In this document: in pieces, positions 1 to 64,000 of the stretch | Position numbering within the stretch: position 1 is the stretch's first letter | Layout of the letters: each line of letters begins with the position of its first letter | NCBI GenBank assembly: GCA_964602715.1 | Contig: CAZRSB010000002.1 | Coordinates: 1,309-65,308, forward strand | Length of the DNA stretch: 64,000 bases | Reading direction: 5' to 3' | DNA from: an uncultured Thermoplasmata archaeon | Lineage (GTDB): Archaea; Thermoplasmatota; Thermoplasmata; Halarchaeoplasmatales; Halarchaeoplasmataceae | The notes under the pieces: generated by a model | The model's input: the letters and a program-made list of their open reading frames with translations, nothing else | The model's database searches: none | Told to the model about the DNA's origin: nothing | Position numbers and translations under genes: made by a program

Positions 1-914
1 CGGATCTACAACCCGAGCAAGAAGAAGATCACTTATTGACGGTAAATTTAGTCGAAGGTGAGGGCAGTATAGAAGTAGAATGGGACGGAGAATCACATAC
101 TGTTGAAGACGAAGATAGTTTTGAAATATCACATGGTACGGAAGTGACATTGACTGCTGAACCCGATGAGGAAGATGTCGAGATATGGTGGACAGGAGCA
201 ATCCCAGAGGATGAAAATAGAGAAGATGAGATAACTATAACTATGGATGAAGCTAAAACTGTCAGGGCACGATTTCTTGAAAAAATAAATTTATCTTTAC
301 AAGTATTTGGCCAAGGAAATGTTACAATTGAATATTGGGATGAAAGAGAAGAGGATTGGCTCGAAGTGGAAGAATCACCAGTATCTAGTGATGATGAGAT
401 GACTCAACAGGTATGGAAAGGAATAGAATTACGAATAGAAGCAGATCCAGACGAAGATCACAGACTAGAAAGATGGGAAGGAGTACCGTATGATGAAGAT
501 GAAGAATATTTCGAAATAACCGTCGAAGAAGATTTGGATATAGAAGCACATTTTGAGGAGATACTTTATCAAACATTGGATCTTGAGATCACTGATGGAG
601 GAAGAGTAGTAATTCGATGGGTACATGAGGAATATGATATATCTAGGCGGCTTAGTTACTCAGATGATACAGAAATTAGAATTGAGCAAGGTTCTAAGGT
701 GACATTAGAAGCAGAACCCGAGATGGACTTCGAATTAGTTGAATGGACAGGTGACATAGAAGATACAGATGATATAATCGAGTTTGATATGGACAGCGAT
801 ATGCAAATCACTGCCAATTTTGATGAAGAAAGTAGATTCCCTGGTTTTACAATGACTCTTTTGCTCCCCGCGATCGCACTTGCTGTACTAATATATCATA
901 AAAAAGAGAGATAA
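1..914 (+). CDS. 5'-truncated surface protein (the reading frame is open to the window start) with InlB B-repeat-like domains and a PGF-CTERM sorting signal
   Basis: Frame is open to position 1; the annotated start is a TTG. It contains repeated ~70-aa modules (VEWTGD / ITITMDE / ANFDEE) matching those in the C-terminal half of the 3419..8158 protein. It ends RFPGFTMTLLLPAIALAVLIYHKKER, i.e. a PGF motif followed by a transmembrane helix and a basic tail. Confidence 0.6.
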   Translation, partial: DLQPEQEEDHLLTVNLVEGEGSIEVEWDGESHTVEDEDSFEISHGTEVTLTAEPDEEDVEIWWTGAIPEDENREDEITITMDEAKTVRARFLEKINLSLQVFGQGNVTIEYWDEREEDWLEVEESPVSSDDEMTQQVWKGIELRIEADPDEDHRLERWEGVPYDEDEEYFEITVEEDLDIEAHFEEILYQTLDLEITDGGRVVIRWVHEEYDISRRLSYSDDTEIRIEQGSKVTLEAEPEMDFELVEWTGDIEDTDDIIEFDMDSDMQITANFDEESRFPGFTMTLLLPAIALAVLIYHKKER

Positions 915-1029
915 AACCGATTACACTCCTTCAATTTTTCTTTAATTTTTTTTACAAAACAAAACTTTTTGGCTCCTCAACAAAATATAAATAACGCTAA
1001 AGAGACTATTCCATGTTATCTTTGATAAA

Positions 1030-2367
1030 ATGATAAAAAAAGAAAAAAAGGTAAGCTTTAAAAGTATATTCTGTATATCAGTAGTTATCATATTATCGAT
1101 TACACTTTTCACACCCGTTTTTGTTGCCGAAGGTCGTCTTTCAGACTCTTCATGGCCGAAGATAAACAGAAACAATCGGAATACTGGTAGACTTGAAGAG
1201 GGGGAAGAGTTAACAAATCAGACTCAATGGACTTTTGAGACTGGAGATATGATAGACGGGTCACCCGTTATCGGTCCAGATGGATCAATTTATATCGGTT
1301 CATATGATGGTCATCTTTACGCATTGCGTGAAGATGGTACAGAGATATGGTCTTACAATGCTTCCTCAGCGATCTCATCTACCCCGGTTGTGGCTGAAAA
1401 CGGAATGATCTATTTTGTGACAGTAGATGGAGAGTTGTACTCTCTGAACGATGAAGGAGAAAAAAACTGGATGAGAGACGACTTGATCGGTCGTGGGCGA
1501 TTTGGCGAAGCAGTGATTTCATCTCCAGTGATAAGAGAGGATGGCAGTATTTTGGTAGCATCACAGGATGTTTATTCGGTTAGACCTGATGGGACTGAGG
1601 AATGGAATTATACACATAAATTCGAGGGTGAAGATACTTCTAGTCCAGGAGTTGTTCAATCTTCTCCAGCTGTAGATGAAGATGGAGACATATTCTTTGG
1701 TTATAATGTTTACACACCTAATGGTTACATCGGACTCATGATCTCCTTAGATTCAGAGGGAGAGGAAAGATGGGAATACCCTATTAAGGAAGAAGGTGAA
1801 TGGGAATTAGGATCATCGATTTTGTCATCTCCCGCATTGAATCAAGATGGAGATATCTATTTTGGATCACACGATGATAGATTGTATTCTCTAGATAGCG
1901 ATGGAGAGGAAAGATGGAACTATTCGACTGCTGGGTCGATCAGTTCCTCGCCAGCTCTAGGAGAGGATGGTACGATCTATGTCGGTTCTGAGGATGGAAA
2001 CCTATATGCCTTAACTCCTGATGGTGAAAGAGAATGGAATTTTGAAACAGGTGGTGAGGTGTATTCATCGCCTGCTGTCGGACCAGAGGGTATGATATAT
2101 TTTGGTTCTTATGATAATCATACCTATTCTGTTTATCCTAACGGTACAGAGAGATGGAGAGTTGAAACCGGTGATTCGATATTTTCTTCTCCAGCGTTAG
2201 ATTCTGATGGAAGACTTTACATCGCTTCTTTCGATCAAAAGATATACTCTATCGGCGAAGCCATAGAAATGGAAGATATTGAGGACGGATCTCAAATACC
2301 TCAGATGGTAATACCTATCATCATAATTATTTTGTTCCTGGTATTACTAGCTCCTTCAAAATCATAA
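1030..2367 (+). CDS. PQQ-like beta-propeller repeat protein, secreted and C-terminally membrane-anchored
   Basis: N-terminal signal/TM (VVIILSITLFTPVFVA). At least seven repeats of the pattern DG.iYiGS.DG.LYAL....G.E.W (PQQ-type propeller blades). C-terminal hydrophobic helix PIIIIILFLVLLAPSKS. Confidence 0.6.
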   Translation: MIKKEKKVSFKSIFCISVVIILSITLFTPVFVAEGRLSDSSWPKINRNNRNTGRLEEGEELTNQTQWTFETGDMIDGSPVIGPDGSIYIGSYDGHLYALREDGTEIWSYNASSAISSTPVVAENGMIYFVTVDGELYSLNDEGEKNWMRDDLIGRGRFGEAVISSPVIREDGSILVASQDVYSVRPDGTEEWNYTHKFEGEDTSSPGVVQSSPAVDEDGDIFFGYNVYTPNGYIGLMISLDSEGEERWEYPIKEEGEWELGSSILSSPALNQDGDIYFGSHDDRLYSLDSDGEERWNYSTAGSISSSPALGEDGTIYVGSEDGNLYALTPDGEREWNFETGGEVYSSPAVGPEGMIYFGSYDNHTYSVYPNGTERWRVETGDSIFSSPALDSDGRLYIASFDQKIYSIGEAIEMEDIEDGSQIPQMVIPIIIIILFLVLLAPSKS

Positions 2368-2464
2368 ACGTATAAGTAAAGATATAATTAGGAATCAGTG
2401 TTTGTCTCATCAAAAAGTATAATAGTGAGATTCTTTCAATGTTCTTATTGAGATTGAAACAACT

Positions 2465-3130
2465 ATGAGGCAAACTATCATCCTATATGGGCTATACCTC
2501 ATCTATTATTTTTTAATACCAATAGTACCACTGATACTTGTATGGATGATATGGAAAAAGGATGGATACATAAGGAATCTAAAGAGTTATGGGGACCAAA
2601 GAACTAAAAAGAGTGAAGAAACCATAAGAAAAAACGAAAGGACTCTAAAAAAGTTACAGATTGGATTGGTGATTTTCATTGTATTATCAATACCTGCTAT
2701 CAATTTCACTTTTTATGGTATTCAGGAAGAATCTATGGATAGGCAGCGCGTAGTCCGTGGTGCATTTGGCGAATCGCAAATATTCCATCCCTTGGAAGCA
2801 CAATTCGGTCCCAGCTCTGATGTCGACTCAGTGTTAGAAAGTATGAGAGAAGATACCCGACTGGATTGGCACGTGGATGAGATAGAAGAAACAATAGATT
2901 TGGATGAGATAAGTCATATACCCGGTAGGTTAACTGCTTATTATCTCACCAAACGTGAACCCAGAAGAGAAAAAATAGTACTCACCTATAGTTACTATTC
3001 TCCAGTACCAATAACAAGAATCTACGGTTTCCGTCTCTTGGAAGTCGATTCAGAAGAACATTTAGATCTAGCTGAAGAAAAAACTATATTTTATCCAAGG
3101 GATCCTGCAAATGCGGACCCGTTTGATTAG
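2465..3130 (+). CDS. hypothetical membrane protein (two predicted TM helices)
   Basis: ORF with two hydrophobic helices near the N-terminus and an acidic C-terminal domain; I recognise no family. Confidence 0.35.
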   Translation: MRQTIILYGLYLIYYFLIPIVPLILVWMIWKKDGYIRNLKSYGDQRTKKSEETIRKNERTLKKLQIGLVIFIVLSIPAINFTFYGIQEESMDRQRVVRGAFGESQIFHPLEAQFGPSSDVDSVLESMREDTRLDWHVDEIEETIDLDEISHIPGRLTAYYLTKREPRREKIVLTYSYYSPVPITRIYGFRLLEVDSEEHLDLAEEKTIFYPRDPANADPFD

Positions 3131-3373
3131 TTCGACTGAATAGAACAAGAATTTATTAAAATACAAATATACGAAATGTACTTGAAATCTCAAGCCTGTT
3201 CTCTATTGATTTAATTCATACTCGAATATTTGTTCACTGATTTTAGTTGAATTTCTAGCTTTTTAAAATAAGCTAATATACAAATATATGAGATAGAGAC
3301 GAAAAGCAATCCTGAAAATATTAGCAAATTTGTTAATTTTCATTTAAATAATATCATGCGAAAATGAGTAAAC

Positions 3374-3381
3374 TATAAATA
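3374..3381 (+). promoter_or_regulatory. candidate archaeal TATA box (tataaata) for the peptide-transporter operon, with a gaggt Shine-Dalgarno-like motif at 3405..3409
   Basis: AT-rich 290-bp intergenic region. The TATAAATA octamer lies 38 nt upstream of the ATG at 3419; GAGGT lies 10 nt upstream of the ATG. Confidence 0.25.
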
Positions 3382-3418
3382 CCTCGAAAACTCATTACGA
3401 TAGCGAGGTAGAAAACAA

Positions 3419-6400
3419 ATGAATTGGAAAAAAATACTATCTTTAGCGATAGTATCGATTTTAGTATTCAGTGTACTAGTGAGTTTAGGCACACCCGTAA
3501 GTGCTGACGAGCCAGGTGAACCCGTAAATGAGGTGAGTTTTGACACCACATTAGAGATGTCAGAAGGCGCAGCTGCAGCTGCAGAGGGAAATGCACATAT
3601 CTTCATGCACGCTGTAGATGGAGATGTATATCAGGGACTTCCATCAGATATTCTAGCTAACCTAGATCACTGGGAAGTCTTTGGTGGATATAATCCATGG
3701 CTGATAAATCCTGCCCACGAAGGGAACGGTACATCGGAAGCATTGGCCGCAGTAGATGAAGGATGGATAGACGATACCGATGAGATCAATTACCTTGCGC
3801 ACAGTACAGAAGAAGGTTGGACGGTAAATCCGTTTGCCTGCAACGACTTCAGATTCTCTCTGCAGTACTTAGACAGAGTAGGAATGATAGAGGATCTTTT
3901 GGATGGGTTCGGTGAACCTAGATGGGGATCTTTCCTTTCTAGTTCCGACCTTTGGATGGAAGAATTCTATCCCGAGATAAACGAACCGTATGGACTAACC
4001 GGTGAAGGAAACGAAGATCTGATGTGGGATATGTTGGAGTATTCATTAGAAAATATGAAAGACAATATAGCCTTCGGTGAGTTCGAAGGAACTATAGGTG
4101 ATGAATGGACTTATACAAACCCAGATGGTGAAACACACGATATCGAGATAAGAATACCCGCAAGAGTTGAAGACTGGAGAATGGAAAAAGGATATTGGAC
4201 TGAAGATCTGATGCAAGAAATAGGATTTGAGACACACGTAGAGCCAGTTGATTTAGCTGGTGCTTTACCAATGATGCAGGGTGCATCCGACGAATACGAC
4301 AATCTAGAATGGCATGTATTCATGTCAGGTTGGATCTCTACTGCTATAACAGCTTATCATCATTGGGGCAATGCGCACATGTTCTATCCGTGGTATGCTA
4401 TGGAACCTGTTGGTCACGCGCAGCCAGAAGGACACTGGAGTTATGGTGAAGAGGCTTTAGATAACCCGATAGGACCATCTGACGAATTCAGAGAAGAATA
4501 TGAGTTGCCTGAGGAACGACCATTCGAAACTTTAGGAGATGCCAATGAAAGATCAGATGAGCTAACTGATGGTATTGTAGAAGATGAAGAGGAGTATATG
4601 GAAGATATGGTAAGATTAGAATCGGCTGGTGTACAAGAATCAGTGAATTTCTTCCTTGTATCGACGTTAGACTTCTATCCGTACAATCCAGAGATTATGG
4701 AAACCGCTGTTCCTGAAGCTGTAGCGGGATATGACACCTATTTTGGTCCAAGGACGATGAGAACTTATGAAGAACATGGTTGGGACGCAGGTGACTTCCA
4801 AGGCATCATAATGACCGGTGAAGCGCAACCATATATGGATCCATGGAATGTTTATGGAGGTTCTGACGACGTCTACGGTGAATATCAGAGAAGATTTTTG
4901 CGAGAATATTCAGATTGGGCTCATCCACAGACAGGAGAATACATGCAGTTAGGTAATTACTGGGAATCCGAACTTAGTGATGAAAACAGACTGCAGGTCT
5001 TCGAGAGACATGGTGATATAGACTCGTTATATGATGTGGAAGAAACCCATGATATACCAGAGGACGCTGTAAAATATGTGCCTGGCGAAGAGAGATGGAT
5101 GACTGCGGAAGAGATGTTAGAGCTCGATCCTGATGAATTTGAATTGGACTATTTAGAAGATCTAGAGACCGATCTGAAGGTAACGATGGATATACATGAT
5201 TACTATCAATACCATGCGCCAGATGGTTGGGAGCCTGCTGATTTCGATCTGAGTCATGTGATGTTCAACTGGGCTAGAGTTAGGGAACTTGGAGATGAGG
5301 AAGGACCATTCCACTCTGAAACAGCAGATCTCAACAGAGGTGCTTGGGATCAAACTTACGCGTTCGAATTTGATGAGGAGAAAGGAACTTTCACCATATA
5401 CGGTGATTATGAAATGCCAGTAGATAGATTGATAGGCAATTTCTTTTCAACTTTACCAGAAGTTCATCCAACGACTTACTGGGGATTCGACTACTTACAT
5501 GATTCTCCTGATTACGCTTATGAGGCAGGTGAATGGGATCAAATACACCAGCTGATCGACCGTCACTGTCAGGACATGCTTGATGAGCTTGATGAATGGT
5601 ATGACATGCTACCCCCGATGCTGGACGCTGACAATATACCGGAAGAATGGCAGGATGCTCTTGCCTGGGATCTAGATGAATGGCAGGAATCTATAGACTA
5701 TGTTGAAGCGTTTATTGATGAGAGAGAACATGCATTCCTAAGCATTGGACCATTTGAGTTGCTGTATTACGATGAAGACGATCACGAGATGGATATTCAG
5801 CGATTCGAACACTATGGATATCCACAGCCAGGTGAATCGGCCTATGATGTATTAGAAAGAGCAGGTATACCAGAGGACGAATGGGATGATCACGTTGTTG
5901 ATGGAATGGGCGACCATGTGTTTGAGTACGGTTACTGGACTGAACAATTCCACATTGAAGATGTCGACTTCCTTGATGTTTCAGCTCCAGCCAGTGTAGA
6001 CGCTGGATCTACGTTTAACATCGGAGCAGAAGCTACATGGGAGACCTTGTTCCCAGAACCAGGTCAGGCCAATCTAGAGCATATCTTCGATTATCGTTTC
6101 ACCATCAGAGATTCTGTGATGGGCGAAGAACTTCTAGTAATCGGTAGTGAAGATATTGATGCGGAACATTTAGACCTTAGTAGTACTTTTGACGCTTTTG
6201 ATGTACTCGCTGATCTACCGGCAGGAGAGTACCATATCCAGTTCGAGATACAGGTAGAAGAAGGAGATCCGTGGGCACATGAGGCCATACCTATAGTTTT
6301 CGACGCACCAGCAGCACAGATAGAAGGAGATATGGAAGTTGATCCAGCTGATGAGATAGAAGCAGGAGAAACGGCGACGATAACAGCAGACGTAGAAAAC

Positions 6401-8158
6401 ATTGTAGATGTAGATGCTGAACTTCAGATATGGATCGATGGATACGGAGTCGGAGAGATGATCCACACAGAAATGATATCACCGGGAGAACACACCATCG
6501 AAGTCGAGCACACATTTGAGGCTCCGGCTAGGATGAGTCAGATCCAGCTTCACGATGTCGGCGGCTTCCAGTTCGTAGATGAAGTTGAAGAATATGAGGT
6601 ATACGAAGTCTATGAATTAGAGACAGCTTCGACAGAAGGTGGAGAAGTAGTCGCACCTGGAGAAGGAACATTTGAAGAGAAGACAACCCTTGAGAGGGAT
6701 GATGACGCTGAAGATGATGACGCTGAAGAATATATAGTTGTCAATCCTGTGGTAGACTTAGCAGCAGAAGCAGAAGACGGCTATACGTTCTATGGATGGA
6801 CAGACGATGTAGATGGTGCTGATGTAGCACAGATAGCTGATCCAGCAGCCGCAGATACAGAGATCACGATGGTAGATGATCATTCTATTACAGCTGTATT
6901 CGAAGAAGAAAGACCAGACTTTGTGATAACGGACTTCGAAGTCGATCCAGTAGAAGGAGACATCCCACTTGAAGTGACTATAACCGCTGAGATAGAGAAC
7001 GTCGGCGACGCCGAGGGAACTATAGCTTTAGAAACTGATGATGTAGAGATCAACAGTTGGGCCCTCGCACCTGGTGAGGACGCAACAGTAGACGAAACAT
7101 ACACCTACGAAGAAGAAGGTGTGTATGAAGTTCTCCTCGGTGAAGAAAGGATAGAGGTAGTGGCAGGAGATATAGAGACCTTCGAGCTTACCATAAACGC
7201 AGAAGATGGCGGTACGACCGATCCTGAGCCGGATACGTACACTCATGAAGAAGGCGCCGAAGTCACGGTAAAAGCGATCCCGGACGAAGGTTATGTCTTC
7301 GACGAATGGACAGGCGACTACGAAGGAGAGGACGAAGAGATCACCGTAACCATGGACGATGACAAGGAGATAACGGCCCACTTCGAGGCTGAAGAGTATG
7401 AATTGACCATCGATATCGAAGGCGAAGGCACTACCGATCCTGAAGCAGGTACACATTCCTATGATTACGGAGAAGAAGTGACGGTAACAGCTGAAGCAGC
7501 TGATGGATGGGAATTCGTTGAATGGACAGGAGATTACGAAGGAGAAGACGAAGAGATCACGATCACGATGGACGAAGACAAAGAAGTAACAGCCGTATTC
7601 GAAGAGATACCGACCTATGAACTTACAGTGGAGATAGAAGGCGAAGGCGAAGTAGATATAGATCCAGATGAAGATGAATACGAAGAAGGAACAGATGTAA
7701 CATTGACAGCAGACGCAGACGAACATTGGTATTTTGCTGAGTGGACAGGAGATTACGAAGGAGAAGATGAAGAGATAACCATCACGATGGACGAAGATAA
7801 GGATATAACAGCTGTATTCGAAGAGAGCACTTACTCACTCACATTCGAAGTTATAGATGATGATGACGAAGATCCGATAGAAGATGCAGAGATAGTCCTA
7901 GAAAAAGATGGCGAAGAGTGGGAAGGAGAAACTGACGAAGACGGAATTTACACCTTTACAGATCTCGAACCAGGCAACTACGAGTGGGAAGTAAGCCACG
8001 ATGATTACGAGTCCGAAGACGGCGAAATAGACCTAACTGAAGATACCACGATAACGGTGGAACTAGAAGAGGACGTTGGAATACCAGGATTCACAGTAGC
8101 ACTGTTAGCAGTATCTGCATTCATAGCAGTTGCTATCTATTCCAAAAAGAAACAATAA
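3419..8158 (+). CDS. oppA: giant (1579 aa) OppA/DppA-like family-5 substrate-binding protein with C-terminal tandem InlB B-repeat-like domains and a PGF-CTERM anchor
   Basis: Signal peptide (ILSLAIVSILVFSVLVSLGTPVSA). About 130 aa in, TVNPFACNDFRFSLQYLDRVGMIEDLL matches the family-5 SBP signature (NPF...R.A...AIDR). It lies directly upstream of oppBCDF on the same strand. The C-terminal third carries 3 near-identical GYxF(D/V/A)EWTGDYEGEDEEITxTMDEDK modules. The protein ends GIPGFTVALLAVSAFIAVAIYSKKKQ (PGF-CTERM). Confidence 0.6.
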   Translation: MNWKKILSLAIVSILVFSVLVSLGTPVSADEPGEPVNEVSFDTTLEMSEGAAAAAEGNAHIFMHAVDGDVYQGLPSDILANLDHWEVFGGYNPWLINPAHEGNGTSEALAAVDEGWIDDTDEINYLAHSTEEGWTVNPFACNDFRFSLQYLDRVGMIEDLLDGFGEPRWGSFLSSSDLWMEEFYPEINEPYGLTGEGNEDLMWDMLEYSLENMKDNIAFGEFEGTIGDEWTYTNPDGETHDIEIRIPARVEDWRMEKGYWTEDLMQEIGFETHVEPVDLAGALPMMQGASDEYDNLEWHVFMSGWISTAITAYHHWGNAHMFYPWYAMEPVGHAQPEGHWSYGEEALDNPIGPSDEFREEYELPEERPFETLGDANERSDELTDGIVEDEEEYMEDMVRLESAGVQESVNFFLVSTLDFYPYNPEIMETAVPEAVAGYDTYFGPRTMRTYEEHGWDAGDFQGIIMTGEAQPYMDPWNVYGGSDDVYGEYQRRFLREYSDWAHPQTGEYMQLGNYWESELSDENRLQVFERHGDIDSLYDVEETHDIPEDAVKYVPGEERWMTAEEMLELDPDEFELDYLEDLETDLKVTMDIHDYYQYHAPDGWEPADFDLSHVMFNWARVRELGDEEGPFHSETADLNRGAWDQTYAFEFDEEKGTFTIYGDYEMPVDRLIGNFFSTLPEVHPTTYWGFDYLHDSPDYAYEAGEWDQIHQLIDRHCQDMLDELDEWYDMLPPMLDADNIPEEWQDALAWDLDEWQESIDYVEAFIDEREHAFLSIGPFELLYYDEDDHEMDIQRFEHYGYPQPGESAYDVLERAGIPEDEWDDHVVDGMGDHVFEYGYWTEQFHIEDVDFLDVSAPASVDAGSTFNIGAEATWETLFPEPGQANLEHIFDYRFTIRDSVMGEELLVIGSEDIDAEHLDLSSTFDAFDVLADLPAGEYHIQFEIQVEEGDPWAHEAIPIVFDAPAAQIEGDMEVDPADEIEAGETATITADVENIVDVDAELQIWIDGYGVGEMIHTEMISPGEHTIEVEHTFEAPARMSQIQLHDVGGFQFVDEVEEYEVYEVYELETASTEGGEVVAPGEGTFEEKTTLERDDDAEDDDAEEYIVVNPVVDLAAEAEDGYTFYGWTDDVDGADVAQIADPAAADTEITMVDDHSITAVFEEERPDFVITDFEVDPVEGDIPLEVTITAEIENVGDAEGTIALETDDVEINSWALAPGEDATVDETYTYEEEGVYEVLLGEERIEVVAGDIETFELTINAEDGGTTDPEPDTYTHEEGAEVTVKAIPDEGYVFDEWTGDYEGEDEEITVTMDDDKEITAHFEAEEYELTIDIEGEGTTDPEAGTHSYDYGEEVTVTAEAADGWEFVEWTGDYEGEDEEITITMDEDKEVTAVFEEIPTYELTVEIEGEGEVDIDPDEDEYEEGTDVTLTADADEHWYFAEWTGDYEGEDEEITITMDEDKDITAVFEESTYSLTFEVIDDDDEDPIEDAEIVLEKDGEEWEGETDEDGIYTFTDLEPGNYEWEVSHDDYESEDGEIDLTEDTTITVELEEDVGIPGFTVALLAVSAFIAVAIYSKKKQ
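7180..7830. repeat. three tandem ~216-219 bp near-identical DNA repeats encoding duplicated InlB B-repeat-like domains inside oppA
   Basis: Three DNA stretches around 7300-7380, 7520-7600 and 7740-7820 are roughly 85-90% identical to one another (gaatggacaggagattacgaaggagaagacgaagagatcac...). Confidence 0.6.
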
Positions 8159-8188
8159 AAACTAGAGAAAAACAAAAACCCTAAAACC

Positions 8189-8213
8189 CTTTCTTTATCT
8201 TTTTAATTATTTT
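8189..8213 (+). terminator. candidate oligo-T archaeal terminator downstream of oppA
   Basis: T-rich run ccctttctttatctttttaatt immediately after the stop at 8158. Confidence 0.2.
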
Positions 8214-8436
8214 AAAATCAACTAATCAATCTGCTTTTTTAGAGTCAAGGATAAATAATCTAGAGGATATTTATAGCGTGAATCACATTTGATTTAGAAT
8301 TCTTTTTTACAAATCCAATGTTTTCCAAACATATTGGTTTAAAATCTATAGTGTTTAAAACATATAGTAAATATGAAACATCTCATTTTGAGAACAGCAA
8401 CACATATAAATAGTACGAAACACAAATGAACTTTCG

Positions 8437-8883
8437 ATGTCATTCAACATTAACGATGTCAAAATAGATACACCTTCTAAGAAGATAACAATTTCAGTAT
8501 TTATCATTATAATATTGTTTGTGATCACTACGGGTTGTCTGGGAGCTGATGAGGGGGAAGATTTTGAGCAACCAGACGATTTTACCATGGATATCGACTG
8601 GTTTCAGATACAAGATATAGAAGATGAAAAGCAGCAGTTAGATCTTCGGGTAGTCATGAAAAATGAACGTCAAGAAGCTATCTGGATACACTATGGCTAT
8701 TTTGAAATAGAGACAGAAGATGGTACTACCCACCATAATGTTACAGGTGATGAGGGCTATCTAGAAGCAGGTGAAGAGGTCGAACTAAGTCTATCCTTTG
8801 TATTACCAGAAGATTTACAACCAGATATTCTGTGGTTTATTTCTCCGGAAAGTGGCATGGAACCTATCCAATCTCATATTTGA
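8437..8883 (+). CDS. small secreted or lipoprotein-like acidic protein between oppA and oppB
   Basis: Hydrophobic N-terminal segment followed by ITTGCLGAD, a possible lipobox-like Cys. Acidic. No family recognised. Confidence 0.35.
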   Translation: MSFNINDVKIDTPSKKITISVFIIIILFVITTGCLGADEGEDFEQPDDFTMDIDWFQIQDIEDEKQQLDLRVVMKNERQEAIWIHYGYFEIETEDGTTHHNVTGDEGYLEAGEEVELSLSFVLPEDLQPDILWFISPESGMEPIQSHI

Positions 8884-9023
8884 GTTTGAAAGTCAACCCT
8901 CACCAAATTGACACCTGCACGTTAAGATGAAACCTAAATGGACACTTCTTATCGACCCTGTCTCAATAGCCCCTCTCATCAAAAAATTTATATCCGACAT
9001 GAGGTTAATACGATATTGATAAT

Positions 9024-10115
9024 ATGCCAGCATCTTGGAAATATTTCGCTTTCAGGACAGTTAATGTTGTAATTGTACTGATAATTGTTACTTTTATACT
9101 GTCGGCAGCCTTCAGTACTATGGCTGAAGAAGAACTTGAAGTGACCGCTAGAAACCAAGCCGCAGCAGACCTCCAAGCCCGTGATACATGGGGCGAGGAC
9201 GAGGATCCTGCTGAATATTATGAGAACCAGGTAGAAAGATACAGAGAAAGATATAATCTAGATCAACCTAGATGGAGAAGAATATTTGATTCGGCCGTTG
9301 ATGTTTTAGTATTGGACTTTGGAAGGGCTCAGGAGATGGAAGAAGGTGGTAGTAGCCAGGTCACGGATATTATAATGACCTACTTGCCTCGAACTATTTT
9401 GTTGTTTACTACTGCAGCAGCTATCTACACTGCGCTAGGTATACTTGTAGGTCTTAAAGCTGCACAGGTCGCGGGCTCGAAGATGGACAAAGCACTTTCT
9501 CTTTTTGGTATCACAGCTACATCTTTACCGATGTGGTGGATTGGTATGGTTCTGATCGTTATTTTCGTTCACGGTCAAGGATGGTTCCCAAGGCCAAGCC
9601 CTAGATTCCCAGATTACGGAGAGATGGGATTGTGGTCATATTTGTTTAGTTTTGACAGGCACGATCCAGGAATTCTATTCAAAATGTTACTTCCTCTCAC
9701 GGCGATCATAATCAACCTTTTTGGTGGAAGAGCTTGGGTCACCCGAAATCTTGTTACAGGGATTTTGCAGGACGATTATATAATGGCTGCCAGGGCAAAA
9801 GGAGTTCCTGAGAGAAAAGTCATCTATGGACATACTTTGAAGACTGCAGCCCCACCCGTTGTAACCTCCGCTATTCTAGCGTTGCTGATGTCTATGGCAG
9901 GCGCTTTGATTTCTGAGATCATATTCGCATGGCCGGGTATGGGCTATCTATTGAGAACCGCAATATTTACTTATACAGATGTGCCAGTGATTATTGGCGT
10001 GGCCTTTGTCACGGCATTCCTTTACATATTCGGTTATTATATAGCGGATATCCTATACGGATTTTTAGATCCGCGAGTAGAGGTAGGTACGAGTAAACAG
10101 ATGGGTGGTAGATAG
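9024..10115 (+). CDS. oppB: oligopeptide/dipeptide ABC transporter permease (OppB/DppB type)
   Basis: N-terminal TM, long first loop, and ABC transmembrane permease features in the C-terminal half. Operon context with oppCDF. Confidence 0.8.
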   Translation: MPASWKYFAFRTVNVVIVLIIVTFILSAAFSTMAEEELEVTARNQAAADLQARDTWGEDEDPAEYYENQVERYRERYNLDQPRWRRIFDSAVDVLVLDFGRAQEMEEGGSSQVTDIIMTYLPRTILLFTTAAAIYTALGILVGLKAAQVAGSKMDKALSLFGITATSLPMWWIGMVLIVIFVHGQGWFPRPSPRFPDYGEMGLWSYLFSFDRHDPGILFKMLLPLTAIIINLFGGRAWVTRNLVTGILQDDYIMAARAKGVPERKVIYGHTLKTAAPPVVTSAILALLMSMAGALISEIIFAWPGMGYLLRTAIFTYTDVPVIIGVAFVTAFLYIFGYYIADILYGFLDPRVEVGTSKQMGGR

Positions 10116-10132
10116 TGACCTCTAAAAAAATA

Positions 10133-10149
10133 CTTTCTTTTTTCTTTTC
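10133..10149 (+). terminator. T-rich tract after oppB; possible attenuator or weak terminator
   Basis: ctttcttttttcttttc directly after the oppB stop codon. Confidence 0.15.
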
Positions 10150-10178
10150 AATGAGTATCAAAAAAAAACTAGTAAGAT

Positions 10179-13100
10179 ATGGTGTATAAAATGGTAAGAT
10201 GGGAAGATTTCAAGGCAGATGCGATAGAACTATTTAAAGAATTCAAAAGGCATAAAATCGGTTGGGTTGGCGTTGGTATAATTGCATTTTTGGTGATTAT
10301 ATCCCTCCTAGCGCCGGTGATAGCGGGTGGAATTCCTGATGACTGGAGAGCAGGAGCTGATAGATGGCGCGGCAATCCTGCTCAGTCCCCTCCGGTTTGG
10401 ATGGATTGGATTACTCGTGATGATTATGCTCGACAGGAAGAGATCTTAGAATGGGATGATTACGAGTTCAGAGAAGCTGTTCGAGATGCTCCAACCGAGG
10501 CCGATTTAGAAGTTTCTAGGCTATTTCATGAGGCTGGAGTTAGACAGGTTAATCTGTCTGTTGAAGAAGATGGTGAATTAAAAACACTTGGAGATGCTTC
10601 ACTAGATGTCAACGTAGCCGAAAGAGAAGGTAAAGAGTATATCAACGTGACCGAATTTTCAGTGAGTTACGATGAGGCCGATCTTGAGCATCCTCCTGCC
10701 GAGGTAGAGATCAATGCTGAATTAGAACATGAAGGAGTTTTTGAAGCGGGTGGTGCTGAGAGAAAGGAATTCACATTAGATCGAACTCGATTTAGTGAGC
10801 TGGAACCGTCACCAGAAGAAGGAGAGATTTCAGACGAATTGACAGATGAGCTGATTGAAGGTCTCGATTATTTAGAAGAAGGTGATTTAGACGATGCGGA
10901 GCTATCTGAAGAATCAGAAAATGATGAAGAGGAATGGTACGTGAACGTAGACGGTGAGAGATTAGTTAGGATCGAACAGCCGGAAGAATATGCTTTTGAT
11001 ATGGAAGTAGATGAAGAATATCTTGAAGATGGTTATATCCGTCCAGCATTTAGAAGGGAGTTTGAAGAGAAATATGGTGAATACCTATTCAATTTTACAG
11101 CTGACGAATATGAATTAGAGGATGGAGAAATCTTGCCTGAAGAATTGCGTGAACAATTCCCAACAGCCATTCATGAAAACGCAAGTTTTTTAGAACAAGA
11201 TGGTATATGGTGGGTAACTGAAGAAGAGAGACGGTCATATAGGATAGATGTGGAAGATGGTATAAAGAACGTTTATGAACCTGAAACCTTAGATAATTTT
11301 GCGTTAAATCTTGAAGATAAAGATGAATTCCCTCTTGAGGAAGGCCCCATATCAGAAGAGCTTCGAGAAAATATTACAGAGGCAGGTCACGAATTACCAG
11401 CTGAATCGGAACTAGTCCATGTTGATGGAGAAGAATGGAGGATTGTTGTTGATATCGATATCGTAGATAAATGGGGTCGTCATATAGAGGAGTTCGAAGA
11501 AGCTCAATTCAGAATAGAAGAAACTGAAAGTATGCTACAAATTTATGAATTTGGCTCAGAGATATATGAAGAACATGGCACAAATTGGATCACAGCTGGT
11601 GATGGGGCAGAGTACAGGGTCGAAGAAGGTGAGGTACTGGATGTAGGTGAAACTGAGGTGTACGGAAAGTATATAGAGGAAATATCGCTCGATATGCCTG
11701 AAGGTGAAGAAATCGATGAAGATGTCTACACCTCTGAGTGGACGCTTGAGCCGGAAGAGAAAGTTGAGGATATCGAAATATTCCATACATTTAGATTTGA
11801 TGGACATTATGGAATACATTTGGGAGAACATAGTGAATTCTTCGTTTTAGGAGTGGGTAATGATATCATCGTCGATAGTCTAGATATTACTGAGATAGAC
11901 GCAGATGAGATGAGATATAATGCAGAGGTTGATTTGATCAGTCTTGTGGGAACTACTAGAGAAATACAGATTAGAGTCGAAAGGTTAGTGGATGAGGAAT
12001 GGCACCCAGTCGAAGGAGGTCAACATATATGGGAAGTTGGACCATATGAAGAAATTACAGAAGATTGGGAATTCAATTTTGATATCCCCGGAGAATACGC
12101 TTTCGTTATCGGAGAAGAAGAAGAAACTTTAGATCTGACAGAAGATGAGGAAGAGGATGATCCTGAAACTGCTTCTCGATCATCTCTAAGTTCTTCTGAA
12201 GAAGAATCTATCGATACAGCTTCTGCTGGTGATAACATAACTGTGGAAACGTTTGCCATCGATCCTGATGAAATCACACAGGGAGAACGTGCAACGATAA
12301 CAATAGAATTGAAAAATACAGGGGGAGAAGAAGAAGAGGTTATGTTAACTGTTGATGATGAAGAATTTAGAAGGATAGTACTTGCTCCTGGTGGAGACAT
12401 AGATAGACATACATTCTCATTTACATATGACATGCAGTATGACAGACTCCCAAGAGAGATGTATTTTTTCTTGAGCGGTCATTCTGATAGATACAACAGA
12501 CGAATGATTGAGATAGAGAGACCGGATTCTCAGGAACAAGTGAACGACGATTTCCCGGCTTTAGAGGACCAGAGACCATATATATTTTATGACAATAATG
12601 GACAACTCAGATTAGAAATTGCGGATAGAGGAGATGCAGTAGGAGAATTCGAAGATCGAGTGACTTTATATAGAAGGATGGGTGTTAGGCAGCAACTGCA
12701 TAGTGATGCAGATACATATCTTTCACATTCTCTATCAACTCCAGAATATGAGAATCTGACAATATTGGATCATATGGTTACCGATCCTTTTGAAATAATA
12801 TTTGGACAGGCCAATGAGAACTGGTTAAGCGGTGATCCTGATCCTTTGCAAGGAGAATACACTATAAATGTTACCTTAGAAGGTCAGAATCTCGAATTGG
12901 ACGAAGATGACACAAAAATAGACATAGGTGGTGCTGTATACGGTGTCTTAGGTACAGATAGACAAGGTCGTGATCTTTTCCTAGGATGGATATGGGGAGC
13001 TAGATACGGCTTATATGCCGGTGGCATTGTAGCCCTAGCAACTATAGCATTCTCTACAACCTATGGTATGACAAGTGCTTACTATGGCGGCTGGGTAGAT

Positions 13101-13625
13101 GAGATGATGTCAAGAATTCAGGAGATACTGATGGGCATTCCTACCTTGCCTATACTTATAATTCTTCTGCGATTCTGGAGCAGATCCATAAATGTGTTTG
13201 TTTTGGTCTATGCACTTTTAGCTTGGCGTGGTGCAGCAAGGGTGATTCGAGCTAGAGGATTACAGGTTGCTCAAGACACTTATATCGAAGCAGCCGAATC
13301 ACTTGGTTCTGGATCTTCGAGGATCATCTTTAAACATATGATTCCTGAGATTCTACCCTATTCGATTGCACAGGCCGCGCTGATGGTTCCAGTGGTTATA
13401 ATGGCTGAAGCTGGTATGCATATACTTGGACTTGGGGATCCTAATGTTGTCACTTGGGGAACTATCCTCGATGAAGCTAGAAGAGCAGATGCTCTCTTAG
13501 ACTACGAAAGATCGTGGTTCTGGATACTCTTCCCTGGACTTGGCATGGCTTTAGTTGGATTTGGATTCATATCTACCGGTATGGCCATTGAGAGGATTAT
13601 AAATCCAGAGATGCAGCAGAGGTGA
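10179..13625 (+). CDS. oppC: OppC/DppC-type ABC permease carrying a ~850-aa acidic extracellular insertion after TM1 (1148 aa in total)
   Basis: TM1 at aa ~25-48 (GVGIIAFLVIISLLAPVIAGG) is typical of the OppC N-terminus. The last ~290 aa (GGIVALATIAFSTTYG...IRARGLQVAQDTYIEAAESLGSG...) form a canonical OppC permease core with the EAA-like loop. In between lies a highly acidic, low-hydrophobicity domain. Confidence 0.75.
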   Translation: MVYKMVRWEDFKADAIELFKEFKRHKIGWVGVGIIAFLVIISLLAPVIAGGIPDDWRAGADRWRGNPAQSPPVWMDWITRDDYARQEEILEWDDYEFREAVRDAPTEADLEVSRLFHEAGVRQVNLSVEEDGELKTLGDASLDVNVAEREGKEYINVTEFSVSYDEADLEHPPAEVEINAELEHEGVFEAGGAERKEFTLDRTRFSELEPSPEEGEISDELTDELIEGLDYLEEGDLDDAELSEESENDEEEWYVNVDGERLVRIEQPEEYAFDMEVDEEYLEDGYIRPAFRREFEEKYGEYLFNFTADEYELEDGEILPEELREQFPTAIHENASFLEQDGIWWVTEEERRSYRIDVEDGIKNVYEPETLDNFALNLEDKDEFPLEEGPISEELRENITEAGHELPAESELVHVDGEEWRIVVDIDIVDKWGRHIEEFEEAQFRIEETESMLQIYEFGSEIYEEHGTNWITAGDGAEYRVEEGEVLDVGETEVYGKYIEEISLDMPEGEEIDEDVYTSEWTLEPEEKVEDIEIFHTFRFDGHYGIHLGEHSEFFVLGVGNDIIVDSLDITEIDADEMRYNAEVDLISLVGTTREIQIRVERLVDEEWHPVEGGQHIWEVGPYEEITEDWEFNFDIPGEYAFVIGEEEETLDLTEDEEEDDPETASRSSLSSSEEESIDTASAGDNITVETFAIDPDEITQGERATITIELKNTGGEEEEVMLTVDDEEFRRIVLAPGGDIDRHTFSFTYDMQYDRLPREMYFFLSGHSDRYNRRMIEIERPDSQEQVNDDFPALEDQRPYIFYDNNGQLRLEIADRGDAVGEFEDRVTLYRRMGVRQQLHSDADTYLSHSLSTPEYENLTILDHMVTDPFEIIFGQANENWLSGDPDPLQGEYTINVTLEGQNLELDEDDTKIDIGGAVYGVLGTDRQGRDLFLGWIWGARYGLYAGGIVALATIAFSTTYGMTSAYYGGWVDEMMSRIQEILMGIPTLPILIILLRFWSRSINVFVLVYALLAWRGAARVIRARGLQVAQDTYIEAAESLGSGSSRIIFKHMIPEILPYSIAQAALMVPVVIMAEAGMHILGLGDPNVVTWGTILDEARRADALLDYERSWFWILFPGLGMALVGFGFISTGMAIERIINPEMQQR

Positions 13626-13629
13626 AATT

Positions 13630-14745
13630 ATGGCGGACAATATTGTATTAGAAGTAGACGAATTGTGCACCTATTACTTGACTACAGATGGAGAAGTAAA
13701 AGCATTAGATGACGCCTCTTTCGAATTGGAAAGGGGTCAATCTATAGGCGTAGCGGGCGAATCGGGTTGTGGAAAGAGCACATTAGCTTTTTCCCTTTTG
13801 AACCAGGTTCAACCTCCAGGAGAGATAGTTGCAGGATCAATAGATCTAGATGGCATCGAAGTGACTGACCTTACTGAGAAAGAGTCTAGAGAGAAGATTC
13901 GTTGGAAGAAAGTATCTATGGTCTTCCAAGGAGCTATGGAGATCATGACTCCGGTCTATACTGTTGGGCATCAGATGACGGAACCTCTCAAATATCACAA
14001 AGGAGTTGATGGAAAACAAGCTAGACAGGTATGTGAGAGATATTTGGAATTGGTAAATCTAGGTCCAGAAATATTTGATAGGTATCCACACGAGCTCAGT
14101 GGAGGTCAGAAGCAGAGAGTTGTCATTGCTACAGCTCTTTTACTAGAGCCCAATTTGGTAATTCTTGATGAGCCAACCACAGCTTTAGATGTTGTAGTTG
14201 AAGCTAGGATCATGAACGACCTTAAGCGCTTAAAGAGAGAACTCGACATATCTATGATGTTTATCACCCACGATCTCAGTATTCTTGCTGAAGTTTCTGA
14301 TATTCTCGCAATCATGTATGCAGGATGGATAGTCGAATTAGGTTCAGCAACGACGATTTACAAAGATCCTAAGCATCCATATACAGAAAAATTGCTAGCA
14401 GCTATTCCAGACATAAGGACAGATATCGATCGTTTAGAGTATATCCCAGGTGTTCCTCCTAATCTGATCAATCCTCCTAGCGGTTGTAGATTCCACCCTA
14501 GGTGTCATAAAGCGATGGAGGTTTGCAGAGAGTTAGAACCTGAAAATTACAATGTTGACGGGGTTAAGGTAAAATGTCATCTATACAGTGAAGATGAATC
14601 TATAGCAGAAAGTGATGAAGCAGAATATGAGACAGCATATGATGATACTGAAGCCGCAGAAACTTACGAAGGGGAACTAGGTAAAGAGACGGTTGAGGAG
14701 CCTGAAGATATGGGAAAAGTTGAAGGAAGAACAACGGAGGTATAA
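13630..14745 (+). CDS. oppD: oligopeptide ABC transporter ATP-binding protein (OppD type) with an acidic C-terminal tail
   Basis: Walker A GESGCGKST, ABC signature LSGGQKQR and Walker B ILDEPTTALD. C-terminal Opp-type cysteine motif CRFHPRC. Confidence 0.85.
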   Translation: MADNIVLEVDELCTYYLTTDGEVKALDDASFELERGQSIGVAGESGCGKSTLAFSLLNQVQPPGEIVAGSIDLDGIEVTDLTEKESREKIRWKKVSMVFQGAMEIMTPVYTVGHQMTEPLKYHKGVDGKQARQVCERYLELVNLGPEIFDRYPHELSGGQKQRVVIATALLLEPNLVILDEPTTALDVVVEARIMNDLKRLKRELDISMMFITHDLSILAEVSDILAIMYAGWIVELGSATTIYKDPKHPYTEKLLAAIPDIRTDIDRLEYIPGVPPNLINPPSGCRFHPRCHKAMEVCRELEPENYNVDGVKVKCHLYSEDESIAESDEAEYETAYDDTEAAETYEGELGKETVEEPEDMGKVEGRTTEV

Positions 14746-14748
14746 AAA

Positions 14749-15777
14749 ATGCCAGAACCATTATTTAAAGCTAGAAATCTAACAAAGCACTTTGATATAA
14801 CTCAGGGCTTGATGCAGAAACTCAAAATGGCAGAGAAACAGAAAGTCAAAGCTGTAGATGGAATCGATTTCGATATCTATCGGAAGAGGAACTTCTCTAT
14901 AGTAGGTGAATCAGGATGTGGGAAAACTACTGTTGGTAAATTGATCATGCGTCTTCTTCAACCCACTGCTGGCGATATGTACATGAAGGGTAAGAATATC
15001 GCACAAATTAAAAGCAGAGAAGAATTGAAGGCCTATAGGAGGCAGACGCAGATTATATATCAGGACCCATTTTCATCTTTAGATCCACGACATAGGATCC
15101 GATCTGTTTTGGAGGAGCCTCTACAGATACACGACATCGGTGATTCTAGAGCAGAGAGAGATGATATGATACGTGAAGCTCTCGTTGAAGTAAGGCTAAC
15201 GCCACCAGAAAAATTCATGAGAAGATATCCACATATGCTTTCTGGAGGACAAAGACAAAGGGTGAGTCTGGCTAGAGCTATGATACTCAATCCGGACTTC
15301 ATCGTGGCGGACGAGCCAGTGTCGATGTTGGATGTTTCTGTCAGAGCAGAAGTCCTTAATTTGATGAAGGATTTAATAGACAAAGAGGATCTGACCTACT
15401 TCTACATCACACACGACATATCTACCACGAGATTCTTTACAGATTACATAGGCGTGATGTATCTAGGTGACATGGTAGAAAAAGGTAAGGTTGGAGATGT
15501 ACTTGATAATCCATCCCATCCTTATACGCAAGCTCTTTTAGTAGCGGTTCCTGAACCAGATCCTGAGAGCGTCAGAGGACAGAAAGAAGTGCCTATCAAG
15601 GGAGAGATTCCATCAGGTACTAACATACCAACTGGTTGTCGATTCCATCCACGATGTCCTCACGCTGAAGAGATATGCAGCAAGGAGGAGCCTGAACCAA
15701 AAGAAGTAGAGAAAGAGCATTTTGCGAGCTGTCACTTCGCTGGAGAGATAGACTTTGACCTTGACGTAGCAAAGTGA
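14749..15777 (+). CDS. oppF: oligopeptide ABC transporter ATP-binding protein (OppF type)
   Basis: Walker A GESGCGKTT, signature LSGGQRQR, Walker B VADEPVSMLD, and C-terminal CRFHPRCPHAEEIC. Confidence 0.85.
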   Translation: MPEPLFKARNLTKHFDITQGLMQKLKMAEKQKVKAVDGIDFDIYRKRNFSIVGESGCGKTTVGKLIMRLLQPTAGDMYMKGKNIAQIKSREELKAYRRQTQIIYQDPFSSLDPRHRIRSVLEEPLQIHDIGDSRAERDDMIREALVEVRLTPPEKFMRRYPHMLSGGQRQRVSLARAMILNPDFIVADEPVSMLDVSVRAEVLNLMKDLIDKEDLTYFYITHDISTTRFFTDYIGVMYLGDMVEKGKVGDVLDNPSHPYTQALLVAVPEPDPESVRGQKEVPIKGEIPSGTNIPTGCRFHPRCPHAEEICSKEEPEPKEVEKEHFASCHFAGEIDFDLDVAK

Positions 15778-15939
15778 CCGACTGATAGACTCAAAACAAA
15801 AATCCTTTTGCATTTTCTTTATTATTATTAATCTATTCATACCTGTGTTGGGTGCAAAAACTCTCAAAACATCAAAAAACTAAAATACCACGTCAAGGAA
15901 AGTAAGTTGTGAAAATAAAAATTAAGGATTGGTTAAAAT

Positions 15940-16701
15940 ATGTCAAAAGATAAACGGAAGAGTAAAAGTTTGTTGTTACGGATTTTAACCAATAAAGATA
16001 TTCAAAAGAGTGTAATCTTTTTTACTATAGCTTTGATTTTGTCCTTTGCTTCTATTCAAACCGTCACAGAAACTGATCGTACCCCGTCAGGGCAAGTTGA
16101 AGAAGATGAAACTGCATTTGAAAGTATTTATTATCCAACCATGATGGATTTGATAAATGCCACTCTTGAATTAAAAGCTGAAGAGACTGCCAACACGAGT
16201 TTTGAATTACTTGATGAAGATTTAGGTATATTGTATAGCAGCACGATAGAATTAGAGGAGGGAGAGGAGAAGGAAAAGTATTTACCGGATTTAAGAGATT
16301 TTGATCGTGGAAACTCCCCTTCATATCTAAATTTAACAGTAGAAAATGGTACTTTAAGTTATACGTACATAGTTAGTTATTCTAGAAGCCCCTATGGTTT
16401 ACTTTCCCTCCCGGCAATTTTTTTAGCTTTTTTGGGTTTAGTATTCGGCTTTAAAGGTAAAGGCCACATTTTAGGTGAAATAAAGGAAAGAAAATTAGAA
16501 GAAAAAGAGAGAGAGAAGACAACGGAACGAGTAGAATCTAAGGAGGATATTAGTCACTCTGAAGATGTAATATATAATGGAGGCGGTCAAAAGGGGGATA
16601 AATCTATCGAAGATACTGAAAAGGGAGATGCCAGTCATGTAGATTTTATGGGTATTAGTAGAGAAGATAACGAAGAATCTGATGGGGATGAAGAGGTCTG
16701 A
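15940..16701 (+). CDS. hypothetical membrane protein (N-terminal and C-terminal TM helices, K/E-rich cytoplasmic tail)
   Basis: TM at aa ~25-45 and ~150-170; no recognisable family. The next gene starts only 5 bp downstream. Confidence 0.4.
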   Translation: MSKDKRKSKSLLLRILTNKDIQKSVIFFTIALILSFASIQTVTETDRTPSGQVEEDETAFESIYYPTMMDLINATLELKAEETANTSFELLDEDLGILYSSTIELEEGEEKEKYLPDLRDFDRGNSPSYLNLTVENGTLSYTYIVSYSRSPYGLLSLPAIFLAFLGLVFGFKGKGHILGEIKERKLEEKEREKTTERVESKEDISHSEDVIYNGGGQKGDKSIEDTEKGDASHVDFMGISREDNEESDGDEEV

Positions 16702-16706
16702 TAAAT

Positions 16707-17129
16707 ATGTTGATTTATTTTAGTCATCCTGTTTTTACTTTTAATACCAAAACTGAAAGAAAATGTAAAGGTATTATCACCGAGTATCTTGAACCGAAGG
16801 ATATAATTGACCCTTCAGATTTTGGTATGAAACACGATCGAAAATCTGAACTCGAAAAAGCGGATGCTATTGTAGGTATGGCCGTTTCTTATTGCCTAAC
16901 TTATGCAGTTTGGAAAGAAATGAAGATTTGCAAAGAGACAGATGCAAAACTTTACACATTTATGGTAGAAAATAAAGAAAATATAGGTCCCTTAGTAAAA
17001 GGTGTTCCTGAAAATGTGAAAAAACTATCTAAAGCAGAATCAAAAAAATTTTCACATGAGATAACGAAAAGGGATTATAAGGATGGATTTATGACGATGC
17101 TTGTAGGCTCTCATAGGTCTCGATTTTAG
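16707..17129 (+). CDS. hypothetical non-acidic 140-aa protein; weak resemblance to the nucleoside 2-deoxyribosyltransferase-like (Rossmannoid) fold
   Basis: Starts MLIYFSHPVF...ADAIVGMA, reminiscent of the NDT-like pattern (kIYlAGP.f...aD.vVa). Lys-rich rather than acidic, which is atypical for this genome. Probably in an operon with 15940..16701. Confidence 0.25.
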   Translation: MLIYFSHPVFTFNTKTERKCKGIITEYLEPKDIIDPSDFGMKHDRKSELEKADAIVGMAVSYCLTYAVWKEMKICKETDAKLYTFMVENKENIGPLVKGVPENVKKLSKAESKKFSHEITKRDYKDGFMTMLVGSHRSRF

Positions 17130-17263
17130 ACTTTAAAAATCAAAGAAAAATCCTGTCTTTGACAATAATAGGGGTCTCTCATCTTTACATTGGTTAAGAA
17201 AACTTTCGTTTGTACAAGTACACTGAATATAGTTGGTTGATGGGCCCCACAATCCAAGATTTT

Positions 17264-18721
17264 TTACCCTTTCATTACTCCTATAGGTACTAGTTTAGCT
17301 AATATTTTAGATAGACCAGCGTTGTGAGTCACTTCGACCACCTTGTTAACGTCTTTATAAGCTCCTGGACTTTCTTCTTTTAATACCTTGTTACTAGCTG
17401 CTTTCACATAAATTCCTTTTTCCGCTAGTTCATCTTTGATCTTATTGACTCTAAATTTTTTTCTAGCTCCAGTTCTAGACATGGTTCTACCTGCGCCATG
17501 ACAGGTAGATCCCCAACTTCTCTTCATAGCGTTTTTTGTCCCCATCATCACATAACTAGCATTGCCCATATCACCAGGAATAATGACTGGTTGACCCACA
17601 TCTCTGTATTTGAGAGGAATTTCCTTTCGACCTGGAGCAAAGGCCCTTGTTGCCCCTTTTCTATGAACGATAACATCTTTTTTCTTTCCATCTACTTCAT
17701 GTTTCTCTTTTTTTGCAACATTATGGCATACATCGTATATCATCTCCATATCCATATCTTCAGCCTCTTCATCAAATACATCTTCAAAGCTTTCTCTGAC
17801 CCAATGCATGATCAGCTGTCGATTGGTCCATGCATAGTTAGCACCACAACTCATCGCTGAAAAATAATCTCTTCCTTCTGGTGAATCGAACGGTGCACAG
17901 GCTAATTGCTTGTCTGGTAGATCGATGTTGTATTTTCTGATCGCTTTTTCCATTTTATCTATGTAATCCGTAGCTATTTGATGGCCACAACCTCTTGAAC
18001 CGGTATGGATCATGACGGTGATCATCCCTTCTTCTAACCCTACGGCATCGGCGAGTTCATCATCAAAGATTTTATCTACTTTTTGGATCTCTAAAAAGTG
18101 ATTTCCTCCGCCCAATGTACCTAGTTGTGGGGCACCCCTTTCCTTAGCTTTCCTACTCACTTTAGATGAATTAGCACTTTCCATTCTTCCGTTATCTTCT
18201 ATGCGTTTTAGATCTTCTTCCCATCCGTAACTGTTTTCCACAGCCCATTCGACTCCACGATCAAGAACTTCTTCGAGTTCACCCTTTTTGAGCTTGACTC
18301 TACTTTTTTTTCCTACTCCCGCCGGGACATTATCAAACATTTTATTTATTAATGCTTTATTATTTTTCCTTACTCTATCTTCTTCTAAATTTGTTTTTAA
18401 TAATCTAACTCCACAATTTATATCGTAGCCTACACCACCTGGAGAGATCACTCCTTCTTCAGTATCCATGGCAGCGACTCCACCGATTGGAAATCCATAT
18501 CCCCAATGTATATCGGGCATGGCCTTTGAAGCACCGATGATCCCCGGTAATGTAGCAACATTAGCGACCTGTTCGGGAGCATTATCTCTTTTTATAGAAC
18601 TGATCAATTCGTCATCAGAAAAAATCCATCCATCGACTCTCATCATTTTATTATAGCTTTTCGGTATTGTATAAACATAATCAGAACTTTTTTTAAGAGG
18701 TCCTGTCCATCTTCTGCTCAT
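17264..18721 (-). CDS. rtcB: RNA-splicing ligase RtcB (tRNA-splicing ligase)
   Basis: 485 aa. Contains GGGNHFLEIQ and multiple His/Cys metal-binding motifs typical of RtcB. Confidence 0.9.
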   Translation of the reverse strand: MSRRWTGPLKKSSDYVYTIPKSYNKMMRVDGWIFSDDELISSIKRDNAPEQVANVATLPGIIGASKAMPDIHWGYGFPIGGVAAMDTEEGVISPGGVGYDINCGVRLLKTNLEEDRVRKNNKALINKMFDNVPAGVGKKSRVKLKKGELEEVLDRGVEWAVENSYGWEEDLKRIEDNGRMESANSSKVSRKAKERGAPQLGTLGGGNHFLEIQKVDKIFDDELADAVGLEEGMITVMIHTGSRGCGHQIATDYIDKMEKAIRKYNIDLPDKQLACAPFDSPEGRDYFSAMSCGANYAWTNRQLIMHWVRESFEDVFDEEAEDMDMEMIYDVCHNVAKKEKHEVDGKKKDVIVHRKGATRAFAPGRKEIPLKYRDVGQPVIIPGDMGNASYVMMGTKNAMKRSWGSTCHGAGRTMSRTGARKKFRVNKIKDELAEKGIYVKAASNKVLKEESPGAYKDVNKVVEVTHNAGLSKILAKLVPIGVMKG

Positions 18722-18790
18722 GGTTTCACATCCATTCCTCTAAAGTTGTTTTAGATTTAAATAATTTGGTATAGCACTTTGACCACACGA

Positions 18791-21124
18791 TCAATTCGAT
18801 ATCAGCTCAATTATTTTTTCTGCTGTAGCTGACCCTATACCATCTACCTCTTGTAGCTCATCTTTATCAGCTTCGAAGACTTCTTTTACTGAGCCAAAAT
18901 GATCAAGCAATCTTTCTGCGAGAACACCCGAGACTGATGGTAAACCCTCCAAAATATATCTTTTTCTATCTCTAGCAGACATACTTTTCTTTTCTCTTCT
19001 TAAGGGTGTGATTTTCTTTTTATTTTCTTTTCTTTTTATCATTGCTTTAAGCAATGAAGCAGTTTCTTTAGAATCTTTAGTAGACAGAATCGGTATTCTA
19101 AAGTCACAGGCTAGTGAAGTGAGAGCACCATAGATAGCGTTGTCACCGATGTTTCTTTTATTGTAAAGGCCTTCACCTTCTAGTATGAGTACTGGCTGTA
19201 TATAATTATCTGATAAAGATTTTGCCTGAGAGAATAACCTTCCATCTGTTACGGATTCTAAAAAATCAGACACTTCTTTTCTCTCTATAGCAGTATCCTC
19301 TGATATCACGTAATCTCCAACTGATAGTTGATTTGTTTTTATTTTGATCCCCTCTCTTGCTAAATATTCTACCACACCACTGTTTTGTTCTCTAGTATCA
19401 ACCATTATTTCAAGGGATTCTTTTTTTTCTTCTTTTCCTTCCTTTGAAGACTTGTCTTCATAGTCCATAAGAGATCTTTGGTTTTTTTCATCGGGTTTAG
19501 ATATTTCTTCCTCATTTTTTCCCATATTTTTTATGTCCTTTTTACTTTTCTTTTCTACAATCTCATAGTCATCTTTCATTGGATCACCTACACTTATCTC
19601 GCTTCCTAGCTGATCTCTTAATTTCATCAAGTTTCGGTGCATCTTTTTTTCTTTGTTCTTGCTTGACCAATAGTAAGCCTCGTCACGGGTTCCTTTTGTT
19701 ATCAATATGACAACTTTACCTTTTCTTTTTCTAGCGGTCCTTCCTCTTCTCTGTATCGTTCTGATCTCTGAAGGAACGGGTTCATAAAAAACTACCATGT
19801 CAGTTGCCGGTATATCTAATCCTTCTTCTCCTACACTTGTGGCAACTAAAACGTTAAACCTACCTTTTTCAAACTCTTTGAGTGTTTCTATCTGATCGCT
19901 CTGTTTAAGCCCTTTGTCACCATCTTTGTTTCTCTGTCCTATGAATCTAACAGGATCAACGTGATCTAACTTAGCAAGTCTTTTAGCGACCTTTTTTGAT
20001 GTGTTTCTGTAATTTGTAAACACGATAATTCTGGAATTTTCATTTTTCTTCACTTGTTCTTTGACGACTTCAGCTACTTTATCGACCTTAGGATGCTCTT
20101 TTTCGATATTTTTTAGTGAAGCTAAAACGTCTTTGATAGTATTGGAATCCATTATTCGCTTAGATGCCTTTGATCCTCCGCGTGTTTCCGCTTCCTCTTT
20201 GATTTTTTCTAAATACTCTGAAAGACTTTCCATGCCTTGTGTTTCGGCCTGATCTACAGCGTGATCGAGTTTTATACAAGAGGCTATCAGGCTGGCGGCA
20301 TGATACAAGGATGATTTATTTGAAGAATGAATTTCTTTCTGTATCTCTTTTCTCACTTCAATAAGCTCTTTTCTAGTGACTCTATCCACTTTCTTTTTTT
20401 CTAAAAAACCAAAGTTTTGTATTTTCTCTATAAACTCATTTCTTAAATTTTTGAGGCGATCGACTATCTTTTTATGATCCTTTGGTAACTTTACATCTAT
20501 CCACTCTCTTTCCAACTCATTTGTATAATTAACGACGTCTGGATCAAATTTTGTTCTTATCTCTACATGTTTAAGTCCCAGCGTTTCACATACACTAAGA
20601 ATATTCTCTATTTCACTTCCTGGAGAAGCTGTAAGACCTAATGATAGTCCCTCGGTTTTTTGGTAAGTCTCTCCAATATATACATAAGAATAGTCTCCTA
20701 CTGCTCTATGAGCTTCATCGAATACAATCATCGATACATCTTCAAGATTTATCCTTTGGGCCATCAAGTCGTTCTTGATGACTTGAGGAGTAGAAACGAT
20801 TATATTTTTTTCATCCCAGAGTGTTCCTCTCTCTTTTGGCTGTACTTCTCCAGTGAAGACTTCAGGACTTTCTGTTTTTAACAAGTTCTCTATGTCTCGA
20901 GCATGTTGATTGACCAATGGTTTTGTTGGGGCTAAAAAAAGGATTTTCTTTTCAGGGTATCTCTCTAATTGTTTTGCAATTACCATAAATGCTATGATAG
21001 TTTTTCCCATTCCTGTAGGGAGTACGACCAATGTTGAGATCTCTTTAGCAATCTTTCCTATATTTATCTGATATTCTCTCTTTTCGATATCGTCAGTTTT
21101 TAAAATATCACTTTCAATTTTCAA
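18791..21124 (-). CDS. hef: Hef: helicase-associated endonuclease for fork-structured DNA (SF2 helicase + ERCC4 nuclease + HhH2)
   Basis: Helicase motifs LPTGMGKT, DEAH and QRRGRTAR. C-terminal ERCC4 nuclease (DTREQNS...GDYVIS...ERKEVSDF) followed by a tandem HhH (GLPSVSGVLAERLLDHFGSVKEV...VDGIGSATAEKIIE). Confidence 0.85.
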   Translation of the reverse strand: MKIESDILKTDDIEKREYQINIGKIAKEISTLVVLPTGMGKTIIAFMVIAKQLERYPEKKILFLAPTKPLVNQHARDIENLLKTESPEVFTGEVQPKERGTLWDEKNIIVSTPQVIKNDLMAQRINLEDVSMIVFDEAHRAVGDYSYVYIGETYQKTEGLSLGLTASPGSEIENILSVCETLGLKHVEIRTKFDPDVVNYTNELEREWIDVKLPKDHKKIVDRLKNLRNEFIEKIQNFGFLEKKKVDRVTRKELIEVRKEIQKEIHSSNKSSLYHAASLIASCIKLDHAVDQAETQGMESLSEYLEKIKEEAETRGGSKASKRIMDSNTIKDVLASLKNIEKEHPKVDKVAEVVKEQVKKNENSRIIVFTNYRNTSKKVAKRLAKLDHVDPVRFIGQRNKDGDKGLKQSDQIETLKEFEKGRFNVLVATSVGEEGLDIPATDMVVFYEPVPSEIRTIQRRGRTARKRKGKVVILITKGTRDEAYYWSSKNKEKKMHRNLMKLRDQLGSEISVGDPMKDDYEIVEKKSKKDIKNMGKNEEEISKPDEKNQRSLMDYEDKSSKEGKEEKKESLEIMVDTREQNSGVVEYLAREGIKIKTNQLSVGDYVISEDTAIERKEVSDFLESVTDGRLFSQAKSLSDNYIQPVLILEGEGLYNKRNIGDNAIYGALTSLACDFRIPILSTKDSKETASLLKAMIKRKENKKKITPLRREKKSMSARDRKRYILEGLPSVSGVLAERLLDHFGSVKEVFEADKDELQEVDGIGSATAEKIIELISN

Positions 21125-21156
21125 ATTATAACCCCAATATCAATCAGATAGGTGAC

Positions 21157-21471
21157 TTATATCTCAAGATCATCTATAATCTGTTCTTCCATCTTCTCCT
21201 CTAATGCTAATTCTTCTTCCCATTTTTCAAGGTTATCTAAGGTCTCTTTAAGTCTTCGTAGACAATCTATACAGATCCACTTTTTTCCTATCTTCTTACC
21301 TGGAACTTTTCTATAGGTTATTTGTTCACAGAATTCGCAGTAATGCATGTCTTCGGTTCGATGTTCAGCGTACGCTTCCATCTTTTTCCCTTCTTTAAGA
21401 CTCGAAAGGATTTTGTTTTTCAACTCTTCATCTATATCTTCTTTATCGAGATCGAGATCATTGAAGTCCAA
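21157..21471 (-). CDS. small acidic zinc-ribbon protein
   Basis: 104 aa with CEFCEQ...CIDC (CxxC...CxxC) and acidic N- and C-termini. Confidence 0.4.
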   Translation of the reverse strand: MDFNDLDLDKEDIDEELKNKILSSLKEGKKMEAYAEHRTEDMHYCEFCEQITYRKVPGKKIGKKWICIDCLRRLKETLDNLEKWEEELALEEKMEEQIIDDLEI

Positions 21472-21605
21472 TTGATCGGTGTCTTCTGCCAGCTTACCAC
21501 CTATTGGATAATTTCACATGTTTTAAACTATTTAAGTTATACCATTCCCGAATGTAGTATTTTCAACGAAAGAAGTTTTATATTTTCCTTCACCTCTTGT
21601 AAAAC

Positions 21606-22502
21606 ATGAAAATAGTATTTTTAGGTACTGGTGGCAGTTATCCAACACCGAAAAGGAACGTGTCAGCTTTTGCTTTAAAATTCAAGGGAGATATATTACT
21701 TTTCGACTGTGGAGAAGGCACCCAAAGACAATTGATGAGATCATCACTCTCATTTATGCAAATCAAAAAAATATATCTCACCCATTTTCATGGAGATCAC
21801 TTTCTTGGATTACCTGGCATGATCCAGAGTATGAATATGAATGATAGGGAGAAACCGTTAGAAATTTATGGTCCTAGAGGGACTGTCTCTTTGGTGAACT
21901 CTCTTGCTCATCAAGGCTACTTTAGACCCTCCTTTCCGCTAAAATTGTTTGAATTGAGATATGGAACTAGATTATCATATGAAGAATATTACATAGAAAC
22001 TATTGAAGCCGATCATAATGTCCCTGCATTAGCTTACTCATTTAAAGAGAAAGATAAAAAGGGAAGATTTGACAGGTCTAGGGCATTAGAACTTGGTATA
22101 CCTGAGGGGCCTTTATTCAGTAAAATTCATTCTGGTGAATCTGTTGAGATCGATGGAGATGTTATATATCCGGAGCAGATAGTGGGTCCGCCAAGAAGAG
22201 GAAAAAAAGTAGTTTATACAGGAGATACTAGGCCAGTTCATCGTATCGTAGAGGCTGCAAGAGACGCTGATGTTCTCATCCATGATTCTACTTTAAATGC
22301 AGATATGTCAGACAAAGCAAGGGAGAGAGGTCACTCATCAGTAAGTTCTGCTGCTAAGATAGCTAAAGAAGCTAGTGTTAAAAGGCTTTTTCTTTTTCAT
22401 ATAAGTCCTAGATACCAGGATGGAGAAGATTTGGAAAAAGAGGCTAAGAAGATATTCGATAAGAGTCTTGTACCAGATGATCTTTCTGAATATGATGTTT
22501 AA
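21606..22502 (+). CDS. rnz: ribonuclease Z (tRNA 3'-processing metallo-beta-lactamase)
   Basis: 298 aa. Begins KIVFLGTGGSYPT and has the HFHGDH motif; the length is typical of short-form RNase Z. Confidence 0.8.
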   Translation: MKIVFLGTGGSYPTPKRNVSAFALKFKGDILLFDCGEGTQRQLMRSSLSFMQIKKIYLTHFHGDHFLGLPGMIQSMNMNDREKPLEIYGPRGTVSLVNSLAHQGYFRPSFPLKLFELRYGTRLSYEEYYIETIEADHNVPALAYSFKEKDKKGRFDRSRALELGIPEGPLFSKIHSGESVEIDGDVIYPEQIVGPPRRGKKVVYTGDTRPVHRIVEAARDADVLIHDSTLNADMSDKARERGHSSVSSAAKIAKEASVKRLFLFHISPRYQDGEDLEKEAKKIFDKSLVPDDLSEYDV

Positions 22503-22562
22503 CTATGATCCATATCCATCCGAAAATGATAATAAGACCGATAATCAATCTCATCTCGGCAT

Positions 22563-23402
22563 ATGACAGAAATCATCAGAACGGTTTTAAAAGCTAAAAA
22601 AGAGATCGAACCGAGTTCCATTATACTTTTTACCCAGTCAGAGGAATTGATGGAGAAGTTGTCTGATAACCTCGTTGACGAGGATCTGATAATCTTCACT
22701 AAGAAGCCCGTGATATCCTCTTTTTTGGGCAAATCGGGAGTAAGGATAAGAAACTTGAAGAATTCTCCAGGCACCGGACTTGAAGTTTTAAATCAAGTCA
22801 GAGATTTGGTATTAACTTGTTCGGCCGAAGGTCTAATCGAGACAAATGAGAATGTAATGATAGTGATCTCAACTGATATAGATACAATACTTTCTTTTGA
22901 AATGCAGGATATCGGCATAATGAATATAAAAGATCAAGTCGAGGATAGAGTAAGAATAGAAGTTATAGAATCAGCATTCAATTTGGGTACGAGGATAGTG
23001 AGAGACGGAAAAGAAGGTTTTCCAGCAGGTGCTCTTTTTATCATCGGAGATATGAATAATGTGCTGAATCATACCACAGAAGCGGTAAAGAATCCTCTAG
23101 AAGGCTGTGCTGAAGAAGAATACAATGTTAAGTATGAAGATAACTGGAATACGGTTAAAGAGTTCTCTATGATCGACGGTGCTTTGATACTAGATAGGTA
23201 TGGTAATCCAGTTGCAGCGGGGAGGTATGTGATGTTTGGGGATGGATTTGAGAGTGAATTAGAAGAAGGTCTTGGGGGTCGCCATCTAGCAGCCTCCTAC
23301 ATAAGTGAGAAGACAAAGGCTATCGCTATGGTCATCTCGTCTGAAGGTACAATACGCATATATAAAAACGGCAACAATATATATGAGGTAGATGTGGTTT
23401 GA
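22563..23402 (+). CDS. dacZ: diadenylate cyclase (archaeal DacZ type; c-di-AMP synthase)
   Basis: The C-terminal domain has the DAC-domain motifs DGALILD and GGRHLAAS (the canonical DGA and G-T/G-RH-x-AA motifs). Confidence 0.8.
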   Translation: MTEIIRTVLKAKKEIEPSSIILFTQSEELMEKLSDNLVDEDLIIFTKKPVISSFLGKSGVRIRNLKNSPGTGLEVLNQVRDLVLTCSAEGLIETNENVMIVISTDIDTILSFEMQDIGIMNIKDQVEDRVRIEVIESAFNLGTRIVRDGKEGFPAGALFIIGDMNNVLNHTTEAVKNPLEGCAEEEYNVKYEDNWNTVKEFSMIDGALILDRYGNPVAAGRYVMFGDGFESELEEGLGGRHLAASYISEKTKAIAMVISSEGTIRIYKNGNNIYEVDVV

Positions 23403-23478
23403 CTTTAATTTTTTAAAAACGGGTATAAAACAGATGGGGTAAAAAATAAATAAAAAGACTTGATCCTGCTTTGATAGG

Positions 23479-23949
23479 ATGAGAAAGATCAATAGAAAAT
23501 TGACCGATGAAGGAGCTTTAGAAGGGTTGCCCCTTTACATGATAATACTGATAATAATAGCCGGTGTTGGTACAGCAGTGATCGGAGGATGGCTCATGAG
23601 TACACAGAGTACTGAATTGGATAATATAGAAGTTCAGGATCACAATAATAATGACATAGATATGATAGATAGTACTGCTGGAGGTGTGATCACTGTCTAT
23701 GTAACTGCATACGATCAAAATGGAGAGGCGTTAGAAGATGTTAGAGTCTCTTTTCAAGGATGTGGTACAGGAGATATGGATGGATCAGTAAATTATACAG
23801 ATGCGGACGGCGAAATGGATTTCACTGTTGAAAGAGATGACCTACGATTACCCGATCATGAACCATACGGTGTAATAGAGATCACAGCAGAATACGATGA
23901 GGGCGAATTAAATACACCAGTAACAAGAGAGATCACCGTGACTGATTGA
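23479..23949 (+). CDS. small N-terminally anchored acidic protein. Its TM segment is homologous to those of the four surface proteins at 51.8-55.5 kb; possibly pilin-like
   Basis: N-terminus RKINRKLTDEGALEG-LPLYMIILIIIAGVGTAVIGGWLM aligns with KG-IPVYLMVLVLISGTVLGAGIWFL of 54920..55543 (P at +2, small-xxx-small, G-W). Its stop overlaps the start of the next gene (the ATPase). Confidence 0.4.
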   Translation: MRKINRKLTDEGALEGLPLYMIILIIIAGVGTAVIGGWLMSTQSTELDNIEVQDHNNNDIDMIDSTAGGVITVYVTAYDQNGEALEDVRVSFQGCGTGDMDGSVNYTDADGEMDFTVERDDLRLPDHEPYGVIEITAEYDEGELNTPVTREITVTD

Positions 23950-25313
23950 AAAGTAAAACACTTCGCTTTTATTCATTTGAAAACAGAAGTGATACCCTGC
24001 TAGAAACTAAGGAGATATTTGGAAGATCTGAAGATCTTTCGGAAGAATTGGGAACCAAAGGTTGTTGTTATATCGGCAAGAATGTTTCCTATCCAGGAGG
24101 AAAGTATGAGGAAACTGGGAAGGCATATTTAGATATAGTTTCACCCCATTGTATGTTAGTTTTAGGAAAGAGAGGGACGGGTAAATCTTACACTTTAGGT
24201 GTGATAGCGGAAGGTTTCGCCAAACTAAAACAAAAGTATTCAGATAATATCTCTTTGATATTAGTAGATACGATGAGTGTTTTTCACAGTTTGAAAAAGT
24301 GCAATTCAAATGAAAAAGAAATAAAACTGATGGATGATTTCGATATCGAGCCAGAAAATTTTTCTAAAAAGCTAAATATACTAATCCCTGAGATCGCTAT
24401 CAAAAAGGCAAATGAAGATTCTGCAGAGCTGCACTATGATGAAGTCCTAAAGATACCTTTAGAGAAGGTTGCCGTCCATGAATGGTTAGAACTTTTTGAT
24501 CTTGATTTAACTAGTGAGATCGGGACACTATTGAGTCAGATAATTACAGGATTGAAAGAAAGGGGGCGATTTTCATTTGATGATCTATATGAACAAATTG
24601 AAAAGACTGACCACGGCAAAAGAGAAACAAGGTCTAAACTGATTAACCTCTTTAAAACCATAGAGAAAAAGAATTTATTTTCTGAGGAGGGGACTAAAAC
24701 CTTTGTTCGGCCAGGTGATATAACAGTTCTTGATATATCCTATTTGGGTAGAATAGGAGATTTTGATCTAAGGAGATTAGTAGTTTCAATATTCGCGAGA
24801 GATCAGATGGCTAAAAGGACGCTTTATACTACTATAGAGATGCAAGCACAGGCGGATCTGCTAGAAAAAGGAAATGAAAAAAGTATGCTGGACAAACATC
24901 CTATAGTTTACATGTTGATAGATGAAGCACACCTATTTTTACCCAAAAATAAGAAAACTCTGTCCAGTTCTCCACTGATAGACTGGATCAAACTAGGAAG
25001 ACATCCTGGTCTTTCTTTGATAATGGCAACTCAAGAACCTTCTGCTTTACATCCAACTGCCATAAGACAGTCAGACATGATAATAGCTCATAACATGACC
25101 TCTAACGATGATCTAAATGCTCTCAAACTCGCGAAACAATCCTATATGAAAAGGGGACTAGATGAAGTGGTAGCAGATATGGAATTTAAAAGGGGATTGG
25201 CTATGATCTTTGATGATAGAAGGAGAGAATTACAGCTCTGTAAGATAAGACCAAGGCATACATTGCACACGGGTGTTGATGCTTCAGCTTTAACTCCAGA
25301 GGAGAAGTATTAG
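23946..25313 (+). CDS. HerA/FtsK-superfamily P-loop ATPase (DUF87-like)
   Basis: Walker A in LVLGKRGTGKSYTLGVIAEG. Walker B / DEAH-like in IVYMLIDEAHLFLP. Downstream, a conserved Q (SLIMATQEP). About 455 aa. Architecture resembles HerA / VirB4 / CedB-type ATPases. Confidence 0.5.
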   Translation: MKSKTLRFYSFENRSDTLLETKEIFGRSEDLSEELGTKGCCYIGKNVSYPGGKYEETGKAYLDIVSPHCMLVLGKRGTGKSYTLGVIAEGFAKLKQKYSDNISLILVDTMSVFHSLKKCNSNEKEIKLMDDFDIEPENFSKKLNILIPEIAIKKANEDSAELHYDEVLKIPLEKVAVHEWLELFDLDLTSEIGTLLSQIITGLKERGRFSFDDLYEQIEKTDHGKRETRSKLINLFKTIEKKNLFSEEGTKTFVRPGDITVLDISYLGRIGDFDLRRLVVSIFARDQMAKRTLYTTIEMQAQADLLEKGNEKSMLDKHPIVYMLIDEAHLFLPKNKKTLSSSPLIDWIKLGRHPGLSLIMATQEPSALHPTAIRQSDMIIAHNMTSNDDLNALKLAKQSYMKRGLDEVVADMEFKRGLAMIFDDRRRELQLCKIRPRHTLHTGVDASALTPEEKY

Positions 25314-25317
25314 CGTT

Positions 25318-27657
25318 TCATTCTCCCATTTTCTTTCCTAGAGTCTCCTTCCAGACTTTTCGTATTTTATCCACTTCTAGCTCTATCAATTTGTTATCAT
25401 CCGATTTGATTTCGAGAGATTGGCCTTGAACTTCACCTATTTGTTTAACTGGTACAGAAAAAACATCCTCGAATTTATCTTTTTTATCTTGTTCAACTTC
25501 GACCAACCATCTAGTGTTGCTTTCAGAGTATAAGTACTTATCATCTCTCAATTCACTTTTAATCTTTATTTCGGCTCCTAGATCCCCAGCGAGGCACATC
25601 TCTGATATCGCAACACCGATTCCTCCTAAAGATACATCATGACAGCTTTTGATAAGGTCTCTTGAATGGGCTTCCAACATTTCTTCTATACTTTTTTCAA
25701 GTCTTTCAATGTCTACCTTGGGTATATTGCCGCTTTTACCTTCAGTCAGTTTATAATATTCAGAGCCACCAAGTTCATCTTTGGTATCTCCAACAAGATA
25801 GATCAGATTTCCCTCCTCTTTTAAGTCCATAGTAACAGCTTTCCTGACGTCTTCTATCAATCCACAAGCAAGTATTGAAGGCGTGGGTTTTACCGCCCCT
25901 GCAGGTGTTTCATTATAGAAGCTCACATTTCCCGAAACAAATGGAATAGTTAGAGAACGTGCAACAGTTTCGAGTCCGTTAGCGACGCGTTCAAAATCAC
26001 CAAGCCGCTCAGGTTTTTCTGGATTACCAAAATTTAAACAATCAGCAAAAGAGTGAGGTCTCGCACCAACTGCAACTAGATTCCTTATCGCTTCGTCTAG
26101 TGTAGACATAGCACCAGCTTTTGGATCAAGGGAAGTAAAAGAGGGGATCACGTCAGTAGTCACAGCTATTCCTTTATATGATTCTTCCAGAGGTTTAATG
26201 ATAGAGGCATCGCCTGGCCCTTGTTTTCCTAATACTCCCTGTAACGGTTTTACTACGGTGTTTTCTCTCACCTCATGATCGTACTGTCTTATCACCCATT
26301 CTTTACTGTTTATGTTATCTCTCTTAAGCATTTGGAGAAGAGTATCATTATGATCCTTTGGTTCCTTTGGTTCTTTTTCGTCTATATCAAAAGTATGATC
26401 TACGTGTTCAGTAGGTCTGCAGTATTCCGGACCTCCAGTTTGAAATTCTAGATCAAGATCCATTATTTTTTCGTCTTCATAGTAAACTTTGATCTTTTTT
26501 TCGTCTATAACTTTGCCTATCCTCTTTGCTTCTACATCCCATTTTTTACATATATGCATAACCTCTTCTACATCTTCTTCCTTTACAGCGAACATCATCC
26601 TTTCTTGACTCTCAGATACCCAGATCTCCCATGGAGCCATGTCTTCTTCTTTCAAAGGAACTTTATCTATCTGTACCTCAGCCCCATATCCTCCGTCTAG
26701 AGACATTTCACCCGCTACGCAGGAAAGTCCTCCACCTCCAAAATCCTTCATACCTTGAAGCAGACCTTTCTTATTCAATTCTAAACTAGTATGGATCAAA
26801 GGTTCTTTAGTTATGGGATCTCCAAGTTGTACCGCTCCGATATCTTCCTCTTCAGAGTCTTCGTGCAGTTCATCAGAAGCAAAGGTGACACCGTGGATAC
26901 CATCTCTGCCTGTTTTCCCACCTGCCATTATGAAGACATCTCCTGGCTCCTTCACTCTACTTCTTATCAACTCCTCTTTTCTGGCAATTCCTATACAGCC
27001 AACATTGACAAGACAATTTGCAGTATAAGATTCATCAAAATAGACCAAACCAGTGAGTGTTGGAATCCCTAACCTGTTCCCGTAGTCACTGATCCCATGC
27101 ACCACTCCATCGAAAAGATATCTTGGATGTTTTGTTCCTGCCGGTAGATCATCGTAATCTATATCTAGAGGACCGAAAAACAACGGATCAACAAAAGCGA
27201 GAGGTTGAGCTCCCATGCAGGTCACATCTCTTACGATGCCTCCTATCCCTGTTGCGGCTCCACCATAAGGTTCGATAGCTGAAGGATGATTGTGAGATTC
27301 TAGGGCAACAACATAAGCGTGATCGTCATCGAATTCTACGACTCCTGCATCCTCCTCAACCACGAAGATGTTTTGAGGAGCTTCTATATCAAAAACAGTA
27401 TCCTTCAGTATTGGTTTTGAAGATTTATAGCAGCAGTGTTCTGACCAAGCCTGACCTATAGCTTCTAGTTCCAGGTCAGTAGGATTTCTACTTAGCTTTT
27501 CAAAATGTTCTTTCACCATCTTCATTTCTTCTAAGCTGAGACCTATTCCGCTCTCTTGACTTATCTCCTCTAGGTCCTTATCAGAAGCTTCGAGCAGGTT
27601 TACTTCGTGAAGTTCAAACGGAACGTCTTTTTTAATATAATGTTCCATAAAGATCAC
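25318..27657 (-). CDS. purL: phosphoribosylformylglycinamidine (FGAM) synthase II
   Basis: 779 aa; two AIR-synthase-related domains; purS lies immediately upstream. Confidence 0.9.
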   Translation of the reverse strand: MIFMEHYIKKDVPFELHEVNLLEASDKDLEEISQESGIGLSLEEMKMVKEHFEKLSRNPTDLELEAIGQAWSEHCCYKSSKPILKDTVFDIEAPQNIFVVEEDAGVVEFDDDHAYVVALESHNHPSAIEPYGGAATGIGGIVRDVTCMGAQPLAFVDPLFFGPLDIDYDDLPAGTKHPRYLFDGVVHGISDYGNRLGIPTLTGLVYFDESYTANCLVNVGCIGIARKEELIRSRVKEPGDVFIMAGGKTGRDGIHGVTFASDELHEDSEEEDIGAVQLGDPITKEPLIHTSLELNKKGLLQGMKDFGGGGLSCVAGEMSLDGGYGAEVQIDKVPLKEEDMAPWEIWVSESQERMMFAVKEEDVEEVMHICKKWDVEAKRIGKVIDEKKIKVYYEDEKIMDLDLEFQTGGPEYCRPTEHVDHTFDIDEKEPKEPKDHNDTLLQMLKRDNINSKEWVIRQYDHEVRENTVVKPLQGVLGKQGPGDASIIKPLEESYKGIAVTTDVIPSFTSLDPKAGAMSTLDEAIRNLVAVGARPHSFADCLNFGNPEKPERLGDFERVANGLETVARSLTIPFVSGNVSFYNETPAGAVKPTPSILACGLIEDVRKAVTMDLKEEGNLIYLVGDTKDELGGSEYYKLTEGKSGNIPKVDIERLEKSIEEMLEAHSRDLIKSCHDVSLGGIGVAISEMCLAGDLGAEIKIKSELRDDKYLYSESNTRWLVEVEQDKKDKFEDVFSVPVKQIGEVQGQSLEIKSDDNKLIELEVDKIRKVWKETLGKKMGE

Positions 27658-27658
27658 C

Positions 27659-27904
27659 CTATTCTTTTATTTTGATATCATAAGTTTGGATGACGGGATT
27701 AGCTAGCAACTTTTTGCACATCTTTTCTACCTCTTGCCTAGCCTCATCTTTAGTATATTTATTGCCCAAATCTATCTCAAATAACTTTCCGGTCTCTACT
27801 TTCTCAACTTCCCAACCTAACAGCTTGAGAGTCTTTTTCGTATTCATACCTTCAGGATCAGCTACACCTTCTTTGAGTTCTATTTTGACTTCCGCGGCTA
27901 CCAT
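27659..27904 (-). CDS. purS: FGAM synthase PurS subunit
   Basis: 81-aa protein directly upstream of purL, with the typical PurS size and sequence character (MVAAEVKIELKEGVADPEG). Confidence 0.8.
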   Translation of the reverse strand: MVAAEVKIELKEGVADPEGMNTKKTLKLLGWEVEKVETGKLFEIDLGNKYTKDEARQEVEKMCKKLLANPVIQTYDIKIKE

Positions 27905-27953
27905 GAAATCACATATCTAAATCGAGTGGTCATTTAATAGGTTTTCTTTTCAA

Positions 27954-28550
27954 TCATAAGAACGGTGATACAATGAACCACACGCCAAAACCGACCATCA
28001 ATGCCCCACAGAGACCGAAGACCTTTCTTCTATGTTTGTCCCAGTACTCTAGTGTTCTGTTCGAAGAGTAACTTAAAAAGGAATACCACACCAGATCACA
28101 AGACCAGTGAACTACCGCAAAGATAATCAGAAATAATACACCATATTCCAGAGCCCGACTAATCAAAGCGCCTCCTACCGTAGCCCACCAGATAAAGAAG
28201 TACGGATTTGCACCGCTCGTTACTATACCGACAACCGTTGAAGGGTAAGGAAACCTCTTTTCCTCTTTCTCAACAGGTTTGAAAAGTTGAATGCCTAGAT
28301 ATATCAGCAATATTCCACCAACTACACCGATCGTAGCTTTTACGGACCAAGTAGCTATAAATGTCAAACCAAAAGCTACCAAAGCTATGATAGGAAATTC
28401 GATTATTGCGTGACCAAGAGCGATCTTCACTCCGGCTTTTTTGTCTTCAGCTCCCTTGGTGATGGCTCCCGCGGTCACCGGACCGGGCATCATAACACCG
28501 CTGAGAGAGATTGCAACTGTAGTGCCGAGCAGAAACAGTGGTTCCAACAT
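27954..28550 (-). CDS. multi-pass membrane protein, possibly a LysE/RhtB-superfamily-like exporter
   Basis: About 6 TM helices. N-terminal motif MMPGPVTAGAI reminiscent of small-solute exporter families. The family assignment is weak. Confidence 0.3.
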   Translation of the reverse strand: MLEPLFLLGTTVAISLSGVMMPGPVTAGAITKGAEDKKAGVKIALGHAIIEFPIIALVAFGLTFIATWSVKATIGVVGGILLIYLGIQLFKPVEKEEKRFPYPSTVVGIVTSGANPYFFIWWATVGGALISRALEYGVLFLIIFAVVHWSCDLVWYSFLSYSSNRTLEYWDKHRRKVFGLCGALMVGFGVWFIVSPFL

Positions 28551-28610
28551 CTTTTGATCACCTGATCATCGAAATAAAACTAATAGTTCTATCTATAATA
28601 GGGTTTCTTA

Positions 28611-29897
28611 TCAAGAGGTTAAATTCAGCCTTTCTTCTAAAAATTTCAGGACTTCATCCCAGGAACTACGATCCGACTTTCTGTATGCATCAGGTCCACC
28701 ACCTAAACTCATCTTCATATTTCCTGAGTCAGCGATCTCTCTCCCTTTTACAGGCACATATGGACAAGAGATAGCGTGGCCTGCATCCTCAAAATTTAGG
28801 TGTTTGTATTTATAATCGTATCCACTCTCTTTTAAACGTTTGACCGAGATCTCAGATAACTTTCTAGAATCCCACATCTTGTCGTCTCCTCCTGAGATAA
28901 ACAGAATAGGTCCGTCTATATCTTCGACTGGGATAGTTGCCTTTTTCAGATTCTCTTCGTCACTACTCTTCAAACCTTTTGTATAGCTCTTACGCCACAC
29001 TATCGGTTTTCTCAAGATGAACAACCTAAAAAATTGAACCATGCTCTCAAGAAATGAAAGATCTACAAAAGGTAAAGGCTCTCCACCATGAGACCAGGAC
29101 GAACTCGGCTTTTTGAAACTTTCTTGTATGCCTTGGAAAACAACTCCACTTGGGACATAAGTTATAACAGTTTTTAGTTTCTCTATTTTGGAACCTAATA
29201 AAAGAGCTAATTCACCACCTTTTGATGAACCTATGACTGCTATCGGTTCTTCCTGTATTGAATCTCGAGAAGAGAGCCACTCCACAGCATCCTCAAAATA
29301 TTCTACCGGCACATCCATCAATTCATCGGGTAAACCATTTTCCCCATAAATCGCGAGAGCTAAAACTGCGTATCCTTTTGAGGCGAGCAATTTGGTTATT
29401 TTCCCAGTGGGACATTTTCCTTCTGATCCGCTCAATCTGACTACTGCCGGATGAGGACCTGGGCCTTTAGGCTCAAATAATACACCTTCTAGATCTTCTC
29501 TCTCTATCTCGATCCTCTCTACATCATCTGTTCTAATGACTCTCTCGAATCTTTTTTGAGCAACGATCTCCTCGTGGATCTTTACAGAGAAGAGAAATTT
29601 TTCTGAATCGGGATTATCTTCAACATCAGGATTCACTTCAGACCTGTATAAGAAAAGCCCCATAGGTTTTACGCCCTTGTAATCTCCTTCTCTCGGCCTA
29701 TCTTCAGTTAGATCTACCTTGCCTTGACCGTCACTTTTGTAAACTACGTATGAATCTCCATACCTTTTCGAATCGCTAGAGAGTTCAAGCCTTACTCTTT
29801 CATTGGGTGGTAGATTCGTAATCTTCATCTCCAATTTCTCATCGTAGAGAGATCGTTTCGGCAAGCCTTTGATGTGAACATTCGATTTCTCTTTCAT
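28611..29897 (-). CDS. acyl-CoA thioesterase / BAAT-family alpha/beta hydrolase
   Basis: C-terminal alpha/beta-hydrolase region with the nucleophile elbow VIGSSKGGELALLLGS, matching the BAAT/acyl-CoA thioester hydrolase C-terminal domain; an N-terminal beta-sandwich-like region. Confidence 0.5.
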   Translation of the reverse strand: MKEKSNVHIKGLPKRSLYDEKLEMKITNLPPNERVRLELSSDSKRYGDSYVVYKSDGQGKVDLTEDRPREGDYKGVKPMGLFLYRSEVNPDVEDNPDSEKFLFSVKIHEEIVAQKRFERVIRTDDVERIEIEREDLEGVLFEPKGPGPHPAVVRLSGSEGKCPTGKITKLLASKGYAVLALAIYGENGLPDELMDVPVEYFEDAVEWLSSRDSIQEEPIAVIGSSKGGELALLLGSKIEKLKTVITYVPSGVVFQGIQESFKKPSSSWSHGGEPLPFVDLSFLESMVQFFRLFILRKPIVWRKSYTKGLKSSDEENLKKATIPVEDIDGPILFISGGDDKMWDSRKLSEISVKRLKESGYDYKYKHLNFEDAGHAISCPYVPVKGREIADSGNMKMSLGGGPDAYRKSDRSSWDEVLKFLEERLNLTS

Positions 29898-29908
29898 ACT
29901 TTCACCTT

Positions 29909-30202
29909 TTATTCTCTCCCCATCATATCGATCATATTTTCCAATTTATGGATATGCTCTTCTAAGGCCTCTTTACCTTCTTCAGTCAATCGATAAGTCG
30001 TCTTCGGTTTTCTATTCTCAAACTTCTTTTCCATCTTGACGTATTCAGCATCCTCCAATTTACGGAGATGGTTAGCTAGATTTCCCTCAGTTAGTTCTAA
30101 TTCTTCTTTCATCTCTACGAAAGCAGACTCACCTTTAGAGTAGAGGTGGGAAAGTATCTTTAAGCGTGTTGACTGATGAACTAAATTATCGAAATCCATC
30201 AT
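29909..30202 (-). CDS. ArsR/SmtB-type winged-helix transcriptional regulator
   Basis: RLKILSHLYSKGESAFVEMKEELELTEGNLANHLRKLEDAEYV fits the ArsR HTH pattern (L..L..G...v.EL...l.ls....S.HL..L...G.V). Confidence 0.6.
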   Translation of the reverse strand: MMDFDNLVHQSTRLKILSHLYSKGESAFVEMKEELELTEGNLANHLRKLEDAEYVKMEKKFENRKPKTTYRLTEEGKEALEEHIHKLENMIDMMGRE

Positions 30203-30205
30203 CTT

Positions 30206-30841
30206 TCACCGTTTGGACAATACGTAATATGTAGAAAGGGAAAAACCTAGGAACGCGATTCCGTATATCGTCCACATCCATTTTTGAAGGATATAGAAAT
30301 GAGGAACAACAGCGGAAAGGATTACGAAAATTCCTCCCCCTACATAAAATGCGTTCCTATCCTTTTTACGGATGTAATAGGCTTTCAATTGATTCCCCAT
30401 GAGGAAATAATAAGCGCCCATCATCAAAAATATCGTTGATGCTGTGTAGGCAGTAATTTCCACTTGATCTAGTCCATCGAACAAAGGTCCTATATTCCAT
30501 ATTACCACGAAAGCGATCAACAACATCACTAGATAGGGTATCCAGTTACTAGGTTTAGTGCCTGTTTTTATAACTTCCTTTTTTCTGTCTTTCCTGATCT
30601 TTTTCTGTAATATTTGAGAAATACTCACACCTCCAAACCAGATCACAGGATACCAAAGGTTACTTGCACCAGAAAAGGCTACTATCTGGGAAAGCAGACA
30701 TGCGATCCCAACAAATGCACCTACCCATAACCACATTGAGGCCCTGCTTGGATATCTCTCCTTCAGGCCCATAGCATCTTTGATCTCATTTATCTCCTTT
30801 TTTAATGCCTTTTTATCGATCTCCTCCGACATCTTTCTCAC
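30206..30841 (-). CDS. hypothetical membrane protein (about 5 TM helices) co-transcribed with the ArsR-type regulator
   Basis: Hydrophobic helices; 4-bp spacing to the regulator gene on the same strand. Confidence 0.4.
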   Translation of the reverse strand: MRKMSEEIDKKALKKEINEIKDAMGLKERYPSRASMWLWVGAFVGIACLLSQIVAFSGASNLWYPVIWFGGVSISQILQKKIRKDRKKEVIKTGTKPSNWIPYLVMLLIAFVVIWNIGPLFDGLDQVEITAYTASTIFLMMGAYYFLMGNQLKAYYIRKKDRNAFYVGGGIFVILSAVVPHFYILQKWMWTIYGIAFLGFSLSTYYVLSKR

Positions 30842-31001
30842 GTTATAACAAATAATTATCTAATATAAATAACTTTTCTTTACAAAGTACTTTTTAATTT
30901 AATCATATTTGTTTAGTTGGTCTTGACGATAATTTTATCATATTTTCAGAAGAAAATAGTCGAGAAGATTGATTGAATCTATCTTGGAATAGAATCGGAG
31001 A

Positions 31002-32396
31002 TCAAACGAGGGTCAGAAAAGTCCATACTGGTATGAATGCTGTATCATTTTTGTAATCCATCCTGTCCTTGGTGATCACTATTCCTTCTTCACCATGTTT
31101 TTCCTTGAATTTTTTGAGACCTCTAAGATCAGAAGTGCGAACCTCTTCTTTATATTTCACCTCGATGGGGACTGGTTTTTCTTTCTCCAAAACGAAATCG
31201 ACCTCATATTTGTCTCGCCAGTAAAAAAGATCAGCGTCGTATCTGTCAGTCATCGACTCTAGAGCTATCGCGATCAAGTTCTCCATCTCTACCCCCATCT
31301 CTCTCGCATCACTGAGGATTTCGTCATCTTTGCTCAGCAGGGCGTTCCTTAACCCTGTATCCGCCATGTATATCTTTTTTCTCGACCTTATCCTTTTCTG
31401 ATATGATGATGTGTAATTTTGATGGATATGTATCAGAAAAGAATTTTCAAGGTAAGTCATATAATTGGATATAGTCTCATTTCTAGCTCCCAGGTCCTGC
31501 GAAAGGGAATTATAACTGAATAAACTCGAGCTCTCAGCCGCTACATATTGAATCAGCGAGACCAGGAGTTTTCTATTTCGGACATCATAAATTTCGGGTA
31601 TATCTCGAAAAAGTACTCTATCCACCACGTCTTCTTTAAGAAATCTCTGCCAAAGATCTATTTTATCAACGCTGAACGTTTCGGGGAAACCGCCTCTTAT
31701 CAGATATCTATTTAGGTTAGATCGGACATCTTCCTTCAAAAGATTCAGTTCATATCTGCAGTTTTCAACGGCATCGTATGCTTCCTCGTTACTCCTGAGC
31801 AATCTTTTCTGAAACTCTTCTCTGTGATCACCTAAATCCAACTCTACACCGCTGAAACTCATGAAATCATAGAAGGAAAGTGGAGGGAGTCTGACTGTAT
31901 GGATCCTCCCTACCAGACTTTCTTTAGATCTCTTGATCTTGAGTGAAGATGAACCGCTGATAAATATCTTCACGTCCTCTCTATCCCAAATATTTTTCAA
32001 TTCCAATTCCCACGTCTCGTCGAATTCTATCTCATCCAAAAAAAGATAGGTCATGCCTTCGTCTTTTTTGACTTTATTTTTGTAGACTTCGAAGATCCTT
32101 TTGACGGGTTTTTTTAAATCGATGAGAGTTACATCGTCTAGACTCGCATAGAGAACGTTTTCTTTGCTCTCATCATCGAGAAGGTGATCTATCAACTGAT
32201 ACAACAGTGTTGTCTTTCCCACCCGTCTGAGACCTATAAGTGAAGTGATCCGATCTTCGTCGATAAATGACTGGAGTTCACTAAAAATCTTTCTCTTCTT
32301 ATCTTCCTTCAGATGTTTCGGAACCCGGTTCGTCTGCCACCAGGGATTCATCTTGACCAAGACCTGCAGTAACTCTTCGTCAGTGAGCATGATCAC
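31002..32396 (-). CDS. AAA+ ATPase of the AAA_14/DUF4143 family
   Basis: Walker A GLRRVGKTTLLYQL and Walker B LFLDEIEF. The C-terminal region with YMADTGLRNALL is typical of the DUF4143 domain. Confidence 0.65.
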   Translation of the reverse strand: MIMLTDEELLQVLVKMNPWWQTNRVPKHLKEDKKRKIFSELQSFIDEDRITSLIGLRRVGKTTLLYQLIDHLLDDESKENVLYASLDDVTLIDLKKPVKRIFEVYKNKVKKDEGMTYLFLDEIEFDETWELELKNIWDREDVKIFISGSSSLKIKRSKESLVGRIHTVRLPPLSFYDFMSFSGVELDLGDHREEFQKRLLRSNEEAYDAVENCRYELNLLKEDVRSNLNRYLIRGGFPETFSVDKIDLWQRFLKEDVVDRVLFRDIPEIYDVRNRKLLVSLIQYVAAESSSLFSYNSLSQDLGARNETISNYMTYLENSFLIHIHQNYTSSYQKRIRSRKKIYMADTGLRNALLSKDDEILSDAREMGVEMENLIAIALESMTDRYDADLFYWRDKYEVDFVLEKEKPVPIEVKYKEEVRTSDLRGLKKFKEKHGEEGIVITKDRMDYKNDTAFIPVWTFLTLV

Positions 32397-32571
32397 ACCT
32401 TTACTATTACAATAGTAAACTTTATTAATTAATTTTGCGGTTACAAACGTAAATCATTTTAGTGTTTTTGCATCATATATCGGGAAAGTTCATAACGTAG
32501 ATCGGGCATCATCAACTCCGCTAAGTGAAATCGCAACAGTAGTTTCAAGCAAAAACAGAGGTTCTACCAAT

Positions 32572-33717
32572 CTACCCGACTACGGCGCCTTCTTCTTCAA
32601 GATCCATGTCCTCGAATCTTTCGACCCTCAACCGCTCTATATCCATCGATGGTTTTTCTCCAAGTACCAATTCAGCCGTTACCTTGGTCACCATAGGAGA
32701 GACCATGAAGCCGTGTCCGCTAAAACCATTTATCTGATAAAAACGTTCGACTTCAGGGACTGAACCCAATATAGGCTGAGCATCCGGTGTGGTATCATAT
32801 AGACCACCCCATTGTCTTATCATGTTAACAGCACTGAATCTTGGAATGAAATCTAGTAATGTATCTGAGAACTTCTTTAGAAACCACAAACTTCCTTTTT
32901 GGTTGATTCCAGGTTCCTCGTTTGGATTACCTATACCGCCGACAACGTTCCCGTGTTCGCTCTGACTGAAATAGATTCCGTGTTTAAAAGATATTACCAT
33001 AGGATCTAAAAAACGCTCATAAGGTTCTGTTACCATTATCTCGTGTCTAACAGGCTCGTTTGGGATCTCAGCTCCGGCCATCTTCGCGATCTTAGAAGAC
33101 CATCCTCCCGCAGCATTTATCACAGTATCTGTCTTTATATCTCCACTTTCTGTTTTCACTGTTTTGATCTCCTTTCCTTCTGTAACTATATCGGTGACTT
33201 CCGTATGTTCTTTTATATCGATACCCATCTCTCTTATTCGGTTTGCGTAACCATGGATCACTTTGAATGGGTATATGGTGCCGTCACTTTGGTTGAAGGT
33301 CGCAGCTACGACATCCGAGATGTCCAACTCCGGCACTATTCCCTTCGCTTCCTCTGGAGTCAAAAACTCGCTTTCCACTCCCAAACTGTTCTGCCTCTTC
33401 ACGTTTTCTTTGAACTCTTTGGCTTCCTCATCATCGAAAGCTAGAACTAGATATCCTCCTTGGTAGAATTCCAGGTCTTCTTCCAGTTCCTTATCTAATT
33501 CTTCGAACATCTTTCTGCTTTCCCTAGCTAATTTTATATTTTCTTCAGAGGTCCACTGCTGTCTTATACCCCCTCCGTTTCTTCCAGAAGCACCATAGCC
33601 TAGGTAGGACTTATCTAGAACTAGAACATCGGTAAATCCTTTTTTACCTAGATGATAAGCTGTTCCAAGACCGTTGACCCCTCCACCGATGATCACCGTT
33701 TCATAATTTTCAGTCAT
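32572..33717 (-). CDS. FAD-dependent amino-acid/amine dehydrogenase, beta subunit (DadA/sarcosine-oxidase-beta-like; L-proline dehydrogenase-like)
   Basis: Begins TVIIGGGVNGLGTAYHL (FAD dinucleotide-binding motif). About 381 aa (~43 kDa). Lies in a four-gene cluster with 2Fe-2S / 4Fe-4S / FAD-NAD subunits. Confidence 0.65.
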   Translation of the reverse strand: MTENYETVIIGGGVNGLGTAYHLGKKGFTDVLVLDKSYLGYGASGRNGGGIRQQWTSEENIKLARESRKMFEELDKELEEDLEFYQGGYLVLAFDDEEAKEFKENVKRQNSLGVESEFLTPEEAKGIVPELDISDVVAATFNQSDGTIYPFKVIHGYANRIREMGIDIKEHTEVTDIVTEGKEIKTVKTESGDIKTDTVINAAGGWSSKIAKMAGAEIPNEPVRHEIMVTEPYERFLDPMVISFKHGIYFSQSEHGNVVGGIGNPNEEPGINQKGSLWFLKKFSDTLLDFIPRFSAVNMIRQWGGLYDTTPDAQPILGSVPEVERFYQINGFSGHGFMVSPMVTKVTAELVLGEKPSMDIERLRVERFEDMDLEEEGAVVG

Positions 33718-33988
33718 CGTCTTTACCTCCTTCTGGTGAAGCTAAGAGAGAAAATGGTACAGGTCTTGAAGGAGGTCTAGCAGTAGGTTCTTTGATCTCA
33801 TCGATATCTTTACCTGTTTCCCTCATCAATACCCTACGAGCCAAGATCAAACATGAGTTTCCTTGACATGGTCCCATACCCAATCTTAAATGTCTCTTTA
33901 ATTTTTCTAATTCATCATAACCTTTATCTATAGCTTCGATTACATCTTCTTCTGTAAGATCTTCGCACCTACATATTATAGTAGTCAT
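33710..33988 (-). CDS. small [2Fe-2S] BFD-like subunit (delta-like) of the dehydrogenase complex
   Basis: 92 aa with CRCEDLT...CQGNSC cysteine motifs. Overlaps its neighbours by 4-8 bp, which suggests translational coupling. Confidence 0.5.
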   Translation of the reverse strand: MTTIICRCEDLTEEDVIEAIDKGYDELEKLKRHLRLGMGPCQGNSCLILARRVLMRETGKDIDEIKEPTARPPSRPVPFSLLASPEGGKDDD

Positions 33989-34461
33989 TTTATCACCTCG
34001 AAACCTCTAACTTGCCAAACATTTTCTTTATCGATTTCTAAAGTTATTCCGTATGTTTTATCTGATCTTCTAACACCAGTGACTTCAGCCCTCTGAACTT
34101 CCTCTCCCATTCGATTTAGAGCTCTCACTTCGTCCCCTTTCTCGGGTACAGGGAGGTATTCATAGGGCAATGTGATTTTACACCTTTCCTCGCTGTAACT
34201 GCAGTCGACCACGAAGATAGCTAATCCCGGGCACTCGGTCACACAAAGCGCACAGCCGGTGCATTCTTCGAAGTCTATATCTGGAGTATCGGTTATCTCG
34301 TCCATATCTATCGCGCCGAAGTTGCACGTAGCTACGCACGGGTCACAAGGGATGTTCTCCACGCACTCTATTATAACTACGGGACCTTCCTTCAATCGTT
34401 CCTTGCTGGGCTTATCTATATGTTCCGATCTTACTATACCATCATTCTTATGATCACTCAT
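33985..34461 (-). CDS. ferredoxin-like iron-sulfur subunit (gamma-like) of the dehydrogenase complex
   Basis: 158 aa with CTGCALCVTECPG (4Fe-4S type) plus additional Cys clusters (CDPCVATC). Confidence 0.55.
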   Translation of the reverse strand: MSDHKNDGIVRSEHIDKPSKERLKEGPVVIIECVENIPCDPCVATCNFGAIDMDEITDTPDIDFEECTGCALCVTECPGLAIFVVDCSYSEERCKITLPYEYLPVPEKGDEVRALNRMGEEVQRAEVTGVRRSDKTYGITLEIDKENVWQVRGFEVIK

Positions 34462-34507
34462 CCGTAAGTCACCTCTTTAATCGAGGATGGAAGGATGAAA
34501 TCTTTAA

Positions 34508-35944
34508 TCATCCGCACACCTCCTCATCTACAGTACAGGTTTTTATTCCTTGTCTAGGGGCTTCTCCATATGGGCCTTTACGCATCTGTTTTAATCCTCT
34601 TTGGGCTTCTTTTTTTGAGATAACGGTGTCTTCAGTTTCACCCTTGACGTGTTCGTACACTGCCGCTCCAGCTATCTTTCCTTCTAACGCTGCGACAGTA
34701 GCTTCTTCTATCCCTGCAGCATCACCTGCTACGTAAATCCCTCTTTCAGTCGTCATCATCTCTTCTGTTCTCAGAGGTACCCATCCTCCTAGTTGGGGGA
34801 CATAATCCATTTCACAACCGGCCTGTCTTAAAAAGCCAACATCTGGGCTCAATCCTACTGCCAAACAGATCACATCACATTCTATCTCTTTTTCTGTTCC
34901 CTCTATTGGGTTCCAGTTTTCATCGATTTTTTGTATGACTGCACCCTCTACACTTTTTTCTCCTATCGCCTTTTTTATGGTATGATTGGTACTGATCGGC
35001 ACTCCTGCTCTCCTTATCTTAGAAGCATGTACCTGGTACCCACCTATTTCAGGCAAAGCTTCTATCACTTCCACAACATCAACGCCAGCCTGTAATAGCT
35101 GATAAGTTACGATCAATCCTACATTTCCAGAACCTACCATTAGGACTTTATCTCCTGGAACTATACCTTCTTCGTTCATCAATGTTTGTACTCCTCCTGC
35201 TCCGTAAACTCCAGGAAGATCGTTATTTTCAAATGCTAGAAAGTCTTCTAAAGCGCCAGCTGCGTAAATGATCCCTTCTCCCTCATATATTTCTAATCTT
35301 TCATTTGCTCTAATGACTACCTTTTTCTCAGGGTAATATCCTAGTACCTTTGCTTCAGTATGTATTTTTACTCCGGCTTCTTCAGCTTTTTCTACCAGTT
35401 CTTCACCTATTTTTACACCTCTCGTACCAGCGTCTTCTTCATGACTACCAAAGAATTGATGTGTTTGTTTAACCAACTGTCCTCCTAGGTCATCGCTCTG
35501 ATCAAAAAGATGGACATCGGCTCCATTTCTTCCTGCGATTATACCTGCCATGAGCCCAGCTGGTCCACCTCCAATGATTATCACATCAACATCTTCCTCG
35601 TACCTTTCTTTTCCTCTACCAACGTCTATTTTGGGGAATTCAGCTTTAGAACCCGTTCTTTCCACTTTCATACCCTCTTCCGCAAGGGTCGTACAAGTTC
35701 TAACATTTGGAATACCATCAACTTTCATCAAACACGAAGAACATTTTCCAATAGCACAGAAAAACCCTCTTGGTCGTTCATGTTTTTTACTTTTAGTGAA
35801 CTCTTTTACCCCTTCAGCATAGAGTGCTGAAGCTATAGTTTCTCCTTCATATGCTTTTATTTTTTCATCTTCGAAATCGAAATAGAAGCTATCATCTTTA
35901 GCAAATTCTATTATAGGATGCTGGAAAATTCTTTTTCTGCACAT
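34508..35944 (-). CDS. FAD/NAD(P)-binding oxidoreductase alpha subunit with an N-terminal 2Fe-2S domain (sarcosine-oxidase-alpha / HcnB / PDH1-alpha-like)
   Basis: N-terminal CAIGKCSSCLMKVDG...C 2Fe-2S motif; IIIGGGPAGLMAG and a second GSGNVGL dinucleotide-binding motif. 478 aa (~54 kDa). Confidence 0.65.
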   Translation of the reverse strand: MCRKRIFQHPIIEFAKDDSFYFDFEDEKIKAYEGETIASALYAEGVKEFTKSKKHERPRGFFCAIGKCSSCLMKVDGIPNVRTCTTLAEEGMKVERTGSKAEFPKIDVGRGKERYEEDVDVIIIGGGPAGLMAGIIAGRNGADVHLFDQSDDLGGQLVKQTHQFFGSHEEDAGTRGVKIGEELVEKAEEAGVKIHTEAKVLGYYPEKKVVIRANERLEIYEGEGIIYAAGALEDFLAFENNDLPGVYGAGGVQTLMNEEGIVPGDKVLMVGSGNVGLIVTYQLLQAGVDVVEVIEALPEIGGYQVHASKIRRAGVPISTNHTIKKAIGEKSVEGAVIQKIDENWNPIEGTEKEIECDVICLAVGLSPDVGFLRQAGCEMDYVPQLGGWVPLRTEEMMTTERGIYVAGDAAGIEEATVAALEGKIAGAAVYEHVKGETEDTVISKKEAQRGLKQMRKGPYGEAPRQGIKTCTVDEEVCG

Positions 35945-36077
35945 TTAGACACCTTTCTCTCGATTTATTTAAGAGATAAAAACATTTTGTTCTATTTTCA
36001 CTTTTTTTGGGAATTTTGCACTTTTGCACGGATATTTGACCAACAAAGCAATATATCCTTTATCAAATGACTAAAGG

Positions 36078-36368
36078 ATGAAGTGGTATCTTTGCAAAGA
36101 GTGTAATAACATCTCTGAAAATAGACAAGATTGTCCTTCTTGTGGTGACGAGATGGAAAAAGTTAAGATATCTAGAGGTCTTGAAGGTTCTATACCATTC
36201 ATACTGGCAGGATTAGCTGCTTCACTTCTTTTAGTGAGTTTTATCATTGATCGATATACCTTGATCTGGTTTGCTTTTCCTCTAATAGGGGCGGGATTGA
36301 TCTATGATCATCTCTATGAGAAACAGATGAAAAAGATTTTAAAAAATAAAATAAAAAAGGAAAAATGA
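36078..36368 (+). CDS. small zinc-ribbon membrane protein
   Basis: CKEC...CPSCGD zinc ribbon followed by two TM helices and a Lys-rich tail. Confidence 0.4.
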   Translation: MKWYLCKECNNISENRQDCPSCGDEMEKVKISRGLEGSIPFILAGLAASLLLVSFIIDRYTLIWFAFPLIGAGLIYDHLYEKQMKKILKNKIKKEK

Positions 36369-36529
36369 GTAAATGGTCTTATATTTTTCTTTAAATACCC
36401 AGAAGGCAAAAAGATTAATATACTTCTAATACATGACAAATAATGTTACCTGAGGAGTTTTTCGGACTCTTCTGGGATGCACTCAAAAATGGATTTATAA
36501 GATCGGGACTTGTTAAGAAGGAAGGTTAA

Positions 36530-38452
<1,923 letters not shown>

Positions 38453-38461
38453 TGTGATAAG

Positions 38462-40933
38462 ATGGTTACAGAGTCAGAAAATGAGCAGATAGCTGATGAA
38501 GTGTTTGATAAGAGTTTAGAAGATGAGATGGAGAGTTCATACATCAATTATGCGATGAGTGTAATAGTGGGCAGGGCATTACCTGATGTTAGGGATGGCT
38601 TAAAACCTGTCCATAGAAGGATATTATACTCAATGAGACAAGAAGGCTTATCTTCAGATAAGTCACATAAAAAATCAGCACGTGTTGTGGGTGATGTATT
38701 AGGTAAATATCATCCTCATGGTGATCGGGCAGTTTATGATGCTCTTGTCAGGATGTCTCAGGATTTCTCTTTAAGATATCCATTGATTGATGGTCAGGGT
38801 AATTTTGGTTCTTTAGATGGAGATGAACCCGCTGCCATGCGTTATACTGAAGCTAGACTGGAGGAACTAGCCGAAGAATTGATGGAGGATTTAGATAAAA
38901 ATACTGTTGAATTTAGAGATAACTACGATGGTACACTAGAAGAACCCACTGTATTACCTTCTAAATTACCTAATTTACTTCTAAATGGCTCGAGTGGAAT
39001 CGCCGTTGGTATGTCCACTAATATACCTCCTCACAATCTCAATGAACTCGTTGCTGCGATCAAATTACTCATAGATGAACCGGAATCTGAAATAACGGAT
39101 TTGATGGAAAAATTACCAGGTCCGGATTTTCCTACGGGAGGTATAATCCATGGATATAATGGAGTATATAACGCCTATAAAGAGGGTAAAGGAAAGATAA
39201 AGGTAAGGGCAAAAACGAAGATAGAAGACCTAAGAGGTAAACGAAGTAGATTGGTGATAGAAGAAATACCTTACCAAGTTAATAAAGCTAAACTCGTAGA
39301 AAGCATAGCTAAGTTGGTAAAAGATGATGTTATCACTGATATATCGGATTTAAGGGATGAATCAGATAGGGATGGGGTCAGAGTTGTGATCGATCTTAAG
39401 AGAGGTGTTATCCCTGATGTGGTTTTGAACAAGCTTTATAAACATACTCAGATGGAGGTCACCTTTGGTGTTATCAATCTTGCACTCGTAGATGATGAAC
39501 CCCAGATCCTTGATCTTAAAGAAACTCTACAGCACTTTATAGATCATAGAGTCGATGTCATAACGCGGCGCACAAAATACGATCTTGAAAAGGCCCAAGA
39601 TAGAGCACACATATTAGAAGGTCTGCTGACAGCTTTAGACAATCTAGATAAAGTGATCAGTATAATCAGATCATCTGAGGAGCAGTCGAAAGCCAAAGAA
39701 AGGCTGATGTCCGAATTTTTATTGAGTAGTGATCAGGCTCAAGCGATACTTAACATGCGCTTGAGGAGATTGACAGGGATGGAAAGGGATAACCTACAGA
39801 CTGAATATGAAGAACTTCAAGAAGATATCAAAAAATATAAGGAGATACTGGGAGATAAGGATCGAATCCTAAGTATCATCAAAGAAGAACTTGACGAGAT
39901 GGCCGAAAAATACGGGGATAAAAGAAGGACTGAGATAGATAAAGATGCGGTAGAAGTGGAGACTGAAGACCTAATACCGGAAGAAAAATTGGTAATAACG
40001 CTCACCCAAAGAGGTTACATAAAGAGGTCCTCTGTAGACAAATACAGAAAGCAGAGACGGGGCGGAGTGGGTTTGATCGGTATGGATACAAAAGAGGAAG
40101 ATCACGTTGTAGATCTATTCGTTACGAGTTCCCACGATTATCTTTTATTCTTTACTGACAAGGGGAGAGTCTATTGGCTCAAAGCATACAAACTACCAAA
40201 GGGCAATAGGAGAGCTAAAGGTAGACCTATAGTCAATATGCTACCTAGATTGGATGATGATGAAGAGATAGAGGATCTTATCCCCGTGAGCGAATTTTCT
40301 GAAGACAAATATCTATTGTTCTCTACCAAAAAGGGTAAGATAAAGAGAACTTCATTAAAAGAGTATAGCAATCCAAGGGTCACAGGGATTTGGGCGATCA
40401 AGCTTCAGGAAAATGATGAACTAGTTGAAACTAAATTATCTGATGGTTCAAAAGACGTAGTCCTTGGAACTAAAAATGGTCAGGCGGTGAGATTTGATGA
40501 AGAAGACGTTAGGCCCACAGGTAGATATACTATGGGTGTTAAAGGAGCCGAATTGAGGGATGATGACGAAGTGGTGAGTATGACACTAGTTGAGGAGGAT
40601 GATACAATCCTAACCATAACTAGCAAAGGGTACGGTAAACGCTCTAAGATTGAAAATTACCGCAAAACCAATCGAGGAGCGAAAGGTGTGATCACGATGA
40701 AGACCTGTGAGAGAAACGGCAAAGTCGTTTGTGTAAGAAAGATTGAAGATGATGATGAAATAGTCCTGCTAAGCAAGAAAGGCATGATAATAAGAACCCA
40801 GGCTTCAGACATAAGCAGACAGGGAAGAAATACGATGGGTGTTAAAGTGATGGAAATAAAAGAGAACGATAGGTTGGAAGCGATGTCTACAATAGTTGGT
40901 CATGAGAAAGAAAAAGAGATTTTAGAGGAATGA
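38462..40933 (+). CDS. gyrA: DNA gyrase subunit A
   Basis: [26 protein letters not shown] active-site region; C-terminal beta-pinwheel repeats; immediately downstream of gyrB. Confidence 0.95.
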
Positions 40934-41002
40934 GCCGAAAAACTCTTATTACTCCACAAGTTGAGAGAGGAATGAAATAGTACTTAGTATTGACTAAATC
41001 AT

Positions 41003-41077
41003 GGGCGCGTGGCCTAGCCTGGATAAGGCGCTGCCCTTCTAAGGCAGACGTCATGGGTTCGAATCCCATCGCGTCCG
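41003..41077 (+). tRNA. tRNA-Arg (anticodon TCT), with no CCA encoded
   Basis: Manual fold: acceptor GGGCGCG/CGCGTCC (one G-U pair); D-stem GCCT/AGGC; anticodon stem CTGCC/GGCAG with loop CTTCTAA (anticodon TCT); 5-nt variable loop; T-arm ATGGG-TTCGAAT-CCCAT; discriminator G. Confidence 0.85.
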
Positions 41078-41179
41078 CTACCCTCTTTGACAGTCCACTA
41101 ACAATTACGGATTTTTCGGTATGGTTTTGGCTTCCATCATCAATCATGTTGATTTCTTAATCATCAAGATCTATCTTTA

Positions 41180-41515
41180 TCATCTTTGCGCATAGATCTC
41201 CTCCGACTTTCCTAAAACCTCGTCTCTAAAGTATCTACTCAGATCTTTCGGAGTTCTTAGGTCTACTTCTCTATCCCCCAAAATAGATGATAAATCCTCC
41301 TCCATCTGTACCAACTCGAAAAATCCGGGTTTGTGCTGGGGCTCAAACCATACTAGTATATCTATGTCACTTTCATCATCAAAATCTTCTCTTAAGACTG
41401 AACCGAACATAGAGATCTTTTTTATATTGTTTTTTTTACAGAAGCTGATTATCTGGTCTTTGTGTTCGTCTATGATCTTCTTAATATCCGGATGGATTTT
41501 CAGTTCGATTCCCAT
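41180..41515 (-). CDS. minimal nucleotidyltransferase (Pol-beta superfamily, MNT-type) with no adjacent HEPN partner
   Basis: ISMFGSVLREDFDDESDIDILV matches the GS...D.D NTase motif; 111 aa. Confidence 0.75.
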   Translation of the reverse strand: MGIELKIHPDIKKIIDEHKDQIISFCKKNNIKKISMFGSVLREDFDDESDIDILVWFEPQHKPGFFELVQMEEDLSSILGDREVDLRTPKDLSRYFRDEVLGKSEEIYAQR

Positions 41516-41579
41516 CTTATTAATCTATAATTATTACATAAAAGGTATAAAAGAATTGGCTTGATGTACCCCGTTGGTT

Positions 41580-42480
41580 TCGGTTTTACTAAACATATGT
41601 CCATATCCGATCTTTAGAGGGAGATAGACAGAAGCCCCCCTCCGTTCAGGGAGGGGGATGAATCCTCAGGAAAGAATTTCCTGCTCTCACTCAGCAGGTG
41701 TGCATCGTGATGTCGTGATGTGTGAAAACACACCTTCTACATCTCCACTTTCACTTACCCCCTCCTTCAACCTTTAAATACCTTGAAACAGGTATGTAAA
41801 ATGGTACTTGACGGCTGGTATATCCTGCCCGAAAGTCAAGTCCTGCTTCGCTGGTAAAACAGGTCAAGAGACGCAGGAATCAGAGCTTCCTTCTTTTCTT
41901 CGGAAATCGAAGATTTCCTGTGAAGCAGGCGGGAGTTGGCCCTGAAAAGACAGGGCGTGAAGTTGACCCAACTCTCCCGAAAGGGATGTTGTCTGTTCGA
42001 GAGGGCAGATGACAGAACTCTACAGGAAAGGATTTCCAGTGCTCACTCAGCAGGTGTGCTTCGTGAAGCATATGATTGGGCGTATGTCCTTTCAGGCCGT
42101 GCCTGATGCAGTCCGTGACTGTGTGGACGACAGCCCTTGAGTGCTGAACCTTGTAATCCGCAGAAAGACTTAGTCTTTCGAAGTAATCGAAGCTTACTTT
42201 TCTCACTCAACAATTATGTTTCGTGATTCGAAGGAGAGACGGAATGTTCTCATTCCTACGAAGCTTCCTTGCATCCGCAACAACAGTGAGGATGAAGAGG
42301 ATCGAGAAGAATCGAATTCCCCACCACACCGAAGGTGCAGGCGTCTCCAGTAATGGAACGTCCTCATGGTGAACGAACTGGAAGCCCGATGCCTTTAGGC
42401 GTCGGGAGGAGGTCACAAGATAATTGATCTTATCTTTTTTACGGCGCTCTTTTTTAACTTTTGATTTTTTAAATACCAAT
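41580..42480. ncRNA. GC-rich, apparently non-coding ~0.9-kb island with an internal ~45-nt repeat and strong hairpins; candidate structured RNA(s) of unknown identity
   Basis: Local GC is clearly above the flanking AT-rich DNA. Hairpin CCCCCTCC-GTTCA-GGGAGGGGG at ~41634-41656. Two copies of caggaaag(a/g)atttcc(t/a)g(c/t)gctcactcagcaggtgtgc(a/t)tcgtga at ~41667-41711 and ~42022-42068. The only ORFs here (41880..42206 and 42207..42479, minus strand) encode basic, non-acidic peptides unlike every real protein in the window. Confidence 0.3.
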
Positions 42481-42564
42481 AATTCTATTTAAGCTAGAAA
42501 GCTTCTTTTTTGAAGAAGGAACCTTTCTCCTTGGCTAGGAATTTAAAGAGTCACCTCTATGATA

Positions 42565-43002
42565 TCATCCTGGAAAGGTATCTTTTATATCTCCAATGCT
42601 CATCATCCTTTCATCGGGTATCTCCTGTCCTTTTACGTATACCGGTCTTTCAACTTTTTTCCTTTTCTTTTTTTTAGACTTTTTTGATTCCGTTTCGTAC
42701 CACCGCCAAATTCTAGTTACATGATCAACTCTAACATAGACTTCTTCAAGATTTACCTTTGTCCAATCTATGTAACCTATTTTTTGTTCTTTTTCGATAT
42801 CTTTTCTTGTTTCACCAGATTTTTGCGAAATAGCTTTCCAGTTGATTTTTTTTGCAGGCGCTTGGTAGACCTCTTTTAGTATTATAGTGTTTTTATCAAA
42901 ATCAACTAATTTTCCCAAAAAGGCAAGTCCGTCATCCATCACTACGAGAATGTCTTTATCATTCAAATCTTTCAATTTCTTTTCTAACAATTCATCCAAC
43001 AT
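42565..43002 (-). CDS. Sm-like (LSm) domain protein with a lysine-rich C-terminal extension
   Basis: KDILVVMDDGLAFLGKLVDFDKNTIILKEV fits the Sm1/Sm2 fold pattern. C-terminal KKSKKKKRKKVERP basic tract. Confidence 0.5.
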   Translation of the reverse strand: MLDELLEKKLKDLNDKDILVVMDDGLAFLGKLVDFDKNTIILKEVYQAPAKKINWKAISQKSGETRKDIEKEQKIGYIDWTKVNLEEVYVRVDHVTRIWRWYETESKKSKKKKRKKVERPVYVKGQEIPDERMMSIGDIKDTFPG

Positions 43003-43102
43003 ATAATCCCTCTTAAACTATTATATCGATGTTGCGGTATATCAAATTTACTCAAGATTTTTCTATTTCAAAAATCCATTAAAATGTCTTAATCTTTCAC
43101 AC

Positions 43103-44377
43103 TTATTGATGATATGCCGCTATAGCTCCAAACGCCATTGCTTTTTCCTCTAAAACATCTATTTTCTCACTAAGGTCAAAAGCTTCTTTTTGAAATCCAA
43201 CTTGTATCAAGCTTTTAACCAATTCTAATTTGATAGAATCACTATCTGTTTTTTTCCCTTTTTTAAGAGCCTGAAGTGTTCTCTCTCTCGATTTCTTTAT
43301 TCGATTGTTTTTCATGTATATTTCAGCCAATTCCAATTCTGAAAAAATCTTTAATTGGTTATCTGCAATACTATATATGAACTCCTCTGCTTTTTCGTAT
43401 TCTTCTATTTGAGCATAGTATATCGCTATTTTTTTTGATGCCAGATCTTTTTCAAAGGAGGATTCGATATCACGATAATAATCCATGGCTTTATCGATTT
43501 CATCTCTTTTTAAATAATTCTCTACTAAGGATTCGATCGCTGAGTCCCTTATGTTTTTATTATCTATATGCCTCAAAAGCGAACCGGCCTTTCTAAAAAA
43601 ACCTTCATTAGAATATGTCTCAATGATATCAGCTAATTGAAGATTTTTTTCCTCTTGAGACTTCAGATGAGAGGTCAACTCATCCGCTTTATTTATCCTG
43701 TTCAGTATTATAGAAGCATTGACTAAACACGTTTTGATCCAAGGTATATCGTTATTCTTTTTTATATCTTCTTTTTCGACCAGCTCTATAGTTTTTTTAA
43801 AAAGATCGTCTATATCTTCTATCTCAACTTTAGCTCCTGTTTCTACGCAGAGTGCTATAGGAAATATGTCTTTGTTTTCTTCTGCTATCGTCAATGCTTT
43901 TTCGACAATGTTATTTAATTCTATTCTAGCTTTTTCTTCATAACCTGCTTCAATTTGGTCTTCAACTATATGAATCGCGGTTATCACTCTTTTTTCTTCT
44001 CTTTCTATCTCATTTACGGTATTGAACGCTAATTCGTGAATATTATCTGCAAGGTCATGAAAGTTTCTCTTACCAAATACCGATGCTAAATTTGAAAGTG
44101 TTTTGCACCTTTCTTCTAGATCATCGATCTTTTTTGCATATCTCATGGATTCTAGTCCCATCTTTTTACCTAGATAAATTCTTTTATTCTCAAACATCAT
44201 ATCGGTAATCCAAGCTAGGACCAATGATTTACTTGAGTTAGGAGAGATTGAATGTAGGATTTCAAGAGTTTCTTCAAGAGCTATACCTATTGGAACTTTA
44301 TCTTTCTTCTTAGAAAGATTTTTAGCAATTTTTTTGATTGTGATATCATCGTCTTTCAGATTTGCAAACTCATTCAT
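43103..44377 (-). CDS. hypothetical alpha-helical repeat protein (TPR/HEAT-like)
   Basis: 424 aa, predicted all-helical with repeated ~35-aa amphipathic units; no catalytic motifs recognised. Confidence 0.3.
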   Translation of the reverse strand: MNEFANLKDDDITIKKIAKNLSKKKDKVPIGIALEETLEILHSISPNSSKSLVLAWITDMMFENKRIYLGKKMGLESMRYAKKIDDLEERCKTLSNLASVFGKRNFHDLADNIHELAFNTVNEIEREEKRVITAIHIVEDQIEAGYEEKARIELNNIVEKALTIAEENKDIFPIALCVETGAKVEIEDIDDLFKKTIELVEKEDIKKNNDIPWIKTCLVNASIILNRINKADELTSHLKSQEEKNLQLADIIETYSNEGFFRKAGSLLRHIDNKNIRDSAIESLVENYLKRDEIDKAMDYYRDIESSFEKDLASKKIAIYYAQIEEYEKAEEFIYSIADNQLKIFSELELAEIYMKNNRIKKSRERTLQALKKGKKTDSDSIKLELVKSLIQVGFQKEAFDLSEKIDVLEEKAMAFGAIAAYHQ

Positions 44378-44488
44378 TGGCTTAGATTTAAGATGGTTTT
44401 TGACCCTTTTAAATCTTGTTTTCTAGATCCTACGAACTTCAGATATATGATGCACAAATTTATTAAAGCATTAATTTTACTTTGGACT

Positions 44489-45982
44489 ATGTCTACTTAT
44501 GAAGAAATGCTGGAGATATCCAGCCAGTTAAGAAATTTAGCTAGAGCAATTTCATTATTATCCTGGGATGAAAGAACTTATCTTCCCGAAGGAGCTTTAG
44601 AAGGTAGGTCTGAAACCAAAGCAGAACTATCCCAGATGTACCATAAAAAATTGACATCTGATAAAACAAAAAGGGTCGTGGAAGAGCTGAATAAAGAATC
44701 AGTTCAGGCCGAATTGAATGAAAAGGAGAAAGCGGCAGTAAGAGAGATGACAAGAGACTTTGAAAGGAGATACGAAGTTCCAGAAGAATTGATAAAAGAG
44801 ATGTCAAAAGTCTCTACTAAAGCACAATCTGCTTGGGAAAAAGCTAGGGAAAAATCTGATTTTGAGATGTTTTTACCTCACTTAGAGAAACAGATCGAAC
44901 TAAAGAAAAAAATGGCGGAACACATAGGTTATGAAAACGAACCTTACGATGCTTTGGTAGATGAGTATGAGCCTGGATTTACAGCAAAGAAAATCGAAAA
45001 AGTCTTTGAACCTATGAAAAAAGAATTGACTTCTATCGCTACAGAAATATTTTCGAAAGACGATCCTGGGGAGAATATCTTTGAAGGTAAGAAGTTTGAT
45101 ATAGAAACGCAGAAAAAGATCTGCAGAGAGATAGCTGACCAATTTGGGTATGATTTTGGTCATGGAAGGTTGGACAACGCAGTACATCCTTTTACTATAG
45201 GTATGGATGATGATGTGAGGATAACTAACAGATACAATGAAGATAATTTGAATTCATTGTTCAGCTTGATGCATGAAACAGGTCATGCATTGTATGAACA
45301 GGGGATACCTGAAGAATTGTATGGTCATCCTCTGGGAAAGGGGATATCCATGGGATATCATGAATCGCAGTCCAGATTATGGGAAAATTTTGTTGGTAGG
45401 AGCCCTGAATTCATCGAGTACTTATTCCCTAAACTTTGTGACCATTATCCTAGATTGGAAGATCATAGTAAAGAAGGATTCTATGAAAGAATAAACAGAG
45501 TGAAACCTACATTTATCAGAGTAGAAGCTGATGAGGTCACCTACAATTTACATATCGCATTAAGGTTTGATATCGAGCTGGCCATGTTTAGGGACAAAAT
45601 TGAGCCGGAAGAGGCAAGAACAGTCTGGGAAAACAAAATGGAGGAGTATTTGGACATAGTACCAGAAGATCCAGCAAAAGGGGTCCTTCAGGACGTGCAT
45701 TGGTCCGCAGGACAATTCGGTTACTTCCCATCCTATGCTCTAGGTAACCTATATGCTGCCCAGATATTCAATGAAATTCATGAGGAAATAGATGGACTAG
45801 GAGATAAAATTAGAGAAGGAGATTTTGATGAGTTAAGAAGATGGTTACGTCAAAATATACATCAATATGGTAGAAAGTATCGGGCTAAAGAGATCACTAA
45901 AAGACTGACAGGGGAAAGTCTTAATGAAAAATACCATATCGAATACTTAAAAGATAAATATGGAAGTATCTACAATATATAA
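44489..45982 (+). CDS. M32 carboxypeptidase (carboxypeptidase Taq family)
   Basis: HETGHALYEQG (HExxH), YHESQSRLWEN, IRVEADEVTYNLHI and GVLQDVHWSAGQFGYFPSY are all M32 signature motifs. The ORF track starts at 44393, but the likely start is the MSTYEEML methionine at 44489. Confidence 0.85.
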   Translation: MSTYEEMLEISSQLRNLARAISLLSWDERTYLPEGALEGRSETKAELSQMYHKKLTSDKTKRVVEELNKESVQAELNEKEKAAVREMTRDFERRYEVPEELIKEMSKVSTKAQSAWEKAREKSDFEMFLPHLEKQIELKKKMAEHIGYENEPYDALVDEYEPGFTAKKIEKVFEPMKKELTSIATEIFSKDDPGENIFEGKKFDIETQKKICREIADQFGYDFGHGRLDNAVHPFTIGMDDDVRITNRYNEDNLNSLFSLMHETGHALYEQGIPEELYGHPLGKGISMGYHESQSRLWENFVGRSPEFIEYLFPKLCDHYPRLEDHSKEGFYERINRVKPTFIRVEADEVTYNLHIALRFDIELAMFRDKIEPEEARTVWENKMEEYLDIVPEDPAKGVLQDVHWSAGQFGYFPSYALGNLYAAQIFNEIHEEIDGLGDKIREGDFDELRRWLRQNIHQYGRKYRAKEITKRLTGESLNEKYHIEYLKDKYGSIYNI

Positions 45983-45988
45983 ATAGGA

Positions 45989-46465
45989 TCAATCTGGCTT
46001 TACCATCCTTTTGCTGAGTTCCTTAAAGTGTTTCTGAATGGTTTTCTGAAACTCTTCTAAAGTATCTATTAGAAGAGGAGAGATTTTCTGTTTGATACTC
46101 TTCCAAATATATTCGATAGGATTGAGATCTGGAGAATAGGGCGGTTGAAAGACTAAGATAATGTTGAGTTGATCAGCCCTTTCCCTGGTCTTGTTTGCCC
46201 AGTTACGTTTTGGACCGCCGTCATAATCAGGTTTTAGTCTTTCAATATCAAATTCATCTTCGTTCCATTCTTCTAACCAGTTGTACCCAGTACCTTTTGT
46301 AACCCCCACTTCATCTGCAGCATCTGGAACACTTTTTCCTTCATATAGATGGCGTATGAACATCAGCTTTCGAAGGACTTTTGCTTCTAATTTTTTATCT
46401 TGAATTTTCTCATCTAGTTTCTTTTTTGATATCCACTTTTTGAGATCTTTCGTTCTCGATTTCAT
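45989..46465 (-). mobile_element. internally deleted IS630/Tc1-mariner-family transposase remnant
   Basis: 158-aa ORF with an N-terminal HTH-like region and the C-terminal family signature LVFQPPYSPDLNPIEYIWKSIK, but without the central DD catalytic region. The frame is intact but too short to be a functional DDE transposase. Confidence 0.6.
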
Positions 46466-46512
46466 AGAATAGATAATTAATCAATAATCTATTCACAAGA
46501 TATATTTACAGA

Positions 46513-46803
46513 TCATTTTTTCTTTTGAAAGTACCACTTGTACAGTAAAGCCATGTCTTTAGGAAATAATGCTAATCTGTCCCCATCTTTTATTTTTCTT
46601 TCATGGTGTGAATACTCTCTATTCAAAAAGATATGGCTTACTTCATCCAAATCCACGCTTAAATACTTCAAAACGTCTGAGATCGTTTCTAAAGCTTTAA
46701 GATCATTTTCGTATATTTCATAAATGCCTATACTAGATTCAATTTTCTCCGTACTTTCTACATATCTCTTCAGATCCCCATACAAAATAACTTTGATTGC
46801 CAT
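46513..46803 (-). CDS. MoaD/ThiS-like beta-grasp protein that does not end in Gly-Gly
   Basis: 96 aa, MAIKVILYGDL...IKDGDRLALFP resembles a ThiS/MoaD fold followed by a 15-aa extension (KDMALLYKWYFQKKK). Lies immediately upstream of a bona fide GG-ended paralog. Confidence 0.4.
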   Translation of the reverse strand: MAIKVILYGDLKRYVESTEKIESSIGIYEIYENDLKALETISDVLKYLSVDLDEVSHIFLNREYSHHERKIKDGDRLALFPKDMALLYKWYFQKKK

Positions 46804-46808
46804 ATTTT

Positions 46809-47087
46809 TTATCCGCCCCCAACAGAAGGAAACACAGAAATACTGTCTTCAGGTTTTAGTTCTGTATCTAATCCATCGAGATAGATTATATTCCTTCCAT
46901 CTTTTATGACAGTTATGTTCTCTTTTAATTCTTCGTTATCTCTAGATTCAAATATCACGTCTTCTAGTTCTTCGAATTCAGATACAAGCTCCTCAAGCGC
47001 TTCTTTCACATCACTTGCTTCGAATTCTAGCTCCCCAGTACCTGTCTTTTTTCTTAGGGTTGCAAACAATTTTATTTTCACAGTCAT
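46809..47087 (-). CDS. MoaD/SAMP-like ubiquitin-fold small protein ending in Gly-Gly
   Basis: 92 aa, MTVKIKLFATLRKK...SISVFPSVGGG. Classic MoaD/ThiS/SAMP architecture with a C-terminal diglycine. Confidence 0.7.
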   Translation of the reverse strand: MTVKIKLFATLRKKTGTGELEFEASDVKEALEELVSEFEELEDVIFESRDNEELKENITVIKDGRNIIYLDGLDTELKPEDSISVFPSVGGG

Positions 47088-47110
47088 GTTTAAAAAAATA
47101 AAAAAGAGTT

Positions 47111-48829
47111 TTATTTTTGTTTGAATACTTTATCTAACTCCACGTCTGATACATCGAACACTTCGTTGTGTGGCGGTAACTTTTCATCTTTCATGTAGTC
47201 TGGGAGTCTATCGTCTTCTTTAGAGAACCCTGCTTTTTGGTTGAATTCTCGTTCGGTCTCTAGTACTTTTTTACCGAATTCCATCACATCTTCTATTGAA
47301 TGATCTGTACCTAAAACTCCATTTACTGTATCTACAACACCTTCCATACCCTCATCAATGTCCATCGTAGCAAAAGCTATGAATAAGCAATAACCAGCGC
47401 TATCAATTGCCGCAGTCGCCTGCTGTAAGGTTCTAGAGAGGTCTGCTTTTTCTTTTCCCATTGGATCTACTTCGCCTCCGACTCCGAGGATCTCAGGAGC
47501 TATGGCATAACCTGCAGTATGATCAGCTCCCATAGGTGTTGTTGCGTATGTCACACCTATACCTTTGATAGCTCTCGGATCGTAAGCTGGCATAGATTGA
47601 CCTTTTACCGTTGGAACTCTGTCAACACCAAAAGCTTCAGCAGTGAATTCAGCACCGTTCGCCAATATTCTTCCTAAAGCACTCTTATCATAAATCTCGT
47701 CCATCATTTCGAGGGCTTTTTCACCGTCACCGAAATCTAATAGGCCTCCTTCCATAGCTACTGCAAGGGTATTACCCATCTCTATGGTGTCAAGGCCTAG
47801 ATCATTACATGCTCGATTCAATTCACCTATTGTGTCCAGATCGTAAATGTCGCAATTAGGTCCAAGAGCCCATATAGATTCATATTCTAAAACTCCTACT
47901 GGATCGGAACCATCTTCTTTTGTCCATATTTCTGAACATTGTATTATACAGCTTGGACTACATTTGTGAGGATTTTCTCCACCTCTTTCCTCTATCAGTT
48001 CAGCTTTTCTTTCTCCTGAGACTTCTGCTGACCGATCATCACTTCCTTCAGAGAAATTTCTTTGAGGTAGCCCACCGCTCTCATTTATTATGTTGACGAG
48101 AACTGCAGTTCCATAAGAATACAATGCCCCTTTTGGTTTGGTAATATCATGTTCAGCTAAAGCGTTGGCTAACTTCTTTTTGCCTTCTTTGAAAGTCTCT
48201 TCATCTTCTATCTCTATTTGATTTTCTTCAGGTTCTTCAGAAACGATAAATTTAAGTCCACGAGTTGCCATGACAGCTCCTAGGCCTCCTCGTCCTGAAT
48301 ATCGGGAAGACATGCCTTCGGGGTCTGTGTAAGAAATACCAGCATTAGATGCACCCAATTCAGCAGCTATACCTGCCCCTGCTATTTCTATATCCTCTCC
48401 GAATTCATACCGCAGCTCTTCATAGGCATTATAAAGTCCTTCTCCGACCCATTGTTTAGCATCGAAGATTTCCGCCTCACCATTTCCTATTTTAAGGATA
48501 TAGTACTTATCTTCTTTGGGCTTACCTTCGACTATCAATGCTTTAATACCATTTCTAGCTAAAGATCTAGCAAAAGGTGTTCCTGCATTCGATTCTTTTA
48601 TCCCGCCTGTCAAAGGAGATTTTCCTCCGGCAGATATCCTTCCGGAGTTCGGTGAACCCGTGCCGGTTACGATCCCAGGAGCTAAAATCAATTTATTTTT
48701 AGGTCCCAAAGGATGTGCTTTTGGAGGTACTTCGTCGGCGATTATCTGTGATGTTAGAGCTCTTCCACCAAGCTCTTTGTAATCCTCTGGAACTTCTTCA
48801 CTAGTGATCTTTAAATTTTTCATATCCAC
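47111..48829 (-). CDS. aor: aldehyde:ferredoxin oxidoreductase family enzyme (tungsto/molybdopterin-dependent AOR)
   Basis: 572 aa. N-terminal AOR domain (GGRALTSQII...KLILAPGIVTGTGSPNSGR...KSPLTGG) and C-terminal AOR domain; size and motifs match the AOR family. Confidence 0.85.
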   Translation of the reverse strand: MDMKNLKITSEEVPEDYKELGGRALTSQIIADEVPPKAHPLGPKNKLILAPGIVTGTGSPNSGRISAGGKSPLTGGIKESNAGTPFARSLARNGIKALIVEGKPKEDKYYILKIGNGEAEIFDAKQWVGEGLYNAYEELRYEFGEDIEIAGAGIAAELGASNAGISYTDPEGMSSRYSGRGGLGAVMATRGLKFIVSEEPEENQIEIEDEETFKEGKKKLANALAEHDITKPKGALYSYGTAVLVNIINESGGLPQRNFSEGSDDRSAEVSGERKAELIEERGGENPHKCSPSCIIQCSEIWTKEDGSDPVGVLEYESIWALGPNCDIYDLDTIGELNRACNDLGLDTIEMGNTLAVAMEGGLLDFGDGEKALEMMDEIYDKSALGRILANGAEFTAEAFGVDRVPTVKGQSMPAYDPRAIKGIGVTYATTPMGADHTAGYAIAPEILGVGGEVDPMGKEKADLSRTLQQATAAIDSAGYCLFIAFATMDIDEGMEGVVDTVNGVLGTDHSIEDVMEFGKKVLETEREFNQKAGFSKEDDRLPDYMKDEKLPPHNEVFDVSDVELDKVFKQK

Positions 48830-48970
48830 CCTTAATATATTTTTAGTAATCTTACCACCTCTTGGCGTTATAATATTTTAATAAGTTAAATATCTTTTGG
48901 GACTATTTAATTTCTTGAATCTTATCAAAATAACTCAAAAATATATATAACAAGATGTCCATTACATTAT

Positions 48971-49813
48971 TTGATGTTTCCCGATAAGGTAGTTCTGGCT
49001 TATGATTTTTCTGAAGCTATGGATAATCTATTAAAGAGACTCAAAGATCTAAAAAAATTAGGGATAAGGGAAGTTTTTATCTTACATGTTTCAGATATAA
49101 CTAAGAGCGGTGCACATGGTCAAATCGGGAGGGAAAACCGCAGTGAAAAATTGAGTACTGTAAGAGCAGAGGTCAAGAAGATGGGTTTTGATAATGTAGA
49201 TAAAGATGTACTATTAGGTTTTCCTTCTGAAGAGATTCCTAAATATGCAAAAAGAAAGGATGCGATGATATTGATCGGTTCTCATGGTCGAGGAGTGATC
49301 AAAAAGGTATTTTTGGGAGGAACTGCTTATGAAGTTATAAGAAAAGCTAAAACACCAGTATTGGTCGAGAAAGTTAGGGAAAAAAACCCTCCCGAAGACA
49401 TAACCAAAAAGATTATTTTACCTACTGATTTTTCAGAAGAATCAGAAAGGTTGATAGAGTTACTTGAAAAATCACCGGTCTCTTTTAGGGAGATATTTCT
49501 ACTTTCTGTGATAGAGAGAGGAGAGACCAGGCAAGAATTGGAAGAAAGAAGAGAGAAATTAATGTCTCAACTTGAAGATCTAAAAAGGAGATTAAGATCT
49601 ACTGATAAATTTGAAGCTGTAGATTATAGTGTAGAAGAAGGAGCAGCCTCGAGAATGATCTCGTCTAATGCTAGATCTCAAGGAGCTAGTATGATCTGTA
49701 TGATAAGTAGAAAGAGAACAGGTATCAAAGAGATGTTGATAGGTACAACTGCTAAAGAAGTAACTCGATTGTCCTCAGTGCCTATACTCCTAGTGCCCGG
49801 AGAAACTTTATGA
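48971..49813 (+). CDS. tandem universal stress protein (UspA) domain protein
   Basis: Two USP repeats, each ending G(S/T).G......lG..a..V...a..PVL(V/L)V (LIGSHGRGVIKKVFLGGTAYEVIRKAKTPVLVE; LIGTTAKEVTRLSSVPILLVP). Confidence 0.75.
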   Translation: MMFPDKVVLAYDFSEAMDNLLKRLKDLKKLGIREVFILHVSDITKSGAHGQIGRENRSEKLSTVRAEVKKMGFDNVDKDVLLGFPSEEIPKYAKRKDAMILIGSHGRGVIKKVFLGGTAYEVIRKAKTPVLVEKVREKNPPEDITKKIILPTDFSEESERLIELLEKSPVSFREIFLLSVIERGETRQELEERREKLMSQLEDLKRRLRSTDKFEAVDYSVEEGAASRMISSNARSQGASMICMISRKRTGIKEMLIGTTAKEVTRLSSVPILLVPGETL

Positions 49814-49840
49814 ACAACTATAACTTAAAAAATAGATTTT

Positions 49841-50212
49841 TTAAGAATATTTGTCTTCTTTTTCAGCTTTATTTGCTTTTATAAATTTGTTTCTTTCTTT
49901 GTAAGAAGAGACTAACATCATCGATTTTGAATCTTTTACTCCATCTATCTGATTGATCTTTACCGTTAAAAAATCTTTCAGTTCATCATAATTATCGAAG
50001 TGGGCTTTGATAACTACATCATAATTTCCAGTGACTAAGAATACATCTTCCACGTTTATAATTTTTGACATTTTCCTAGCTATCTTATCAGATGCTTCCA
50101 CTTTTATATGGAGAAAAATTAATGACCGAACGGGCTTTTCTCTTGCTTCCTCAAGGGAGGTTTCATCAGATTTATTTCCAACTACCATCATAACCAAAAG
50201 TAGCAAAAACAT
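49841..50212 (-). CDS. stand-alone Lrp/AsnC-type RAM (ligand-binding) domain protein; the true start is likely internal
   Basis: VEDVFLVTGNYDVVIKAHFDNYDELKDFLTVKINQIDGVKDSKSMMLV matches the AsnC C-terminal RAM domain. No HTH is present, and the N-terminal ~40 aa of the ORF look non-native. Confidence 0.45.
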   Translation of the reverse strand: MFLLLLVMMVVGNKSDETSLEEAREKPVRSLIFLHIKVEASDKIARKMSKIINVEDVFLVTGNYDVVIKAHFDNYDELKDFLTVKINQIDGVKDSKSMMLVSSYKERNKFIKANKAEKEDKYS

Positions 50213-50226
50213 ATAAAAAGATTTGC

Positions 50227-51798
50227 TTAGGTATCTTCCTTTTCAGATTCATCTTCTAGCCTTTCTTCAACGCTTTCCCTTACCTTTTCACCGAATCCAG
50301 CAAATTTATCTCCTAAAGGAGAATCTTTTTTATCTTTATCTTCGCTCTCTTTTTTATCTGTTTTATCTTCCTCTTGTCCTTCTTTGTCTTCTTCGTTGGA
50401 CTCGGTCGAGCTTTTTTCTCCATCCTTTGAGGTGATAGATTCTTCTTCTGATTTGCTTTTTTCAGACTCAGAAGTTTCTTCTTTTTCATCGCCGCTTGCA
50501 TCATCTTCTTCTTCCTTATCAGATGAAGACTCTTCTATTTCTTTTTCTTCTGCTTCTTCATCTTTTGATTTTGTCAGTGTGGGCAATTCTGTTATCTCTT
50601 CTTTCTTTTCAAAAGAAGGAGATCCTATTTTTGGTATCCCAACCCCACAGTTGGGACAATTTTCTGTGGCAAAAGACATTTCATTTTTACATTCTGGACA
50701 AACTTTTCTTTTCTCTTTTTTAAAGGGCGAAACCCGTTTATCTATTATAAGTAGGGTTATGTGAGATATAGAGAGAAAAATGAGTAGGCTCAATATCAAA
50801 TAAGTCAAAATGTCGGGAGAAGCATCGTACGCATGATAGATATGAAGGGATAGTGACCCTCCGATCAAAATATTCATGAGGAAGGATGGTAAGAGTAATC
50901 TTTTTTTGATGTAAACTGCTTCACTTGGAGAAAAGTCATAATATTTCAATGATAAGACAGTCAGAAGTAAGATAGCCAGGAAAGAGAGAGTGAGTGATGA
51001 TAGCCAAGAGAGTTCCACAAGATATGCTGGAGAAAGATAAAACAAGACGGGATGAGCATAGACTGAAGGATAGCCTAAAAGCACGACAAGAAGTTCTAAG
51101 GAAGTAAAAATCAGTAGGAAAATTGGGATAGCAAAGGACAAAAACAAAAACAAGCCTTTGAATAAGTTGAACCTTGTGATCGTCTTCCGTTCGACACGAT
51201 CTTTTTCGACCACGATATCTTTTTGCTGTTTACTTTTCACTTCTTTTTCTAGAGGTTTTTCCTCCTCAGGACTTTCCTTTTTTCTCTTATCTTCTAATAT
51301 CTCTTCGATCGTTTTATCCTCATCGTATTCTTTTCTTTTTTCTTTCCATTCGAATTCCCCGACATCTTTAGTTAGATCTTCAACACTGATTTCTTCCGAT
51401 TTGCTATCCTCGATTTCTTCTTCTTTTTTTGGTTCCTCTTTTTGCTCGTCAGCCACATACACTTTTTTTGCATTTTCTAGGATACTGTCTGAGGTATCAA
51501 AACTGAAACGATAGATTCCAGCGAGTTCTCTCATCCCTCCATCAACGATTTCTTTTGGGCTTTTGAACCCATTATCGTACAGTATCTCGGCTTCTTTTTT
51601 GCTGATACCTGGGATATTAAGTAATCTTTTCAATGCTATTTCTTTTTCTTCACTTATATCTTCATCGAGAGAGACCTTATCCTTTTTCAAAGATTCTCCA
51701 CATCTAGGACATCTCATGGATTTTGATGAAGTGGTGAATCCACAACTTGAGCATTCGATTATATTATCAGAGATCATTTTTCCCACCACCCGACCCAT
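50227..51798 (-). CDS. membrane protein with N-terminal zinc ribbon and HhH motif, 4-5 TM helices, a second zinc ribbon and a long acidic Ser/Glu/Lys-rich tail
   Basis: CSSCGF...CPRCGE zinc ribbon; LLNIPGISKKEAEILYDNGFKSPKEIV is a classic helix-hairpin-helix motif; TM helices at aa ~200-330; CPECKNE...CPNCG zinc ribbon; then low-complexity E/K/S/D tail. Paralogous to 55758..56624. Confidence 0.45.
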   Translation of the reverse strand: MGRVVGKMISDNIIECSSCGFTTSSKSMRCPRCGESLKKDKVSLDEDISEEKEIALKRLLNIPGISKKEAEILYDNGFKSPKEIVDGGMRELAGIYRFSFDTSDSILENAKKVYVADEQKEEPKKEEEIEDSKSEEISVEDLTKDVGEFEWKEKRKEYDEDKTIEEILEDKRKKESPEEEKPLEKEVKSKQQKDIVVEKDRVERKTITRFNLFKGLFLFLSFAIPIFLLIFTSLELLVVLLGYPSVYAHPVLFYLSPAYLVELSWLSSLTLSFLAILLLTVLSLKYYDFSPSEAVYIKKRLLLPSFLMNILIGGSLSLHIYHAYDASPDILTYLILSLLIFLSISHITLLIIDKRVSPFKKEKRKVCPECKNEMSFATENCPNCGVGIPKIGSPSFEKKEEITELPTLTKSKDEEAEEKEIEESSSDKEEEDDASGDEKEETSESEKSKSEEESITSKDGEKSSTESNEEDKEGQEEDKTDKKESEDKDKKDSPLGDKFAGFGEKVRESVEERLEDESEKEDT

Positions 51799-52576
51799 TC
51801 AATATTTTCTTGTAGAATATGTAAGAAGCGATAATAGTGCCTATAATGGCTATGAGAAAATTGAGGGGCGTATAATTATATATTTCAGGTCCGATATCTT
51901 CTGCTATTGTTCTTGGTATCTCTCTAAGGCTGGGGTCAGAAACAGGATCTTCTCTGATGAAATTCCAACCTATCCGCAGATCAAATTCGTCCTGATTCAG
52001 ATATCTAGACGGCCTAAATATGTTCACAATGGTTAGCTTACTAGTTTCATCTTTTTCGAGAGTTAATTCTCTGTTGTGAGATCCGTTCATTATGGGTTCT
52101 GTCTGGTTTTGCTTTTCTAGCGTGTCTTTTTCTACACTGATATCTTGAGGCCTGATTATTCCATCGAAAATGGCAAACCCAACATCATTTTTTTCTATAG
52201 CCCCATCAACGATCGCTTCTATTTCGACGCTAACATTGACTCTTCTGTTCCTCTCATTCGTTATCTTCAAGTAATCATGAAATCTTCCATAGGTTAGATC
52301 TATAGGTTCTTTAGTTTTAGTTTCTGGAAAGTCAGAAACGCTGATCCATTCATCCTCTCTTAGCTCATCGCTGATTTGAACGTGAAAAGGTTCATCGTAT
52401 CGGGCCGGCACTTCTGGTATTCCAAACCATATAATCGAAGCTCCTATAACTCCTGTTAGTAGGATTATTATGATGAACCACACGGGTATGGTTTTCCATA
52501 TAATTTTAGAGGATTCCATCTTCATTCCCCTGCTTTTAAGACGGCACATCCAAGGTAATCGGAGTGACCAAATCAT
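51767..52576 (-). CDS. N-terminally anchored acidic surface protein of the conserved G-x-x-G-A-x-I-W anchor family (P4)
   Basis: N-terminus KT-IPVWFIIIILLTGVIGASIIWFGIPEVPARYDEP. Shares LTYGRFH.Y..I and GFAIFDGII.P motifs with 54316..54861 and 54920..55543. Has a C-terminal hydrophobic helix. The start is probably the internal MKMESS. Confidence 0.4.
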   Translation of the reverse strand: MIWSLRLPWMCRLKSRGMKMESSKIIWKTIPVWFIIIILLTGVIGASIIWFGIPEVPARYDEPFHVQISDELREDEWISVSDFPETKTKEPIDLTYGRFHDYLKITNERNRRVNVSVEIEAIVDGAIEKNDVGFAIFDGIIRPQDISVEKDTLEKQNQTEPIMNGSHNRELTLEKDETSKLTIVNIFRPSRYLNQDEFDLRIGWNFIREDPVSDPSLREIPRTIAEDIGPEIYNYTPLNFLIAIIGTIIASYIFYKKILNGSGGGKNDL

Positions 52577-52615
52577 TCCTGAATTTTCGCTTTAAGGTGT
52601 TTTTGTCCTATACAA

Positions 52616-54280
52616 TCATATATTTGATTTTCGAACCATTAAAAATTTCTCTAAAGATATCAAAGGTCGAATTAGTTTTATAGAGATATCTTCATCTTCA
52701 GTCCCTTCATAAAGGTCTAAATTGTTTAGATTATCGTTCATCTCTAATGAACGTTGGTGAGCAGTTACTGGATTTTCGTCTAAGACATCTTGTGCCCTTA
52801 ATTGGATTGTCCTGTTTATCGCTTGTAATATAGGATAACCATCTTCAACAGCATTATCGTGGTCTTCATCAACAGTTTCCCAAATATCATCGAAATCAAA
52901 GCCGTCCATGTTATCTTTAGCCTCAGTCCCAATCATCTCATCTGTTGTCAAACCTTCTCCACCAGCAGAATCCTCTTTTTCACTTGTTTCCGTATCCCAA
53001 TATGAATCGATCACCCGACCGGCATTCTGACCTTGCCCTTCTGTGTTACCTACTAATCCACCCACTTTTTCCCCACCTTCAACATATCCAGTAGAGTACG
53101 AATTGCGAATTTCTCCTCTCCAATCAACACAGCCAGCGAGACCTCCGACTCTTTCAGCATTTTCTGCATAGACATTTCCCAGTGCGTAAGAATCAATCAC
53201 ATTCCCTTTTTGAGAAAATCCTACCAAACCGCCAAATTTATCTCCGCCGTTTTCTGAAATATCGTTTACAGTGACATTGGCAAAACTTCTCCTTATTTCA
53301 GGGTTATCTCTCCCACCTGGAGTTTCTCTAAAACTGTTGTGAGAACCTACTAGGCCGCCAACAGCACCTGAGCCACTGACTGACCCATTATATACCGAAG
53401 AATTTTGGATTATGGTATTTTCACTTCCTGTCGTTCTGCCAACTAGAGCACCGACACCTCTATCTCCTTCAATAGTAACATTTCTAAGATTTACATTTTC
53501 TATCCTAGTATCTTCATCTCTACTTTCTTCAAAACCGATATGACCAAAAAGAGCGGTATTGCTAAGATAGGGTCTATTGATATGAAGGTTTGTTATATTG
53601 TGTCCGTTTCCGTCAAAATTGCCGTGAAATTTTACGGTATCATCTCCTATGGGTAAAAAACCTCGTCCTTCATCCCAAAATTCAGTTTCTTTTGCATCGA
53701 TGTCTTCACATAATTTGTAATAGGCTCCAGGTTCATTTATGATAGATTGAAGTCCAGTTATATTTACTATACAATATGGATTTTCCTTCGTTCCATCGCC
53801 TGTTTCAGTTACATTTTCAAGGTCTTGCGTGATAAAATAGGTTCTAGCTCCGGTAACCTCTATCTTCCTTTCTTCAGTCTCGTTGATGGCGACTGTTTTG
53901 TATTCGTATAAGGTATTATTTTCCAGACCATCGTCTTCTGTGATGGTCGTATTGAACCTTCTAGTTTCATCGAATTGAATCTTCTGACTGTCGGTTTCGT
54001 TCCAATCCTCTGGATCTTCTTCCCCGAAATCATATTCTCTCCATCTAAATGAAACGTTAGCTTCGTCTATCCTTCTCATATGTCTCAGGTTTCCGTTCAA
54101 TGTAGCACTCGGATTGCTGACATTCGAGGCAGCTTCAGTATCCACTATGAGTGCTTCTTCATCATAATCTATAGGTTGTTCTACCCTTGAGATCCAGATG
54201 CCTGCCCCATAGACTACACTAACCAAAAGTACGACGATAGCCAGATAGGCATAAGTTTTTTTTCTTTTTTTACTCTTCAT
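52616..54280 (-). CDS. large anchored surface protein with GLUG-motif / right-handed beta-helix repeats (adhesin-like) (P3)
   Basis: N-terminus KKT-YAYLAIVVLLVSVVYGAGIWISRVEQPIDYDEE. The central region has iterated VGGLVG...N.G.I.NSY..G.V repeats (GALVGRTTG, AVGGLVGSHNS, FGGLVGFSQKG, VGGLAGC, VGGLVGNTEG) typical of GLUG / beta-helix adhesin modules. Has N-glycosylation sequons. Confidence 0.5.
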   Translation of the reverse strand: MKSKKRKKTYAYLAIVVLLVSVVYGAGIWISRVEQPIDYDEEALIVDTEAASNVSNPSATLNGNLRHMRRIDEANVSFRWREYDFGEEDPEDWNETDSQKIQFDETRRFNTTITEDDGLENNTLYEYKTVAINETEERKIEVTGARTYFITQDLENVTETGDGTKENPYCIVNITGLQSIINEPGAYYKLCEDIDAKETEFWDEGRGFLPIGDDTVKFHGNFDGNGHNITNLHINRPYLSNTALFGHIGFEESRDEDTRIENVNLRNVTIEGDRGVGALVGRTTGSENTIIQNSSVYNGSVSGSGAVGGLVGSHNSFRETPGGRDNPEIRRSFANVTVNDISENGGDKFGGLVGFSQKGNVIDSYALGNVYAENAERVGGLAGCVDWRGEIRNSYSTGYVEGGEKVGGLVGNTEGQGQNAGRVIDSYWDTETSEKEDSAGGEGLTTDEMIGTEAKDNMDGFDFDDIWETVDEDHDNAVEDGYPILQAINRTIQLRAQDVLDENPVTAHQRSLEMNDNLNNLDLYEGTEDEDISIKLIRPLISLEKFLMVRKSNI

Positions 54281-54315
54281 ATATTTCCCTATCCAGTTTT
54301 TTTAGATTCTGTTGA

Positions 54316-54861
54316 TCAGTTGTCTTCTTCTCCGGTAATATCTCTGAACTCCCATTTTACATTGTGTTCATTCAGTTCAGTCTCTAGGTCTTCACTGAGA
54401 GTATATACCACGGTAAAAAATTCTTCATCTTGGGCTGATATATTGGCTATATCTGATATTTCTCCCCATTCCTCAACATCGAACTCCTCATCAGCACCTG
54501 GATCAACTATACCTTCTAGGATAGTGAACCCCATCTCATTATTGAAATCCTCCGGTTCTTCGATTTCATAAGATATATTCACGTCCCTTTCACTGTGCGT
54601 ATTGTTCAGAAAAGCATAGGTATAGTACTGATCTATCGGTTCTGAGTGGTTAAAATCTGCTTCATGTATTTTAGTAGTATCTCTAAGAGTGATGTTTTCC
54701 CATTCAGGGTGCCTTTCCTCGTCACTCATCTGGATATTTATCGCTTCGTGGTAATCGACTGAAACTTCGGTGTCCATGATCCATATGGCTGCACCGTAAA
54801 CTACACCTACTATCAGAACTAAAGCTATGATGATCGCGGGTGCAGTTTTGAAGGTGAGCAT
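54316..54861 (-). CDS. N-terminally anchored acidic surface protein (P2), same family
   Basis: N-terminus FKT-APAIIIALVLIVGVVYGAAIWIMDTEVSVDYHEA; paralogous core to P1 and P4. Confidence 0.4.
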   Translation of the reverse strand: MLTFKTAPAIIIALVLIVGVVYGAAIWIMDTEVSVDYHEAINIQMSDEERHPEWENITLRDTTKIHEADFNHSEPIDQYYTYAFLNNTHSERDVNISYEIEEPEDFNNEMGFTILEGIVDPGADEEFDVEEWGEISDIANISAQDEEFFTVVYTLSEDLETELNEHNVKWEFRDITGEEDN

Positions 54862-54919
54862 GGTGAGGTCGCCTGGTGGTTAATGAGGGAAAGAGGGGTA
54901 TAAGAGAAGTGATTTAGTT

Positions 54920-55543
54920 TTACTCGACGTCAGTTACGTCTTCAAAGTACCATTCTATCACGTATCCGTCTACATCATACGGAGATTCATTTTCCTCCTC
55001 GTTTCTGTTAGTGTATACTACTGTTCTCGTTTCATCATCACCACCTGTCAACTCAATTTCGATTGGTTCATCTAGAGATTCTCGCTGTACTGAATAATGA
55101 GTTTCCTCATATTTTACTCGCCAATCGTATTCACTATCCCAAGACCATTCTTCGATATCTTCTGGACCTACCTCTCCTTCTAATACTACAAATGCAATCT
55201 CATCTGTCTCTGAGTCGCCGTCATCATAAGCTGTGACATCGATCTCTATTGTCACATCATCCTTTCCATCTTCTGGATTATCAATTTCGATGTATTGGTG
55301 GAAAGATTCGTATGTCAAGTCTGCTTCATGTTCATGTTCATGTGAATCTCTTAGATGAAATTCACCGTCTCCATAGGTAGTTCCATCATCATCTGTTTCA
55401 CTATATAGGGTTACTAATACAGGCTCATCATAATCCACCGGCACATCCACAGTCAAGAACCATATTCCTGCACCTAGCACTGTTCCTGAGATAAGCACCA
55501 ACACCATCAGATATACTGGGATTCCCTTCAGTTTGTTTTTCAT
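54920..55543 (-). CDS. N-terminally anchored acidic surface protein (P1), same family
   Basis: N-terminus KLKG-IPVYLMVLVLISGTVLGAGIWFLTVDVPVDYDEP; His/Asp-rich segment (HLRDSHEHEHEAD); paralogous core. Confidence 0.4.
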   Translation of the reverse strand: MKNKLKGIPVYLMVLVLISGTVLGAGIWFLTVDVPVDYDEPVLVTLYSETDDDGTTYGDGEFHLRDSHEHEHEADLTYESFHQYIEIDNPEDGKDDVTIEIDVTAYDDGDSETDEIAFVVLEGEVGPEDIEEWSWDSEYDWRVKYEETHYSVQRESLDEPIEIELTGGDDETRTVVYTNRNEEENESPYDVDGYVIEWYFEDVTDVE

Positions 55544-55757
55544 TTTTTTCGTTATCTCCTCGCAGGTCAGGGACTTGAACCCCTATCCCACGGAATATGA
55601 ATCAGAAATGGTTTTTTTGAGTATCTGTTACTTCTCTGACTTGCAATCTTATATATTTGAGTAGATATTATAAGTATATTGTGGTCGAAATACAAACAAT
55701 GATTACCAATACTCCCATATTTATAAATATTCGAACCTGATATAATAGACGGGAAAG

Positions 55758-56624
55758 ATGGTAGAGATCAACTCTGGTGAGGGTAGGAAAAACGAAAAAC
55801 CAGACAAGGAAGAGTCAATCAAGGACCTAATTTCACTCCCTTCTGTGGATGAGGAAAAAGCTGAAGTTCTTTATGAGAACGATTTTTATTCTCCAGAAGA
55901 TATAGTCGAAAGAGGTATGAAAGGCCTCTCTGAGATATACATGTTCGGCTTTGAAACTGCAAAGCAGATATTGAAAGAGGCGAGAGAATATGAGAAGGAT
56001 GAGGAAGAAGAGATAGAAGAAACAGTTTCATCTAAAAAAACAGAAAAGGATGTTGGAGTAAAATCTAAGCAGGAAGGAAAGGAAAAACGAGAGAAGATAA
56101 AAAAAGCTAAGCAGAAGGAAGAACCTTTGTTTAGACCCTTAAAATTCAATCATAGTGAATGGAATTTAGGCGGTAAATTGATTTTTTATTCTACAGTTAT
56201 AGCCATATTATCCAACATATTGCCCTGGGCTAGAGATATGAGCAGTTTTGGCTTTGAGGATGGGACAACTTTGTTTTTGTTGTTCTATATATACCCCTTT
56301 ATCGCACTGACCATGGACAAGCCGATACATGACTATCTGGGCTATTTGATGGGGATCTTTGGGATACTCTTCCCAACAGTCCTTTACTTCTTTTATCCTG
56401 GGAGACCTTTAATAGATGAGATGAGTTATGGCTTTATACTGTTCATCGCCGCTTGCATCATCTTGATCTTAGGTGTAGGAACTTACGAACGATACGAACG
56501 TCATCTCTTTGAAGAGAAAGAAATGGTTATAGAAACAAAAGAATGTTCCGACTGTGGATCTAAGATGGAATATGTTGATAATCTGGAAAGGTGGTACTGT
56601 GAAAAATGTGATGAGTTGAAGTGA
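55758..56624 (+). CDS. membrane protein with HhH motif, ~4 TM helices and a C-terminal zinc ribbon; shorter paralog of 50227..51798
   Basis: DLISLPSVDEEKAEVLYENDFYSPEDIVERGMKGLSEIYMFGFETAKQILKEA aligns with the HhH region of 50227..51798. K/E-rich linker, TM helices, then CSDCGS...CEKCDE. Confidence 0.45.
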   Translation: MVEINSGEGRKNEKPDKEESIKDLISLPSVDEEKAEVLYENDFYSPEDIVERGMKGLSEIYMFGFETAKQILKEAREYEKDEEEEIEETVSSKKTEKDVGVKSKQEGKEKREKIKKAKQKEEPLFRPLKFNHSEWNLGGKLIFYSTVIAILSNILPWARDMSSFGFEDGTTLFLLFYIYPFIALTMDKPIHDYLGYLMGIFGILFPTVLYFFYPGRPLIDEMSYGFILFIAACIILILGVGTYERYERHLFEEKEMVIETKECSDCGSKMEYVDNLERWYCEKCDELK

Positions 56625-57491
56625 TCAATCCTTTCCACCTATCTTTTTCACCATGAACAGACATGGATTGTTCTCATCCCAAAGTTCTTTGAACTCTTCC
56701 AACGGGATAAATCCTACACTCCTGTAAAATCCTCTTGTTTTGTCGTATAGTCCATCGTCTTCTCGAGAAGGTCCTAGAGTTTTGACTGTAAGATATATCT
56801 TTCCTTGCCTTAAAAGATATTCTTCTACATTTTCCATCATTTTCTTCCCTATACCTCTCCCTTGTAGTTCTTTAAACAACCCCATAACGAAGATTTCAGC
56901 TGTAAATTCATTATGCTCCTTCAAAGAAACAAATCCTACCGGAATGTCTCCCAAGTTGACTGATAAAAAATATTTGTCCTTAACTCCTTCAACATAGTCT
57001 TCAACAGCTTCTTCGATTCCAAAGTACCCAGGAAGCGCCCTAAGTATGGTTTCACATACCTCACTCTTTATATTTTCTTCAGAAACATTTATAAAATTTA
57101 TAAAATTTTCGAATATGTCGTTATCGATTTTTTTGTGCATCTCCTCACACTTTCCTATCCACTTTTCTCTAAATTTTTCCTCATTCACTATTCTACCTTC
57201 TAGATCTGATATCTCTTTGATCCCTTCTTTTTCACACCAATCTACACATATCATATATTCAAGCCAACCCAGATCTTCATCATCTTTGTAGACCTCAACA
57301 TTTTTTCTTCCATTTTTCAAAAGTTCATACGCTCTGTGATGACCGTCAGTGAAGAACAACCTATCTCCGATCCGTCGGACAGGTAGGGGTTCTAGGTCTT
57401 CGTTCCGCACTTCTAGATTTTTCAACTTATCTCTGCATAGATATAGTTGACTGGGCTGGATTTCACTCAGCTTGATATGCTCCTTTTTCAT
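56625..57491 (-). CDS. ParB/sulfiredoxin-like domain fused to a GNAT N-acetyltransferase
   Basis: N-terminal IKLSEIQPSQLY...PLPVRRIGDRLFFTDGHHRAYEL (ParB/Srx DGHHR motif). C-terminal GNAT motif A LQGRGIGKKMMENVEEYL plus an upstream FVSLKEHNEFTAEIFVMGLF beta-strand region. Confidence 0.6.
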   Translation of the reverse strand: MKKEHIKLSEIQPSQLYLCRDKLKNLEVRNEDLEPLPVRRIGDRLFFTDGHHRAYELLKNGRKNVEVYKDDEDLGWLEYMICVDWCEKEGIKEISDLEGRIVNEEKFREKWIGKCEEMHKKIDNDIFENFINFINVSEENIKSEVCETILRALPGYFGIEEAVEDYVEGVKDKYFLSVNLGDIPVGFVSLKEHNEFTAEIFVMGLFKELQGRGIGKKMMENVEEYLLRQGKIYLTVKTLGPSREDDGLYDKTRGFYRSVGFIPLEEFKELWDENNPCLFMVKKIGGKD

Positions 57492-57513
57492 TTATATACT
57501 CTTAGATGTAGCA

Positions 57514-58701
57514 TCAAGCTGGTATATCAGATTTTTCAAAAACTATCAGTGCAGCTACAAATACAATAACCCCAATAATAACGAGCAAAATAAAGTCTTC
57601 GATTTTAAAAACATTGTCTAATAATATGGAATTATAGTCCCAATAAGTCGCGATGGTAAAAGTTCTCAAGAAATCGATAGCTTCTACCATATGTCCTGCC
57701 ATATGGAAAACATATTGTACAAGGATAACTCCAAAAGTAATTCCGATAGCAGACCGGGAGCTCTTGAATATGACTGCAAAAAGCATCGAGATCGCGATGA
57801 TAACTAAAAATAGTGGCCATGAGGCCAAAATAGACACTAAAAAAGTCAAAGTTCCTACACCTTCTAACTCTCCAATAGAGTAAGCAGAAAGAGTAATAGA
57901 TAGTCCTGTCATCAATAAAAGAACAAAAAGGAATAGACTTAGGGCCATGAACTTTTCTATCAAGTACTGCTTTTTAGAAAGAGGAGTTGAAAAAATGATA
58001 TCCATCCTGCGGTCATCAAAATCACTTCCTACACTCTTTACTGAGATATAGGCAAGATACAGCCCTACCAGCAATATAAACCAGGAATAGACCTCAACGG
58101 AAAAGAAACCTTCTATCTCATCCATCCTTACATCTTCTCGTCCAGCTGTAAACATTCTAAAGTAAGGTGTGTCCATCAATTCTTCTAAAGGATCGTCAGG
58201 TTCAACTGTAGAGTTGATGCCTACAGTGACCATCCCCTGCTCCAGCTCCAAGATCAAATCTTCAAATTCTTCTTCATCTAAATACCCATCAACGTCCTTT
58301 AAATCTTCTATAGCATCCATGTCCAAGACAGCGATGACTGCAAAATATCTCTCTTCTGGATCATCTTCAGTATGATTTATAGTAAATATTCTTTCTTCGA
58401 TTTCATCTCCTACAACTCTAGAAGTAGCCATGTGTGAAGATCTGTCTTCTAAAACACGGTAATGTTCAGTATATTCGTGGAACTCCCACTCCCAAGTCAA
58501 ATTTATTATCTCTACTTCATCTACATCTTCCCGAATCAGACTGACCAATTCTTGACCCTCTAGTTCTTCTTCTTTGAATTCCTCTTCAACTACTGGGTAT
58601 AACTGTCCCATCAATCCTACGATAAGCACAACAATAACTAAAAAGATCAGTAACCCCTTCCAACCCTTTTTAAATTCCATCAACATCGTTTTACCGAACA
58701 T
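57514..58701 (-). CDS. ABC-2-type exporter permease with a large acidic extracellular domain (paralog A)
   Basis: N-terminal TM (WKGLLIFLVIVVLIVGLMG), ~170-aa acidic loop, then 5 C-terminal TM helices; ends FEKSDIPA. Paralogous to 58764..59840. Confidence 0.55.
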   Translation of the reverse strand: MFGKTMLMEFKKGWKGLLIFLVIVVLIVGLMGQLYPVVEEEFKEEELEGQELVSLIREDVDEVEIINLTWEWEFHEYTEHYRVLEDRSSHMATSRVVGDEIEERIFTINHTEDDPEERYFAVIAVLDMDAIEDLKDVDGYLDEEEFEDLILELEQGMVTVGINSTVEPDDPLEELMDTPYFRMFTAGREDVRMDEIEGFFSVEVYSWFILLVGLYLAYISVKSVGSDFDDRRMDIIFSTPLSKKQYLIEKFMALSLFLFVLLLMTGLSITLSAYSIGELEGVGTLTFLVSILASWPLFLVIIAISMLFAVIFKSSRSAIGITFGVILVQYVFHMAGHMVEAIDFLRTFTIATYWDYNSILLDNVFKIEDFILLVIIGVIVFVAALIVFEKSDIPA

Positions 58702-58763
58702 GATATCTTTCTCCGATCCAGTTTGTTGATTTCAAACATAATTCATTTATCATCTCTTTCACC

Positions 58764-59840
58764 TCATGCTGGAATGTCTTTTTTTTCAAATAGTTGGATC
58801 GCTACTAGAATCAAAATTAATGAAAATCCAAAAATAAAAAGAAAATCACTCGTAGAGTAGATCTCGTCAAAAAGCATCGTTTCATGGTCCCAATAAGATA
58901 CGATAGTGTAAGATTCCAGATATTCAAGCCCTTCTGATATACCAGCTACTATGTTGAGTCCGAACTGAAATAATATTATCAAAAATGAAAATCCTATAGC
59001 TTTCCTTGAATTTTCAAAGTAAACTGCTCCTAAAATAGAGACCGAAATTATCACCATAAAAATAGGCAGAGAAAGAACGGATGATAAAATCAAAGCGGAA
59101 GAAGAAACAGTATTGAGTTCTCCTATAGATTCCACTCCTACTATCATAACAAGCCCGATGATGGTCAAGAGTACAAGCATGAATAAGCATAAAGTCGTAA
59201 ATTTCTCCAATAAATACTGCTTTTTTGATAGAGTCGTTGAGAAGATTATATCCATCCTTCTCTCTTCAAAATCTTTAGCAACGCTGTTCACTGAAACATA
59301 ACTTAAATAAAGTCCTATCAAAAGTACCCACCACATATCCCACAACATCGATATCATGCCCCGTATATCCCTGATATCTGTGCCCCATACTGCCTCAAAC
59401 CTGTCCAACCTGTCTACGGTTGATTGAATGCCTACCAGCTCCCTGTCTTCTTCACCTTCCCTCATAACTGCGAAGTATCTCTCTGGAGTTTCACCATCAA
59501 CTTTTTCTAATACTATCTCATGTGAACGATTTTCTATATTTTCCCATTTTTCTAGGGGTACTGTGAAAGTTTCTCTATTGCTCATAAGGACGGCATATAT
59601 GTTCTCATCATCTTTCTCCTCCCATCTCTCCCAATTCAATCTTACAGTTATATTATCATTATCTTCTACGATTTCGATATCAATGTTTTCTTCTCCTTCT
59701 AGTTTGTCCTCAAATCCAGCAGCTACCGATGGATGGGCCTGAATGAAACCTGCTATTAATAATACTACTATTATTAAAAAGATCAACAGACCTTTCCAGC
59801 TGTTTTTTAACTCCATCACCATCGTGTTCCCAAACTTCAT
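58764..59840 (-). CDS. ABC-2-type exporter permease (paralog B)
   Basis: Same architecture and shared motifs (MDIIFSTPLSKKQYLIEKF / MDIIFSTTLSKKQYLLEKF; C-terminal FEKKDIPA). Its start overlaps the ATPase gene end by 4 bp. Confidence 0.55.
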   Translation of the reverse strand: MKFGNTMVMELKNSWKGLLIFLIIVVLLIAGFIQAHPSVAAGFEDKLEGEENIDIEIVEDNDNITVRLNWERWEEKDDENIYAVLMSNRETFTVPLEKWENIENRSHEIVLEKVDGETPERYFAVMREGEEDRELVGIQSTVDRLDRFEAVWGTDIRDIRGMISMLWDMWWVLLIGLYLSYVSVNSVAKDFEERRMDIIFSTTLSKKQYLLEKFTTLCLFMLVLLTIIGLVMIVGVESIGELNTVSSSALILSSVLSLPIFMVIISVSILGAVYFENSRKAIGFSFLIILFQFGLNIVAGISEGLEYLESYTIVSYWDHETMLFDEIYSTSDFLFIFGFSLILILVAIQLFEKKDIPA

Positions 59841-60745
59841 TCACCATTGCCTCCACGAGAGTAATACGTCAAGAATAGCTGTTCTAAGCTGAATGTTTCT
59901 AAAGACATGTTAAGGATATTTTGTTTTGAGATGGCTTTTATCACTTTATCTAAGTTACTCGTTACAATCATCGTAGCTCTCCGTCCATCTATCTTAAAGT
60001 CCTCGATACCTTCCATTTGGAACAAACTCGCATCTACTGAGTTTTCGAATTCGACTTCCAATTTTTTTCCCATCTTCTCTTTGAGTGACTCGATCCTTTC
60101 TACGACCTGTAATTCGCCATTCCTTATGATAGCAACTCTATCACAAACTTCTTCAACTTCTGCCAATATGTGAGATGACATAAAGATGGTCTTGCCTTTC
60201 TCTTTTTCCTCACGCAGTAATTCATAACACTTCTGCTGCATCAATGGGTCTAGACCTGAGGTTGGTTCATCCATTATTATAAGATCTTGATCTGCCATGA
60301 AGGCCTGTACTATCCCGACTTTTTGTTTATTACCTTTGGATAGATTACCATATTTTCTGTTCATATCTAATTCTAAACGTTCCGCTAAGTCTATCATCCT
60401 GTTTTTATCAGAAACACCACTTTGTGACAACAAATAATTTAAGATCGTCTCAACCTTCAAGTCAGAGTACATACCGAAATCTCCCGGGAGATAACCAGTG
60501 TTTCTTCTTATCTCTATCGAATCTTCATGGGAATCTAGGCCAAAAATTTTTACATTCCCATCTGTTTTTTGCAGTAGACCCAAACAAGTCCGAATTGTTG
60601 TTGTTTTCCCAGCTCCATTAGGTCCTAAAAAACCCAGTATTTCCCCTTTGTATACATCCAAATCAAGGTTTTTTATTCCTATCACATCTCCATATTTTTT
60701 TGTAAGATTTCTTATTTTCATTACAGGTTGTTTTTTTTCCTTCAT
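59837..60745 (-). CDS. ABC transporter ATP-binding protein (ABC-2 / DrrA-CcmA-like exporter ATPase)
   Basis: Walker A GPNGAGKTT, signature LSKGNKQKV, Walker B IIMDEPTSGLD. Confidence 0.85.
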   Translation of the reverse strand: MKEKKQPVMKIRNLTKKYGDVIGIKNLDLDVYKGEILGFLGPNGAGKTTTIRTCLGLLQKTDGNVKIFGLDSHEDSIEIRRNTGYLPGDFGMYSDLKVETILNYLLSQSGVSDKNRMIDLAERLELDMNRKYGNLSKGNKQKVGIVQAFMADQDLIIMDEPTSGLDPLMQQKCYELLREEKEKGKTIFMSSHILAEVEEVCDRVAIIRNGELQVVERIESLKEKMGKKLEVEFENSVDASLFQMEGIEDFKIDGRRATMIVTSNLDKVIKAISKQNILNMSLETFSLEQLFLTYYSRGGNGE

Positions 60746-60748
60746 GAT

Positions 60749-61393
60749 TTATCTCTCCCTCGATTCTTTGATGATTTTTTTTATTTCTCCCTCATATCTT
60801 TCATAAATCGAAGTCAAAAAATCATTTTCGGTACCTAACAATCGTTCTACTATCGATGCTCCTGCCATCATATCTCCAAATATGTCTTCAGAGAATGAGT
60901 TCTCTATCAGGAACAATCTTCCATAAAGCCAAAATTTTATAGTTTGTTCTGGATAGTTAGTCTCGAATATACCTTCATCTATACCCTGCTCTACTATCTT
61001 TGTAAGATATGGAGTCATCATTTCGACCATTTCGGTGTATAGCGGGTAGAATATCTTGGGCTCATCTCTGATCGGTAAGAAAGCTCCTAAAAACTCTTTC
61101 TTAGATTTAATTTGAAATGCCACATTTACAAATTCGATGAATTTTTCGTCGGCACTTTTTTTGCTGTCTTCTGTTATTTGTATGAGTTCATTTTCCATCT
61201 CATCTGCAGCTTTCATAGCTATTTCTTCTATCATTTCTTCCTTTGACTTAAAATAATAGTAAAAAAGGCCGTGAGAAACCCCTACTTCGTTACATATATC
61301 ATCTATTGAAGTTTCCTCATAGCCTTTCTCATAAAATAGCTCAGATGCTGCCTCAACGATTTTTTTTTCGGTCATCAAGTCTTCATCCTCCAT
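60749..61393 (-). CDS. TetR/AcrR-family transcriptional regulator
   Basis: N-terminal HTH IVEAASELFYEKGYEETSIDDICNEVGVSHGLFYYYFKSKEE; the first gene of the exporter operon. Confidence 0.8.
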   Translation of the reverse strand: MEDEDLMTEKKIVEAASELFYEKGYEETSIDDICNEVGVSHGLFYYYFKSKEEMIEEIAMKAADEMENELIQITEDSKKSADEKFIEFVNVAFQIKSKKEFLGAFLPIRDEPKIFYPLYTEMVEMMTPYLTKIVEQGIDEGIFETNYPEQTIKFWLYGRLFLIENSFSEDIFGDMMAGASIVERLLGTENDFLTSIYERYEGEIKKIIKESRER

Positions 61394-61572
61394 AACAAAC
61401 CACTGACTGACTGTCAGTTAATATGTTTACTACTTATTTATATTTTTTGCAAACACCGTCTTCACAATTTACTGAAAAACGCTTCGATTCTTTGCAAAAG
61501 TTTCTTTAGTGTGCAGGACTAGCTGTGGATGACGAGGAAGTTATTCCTCAAAGTTGCGTCTTCCACTATTAT

Positions 61573-64000
61573 TCATTTTTTTGTTTCATCCCATTTAGCC
61601 CAAACCATTAGGAACGCTGGAAGAACAAAAACCGCTACTATGAAACTGAATAAAAGAGCTAAAGCAGTAATACTACCGAATTGAGCTATAGGATATATCT
61701 CGGAAGTCGAAAGCACTCCAAAAGCGGCAATAGTAGTGACCGCAGAACCAAAGATCGCTCCACCCGTGTTTTGTACAGTCATATGCATCGCTTCGTAAAG
61801 ATCATCACATAGAGACCGTTCTTCTAGGAATCTATGGGAGATATGTATGCTGTAATCTACCCCCATACCTACAGTTAGAGCTGTTACTGTGACGGTCATG
61901 ACATTTAAGGGTATATCAGCAACGTACATGGTTCCAAGAATCCAAAGTGTTGCAAGACCGACTGGAATTGTAGTCAAAATTCCAACTGGTAATGATTTGT
62001 CCTTGAAGTAAAAGACTATACTCAAGGTTGAACCCACTATTATGAGGGTGAGGATCAAAGATTGAATTTGAGTATCTGTTAATTCGCTAGTAGTTTCTTG
62101 GGCTAACATGGAATTGCTTGTTATTTTCGGGGTGAACCCGGCCTCTTTTAATGGTTCAACATCCCTTTCTAACTCTTCTTCAAGTACAGCAGCATTATCT
62201 AGGTCTCTAGCTATTTTTTCTCCATCCTCAACTAACCTAATTATACCAACTGTATATCTGTAATCATCGTTAATTGATGTTCGATTTAGAACACTTCCTA
62301 TCGCGTTTCTGCTTTCTTCGAACTCAAAGAGCATGTTGTATAGCTCGGTAATATTGTCGTCAGGGATACCGTTATCGTTAAGGTCACTTGCTTCAAATGC
62401 GTCTATTATTGTTCTATTATATTCTGGGCTCCCTCTTGGAGCCGTTCCAAAGTTCTGAAGAACCGTAAGCGGTGAACGAACATCTCCTCCATTTCCTCCT
62501 ACCATCTCGCTATCTCGAATATTTTTTGTGGTTTCATTTACAGCATAAAGAAACTCACTATTGTCTATTTCTTCTCCATCAATCAAGATATAGGCATAGG
62601 ATGTTTCAACCTCAAACCGTTCTGATAAATATTTTATATTCTCACTTTGAGGTTGATCTTCAGGTAGAAAATCCTCGATATCAAATGTAGTATCTACATT
62701 AGCTGCACCATAAATCGATCCACCAGTTACCAATAGTACAACCAAAAGGACGATCCATGGATGCCTATCTGATGCGTCCGCAGAGGCAGACAAAATACCA
62801 CATATGAAATCTTGCCCTCGGCTTTTAGCTTTTTTAGCCAGTTGGTTAGCAGAATTCTTTTTATTTTTTTCTTTTTTCTTCTTTTTCTCTTTTCGTTCAT
62901 CATATAGTTGTACTACAGAAGGCAAGAAAGTAGTCATCAATATCAAGCTAGAAGTGATTCCCACGGCTGCAAGTGTACCGAATTGCTGCATAGCTCCTAT
63001 CTCACTGATTCGATTAGAAAGGAAACCTATCGCAGTGGTAAAAGTTGTGAGCACAAGGGCGCCTCCCACTGCCAAAATAGCTATGGAAGTGGATTCTTTT
63101 GGAGTATATTTTCTTTTTCTTTCTTCTCTGTATCTCATAACCATGTGGATCCCGTAATCTATCACCAATCCTGTTATGAGTATAGGTACAGCTATGATCA
63201 TAGGATTGAAATCATATCCCATCAACACCCCAAATCCAAAAGTCCATACGATTGCGATTCCCAATGCGCTAAGACTCAAAACAGTTTCGACAAAAGAACG
63301 GAACACGATGAAAAGAATTATAACAACAAGTATGAAAGCTATCGGTAAAAGTCTATTCATGCTCCTATCTGCACTTTCGTTTATCTCTTCCATCATAACT
63401 TGACCAGCAGAGACTCTGATCTCTGAATGTTCAGGCACATCGTCACCGATCTCGATTATTCTTCTCTGAGCGTCCAATCTATCTTCTCTTTCAACCTCTG
63501 GATCCATGAAAATCAAACCAATGGAGCTTTCGGCTCGGATATCTTCAGGGGAGAAATATTTGTCAACAGTTCCTGTGATCATTCCGTCCATCTGGTCCAG
63601 CATCGGTCCCAATCTTAGAGCGCTTTCGAACATCTCTTCGGTTTCTTCTACGGCGGTTCTGTTCTCGGTCACTGATTTGAGATAACTCTTCTGTAATCTC
63701 TCAGCCTCCCAATCCATTTCAGCCGAATTGTAAGTAGTTTTTATTTGTTCAAGGATTAGTTCCATCTCAGCAAGATACTCAATACCCTTATTTATGGGTG
63801 ACAAGATCTCTCTTACTGATTCATTCAATTCAGAAGAATCATATTCTATTAGATCCTGGACAATCCCCTTTACATCGTCATCATCCATGCCCTCTAGACG
63901 TTCCTTTTTTTCATCGATAGATAGTTCAAGCGAAGGAGGTTCCTCTAACCCATCAATCCCTTCTATATCGATCTGGCCCATCGGTTCAGCTATCCCAAAA
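61573..64000 (-). CDS. MMPL/RND-superfamily membrane transporter; the reading frame is open to the window edge, so the true start may lie beyond 64000
   Basis: Two 6-TM bundles separated by a large extracytoplasmic acidic domain, which is the typical MMPL/RND exporter architecture. No stop codon between the annotated ATG at 63981 and position 64000. Confidence 0.65.
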   Translation of the reverse strand, partial: FGIAEPMGQIDIEGIDGLEEPPSLELSIDEKKERLEGMDDDDVKGIVQDLIEYDSSELNESVREILSPINKGIEYLAEMELILEQIKTTYNSAEMDWEAERLQKSYLKSVTENRTAVEETEEMFESALRLGPMLDQMDGMITGTVDKYFSPEDIRAESSIGLIFMDPEVEREDRLDAQRRIIEIGDDVPEHSEIRVSAGQVMMEEINESADRSMNRLLPIAFILVVIILFIVFRSFVETVLSLSALGIAIVWTFGFGVLMGYDFNPMIIAVPILITGLVIDYGIHMVMRYREERKRKYTPKESTSIAILAVGGALVLTTFTTAIGFLSNRISEIGAMQQFGTLAAVGITSSLILMTTFLPSVVQLYDERKEKKKKKEKNKKNSANQLAKKAKSRGQDFICGILSASADASDRHPWIVLLVVLLVTGGSIYGAANVDTTFDIEDFLPEDQPQSENIKYLSERFEVETSYAYILIDGEEIDNSEFLYAVNETTKNIRDSEMVGGNGGDVRSPLTVLQNFGTAPRGSPEYNRTIIDAFEASDLNDNGIPDDNITELYNMLFEFEESRNAIGSVLNRTSINDDYRYTVGIIRLVEDGEKIARDLDNAAVLEEELERDVEPLKEAGFTPKITSNSMLAQETTSELTDTQIQSLILTLIIVGSTLSIVFYFKDKSLPVGILTTIPVGLATLWILGTMYVADIPLNVMTVTVTALTVGMGVDYSIHISHRFLEERSLCDDLYEAMHMTVQNTGGAIFGSAVTTIAAFGVLSTSEIYPIAQFGSITALALLFSFIVAVFVLPAFLMVWAKWDETKK

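Follow-up and report, generated by a model that had tools for sequence, protein, structure and literature searches.

A conserved and uncharacterised pair of genes in salt-loving Thermoplasmatota, whose sister ATPases are encoded in operons resembling those of type IV pili (T4P), suggests an undescribed translocation machine of the cell envelope, possibly one for DNA. The pair was found in the window, i.e. the whole stretch of 64,000 nucleotides that was analysed, and consists of a gene for a small membrane protein followed by a gene for a HerA-like ATPase (Table 1). We tentatively regard it as an orphan, duplicated module, made up of a motor and its membrane partner, of an undescribed envelope machine of the type-IV-filament kind that occurs in Thermoplasmatota and DPANN.

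Table 1. Positions of the features of the gene pair in the window
Feature	Position	Strand	Description
Small-protein gene	23479..23949	+	156 aa; N-terminus as quoted in the original prediction confirmed
Juxtamembrane and transmembrane anchor, near-invariant	23515..23619	+	A13-L47, ALEGLPLYMIILIIIAGVGTAVIGGWLMSTQSTEL; 38-sequence alignment
Ig-like beta-sandwich, extracellular	23617..23943	+	AF2 strands over residues 47-155; Foldseek; Big_1
ATPase ORF as called	23946..25313	+	455 aa, TTG start; contains GKRGTGKSYTLG and LIDEAHLF
Formal 5' extension of the ATPase ORF, probably untranslated	23946..23996	+	Non-conserved; pLDDT 31-36
GTGAT, Shine-Dalgarno-like	23989..23993	+	3 nt upstream of the probable CTG start
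Probable true ATPase CDS	23997..25313	+	438 aa, CTG start; homologue lengths 438-439 aa, start-codon table
Walker A, GKRGTGKS	24165..24188	+	From translation; invariant in homologue alignment
Walker B, LIDEAH	24915..24932	+	From translation; D326, E327 and H329 invariant

The pairing of an ATPase with a membrane-anchored partner, as originally proposed, is real. Among the related loci (here termed type A), every one of the 38 with available upstream sequence encodes the small protein immediately ahead of the ATPase; the spacers are about 10-50 nt. We read the two genes as one operon, and within their clade they are inseparable. The pairing had not been recognised in the original prediction, and no description of it was found in the literature searched, an absence that is not proof of novelty. 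In the window the neighbours of the pair are a DacZ-like gene and PurL, and its place between DacZ and PurL is fixed in many genomes. The pair is thus part of the syntenic core genome and not of an island.

It is very unlikely that the two genes have no functional relation and are held together only by inherited synteny in a single clade. The type-A loci do come from one halophilic lineage of Thermoplasmatota, with a broader shared synteny that includes Hef, RNase Z, DacZ and PurL. However, the surrounding synteny breaks between type-A subclades and the pair never separates. In addition, at loci of a second type that encode paralogous ATPases (type B, described below), an orthologue of the small protein directly follows the ATPase in one case (L037), and two proteins with the same anchor are present in another (L040).

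The 156-aa protein crosses the membrane once: a basic tail of only ~15 residues in the cytoplasm is followed by one transmembrane helix (by hydropathy) and an Ig-like ectodomain that is acidic (pI 4.05). The AF2 model (pLDDT 74.6) has a helix spanning residues 19-39, with 8 strands between residues 47 and 155. The fold of the ectodomain is a generic Ig fold: Foldseek matched the model only to generic macroglobulin, intimin and Big-type sandwiches, with no archaeal pilin among the matches, and Pfam Big_1 matches weakly (25 bits, residues 71-119). In an alignment of 38 orthologues the anchor, in which GALEGLPLY is near-invariant, is far more conserved than the ectodomain, which varies. This anchor is specific, the best unrelated ORF among 3,866 ORFs from 80 loci reaching only 7.4 bits against its HMM, and the regular expression [EKRQ]G[LIMFV]P retrieves only related anchor proteins.

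The description of the partner as pilin-like holds for its architecture only. The AF2 model has the pilin arrangement of an N-terminal hydrophobic helix followed by a globular beta-sandwich domain, but the models TIGR02537, Pilin_N and Class_IIIsignal gave no match to the protein at E<=1, whereas a DPANN pilin used as a control passes TIGR02537. Alignment of the small-protein family with nine classical DPANN pilins by hhalign gave a probability of 6.9%. Identity as a classical pilin thus found no support from the family models or hhalign, and the ectodomain offers nothing beyond a generic Ig fold. In the candidate cleavage context ..DEGALEG/LPLY.. the Gly is present and is preceded by Glu, not Lys or Arg. 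At an alternative candidate site, x-G/ALEG, the residue at -2 is variable, and is K or R in some orthologues.

The protein had also been counted as the fifth member of a family of anchored proteins encoded in a cluster at 51.8-55.5 kb. This was borne out in part, as a weak likeness to one of these proteins. Among 193 window ORFs, an HMM of the small-family N-terminus matches only the 207-aa protein of the cluster (54920..55543; 11.4 bits, E 0.0017), and BLASTP supports the similarity to the same protein with E 6e-5 over 33 residues. In contrast, the other three members score below zero against the small-family HMM, and hhalign between the small family and the cluster group gave a probability of 34% over 25 transmembrane columns. 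Beyond the helix, neither hhalign nor BLASTP detected any similarity of the 156-aa protein to the cluster: the four cluster proteins have the post-anchor motif IW...V.xDYDE in common, and in its place the 156-aa protein has GGWLMSTQSTELDNIEV and the Big_1-like domain. The idea that the pair energises this cluster found no contextual support, as none of the fetched loci has a homologue of the cluster's anchored proteins less than 10 kb from its ATPase. A phmmer search gave one match near ATPase loci, a large protein in L024 that matches the 554-aa GLUG-motif member of the cluster. Homologous clusters elsewhere contain no ATPase or T4P genes, nor were any found near homologues of the 207-aa protein.

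Translation of the ATPase most likely starts at CTG 23997, a weak codon ~47 nt past the small gene. The ORF as called opens with TTG 23946, which overlaps the TGA of the small gene (23947-23949) to give a 4-nt overlap. The 17 codons after this TTG show no conservation, homologues beginning at residue ~18, and the AF2 pLDDT of the corresponding residues is 31-36. Stop codons interrupt the equivalent 5' stretch in other loci. In a table of the codons that stand 8 positions ahead of the invariant Gly in a 'GR' motif, 25 of 37 type-A loci have CTG, 10 have TTG and 2 have another codon, and 20 of these 37 loci are without any canonical start between the upstream stop and the motif. The start at CTG 23997 is preferred because of the non-conserved extension, its low pLDDT and this codon table. 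Upstream of it lies a GTGAT sequence, which we take to be complementary to the 3' end of archaeal 16S rRNA, and in most type-A loci GTGAT or GAGG occurs among the 16 nt that precede the conserved start.

With the start probably at CTG 23997, the 4-nt stop/start overlap would be a product of ORF calling, and the translational coupling that had been deduced from it is doubtful. A fusion of both ORFs by read-through or frameshifting was rejected on grounds of topology, since an ATPase joined to the small protein at its C-terminus would come to lie outside the cell; the data are accounted for by the conserved CTG/TTG codon with its Shine-Dalgarno-like site. About two thirds of the ATPase genes in the clade appear to start with CTG, so that gene callers either cut ~40 conserved residues from them or, as in the window, make them too long.

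The ATPase itself is a soluble P-loop enzyme of the HerA clade that lacks transmembrane segments. Its original description as HerA/FtsK-like, with Walker A and Walker B motifs, is borne out by Pfam (DUF87, 46.2 bits, cut-off 23.2; HerA_C, 34.2 bits, cut-off 22) and by Foldseek. The AF2 model (pLDDT 79, pTM 0.82) matches HerA structures best (9x1m, E 2e-18; 4d2i, TM 0.60); the top 50 matches are all HerA-type and include neither VirB4 nor TrwK. The check for transmembrane segments that accompanied that description gave none by hydropathy, the highest 19-residue value being 0.9. The enzyme is under strong purifying selection with Walker A and B intact: both motifs are unchanged across 12 homologues, and identity across the phylum is 50-71%. 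Inteins occupy the P-loop of many homologues, the family being a frequent intein host.

The likeness to HerA of T. kodakarensis (9x1m) and S. solfataricus (4d2i) consists of a RecA-like core with helical insertions (TM 0.57-0.60). However, identity is only 13-18%, the partner of the window ATPase is a membrane protein, and no NurA-like gene was seen among the annotated neighbours. HerA has a full HAS-barrel, whereas only ~55 residues precede the P-loop of the window ATPase once its start is corrected, and AF2 gives 3-4 short strands there. Pfam and Foldseek place the enzyme in the HerA clade, yet it fails every curated model of HerA, CedB and anti-phage HerA. It scores 20.2 and 25.7 bits against the HerA equivalogs NF040819 and NF040937 (cut-offs 970 and 800), 21.5 bits against CedB (cut-off 700), 22.8 bits against CedD (cut-off 600), and 30.1 and 32.9 bits against the anti-phage HerA equivalogs (cut-offs 800 and 850). 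Membership of the HerA-NurA, Ced, Sir2-HerA and DUF4297-HerA systems was rejected on these scores.

The HerA fold would also suit a cytoplasmic helicase for DNA repair or processing, perhaps acting with Hef, in which case the membrane protein would be a co-transcribed neighbour or a loose tether. P-loop inteins, which are typical of replication and repair ATPases, fit this explanation, as do SAP and wHTH fusions in relatives. Hef is found 2.8 kb upstream of the pair in the window, as well as in 16 syntenic loci, and in Nanohaloarchaea it lies directly downstream of the ATPase. We nevertheless consider such a helicase unlikely. Adjacency to Hef is absent from the other type-A subclade (e.g. L001, L017-L032), and no NurA-like or other nuclease partner, Hef aside, was seen among the annotated conserved neighbour clusters of 80 loci. 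Scores of 20-33 bits compare with HerA equivalog cut-offs of 800-970, the stretch before the P-loop is short, and neither the type-B operons nor the unbroken association with a membrane protein would be explained.

The ATPase is a motor of the FtsK-HerA superfamily with a membrane partner, and its gene is highly conserved, inherited vertically and part of the core genome. It could alternatively act like FtsK in chromosome clearing or segregation, tethered to the division site by the small protein, in a lineage without FtsK. This seems quite improbable given that no division genes are linked to the pair save SepF, ~5.5 kb away in one locus only (L001), and that the partner, whose Ig domain is extracellular, has so few residues in the cytoplasm. 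The paralogues are found in pilus-type operons, not in division clusters.

A role in defence, which had been named as one option, would combine the HerA-like ATPase with a membrane sensor against phages or plasmids. The best PADLOC match of the ATPase is mad8 of the MADS system, a match that suggests the same short, apparently HAS-less HerA-like architecture (65.8 bits over profile positions 7-311 of 314, from models that have no curated cut-off), and many defence HerA models match after it. On plasmids, only a 30%-identical homologue from Haloplanus was found. Its surroundings differ from those of the pair and resemble a defence locus, with a gene annotated as a BREX-system ATP-binding-domain protein two genes upstream and a PD-(D/E)XK nuclease downstream. 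For the window copy, though, defence is distinctly unlikely. In contrast to MADS, the pair occupies a core-genome position fixed between DacZ and PurL, its identified neighbours are housekeeping genes, and no effector (Sir2, nuclease, DUF4297) is adjacent. The 30-33 bits against anti-phage HerA models are set against cut-offs of 800-850, and the phage collection contained no homologue.

The reading of the pair as motor and membrane partner of an envelope machine draws on the type-B loci, which support the more general part of the original prediction, that of a translocation module. Type-B ATPases are paralogues with ~50% identity to the window ATPase, and at least 3 MAGs have both types. The type-B operons encode, in this order, a Cys-rich protein, a TadA/FlaI-type ATPase, a T2SSF platform and, last, the HerA-like ATPase. 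T2SSE and platform genes lie immediately upstream of the type-B ATPase on the same strand at 13 of the 16 loci, usually with an overlap or gap of 0-13 nt. Pfam T2SSF is matched by 12 of the 13 platforms, and the T2SSE protein scores best against TadA (127 bits), then FlaI (110 bits). Proteins with the same EG[LIFM]P anchor as the small protein adjoin the type-B ATPases in L037, L040 and L044. Giant proteins of ~1,700-1,800 aa are encoded upstream of the operons in L004, L044 and L045, that of L004 with a CARDB domain. An anchor of the EG[LIFM]P type is visible only on the giant protein of L044, the N-termini of the other two being cut by the locus end.

At 12 of 22 DPANN loci, class-III pilins are encoded no more than 6 kb from the relative of the ATPase (32-37% identity), in ~4 independent arrangements, although much of the DPANN synteny is lineage-inherited and hence not independent evidence. 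In Nanohaloarchaea the genes for the ATPase, Hef and DUF460 are closely packed on one strand. Distant relatives show recurrent fusions of the ATPase with DUF835 and SAP (and TrmB wHTH). Since no T2SSE, platform or prepilin peptidase genes were present among the window proteins profiled, the link of the window pair to T4P rests on the ~50%-identity paralogues and the distant DPANN relatives.

The motors of the archaellum and of archaeal T4P (ArlI/FlaI, ArlJ/FlaJ, ArlH/FlaH) resemble the type-B operons, which likewise combine a FlaI/TadA-like ATPase and T2SSF with an extra RecA-fold ATPase, and ArlH is a precedent for an accessory ATPase in the archaellum motor. However, the accessory ATPase of type B is of the HerA clade and not KaiC-like, and the window has only the ATPase and its membrane partner. 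None of the literature searched describes archaeal T4P loci with a HerA-like ATPase; a 2016 census of such loci names HerA only as a superfamily and lists no HerA-like component.

The Ced and Ted systems of Crenarchaeota share with the window pair an FtsK-HerA-superfamily ATPase (CedB, CedD) encoded with small membrane proteins (CedA, CedA1, CedA2). Ced is a chromosomal DNA-import system that works together with type IV (Ups) pili (PMC9905601, PMC11868833). In contrast to Ced, the window ATPase has neither an N-terminal transmembrane segment nor a VirB4-like N-terminal domain. The pair is also without a CedA-like polytopic partner, and its small protein has an Ig ectodomain and is not a VirB2-like pilin.

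Type IV secretion systems likewise contain T2SSE-family and FtsK-HerA-superfamily ATPases together with small membrane proteins, but they have no T2SSF platform, and the window ATPase is structurally nearest to HerA, not VirB4. VirB4 belongs to the FtsK-HerA superfamily and works beside the T2SSE-family ATPase VirB11. With this precedent, the ATPase might be a protein dislocase that, like VirB4, extracts or inserts EG[LIFM]P-anchored pilins or surface proteins at the membrane. The consistent proximity of the ATPase to single-pass proteins with a specific and highly conserved anchor would agree with a protein cargo, as would the giant proteins upstream of type-B operons, one of which (L044) has a visible anchor. 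The structural matches, all HerA-type in the top 50 with no VirB4 or TrwK, make a dislocase unlikely, as do the weak scores against models of the VirB4 lineage (CedB 21.5 bits, CedD 22.8 bits). Furthermore, the fusions of relatives are to DNA-binding domains and not to domains that handle membranes or proteins.

If the pair is a module of an envelope machine, as we tentatively suggest, the ATPase would form hexamers beneath the membrane, where the platform machinery, the conserved cytoplasmic side of the anchor or both might recruit it, and ATP would drive it to thread a polymer. DNA would be the likeliest cargo by family precedent, because the solved HerA-clade enzymes are dsDNA translocases and relatives are fused to SAP/wHTH. 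The pair itself encodes no DNA-binding protein, channel or nuclease. The whole system would be a candidate apparatus for DNA uptake or exchange, functionally comparable to Ced or competence pseudopili and a member of neither. In its most specific form, a T4P motor with TadA/FlaI-like and T2SSF components would be coupled to a HerA-clade dsDNA translocase and EG[LIFM]P-anchor proteins for DNA uptake or cell-to-cell exchange. Such a machine would be the euryarchaeal and DPANN counterpart of Ced and competence pseudopili, and the window pair a duplicated translocase-plus-partner module expressed at a low level from its conserved CTG. In this full detail the proposal is doubtful.

To our knowledge, the crenarchaeal Ced/Ted systems are the only ones for which a motor of DNA transport through the membrane has been identified in archaea. 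A HerA-type ATPase in T4P-like operons is a concrete and testable candidate for this missing archaeal DNA motor. Throughout Thermoplasmatota this candidate is linked to a dedicated membrane-anchor motif, and in host-dependent DPANN archaea the ATPase has pilins and repair genes (Hef, DUF460) as neighbours. Should the cargo turn out to be protein, the ATPase would still represent a new kind of accessory ATPase in the archaeal type-IV-filament repertoire.

Both open reading frames of the original prediction are present in the window, together with the two sequence motifs of the ATPase. Relatives of the ATPase turned up in 309 stretches when 185,579 species-level genomes were scanned, and 78 loci were retrieved. 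Genes in these loci were called as maximal ORFs and clustered by BLAST, resulting in three groups (A, B and C); the source organisms are all uncultured MAGs. Group A comprises halophilic Thermoplasmatota (58-71% identity), and all 38 of its loci with upstream sequence have the small protein directly before the ATPase. Across the loci, much of the synteny reflects inheritance and is not independent evidence. Co-occurrence in other genomes, a check named in the original prediction, was borne out: membrane partner and HerA-clade ATPase form a strictly conserved pair of the core genome.

Coordinates of the gene pair and of other features in the window
Feature	Position	Strand	Remarks
Small protein ORF	23479..23949	+	156 aa
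ATPase ORF as called	23946..25313	+	455 aa, TTG start; has GKRGTGKSYTLG and LIDEAHLF
ATPase, probable coding sequence	23997..25313	+	438 aa, CTG start
Hef	18791..21124	-	helicase, XPF-type nuclease and HhH
DacZ-like DAC-domain protein	22563..23402	+
PurL	25318..27657		convergent to pair
A/T-rich stretch	23409-23458		TTTTTTAAAAA, GGTATAAAA, AAATAAATAAAAAG
Codon of ATPase C40	24063-24065		455-aa numbering
Codons of ATPase H68, C69	24147-24152		455-aa numbering
GLUG-motif cluster member	52616-54280	-	554 aa
HhH_5 membrane protein	50227-51798	-	523 aa
HhH_5 membrane protein	55758-56624	+	288 aa
Large surface protein	3419-8158	+	1,579 aa; four InlB B-repeat (Flg_new_2) and CarboxypepD_reg domains

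The ATPase exceeds the Pfam cut-offs for DUF87 (46 bits) and HerA_C (34 bits), and the top 50 Foldseek matches of its AF2 model (alignment of 12 homologues; pLDDT 79, pTM 0.82) are HerA-type structures only, the best being T. kodakarensis HerA-NurA (E 2e-18) and S. solfataricus HerA (TM 0.60). The proposed HerA/FtsK-like type can therefore be placed in the HerA clade. Sequence matches in the PDB are all weak: to HerA-type proteins of defence and repair, and to the packaging ATPase B204 of STIV. The protein falls under the cut-off of every curated NCBIfam model compared, namely HerA (20-26 bits; cut-offs 800-970), anti-phage HerA (30-33 bits; 800-850), and CedB and CedD (21-23 bits; 600-700). 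HerA-NurA repair, Ced and anti-phage HerA identities failed on these scores and on locus context, which likewise oppose a separate defence module. The best PADLOC match is mad8, and the context of one distant branch is defence-like: on the Haloplanus sp. HW8-1 plasmid NZ_CP098519 (114950-117258, locus L083) the gene of a short HerA-like ATPase of 30% identity overlaps that of a 380-aa hypothetical protein; a ‘BREX system ATP-binding domain’ protein is encoded two genes upstream of this ATPase, and a PD-(D/E)XK nuclease and a helicase are encoded downstream. No homologue was found in the phage collection.

Identity within the ATPase family is 50-71% across Thermoplasmatota, indicating strong conservation; the Lys of Walker A, the Asp-Glu of Walker B and several Arg are invariant. 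The region before the P-loop is short, about 55 residues, and hydropathy analysis, a check named in the original prediction, detected no hydrophobic segment. Also invariant before the P-loop are C40, H68 and C69, in the contexts G-C-C-Y and P-H-C, which could constitute a metal site.

The TTG at 23946 overlaps the TGA of the small gene, hence the earlier suggestion of translational coupling. However, the 17 codons that follow lack conservation, homologues are 438-439 aa long with first residues ‘LLETKEIFGR’, tblastn alignments start at residues 13-18, and residues 1-19 have a pLDDT of 31-36. The codon eight positions ahead of the Gly that is invariant in ‘GR’ is CTG in 25 of 37 group A loci, TTG in 10 and another in 2 (CTG-start observation: L001, L007-L009, L011-L018, L022-L023, L025, L027-L028, L032-L033, L050, L052, L054, L057-L058; window 23989-23999). 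Twenty group A loci lack ATG, GTG and TTG altogether from the in-frame stop upstream up to this motif; starting at the next canonical codon would lose ~40 residues, yet these are conserved as protein. A Shine-Dalgarno-like GTGAT or GAGG sits before the conserved start position (GTGAT at 23989-23993 in the window). On these comparisons, translation probably starts at CTG 23997, about 47 nt past the small gene, and coupling through the overlap is not supported. If so, the 455-aa call is over-extended, and public calls (399-400 aa) lose some 40 conserved residues at the N-terminus. Linkage is still tight, the spacers measuring about 10-50 nt depending on the locus, and the two genes are presumably co-transcribed.

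The model of the small protein (pLDDT 74.6) consists of one helix (19-39) followed by an eight-strand beta-sandwich (47-155). Pfam yields a sub-threshold match to Big_1, and the Foldseek matches are all to Ig, macroglobulin and intimin domains of a generic kind. With a pI of 4.05 the ectodomain is very acidic, in keeping with a hypersaline habitat. The closest relatives are MAGs recovered from salt and soda lakes. Over 38 orthologues GALEGLPLY[LM]IILVVIAG[VI]GTA.I.GWM.SAQSTEL is near-invariant while the ectodomain varies, implying that this segment makes a specific interaction, either in the membrane or at it. The description ‘pilin-like’ was sustained for the architecture only: TIGR02537, Pilin_N and Class_IIIsignal gave no match, comparison by hhalign with nine genuine pilins of DPANN gave 6.9% probability, and a Glu precedes the Gly abutting the helix. 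Judged by sequence, no relationship to classical archaeal pilins is detectable.

The small protein had also been counted as a fifth member of the family of four anchored surface proteins at 51.8-55.5 kb. Its anchor profile matches the 207-aa cluster protein alone (11.4 bits; best unrelated ORF among 3,866, 7.4 bits), higher or comparable scores belonging solely to proteins adjoining group B ATPases, and a motif regex search recovers the same small set. The three remaining members went undetected, the cluster motif IW...DYDE is missing from the 156-aa protein, and hhalign of the anchor against the cluster gave 34% probability over 25 TM columns. What survives of the claim is at best a distant, anchor-level relation to one member. 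Nor does the pair appear to energise the cluster: homologues of the anchored family were not found near ATPase loci, where the lone match (L024) is a large protein resembling the GLUG member, and homologues of the 207-aa protein elsewhere occur in similar paralogous clusters with no ATPase or T4P genes beside them. The cluster is flanked by HhH_5 membrane proteins, the 523-aa one with Pfam zinc-ribbon matches and the 288-aa one with C-terminal Cys pairs seen by eye; a DNA-binding-type motif in membrane proteins beside anchored surface proteins is puzzling. The window encodes a further large surface protein of 1,579 aa.

The window gene order is Hef, RNase Z, DacZ-like, pair, PurL, PurS, LysE. 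One group A subclade retains Hef / RNase Z / DacZ / pair / PurL; the other keeps the pair but has no Hef, RNase Z or DacZ, and carries 1-4 tandem DUF2378-like cytoplasmic proteins (~175 aa, weak similarity) right after the ATPase (L017 2323-3992, L018 6290-7394, L063 557-2889, others). Such copies also occur near group B ATPases (L049, L051); the window has none. Hef, divergent and 2.8 kb upstream of the pair, is kept in 16 group A loci, and its proximity could reflect coincidence or a repair link. The DacZ-like gene, directly upstream in 16 loci, scores 90 bits against the haloarchaeal diadenylate cyclase DacZ model (cut-off 430) and may be transcribed together with the pair or separately from it. 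The A/T-rich stretch 20-70 nt upstream of the small gene ATG could be a TATA-type promoter for a short-leader or leaderless transcript.

Group B comprises paralogues of about 50% identity in Thermoplasmata and Methanomassiliicoccales, and at least three MAGs carry both A and B. Here the ATPase gene closes an operon that also encodes a ~205-aa Cys-rich protein (in some cases fused to the gene after it), a T2SSE ATPase (best scores TadA 127 bits, FlaI 110 bits) and a ~690-aa platform protein with 9-10 TM segments, matching Pfam T2SSF in 12 of 13 cases; platform and ATPase mostly overlap or are spaced by 0-13 nt. Proteins with the same EG[LIFM]P anchor accompany these operons: L037 has a small-protein orthologue and a second, EGIP-anchored protein after the ATPase, and L040 has two anchored proteins. 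L004, L044 and L045 each encode a giant protein (~1,700-1,800 aa) farther upstream, which in L044 starts with an LEGMP anchor and in L004 has a CARDB domain.

Group C (DPANN, 32-37% identity) has class-III pilins within 6 kb of the ATPase in 12 of 22 loci, in several different arrangements (directly upstream in L061, L062, L071 and L082); one of these pilins passes TIGR02537. Nanohaloarchaea possess a tight, same-strand array of a 4-TM protein, ATPase, 3-TM protein, Hef, DUF460 and archaeosortase-like protein, in most loci followed by a class-III pilin (L080 9330-16429, M3_22, CP046106; L060-L070, L076, L079-L082). In L080 an opposite-strand 6-TM protein takes the place of the pilin; it was suspected to be an A24 prepilin peptidase, but no NCBIfam model matched.

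Beyond these loci, searching 1.84 billion representative proteins with a profile returned 241 clusters at a threshold of E<=1e-30, and 697 when this was relaxed to E<=1e-10. Many homologues contain one or two inteins (Intein_splicing and LAGLIDADG) at the P-loop (profile position ~60) and near Walker B (~313), for example P0146, P0150, P0144, P0170, P0232 and P0148; P0136 is a tandem duplication. Distant relatives (~210 bits) of 1,200-1,470 aa recurrently join a HerA-like ATPase to DUF835 (P0226, P0231, P0216, P0222, P0212, P0208), with SAP in 3 of 6; one also has a TrmB-type wHTH. As SAP and wHTH both bind DNA, these fusions link the family to DNA binding.

The original prediction did not recognise this pairing, and we found no description of it in the literature searched, including a ‘dark matter’ survey and the 2016 T4P census, where HerA appears only as a superfamily name. 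No T4P machinery was detected among the profiled window proteins, so the T4P link is by paralogy. We propose that the ATPase would form a ring at the membrane, recruited via the platform, via the side of the anchor that faces the cytoplasm and is invariant, or via both, and translocate a polymer. The main alternative is a VirB4-like handling of the anchored proteins. DNA is the cargo we favour, held loosely, given the prior that comes with the HerA clade, the fusions to SAP and wHTH, and the adjacency of Hef and DUF460 in Nanohaloarchaea.

Follow-up and report, generated by a model that had tools for sequence, protein, structure and literature searches.

The 64-kb window, by which we mean the whole stretch of 64,000 nucleotides analysed here, from an uncultured salt-lake archaeon, carries a conserved plus-strand block of 805 nt at 41613-42417, a candidate gene for a large structured non-coding RNA that consists of a core of about 0.5 kb and about 310 nt of optional inserts. 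The block lies between tRNA-Arg and MNT genes on one side and an LSm-like gene on the other; the MNT antitoxin is an orphan, and the unit sits beside the tRNA gene and a low-GC stretch. Its GC content is 0.494, against 0.389 in the remaining window, and a sliding scan ranks the 800-nt stretch from 41601-41620 (GC 0.491-0.496) first in the 64 kb, where the mean over all 800-nt windows is 0.390 (sd 0.034). An earlier, sequence-only reading had drawn a GC-rich, non-coding island at 41580-42480; the island is real, and comparison with homologues narrowed its limits to about 41613-42417. Homology to the other loci opens at TTAGAG..GATAGACAGAAGCC and closes at GGAGGTCACA, with sharp conservation boundaries at both ends, and the fraction of invariant columns drops to 0 directly 3' of the block end.

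These other loci are five homologues of the island, namely L001, L004, L005, L007 and a rearranged copy, L014, whose sources are Thermoplasmata genome bins, soda-lake and other metagenomes. Each is an island of GC 0.49-0.54 between flanks of GC 0.34-0.41, and core identity among the loci is 81-93%. According to one study (PMC6146748), sediments of hypersaline soda lakes are rich in uncultured Thermoplasmata of group KTK 4A. A scan of 241 million metagenome records with a single core pattern returned only two true matches, L004 and L005, both from one soda-lake sample, together with the chance matches L003 and L006, so either the family is rare or the exact pattern was too strict. L007 was reached by a single antisense-ORF protein query, and L014 by a profile search of representative proteins. 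The L014 copy retains the extreme 5' part and the 3' domain, while everything between them, the invariant core included, is missing; it has gained an array of foreign hairpins and its tail is mutated, which indicates that the gene can decay. Overall, the family looks narrowly distributed, and one of its copies, L014, is visibly decaying.

The block opens with a leader, TTTAGAG-GGA-GATAGACAGAAGC (41613-41635), whose motif also opens the homology in L001, L005 and L014 and which would belong either to the promoter or to the RNA itself, as its 5' end. Next comes a GC hairpin (41636-41657; helix 1 of the consensus) with the arms CCCCCTCC (41636-41643) and GGAGGGGG (41650-41657), retained in L001 and L005 through C-G to U-A changes and G.U pairs. 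The sequence-only reading was right about its 8 bp, and we correct the loop to the six nucleotides GTTCAG. At 41773-41782 the plus strand carries an A/U-rich string, TTTAAATACC, that is conserved in the window, L001, L005 and L007, was matched in a promoter scan and is directly followed on its 3' side by about 25 poorly conserved nucleotides; it may be a single-stranded A/U-rich segment or possibly an internal archaeal TATA box. A covarying hairpin at 41806-41845 (consensus helices 2 and 3) has four pairs altered on both sides in L001.

The most conserved part, GCAGGCGGGAGTTGGCCCTGAAAAGACAGGG..GTTGACCCAACTCTCCCGAAAGGGATGT at 41925-41989, comprises a GAAA-tetraloop hairpin and a hairpin with a 6-nt loop; across five sequences, 80-83% of its columns are invariant, at an overall pairwise identity of 81-93%, and it is this part that L014 lacks. 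Further 3', the hairpins at 42327-42384 include GGCGTC..CCAGTAATGG..ACGTC (helix 18), which shows three covarying pairs and whose loop holds a 62-nt AT-rich insert in L007. The block closes at 42385-42417 with the terminal hairpin CCCGATGCC-TTTA-GGCGTCGGG (helix 20; two covarying pairs) and an invariant tail, AGGAGGTCACA. Beyond it, at 42418-42455 on the plus strand, the hairpin AAGATAA-TTG-(A)TCTTATCTT and the T6 runs after it are not conserved. Termination at oligo-T is established for archaea, and this element is likely a transcription stop. Transcription of the candidate RNA and the ends of its transcript are predictions from the DNA sequence.

The expectation that the island is non-coding was upheld, the longest ORF in any frame being 108 aa, on the minus strand. 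The antisense frame from 42479 to 41880 is open for about 200 codons except for one TGA. This frame, the intact antisense ORFs of 96-180 aa in L004, L005, L001, L007 and L014, and the length of the 48-nt inserts, a multiple of three, are what could be said for a decayed or horizontally acquired protein gene, possibly on the minus strand, an option that the sequence-only reading had also raised. We consider it very improbable. Substitutions between L004 and L005 spread evenly over the codon positions of the antisense frame (26 in total, 7/10/9), with 18 non-synonymous against 3 synonymous codon changes; 3-periodicity of substitutions is absent in every sequence pair compared. The frame from 42479 to 41880 gave no coding signal, and we rejected the antisense ORF as a real gene on the substitution pattern. 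Moreover, the reading frame varies between homologues, and the compensatory changes and G.U pairs described below lie on the opposite strand. The block has no Pfam match, a profile search of 1.84 billion proteins gave only spurious ORFs on the same RNA loci and one unrelated repeat protein, and word-indexed protein searches with concatenated-frame queries (six-frame, and four frames of the L005 core) contained no relative among the matches listed.

The signal of RNA structure is strong, as had been supposed. Against shuffled sequence, the minimum-free-energy z-score of the window copy is -6.0 on the plus strand and -6.5 on the minus strand, and that of the minimal L005 copy, about 490 nt long, is -5.4. 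Along the alignment, long invariant blocks alternate with variable helices. The consensus has 123 pairs, with 97.2% of cells paired, and 13 of these pairs are altered on both sides, compared with 4.8±1.7 in shuffles (0 of 500 shuffles reach 13) and with 0-4 when the pairing partners are slid; these counts refer to a structure predicted from the same alignment of five sequences, two of them truncated and most 89-93% identical. Several long-range helices consist of invariant bases only and differ between two RNAalifold runs. G.U cells number 81 and A.C cells 10, an excess that places the RNA on the plus strand. Compensated conserved helices and flat codon-phase counts together are the general signature of a structured non-coding RNA, here in five sequences from which the structure itself was derived. 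A novel structured RNA, one of four options in the sequence-only reading, is therefore the option that the homologues bear out: five further loci share the GC-rich island, its sharp boundaries and compensatory changes, and have no coding signature.

We also considered whether the block might be two units, an upstream structured or regulatory element at 41613-41770 and a separate RNA that is driven from the A/U-rich box and starts near 41805. Four sequences conserve the box TTTAAATA; about 25 variable nucleotides come next and then the first strongly covarying helix, and the rearranged L014 copy keeps the 5' extreme and the 3' domain and drops the middle, as such a division might allow. However, no oligo-T terminator separates the two parts, a hairpin module of the identical 48-nt type occurs on both sides of the box, and the 5' GC hairpin contains G.U pairs, which speaks for plus-strand RNA in the 5' part as well. 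A division into two units is accordingly unlikely, and we treat the block as one RNA in what follows.

Searches with known RNA families returned little. At gathering scores, a search of the whole window matched no Rfam family to the block; at E<=10 with relaxed filters, window positions 41400-42700, L005 positions 4330-4860 and L001 positions 1570-2290 gave only noise and a weak match to the 3' part of HgcC. The sequence-only reading had noticed short motifs that recall RNase P and SRP RNAs, and covariance models lend this resemblance no support: neither the archaeal, bacterial A and B, nuclear and type T models of RNase P RNA nor those of SRP RNA matched at E<=10 in three independent homologues, the window copy and two others. 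A long-range P4 helix between CR-I (GAAAGUCC..) and CR-V (ACAGAA..CCGGCUUA) is not supported either. The segment after GAAAGUCAAGUCCUGC pairs locally, 25 nt downstream (CUGCUU with GAGCAG, one covarying pair), rather than in a P4-like long-range helix, and on inspection the sequence 3' of ACAGAAC is not complementary to it. The candidate does resemble the archaeal RNase P and SRP RNA genes in being stand-alone, GC-rich, conserved and of housekeeping-like size, and strings such as GAAAGUC and ACAGAAC recall RNase P; yet it is larger, and its core can be deleted, as in L014. That it is the lineage's own RNase P or SRP RNA, grown too divergent for the models, is hardly credible.

The best Rfam match in the window is to HgcC (RF00062), a GC-rich non-coding RNA that has no assigned function and whose first examples came from AT-rich hyperthermophilic Euryarchaeota. 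In both cases a GC-rich non-coding island stands out from an AT-rich euryarchaeal genome, and the likeness at the 3' end is close: a hairpin with a UUUA loop, followed by GAGGAGGUCA, is near-identical to that of HgcC and conserved in all homologues, and nearly every base aligns in the hairpin CCCG..CCUUUAGG..CGGG and in the tail. L005 gives a weaker match (12.8 bits). Were the candidate a much enlarged relative of HgcC, these similarities would be explained, but we think this quite unlikely. The window score of 18.3 bits (E 0.15) is far under the gathering score of 50, so that full membership, at 50 bits or more over the 130-nt model, does not apply, and L001 has no match at E<=10. Furthermore, the 5' half of the window alignment uses a hairpin of an optional insert that other homologues lack and skips 109 nt. 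Resemblance is consistent only over the last 45 nt or so, and the sizes differ, 500-800 nt against 130 nt for HgcC. We found nothing specific in the literature on HgcC and structured RNAs of Thermoplasmata.

In size and build, the candidate can be compared with OLE, GOLLD, ROOL and HEARO, which are likewise 0.5-0.8 kb long, stand-alone and rich in helices, with a conserved core and a variable periphery. GOLLD and ROOL sometimes adjoin tRNA genes or sit inside virus DNA; similarly, the candidate RNA lies beside a tRNA gene in the window and in virus DNA in L005. These classes are bacterial, however, while the distribution of the candidate is so far very narrow, and their models matched nothing at E<=10, nor, in four further loci, at E<=0.1. 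A group II intron was rejected on the basis that there is no Rfam match and that the terminal hairpin is unbulged and has a UUUA loop.

Much of the size variation among the homologues comes from inserts. The window copy has five that are optional, some 310 of its 805 nt, each a self-contained hairpin unit, and three of them contain related copies of one two-hairpin module. The duplicated element of about 45 nt reported by the sequence-only reading is one trace of this: its two copies share 89% identity over 44 nt at a distance of 356 nt, and comparison with homologues sets the exact repeat unit at 48 nt, 41663-41710 and 42019-42066. Its 18-nt core occurs exactly twice in the window, a number reached in 0 of 100 shuffles. 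The repeat had been taken for a feature of the RNA itself; it is instead an inserted module that is present in some homologues and absent from others. The first copy (site 1, 41663-41710, plus strand, covariance-model score 75 bits) occurs in the window, in L001 and partly in L014, and L005 has an exact 48-nt gap in its place; the second (site 2, 42019-42066, plus strand) occurs in the window and L007 and is absent from L004, L005 and L001.

The remaining inserts, all on the plus strand, follow the same pattern. A branched hairpin of 55 nt (41869-41923), which is closed by GCAGGAA/UUUCCUGU and folds on its own, is found in the window and L007 only, with a gap in L001, L004 and L005. A 106-nt insert (42156-42261) is shared with L001, is absent from L004, L005 and L007, and takes a 56-nt form in L014 that recurs in an unrelated locus, L009. 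Nested within it is a third, degenerate module copy of 50 nt (42184-42233, 52 bits) with direct TTCGAAG repeats on both sides; the surrounding insert as seen in L014 and L009 lacks this copy, whose hairpin HP2 is preserved through A-U to C-G and G-C to A-U changes. Lastly, a 53-nt loop expansion (42274-42326) is replaced by a different 47-nt sequence in L001, L007 and L014 and by nothing in L004 and L005.

Across seven copies of the module, HP1 and HP2 together have 5 pairs altered on both sides, compared with 1.4±1.0 in shuffles, and a search of 103 kb with a covariance model of the module added none to the seven from which the model was built. Between genomes, the module copies are 92-96% conserved, and their internal-loop and tetraloop hairpin is invariant, which suggests that the module has a function in the RNA.

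Short inserts that are present in some orthologues of a structured RNA gene recall the bulge-helix-bulge (BHB) introns of archaeal tRNA and rRNA genes, from which the present inserts differ in lacking the canonical 3-4-3 geometry at their boundaries. For both 48-nt modules and the 55-, 106- and 53-nt inserts, no boundary register combined H=4 with flanking helices of at least 3 bp; the nested 50-nt copy comes near to the BHB geometry, at 4/3/2, in one of eight registers. There is also a likeness to REP/BIME clusters, Rickettsia palindromic elements and MITEs, which are short hairpin units placed at precise sites and sometimes nested or arrayed. As with such palindromic elements, inserts are found within both an RNA gene and a transposase-like ORF, and one nested copy has a 7-nt direct repeat. 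Unlike them, the two 48-nt copies have no target-site duplication, and no linked transposase was found.

The setting of the block as a whole is different at each locus. In place of the tRNA-Arg/MNT and LSm-like neighbours of the window, the copies lie between MFS genes (L001), next to an amidohydrolase gene (L004) or a HAD hydrolase gene (L007), or between small ORFs and the portal-MuF fusion gene of a head-tailed virus (L005). The LSm-like protein had been suggested as a binding partner; none of the homologous loci has an LSm-like gene, and the LSm Pfam score of 20 bits is below the threshold of 23.4. As for the nucleotidyltransferase (NTase), a conserved partnership was discarded, the gene being absent from the other loci; its relatives elsewhere occur in ordinary MntA-HepT pairs without the candidate RNA.

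Given these changing neighbourhoods, the whole unit of 0.5-0.8 kb might be a non-coding mobile element or cargo, either an element resembling a large MITE or an RNA that viruses or plasmids carry along, much as prophages do with GOLLD and ROOL, in which case its conservation would serve the element and not the cell. The virus gene beside the L005 unit and the contigs that end inside the element (L004, L007 and L008, three of seven) also fit a repeated or mobile element; a contig from another sample's assembly that is 100% identical to the window likewise stops at 42157. Small hairpin elements accumulate within the unit, the L014 copy is decayed, and the window unit adjoins a tRNA gene, an orphan MNT antitoxin and a low-GC stretch. 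Nevertheless, inspection showed no terminal inverted repeats at the unit ends, and a search for an integration site, in the form of an att repeat of the tRNA 3' end, found none. The 64-kb window has one copy of the whole unit, and about 100 kb of related loci hold none further. IMG/VR, INPHARED and PLSDB gave no match, in scans of viral contigs with three patterns and in BLAST searches of phage and plasmid collections. Invariant blocks set among covarying helices, as seen here, are what a functional folded RNA typically shows, and not recent transposon copies. We regard the mobile-element reading as fairly unlikely, noting that an RNA borne by an element can still be a structured non-coding RNA, so that the two readings are compatible; the candidate RNA may travel with mobile elements.

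We favour, with moderate confidence, the explanation that a large structured non-coding RNA outside all described families is encoded at 41613-42417 on the plus strand, by a gene that stands on its own. The conserved core of this RNA, about 0.5 kb, would fold into many short helices grouped in three or more domains: a 5' domain with the GC hairpin, a near-invariant central region with the GNRA-tetraloop hairpin, and a 3' domain ending in a hairpin and the tail AGGAGGUCACA, which is predicted to pair back into the RNA. Around this core, lineage-specific hairpin modules appear to have been inserted at loops and junctions, presumably copies from a family of small hairpin elements in circulation among these archaea, either tolerated or co-opted. 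Such an RNA would act in trans through its fold, as a ribonucleoprotein scaffold, a ribozyme-like RNA or an architectural RNA, and antisense or cis regulation probably does not apply.

A wider interpretation, which we put forward tentatively, is that the block represents a new class of structured RNA of at least 0.5 kb in halophilic or haloalkaliphilic Thermoplasmata and at least one head-tailed virus, comparable to OLE, GOLLD and ROOL in size and complexity. Its function would depend on the fold (catalysis, scaffolding of a ribonucleoprotein, or a part played as an architectural or cage-like RNA), and it would serve as a landing pad for a family of miniature two-hairpin modules that spread between sites in structured RNA genes and retain an invariant loop motif of which the RNA now makes use.

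Few structured RNAs exceed about 500 nt, and nearly all understood classes have proved fundamental or surprising, among them rRNA, RNase P, self-splicing introns, OLE and the ROOL and GOLLD assemblies. We know of no orphan class of large structured RNA that is specific to archaea. The homologues form a natural deletion and insertion series, from 0.5 to 0.8 kb, that marks the dispensable parts of the RNA and can guide structure probing, cryo-EM and transcript mapping. To our knowledge, hairpin elements of the kind seen in the inserts have not been described for Thermoplasmata, and the modules suggest that these uncultured archaea harbour a population of such small elements, which enter both RNA and protein genes.

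The most GC-rich 800-nt stretch of the window begins at about 41601-41620, where GC reaches 0.491-0.496 and ranks first among all 800-nt windows of the 64 kb (mean 0.390, sd 0.034), so the GC-rich island described in the sequence-only reading is real. The strong structure claimed for it was borne out as well, since its folding is far better than that of shuffled sequence on both strands (z = -6.0 and -6.5). The 8-bp GC hairpin has the expected arms, CCCCCTCC (41636-41643) and GGAGGGGG (41650-41657), around a loop of 6 nt rather than the 5-nt GTTCA first read. At gathering score, Rfam matches nothing in the window except the tRNA-Arg(TCT) gene next to the island, at 41003-41077. The second most GC-rich region, 5800-7200 (0.46-0.49), lies within a 1579-aa ORF (3419-8158) and is therefore coding, unlike the island.

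Homologues were sought in genomes, metagenomes and protein collections. An exact-pattern scan with the repeat motif, using one genome per species, yielded two bins, both titled 'uncultured Thermoplasmata archaeon'. In one, L001, a 670-nt homologue covers the whole island, and nothing else in the window gives a DNA-level alignment with that locus; in the other, L002, the short repeat module alone was found, in an unrelated intergenic region. Scanning metagenome contigs with two loop motifs from the most conserved block gave four matches, of which L004 and L005, both from soda-lake sediment sample SL_8KL_010_SED, were true, and L003 and L006 were rejected as chance matches. As gene callers sometimes annotate an ORF antisense to such GC-rich DNA, protein collections were also searched with the antisense ORFs, which led to L007 (an ENA assembly); a profile search of 1.84 billion representative proteins led to L014/L015 (NCBI GCA_003554965.1 and a JGI metagenome). 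A further contig, L008, matches window 42157-46002 with 100% identity. Contigs from three independent assemblies end within the large RNA (L008 at window 42157, L004 at its position 1, L007 at its position 1262), in one case no more than 1 nt from where an optional 106-nt insert begins, which suggests either population variants with and without inserts or assembly-breaking repeats.

Every copy has a GC content of 0.49-0.54 against 0.34-0.41 in its flanks. Homology starts at TTAGAG..GATAGACAGAAGCC (window 41613) and ends at GGAGGTCACA (42417); invariant columns cease immediately past the 3' end, and the flanking DNA is unrelated between loci. The gene neighbours also differ at each locus: tRNA-Arg and an MNT nucleotidyltransferase on one side and an LSm-like gene on the other in the window, two MFS transporter genes at L001, an amidohydrolase at L004, a HAD hydrolase at L007, and small ORFs and the portal-MuF fusion gene of a head-tailed virus at L005. 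The proposed partnership of the RNA with the LSm protein is without support, because no LSm-like or nucleotidyltransferase gene was found at the other homologous loci and the Pfam LSm match of the window gene is under threshold. Close relatives of the nucleotidyltransferase elsewhere belong to ordinary MntA-HepT pairs, with the RNA absent. The window gene itself (41180-41515, minus strand) is an MntA-type antitoxin without an adjacent HepT toxin gene; relatives at least 90% identical on other contigs always carry HepT immediately downstream, where the tRNA-Arg gene stands here, and it is thus an orphaned half of a toxin-antitoxin pair. Beyond the island, a low-GC stretch at 42450-44450 (0.28-0.34 versus an average of 0.39) spans the LSm-like gene and a 424-aa ORF without a Pfam family. 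This stretch may be a foreign island adjoining the tRNA gene; an att repeat of the tRNA was looked for and not found.

At L005 the RNA lies between the small ORFs, all of which have the repeated motif TATAAGGGGTGAAAACTGATGG upstream, and the portal-MuF gene (373-4044 and 4850-5191; PHROG portal E 3.5e-30). At least one copy therefore sits inside or beside a head-tailed (pro)virus. This bears on the main rival to a free-standing RNA gene, a non-coding element that is mobile or carried by a virus. Searches of viral contigs, phage genomes and plasmids for the large RNA gave 0 matches; the rival retains some likelihood and is compatible with a functional RNA.

We assessed whether the island could be a gene for a protein, intact or decayed. 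Its longest ORF in six-frame translation has 108 aa. An antisense frame at 42479-41880 (minus strand) is open for about 200 codons save for one TGA (42207-42209), which is improbable for random sequence, yet its substitutions reveal no coding constraint. L004 and L005 each carry an intact 96-aa antisense ORF; the 26 substitutions between them are spread 7/10/9 over codon positions, with 18 non-synonymous and 3 synonymous codon changes. Substitutions showed 3-periodicity in none of the sequence pairs, and the open frame shifts from homologue to homologue. Pfam gave no match, and an exhaustive protein profile search returned only ORFs annotated on the same loci and one unrelated repeat protein. 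On these grounds we rejected the antisense ORF as a real gene. Judged by these tests, the element does not encode protein, in agreement with the non-coding character first assigned to it, and the alternative of a decayed protein gene is unsupported on the same evidence.

Evidence for a conserved fold comes from an alignment of five cores (522 columns, 81-93% pairwise identity) from which lineage-specific inserts had been removed by hand. RNAalifold predicted 20 helices comprising 123 pairs, with standard pairs in 97.2% of cells. Changes on both sides occurred at 13 pairs versus 4.8±1.7 when partners were shuffled, a count reached in 0 of 500 shuffles and resting on five sequences (two truncated), with pairs counted on the alignment that gave the structure; sliding partners by 1-3 columns left 0-4 such pairs. 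The compensatory changes fall in five clusters: the GC hairpin, the 41806-41845 hairpin, a short core helix, the GGCGUC..ACGUC hairpin and the terminal hairpin. G.U cells exceed A.C cells (81 versus 10), placing the RNA on the plus strand. The minimal form in L005 (486 nt) still folds with z = -5.4. All-invariant helices, including the predicted partner of the AGGAGGUCAC tail, disagreed between two predictions and are to be read as tentative. Given the covariation within a bounded, shared island, the earlier suggestion of a novel structured RNA is supported.

RNase P and SRP RNA, the known families raised as candidates, were unmatched along with the group I/II intron, GOLLD, ROOL, OLE and HEARO models in the window copy, L005 and L001, even with E<=10 allowed and filters relaxed; four further loci had no Rfam match at E<=0.1. 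The sole recurrent resemblance was to HgcC, with which the terminal hairpin and GAGGAGGUCA tail align well. Its scores of 18.3 and 12.8 bits fall short of the gathering score of 50, L001 is unmatched, and the 5' half of the window alignment rests on the hairpin of an optional insert, making HgcC a lead rather than a family assignment. We take the bacterial orphan large ncRNAs to be the nearest analogues, by analogy and not homology: their size and complexity are similar, their periphery is likewise modular, and some also neighbour tRNA genes or virus DNA.

The duplicated motif of about 45 nt also proved real, its two copies being 89% identical over 44 nt and 356 nt apart; its 18-nt core has exactly two occurrences in the window, a count that 0 of 100 shuffles reached. 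Relative to L005 and L004, both copies are exact 48-nt insertions (41663-41710 and 42019-42066). L001 has the module at the first site only, L007 at the second (its 5' end is lost at the contig end and the first site not scorable) and L005 at neither. Between genomes, corresponding copies share 92-96% identity, and each retains copy-specific bases, indicating that both are old and constrained. The module is predicted to form two hairpins, CAGGAAA-nnn-UUUCCUG (HP1) and one built of UCAC, a 3x3 internal loop, GCA, a tetraloop, UGC and GUGA (HP2). Seven module copies have 5 pairs with changes on both sides versus 1.4±1.0 in shuffles, and a module covariance model run over 103 kb found no copy besides the seven used in building it. 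A third, degenerate copy (42184-42233), 160 nt beyond the second, is nested in an optional insert (42156-42261) with direct TTCGAAG repeats on either side; L014 and the unrelated locus L009 carry this outer insert in a 56-nt form without the nested module. Also optional are a branched hairpin of 55 nt (41869-41923) and, at 42274-42326, a loop expansion of 53 nt; L007 has a further 62-nt insert. By presence and absence across homologues, about 310 of the 805 nt of the window copy are optional. Bulge-helix-bulge introns were considered for the inserts and rejected, none having the canonical geometry.

The copy at L014 545-1150 (minus strand; same as L015) is rearranged and apparently decaying. 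Its order is 5' leader, GC hairpin, HP1 in first-site context, a hairpin array, HP2 in second-site context and 3' domain, the array holding eight short perfect hairpins of GGAAUUU..AAAUUCC type in about 215 nt. It lacks about 310 nt between the module sites, invariant core included, and its otherwise invariant tail has two uncompensated changes, now reading GGGAGAAGGTAAC. The arrangement suggests that the two module copies recombined and that decay set in afterwards. Just upstream, L014 1230-1440 (minus strand) is GC-rich and ORF-poor, with no Rfam match at E<=0.1. In L002 (1-420), a Thermoplasmata bin, the intergenic module (278-333) has flanking direct repeats ATATGAGCTGYGGTGGA, is adjoined by three GGAA..TTCC hairpins (102-203) and occurs with no other part of the large RNA. 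At L009 5273-6345 (L010 is identical), a transposase-like ORF (N-terminal zinc ribbon, HTH) is split into pieces in different frames by inserts forming perfect 8-11-bp hairpins of type GGAATTTTC-nnn-GAAAATTCC, five in about 600 nt versus 0.1 expected. These could be MITE-like, REP-like or an unknown kind of intervening sequence. Since hairpins of the same kind recur at L002 and L009/L010, the RNA's inserts are members of a broader set of small, putatively mobile hairpin elements in these archaea.

The reading with the best support, which we favour with moderate confidence, makes the island a stand-alone gene, its product a large structured ncRNA belonging to a new family. The analysis demonstrates its conservation, lack of coding, covarying helices, strand and modular inserts; that it is transcribed, between putative ends, and acts in trans with some role is inferred. 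In a less likely variant, the promoter would lie inside the unit, at the conserved TTTAAATACC (41773-41782). The hosts are uncultured, probably halo(alkali)philic Thermoplasmata, as indicated by record titles, the soda-lake samples and the ecological context in PMC6146748; the window's own host is presumably one of them. The family looks narrow, can decay and is a candidate only; if new, a large archaeal RNA class would be notable.

Follow-up and report, generated by a model that had tools for sequence, protein, structure and literature searches.

A conserved cassette of uncultured salt-lake Thermoplasmata that probably encodes an undescribed adhesive fibre or complex anchored in the membrane

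Organization of the locus

The window, that is, the whole 64-kb stretch of DNA analysed, contains a cassette of six genes (Table 1), and all six ORFs proposed in an earlier sequence-only reading are present. The true start of A3 probably lies downstream of the ORF start, at MESSK (51767..52519, 250 aa), in agreement with one public gene call. The sequence-only reading described two divergent membrane genes flanking the surface-protein genes; this holds for m but not for M, which belongs to the same minus-strand operon as A3 and overlaps its end by 32 nt. The cassette is real and conserved: its gene content, paralogy, motif conservation and synteny are established, as is the failure of the pilin tests described below. 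The proposal of a coherent surface or adhesion gene set is likewise supported, and the set probably represents a fibre or complex for adhesion, held in the membrane, of a kind not previously described.

Table 1. Coordinates of the genes and main features of the cassette within the window
Feature	Coordinates	Strand	Length	Basis and remarks
A1	54920..55543	-	207 aa	ORF; first gene of the operon; candidate main subunit
N-terminal module of A1	55421..55543	-	residues 1-41	Alignments; export/anchor helix and juxtamembrane strand motif
A2	54316..54861	-	181 aa	Paralog of A1 (BLASTP); candidate tip adaptor
GLUG adhesin	52616..54280	-	554 aa	Pfam Glug, NCBIfam ZmpA region, family HMM at the N-terminus
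A3	51767..52576	-	269-aa ORF	Paralog of A1 (BLASTP); candidate membrane anchor
M	50227..51798	-	523 aa	Pfam Zn_ribbon_15; last gene of the operon
HhH domain of M	51463..51630	-	residues 57-112	Pfam HHH_5; predicted cytoplasmic
Membrane core of M	50734..51156	-	residues about 215-355	Alignment invariants and hydropathy; no known family
m	55758..56624	+	288 aa	ORF; divergently transcribed

Exported proteins

The paralogy of the three small proteins, which the sequence-only reading had noted for a shared core, is genuine and extends over the whole of their beta-rich bodies (BLASTP, A1/A2 E = 3e-13 and A1/A3 E = 1e-18; family HMM, E about 1e-57). The family they form has no match in Pfam or NCBIfam and numbers 39 representatives among 1.84 billion proteins. 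A1, for which only nine homologs were found, consists of an N-terminal K-G, a hydrophobic helix of 20-21 residues, the segment GAG|IWFLTVDVPVDYDEP and a very acidic 12-strand beta-sandwich. In its AlphaFold model (pLDDT 75.6) the helix spans residues 8-31, residues 32-38 behind it have pLDDT below 50, and the beta-sandwich follows.

A2, which like A1 is extremely acidic, contains 2.8 N-glycosylation sequons per 100 aa, compared with a window median of about 0.4, and sequons are enriched 4-6-fold in A2, the GLUG adhesin and A3. Sequon enrichment and acidity support a predicted surface location for these three proteins and A1. Orthologs of A2 frequently continue at the C-terminus into beta-helix or GLUG adhesin domains (P0019, P0023-26, P0028, P0029, P0031, P0032, P0039, P0058, P0059 and P0061). 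A3 has an extra C-terminus, in which [YF]-N-x-T-P is followed by a TM helix (residues 218-236 of the 251-aa translation) and a basic tail; this signal is conserved in P0012, P0016, P0017, P0020, P0022 and P0034. Such a C-terminal anchor is found in A3 only, and GLUG or beta-helix adhesin domains occur only on the bare N-terminal module or on A2.

The GLUG adhesin does swap the common body for GLUG repeats (Pfam PF07581, E = 6.8e-10): only its N-terminal module is matched by the family HMM (E = 1.5e-10), and an A-type beta-sandwich is missing. The module is followed by an Fn3-like segment recognized by eye, the GLUG beta-helix and a C-terminal tail. The protein also matches the NCBIfam ZmpA region (E = 1.2e-7), has 14 sequons and finds 1449 homologs at E<=1e-10.

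Membrane proteins

M comprises a Zn ribbon, a degenerate HhH domain, a charged linker, a core of about 4 TM helices, another Zn ribbon and an acidic tail. The two ribbons and the tail had been recognized before and stand, with two CxxC...CxxC motifs and a C-terminal Zn_ribbon_15 score of 31.9 bits against the Pfam cut-off of 28.9. The membrane core, invariant in the alignment at P225, E235, P244, P257, W265, S272-F-L and S315, has no match in Pfam, NCBIfam or PDB, and a word-indexed search for homologs of M found one other cluster only. In m, the HhH domain precedes a core of about 4 TM helices, with the motifs R-G-L-E-F-N...W-N-L-G-G-K, Y-I-Y-P-F and D-K, and a C-terminal CxxC...WYCxxC Zn ribbon. 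The HhH domain of m is found in this genome only; its orthologs of 173-192 aa in four related loci (L004, L005, L009 and L011) are devoid of it and match m proteins only. The supposed paralogy of M and m is accordingly limited to the HhH domain (about 50% identity) and the presence of Zn ribbons, the membrane cores being separate families.

The HhH motifs, previously called canonical, are not: where G-h-G would be expected the hairpins have G-I-S and S-V-D, and the HHH_5 scores of 23.8 and 24.9 bits fall short of the cut-off of 27, that of M (E = 6.4e-5) included. Compared with PDB, the M profile matches Hel308 domain 5 and NusA AR2. According to the alignment and hydropathy, basic residues lie at both ends of the TM core, and the HhH and Zn-ribbon domains are therefore predicted to be cytoplasmic. 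Since ComEA is an external DNA receptor, whereas these domains are degenerate and probably internal, a ComEA-like role is unlikely. In two loci (L001 and L011) the domain order of M is swapped, with ribbons and HhH on the other side of the TM core, and the Zn ribbons number up to six and five, respectively. Two proteins of the same MAG group, P0101 and P0138, have the architecture signal-GLUG-TM-(HhH)2 in one polypeptide, in which the pairing of a predicted outer adhesin with an inner HhH recurs.

Distribution and synteny

The cassette is found in at least seven loci, all from hypersaline soda-lake Thermoplasmata MAGs, and is known only from uncultured salt-lake Thermoplasmata. The source is not the possibly host-dependent nanohaloarchaeon once considered: the orthologous loci lie in soda-lake MAGs designated 'Thermoplasmata archaeon', and the genes of the window, among them those for PurL, DNA gyrase, Hef, RtcB and aldehyde:ferredoxin oxidoreductase, fit a free-living organism. 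The expected co-conservation of the membrane proteins with the cluster is borne out: A-type genes lead to A3, and A3 is followed by M, in all seven distinct loci with downstream sequence (the window, L005, L007, L009, L010, L001 and L011), with a gap or overlap of 0-32 nt, and m is present in five loci. The A3-M order is constant although the flanking genes and the domain order of M vary. In an M-centred metagenome scan, M was found behind A3 only, two further contigs repeating two known arrangements. Distant family members at two other loci (L017 and L018) are single, without M or m.

The shared N-terminal module

Alignments confirmed that the four exported proteins have a common N-terminus, consisting of K/R, a hydrophobic helix and G-A-G-I-W...P-V-x-Y-x-E-P. 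The K-[G/T] included in the original motif is not conserved family-wide: G precedes the helix in the A1 subfamily alone, its place being taken elsewhere by T, A, R, K, N, E or I (T, K, R or N in most family members). The best-conserved element of the family, GAG|IWxxxVxxPVxY, directly follows the helix; the strand motif itself has the form [IV]-W-x3-V-x-x-P-[VI]-x-Y, preceded by a basic tip and 20-21 hydrophobic residues, and in nearly all members 20-21 residues separate the last charged residue from the conserved Trp. The G-A-G-I-W...Y-x-E-P segment is 85% identical among A1 orthologs, compared with 29.5% for the rest of the protein, and 48% identical family-wide, compared with 22% elsewhere; the motif is least conserved in A3 among the three subtypes (32%). 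By a simple -3/-1 small-residue rule, 39 of the 46 members have small residues directly before [IVLM]W, which fits a signal peptidase I site. On the other hand, the fixed 20-21-residue length of the helix, the aromatic residue near each of its ends (Y/W ... W), its small-residue motifs and its 64.5% identity among A1 orthologs would be more in keeping with a TM anchor that is retained than with a signal peptide that is discarded.

In five natural fusions of A2 with GLUG (P0031, P0058, P0059, P0061 and the truncated P0027), the GLUG part has lost its hydrophobic helix but retains [IV]W-x3-[VA]-x-x-P-I-x-Y about 3-7 residues past the last conserved A2 strand, as judged from a junction alignment of four sequences only. 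In the AlphaFold model of P0061 (pTM 0.45), the internal motif copy (residues 172-182) forms a beta-strand of 11 residues in a block of pLDDT 88. Two residues separate it from the last A2 strand (162-169), and it is confidently modelled as a hairpin with this last strand of the beta-sandwich, where it may fill a groove or merely extend the edge of a sheet. The N-terminal copies in the P0061 and A1 models (residues 32-37/38) are unplaced, with pLDDT below 50. The fusions and the model indicate that the IW motif works without a preceding membrane helix.

Alternative interpretations

The sequence-only reading took the cassette for a type IV pilin-like set, in which class III signal peptides would be cut by PibD/FlaK and helix-driven assembly would depend on an ATPase and platform encoded elsewhere. 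The conserved K-G just ahead of the helix in the A1 subfamily, the pilin-like pattern in which the hydrophobic N-terminus is conserved while the beta-rich body varies, and a single operon that unites several small paralogs with a large adhesin are in its favour. However, a FlaFind-style pattern occurs in 1 of 46 N-termini, the -1 residue outside A1 is variable with Pro at +2, models of pilins, archaellins, TasA and the SipW signal give no match at E<=0.1, and the structural matches contain no pilin. At about 24 residues, the modelled helix is short; it gives way to an unplaced Pro-containing strand and has no segment running on into the globular domain. Moreover, the C-terminal TM of A3 is absent from pilins, and in fusions the GLUG module functions with no helix at all. 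No secretion ATPase (T2SSE/ArlI), platform protein (ArlJ/PilC) or A24 prepilin peptidase is encoded in the 64 kb or beside the seven loci, the extent of the search, although pilin genes can be remote from their machinery. Altogether, the pilin reading appears highly improbable. A DNA uptake or exchange apparatus, with surface proteins making cell contact and the HhH and Zn ribbons of M and m binding DNA, would account for the detectable HhH fold, the multiplied ribbons and the renewed link between adhesin and cytoplasmic HhH in P0101 and P0138. It is nevertheless the least probable explanation: G-h-G is absent from the hairpins in the window, L005 and L007, the protein-binding NusA AR2 is among the closest solved matches, the domains are predicted to be cytoplasmic in contrast to those of ComEA, m orthologs do without HhH, and no cassette contains an ATPase, translocase, nuclease or relaxase.

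Tandem surface-protein paralogs are common, and the solitary relatives at L017 and L018 would agree with the absence of any system, i.e. with tandem-duplicated secreted proteins that have an ordinary signal peptide and lie by chance beside unrelated membrane proteins. This is very unlikely given that A3 and M abut or overlap in seven of seven loci despite differing flanks and M domain order, and that the juxtamembrane motif is kept in fusions and conserved far beyond an ordinary signal peptide or mature domain. A weightier alternative, though still rather unlikely, is a fibre-less membrane complex, in which uncleaved signal anchors would hold A1, A2, the GLUG adhesin and A3, together with M and m, in an adhesin-displaying hetero-oligomer assembled through the conserved TM helices and juxtamembrane strand pairing. 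The fixed hydrophobic length with aromatics at both ends and conserved small residues, the higher identity of the A1 helix than of its ectodomain, the co-conservation of two dedicated polytopic membrane proteins, the lack of a signal peptidase gene in the cassette and a modelled helix that extends through G-A-G-I-W are all consistent with it. Against it stand the near-universal small -3/-1 pair exactly at the module boundary, the functioning of the IW motif in fusions with no membrane helix ahead, and the additional C-terminal anchor of A3, which looks redundant if all subunits were anchored.

A putative strand-complemented surface structure

We tentatively favour, at somewhat less than even chances, a Sec-exported, non-type-IV adhesive structure on the surface of halophilic Thermoplasmata, in which the subunits are joined by strand complementation, an adhesin forms the tip, and A3 and M provide the anchor. 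For the way the proteins are cleaved, their strands dock in trans and the subunits are ordered, and for the roles of M and m, we infer the following. The exported proteins would likely be cut by signal peptidase I behind G-A-G, and the freed IW strand would pair with the last strand (conserved x-V-x-W-x-F) of a partner beta-sandwich; a signal peptidase or chaperone of its own is missing from the cassette. Because the GLUG adhesin could donate a strand but lacks an acceptor domain, it would have to be terminal, sitting on A2 at one end, with A1 as the repeating or bridging subunit. A3, translationally coupled to M, would form the membrane-proximal end through its NxTP-TM-basic anchor, and its low motif conservation is as expected if its strand need not be donated. 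M, and perhaps m, would hold the base in the membrane, with the Zn-ribbon and HhH-fold domains facing the cytoplasm, where they are more likely to contact proteins than to bind DNA. The donor-strand logic proposed for the cassette has a precedent in archaeal threads and Tafi, which combine a Sec or Tat signal and a conserved mature N-terminal donor strand with tip and anchor proteins (PMC9715654; PMC12337348).

Gene organization and conservation of the cassette

ORF analysis of the window confirmed that the six genes of the cluster singled out in the sequence-only reading are real. Five of them form one tight minus-strand operon, with gaps of 58 nt between A1 and A2, the first two of three small surface paralogs (A1–A3), and of 35 nt between A2 and the GLUG protein, a large adhesin. 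The gap between the GLUG protein and A3 is 39 nt if the long A3 ORF is used or 96 nt with the alternative start, and A3 probably begins at 52519, giving a protein of 250 aa, in agreement with one public gene call. Two divergent membrane genes had been proposed to flank the cluster. This holds for m, the small Zn-ribbon/HhH membrane protein, but not for its large counterpart M, which shares 32 nt with the end of A3 and thus closes the operon as its last gene.

Genes of the cassette and their coordinates in the window
Gene	Coordinates	Strand	Product
A1	54920-55543	-	207 aa
A2	54316-54861	-	181 aa
GLUG protein	52616-54280	-	554 aa
A3	51767-52576	-	269-aa ORF
M	50227-51798	-	523 aa
m	55758-56624	+	288 aa, divergent

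The cassette is found again in L005/L008, L007, L009, L010, L011, L001/L012 and, partially, L004. M starts 0–3 nt past A3 or overlaps it in all seven loci with sequence downstream of A3, and m is divergent or nearby in five loci, bearing out the expected co-conservation of the flanking membrane proteins with the cluster. An M-centred scan of metagenomes recovered M only behind A3, in loci that were again of the known L005 and L007 types. Distant, non-acidic members of the A family (L017, L018) are single genes without M or m, so that the link with M is limited to the halophilic cassette. The adhesin is encoded as a separate GLUG protein in the window and L005, as an A2–beta-helix fusion in L009, L011 and L013, and as an A2–GLUG fusion in P0031, P0058, P0059 and P0061, and is missing in L007. 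L009 (738-2483) and L011 (6675-8387) carry, between m and the A2–beta-helix gene, an extra conserved secreted protein of 570-581 aa, which the window lacks and which could act as a further accessory component at the surface. Furthermore, second cassettes with large parallel-beta-helix proteins, some having an A2-type N-domain (427 and 863 aa), are present in the same MAGs (L001 1-1491, L013 14-4019); thus, one genome can hold two cassettes with different adhesin heads.

The genes flanking the cassette vary from locus to locus, and neither an ATPase nor a peptidase was found among them in the related loci. A provirus or mobile-element origin was considered and rejected, given the same chromosomal neighbours in relatives (AsnC-Usp-AOR-ThiS on one side and GNAT-ABC2-TetR on the other) and no PHROG structural matches.

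A new protein family in halophilic Thermoplasmata

A1, A2 and A3 are homologous over their whole length, as expected of the proposed paralogs (BLASTP E=3e-13 and 1e-18 among them; family HMM E about 1e-57). The only common ground between them and the GLUG protein is the N-terminal module (HMM E=1.5e-10), which is followed by an Fn3-type segment, as judged by eye, and then by the GLUG repeats (Pfam E=6.8e-10). The latter assignment, made earlier by inspection, is well supported, as PF07581 matches two stretches with 39.1 bits against a cut-off of 20.5. GLUG homologs are numerous in bacteria and archaea (1449 at E<=1e-10). A word-indexed search of 5.8 billion proteins returned 9 homologs of A1, and a profile search run exhaustively against 1.84 billion representatives yielded 39 representatives of the A family, to none of which a cluster look-up attached a name. 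No Pfam-A or NCBIfam family matched A1 or A2 at E<=0.1, and none of relevance matched A3; a PDB profile search with the A family produced chance matches only, and PHROGs and PADLOC searches with all six cassette proteins gave nothing viral or defence-related of note. The family splits into three subtypes: A1-type, marked by K-G-I-P-V-Y; A2-type, often fused C-terminally to right-handed beta-helix or GLUG adhesin domains; and A3-type, with a conserved C-terminal [YF]-N-x-T-P motif followed by a TM helix and a basic tail.

The orthologous loci lie in assemblies titled 'MAG: Thermoplasmata archaeon' and obtained from sediments of hypersaline soda lakes, and related GLUG proteins carry the label Candidatus Saliniplasma. 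This genus belongs to Ca. Halarchaeoplasmatales/Haloplasmatales, the halophilic Thermoplasmata known from MAGs only (PMC11332174). Genes in the window for PurL, DNA gyrase, Hef, RtcB, aldehyde:ferredoxin oxidoreductase (AOR) and several transporters point to a free-living euryarchaeon and speak against the nanohaloarchaeon-like host considered earlier. We found no description of the cassette system in the literature on this lineage and on archaeal GLUG adhesins, nor any account of halophilic Thermoplasmata attaching to surfaces or partners.

The net acidic excess of the predicted extracellular proteins of the window is 0.21-0.24 per residue, and that of most cytoplasmic ones is near 0-0.08; hence, its proteome is not uniformly acidic as in classical salt-in haloarchaea. 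A second surface-protein set, unrelated to the cassette, comprises an extremely acidic 1579-aa protein that combines four InlB B-repeat (Flg_new_2) domains with a CarboxypepD_reg domain (3419-8158, +) and its smaller relative at the window edge (36-914, +). The window further encodes an 1148-aa OppC-type ABC permease (10179-13625, +), in which OppC_N lies at residues 19-50 and the BPD_transp_1 core follows only at 961-1145, so that an insertion of ~900 aa lies within a peptide-transporter permease. About 25 kb from the cassette, and with no linkage to it in other loci, the gene of a small Big_1-like protein (156 aa) runs 4 nt into that of a HerA/DUF87-type ATPase of 455 aa (23479-25313, +), the two possibly forming a membrane-associated ATPase pair. 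Finally, what remains of an IS630-like transposase, 158 aa with HTH_23 and the end of DDE_3 (45989-46465, -), adjoins MoaD/ThiS-AOR genes.

The cassette proteins do not conform to type IV pilins

Several traits of the cassette recall archaeal type IV pilins: a basic residue and a conserved hydrophobic N-terminal helix ahead of a variable beta-rich body, several small paralogs encoded together with a large adhesin-bearing one in an operon and, in the A1 subfamily, K-G preceding the helix. However, of 46 family N-termini checked against the FlaFind-type pattern [KRDE][GA][ALIFQMVED][ILMVTAS]x3, only one matches and 45 fail, contrary to the class III signal suggested from sequence. At -1, directly before the helix, G is confined to the A1 subtype, other members having T, A, R, K, N, E or I, and Pro at +2 spoils the pattern even in A1. 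Pilin, archaellin, TasA and SipW-signal models of Pfam and NCBIfam did not match the cassette proteins at E<=0.1. No ArlI/PilB-type ATPase, ArlJ/PilC platform protein or PibD/FlaK A24 peptidase was detected among window ORFs of at least 110 aa or in the flanks of L001-L013. AlphaFold models A1 (pLDDT 75.6) as a 24-residue helix, unplaced residues 32-38 (pLDDT below 50) and a 12-strand beta-sandwich, without the lollipop fold, in which the C-terminal half of a long N-terminal helix packs on the beta domain. Moreover, unlike in type IV pilins, the helix is dispensable in natural fusions, one paralog (A3) has a C-terminal TM helix and assembly genes are not found nearby. Given the pattern, the models, the fold, the A3 TM helix and the lack of pilus machinery in the window and beside the related loci, we do not file the cassette proteins as type IV pilins, and type IV pili are a very improbable product of the cassette. 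The combination of paralogy with a basic residue and a conserved hydrophobic helix thus does not suffice to indicate type IV pilins.

A conserved, putative strand motif follows the N-terminal helix

The shared N-terminal motif noted in the sequence-only reading was recovered as a basic tip, a hydrophobic helix and G-A-G-I-W-x3-V-x-x-P-V-x-Y-x-E-P. In almost every member, 20-21 residues separate the last charged residue from the conserved Trp. The stretch G-A-G-I-W...Y-x-E-P is the best conserved, with 85% identity versus 29.5% for the rest among A1 orthologs and 48% versus 22% family-wide. By a simple rule, 39 of the 46 members have small residues at -3/-1 ahead of [IVLM]W, compatible with a signal peptidase I site, and the 14 residues after this putative site are the best conserved part; the helix also resembles a stable TM anchor.

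In five natural fusions, the GLUG part lies behind an A2 domain, an A-type beta-sandwich, and has lost its hydrophobic helix. All five keep [IV]W-x3-[VA]-x-x-P-I-x-Y ~3-7 residues past the last conserved A2 strand, although the junction alignment is shallow, and therefore the motif does not need the membrane to work. AlphaFold renders the internal motif (172-182) of one of them, P0061, as an 11-residue strand, in a block with pLDDT 88, that starts two residues past the last A2 strand (162-169) and is hairpinned to it; the N-terminal copy of the motif is unplaced. This placing has the geometry of engineered self-complemented pilins and suggests that, in unfused systems, the strand may dock in trans onto the conserved x-V-x-W-x-F strand of a partner.

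Membrane proteins M and m

The core of M has about four TM helices and invariant P225, E235, P244, P257, W265, S272-F-L and S315. It matched no known family, and a PDB profile search with M gave HhH-only matches. Basic residues lie at both ends of the core, and by the positive-inside rule a cytoplasmic location is expected for the Zn ribbons, the HhH domain and the acidic tail. M of L001 and L011 has its ribbons (up to six) and HhH at other positions relative to the core, with HhH remaining on the Zn-ribbon side throughout this shuffling, which fits modular cytoplasmic appendages. The TM core of m belongs to a family separate from M, and m orthologs without HhH match m proteins only. Among m orthologs, HhH (residues 16-77) is unique to m of the window and shares about 50% identity with that of M, suggesting a recent intragenomic domain copy.

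The HhH motifs had been described as canonical, but the hairpins read P-G-I-S and P-S-V-D instead of G-h-G and HHH_5 scores below the Pfam cut-off. Their nearest solved relatives include domain 5 of Hel308 and the protein-binding AR2 repeat of NusA. ComEA-type HhH DNA receptors are alike in that a membrane-associated HhH-fold protein is encoded beside pilin-like genes. However, HhH of M is predicted to be cytoplasmic, has degenerate hairpins, is flanked by Zn ribbons and can lie on either side of the 4-TM core. An external ComEA-like DNA receptor, with which a comparison had been suggested earlier, is therefore unlikely. Two proteins from the same soda-lake samples and MAG series, P0138 (L014 20-1501, L015 988-2469, L016 40-1521; L016 is GCA_003555395.1) and P0101, combine a signal peptide, GLUG, a TM helix, a Q/P-rich linker and (HhH)2 in one chain, uniting what the cassette distributes over different genes; an adhesin outside and HhH inside are thus a recurring pairing.

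In archaeosortase (PGF-CTERM-type) sorting, a cognate exosortase-family enzyme recognises a C-terminal motif with a TM helix and a basic tail. The tripartite C-terminus of A3 ([YF]-N-x-T-P, TM, K/R) is kept in 6 orthologs. The PGF-CTERM model did not match A3, and M, with its ~4 TM helices, has no conserved Cys/Arg/His triad. A sortase-like or intramembrane-protease role for M was rejected for now, as M has neither conserved Cys/His nor a Ser-His signature.

Proposed assembly

Sequons are enriched 4-6-fold in A2, the GLUG protein and A3, and A1 and A2 are extremely acidic, making a surface location of the cassette proteins likely. We hypothesize that they are exported by Sec and cleaved behind G-A-G, a rule-of-thumb site. 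The GLUG adhesin would contribute a donor strand only and so would cap A2, A1 would serve as a bridging or repeating subunit and A3 would be the base, held in the membrane by M, because its motif is the least conserved among the subtypes (32%) and no other subunit has a C-terminal anchor. Such strand-complementation assembly with an A3/M anchor is plausible, if somewhat short of probable. As the main alternative, the helices could be retained as anchors of an uncleaved, membrane-bound hetero-oligomer with M and m. The fixed helix length, aromatic residues at both helix ends, conserved small-residue motifs and 64.5% identity of the A1 h-region are consistent with this arrangement, which we nevertheless regard as rather unlikely.

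A more speculative extension of strand complementation, which we consider unlikely, is a hitherto unrecognised class of archaeal surface fibres, in which subunits unlike any known pilin would polymerise by donating the conserved N-terminal IW-x3-V-x-x-P-V-x-Y strand and would need no peptidase, chaperone or ATPase of their own. M, a new polytopic membrane protein, would clamp the base subunit A3, and through its cytoplasmic Zn-ribbon/HhH module it would connect the adhesin outside with a partner inside the cell, for example the nucleoid, the ribosome or a signalling protein.

Overall, the cassette represents a concrete, testable candidate adhesion apparatus of halophilic Thermoplasmata, built from a new beta-sandwich family, a portable adhesin-recruiting N-terminal module and a new membrane protein, M, proposed to tie the structure to Zn-ribbon and HhH domains in the cytoplasm. 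Should strand donation hold, this would be a fourth, unrelated lineage of archaeal non-type-IV pili besides threads, bundling pili/Tafi and cannulae, and the natural 'self-complemented' fusion would provide a structural handle.

Comparison with known systems

In Bacillus, the SipW-dependent type of signal ends approximately in G-G-G-T-W-A|A-F-N-D (TIGR04088), which resembles G-A-G|I-W-F-L-T-V-D of the cassette, and in TasA/TapA/SipW fibres the mature N-terminal strand mediates donor-strand exchange. By contrast, the cassette proteins have no NCBIfam or Pfam match to these proteins (E<=0.1) and no SipW-like peptidase is encoded adjacently.

The Sulfolobus threads (Saci_0406/0405), the bundling pili (AbpA) and haloarchaeal Tafi are strand-donation pili, in which the N-terminal strand of a subunit enters the beta-sandwich of the next one. 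They have a Sec/Tat signal and a conserved mature N-terminus, and Tafi comprise a TafA/E shaft with separate tip (TafC) and anchor (TafF) proteins (PMC9715654, PMC12337348). The cassette would share with them non-type-IV export, a short, highly conserved segment right after a signal-peptidase-I-type site (putative here), beta-sandwich subunits with several paralogs per locus, separate tip and membrane-anchor proteins and, in the model, an internal motif copy whose strand pairs with the final one of the domain before it. Neither in sequence nor in specific fold was any similarity to TasA, AbpA, TafE or Saci_0406 found, and no S24/S26 peptidase (SipW/TafD-type) matched in the cassette, the window or the related loci. 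The cassette differs from these archaeal fibres in its unusually long and conserved helix, in the coupling of its putative anchor subunit to a polytopic Zn-ribbon/HhH protein without counterpart there and in having no TafD/SipW-type peptidase in the locus, and the polymerisation of its subunits is putative.

The GLUG beta-helix region is bona fide and of the kind found in other GLUG surface proteins (PF07581; ZmpA/IgA1-protease-like N-terminal region; T9SS and PGF-CTERM cargo). However, whereas elsewhere the domain is attached via T9SS, PGF-CTERM, dockerin or plain TM signals, in the cassette it is attached via the cassette-specific N-terminal module or fused behind A2.
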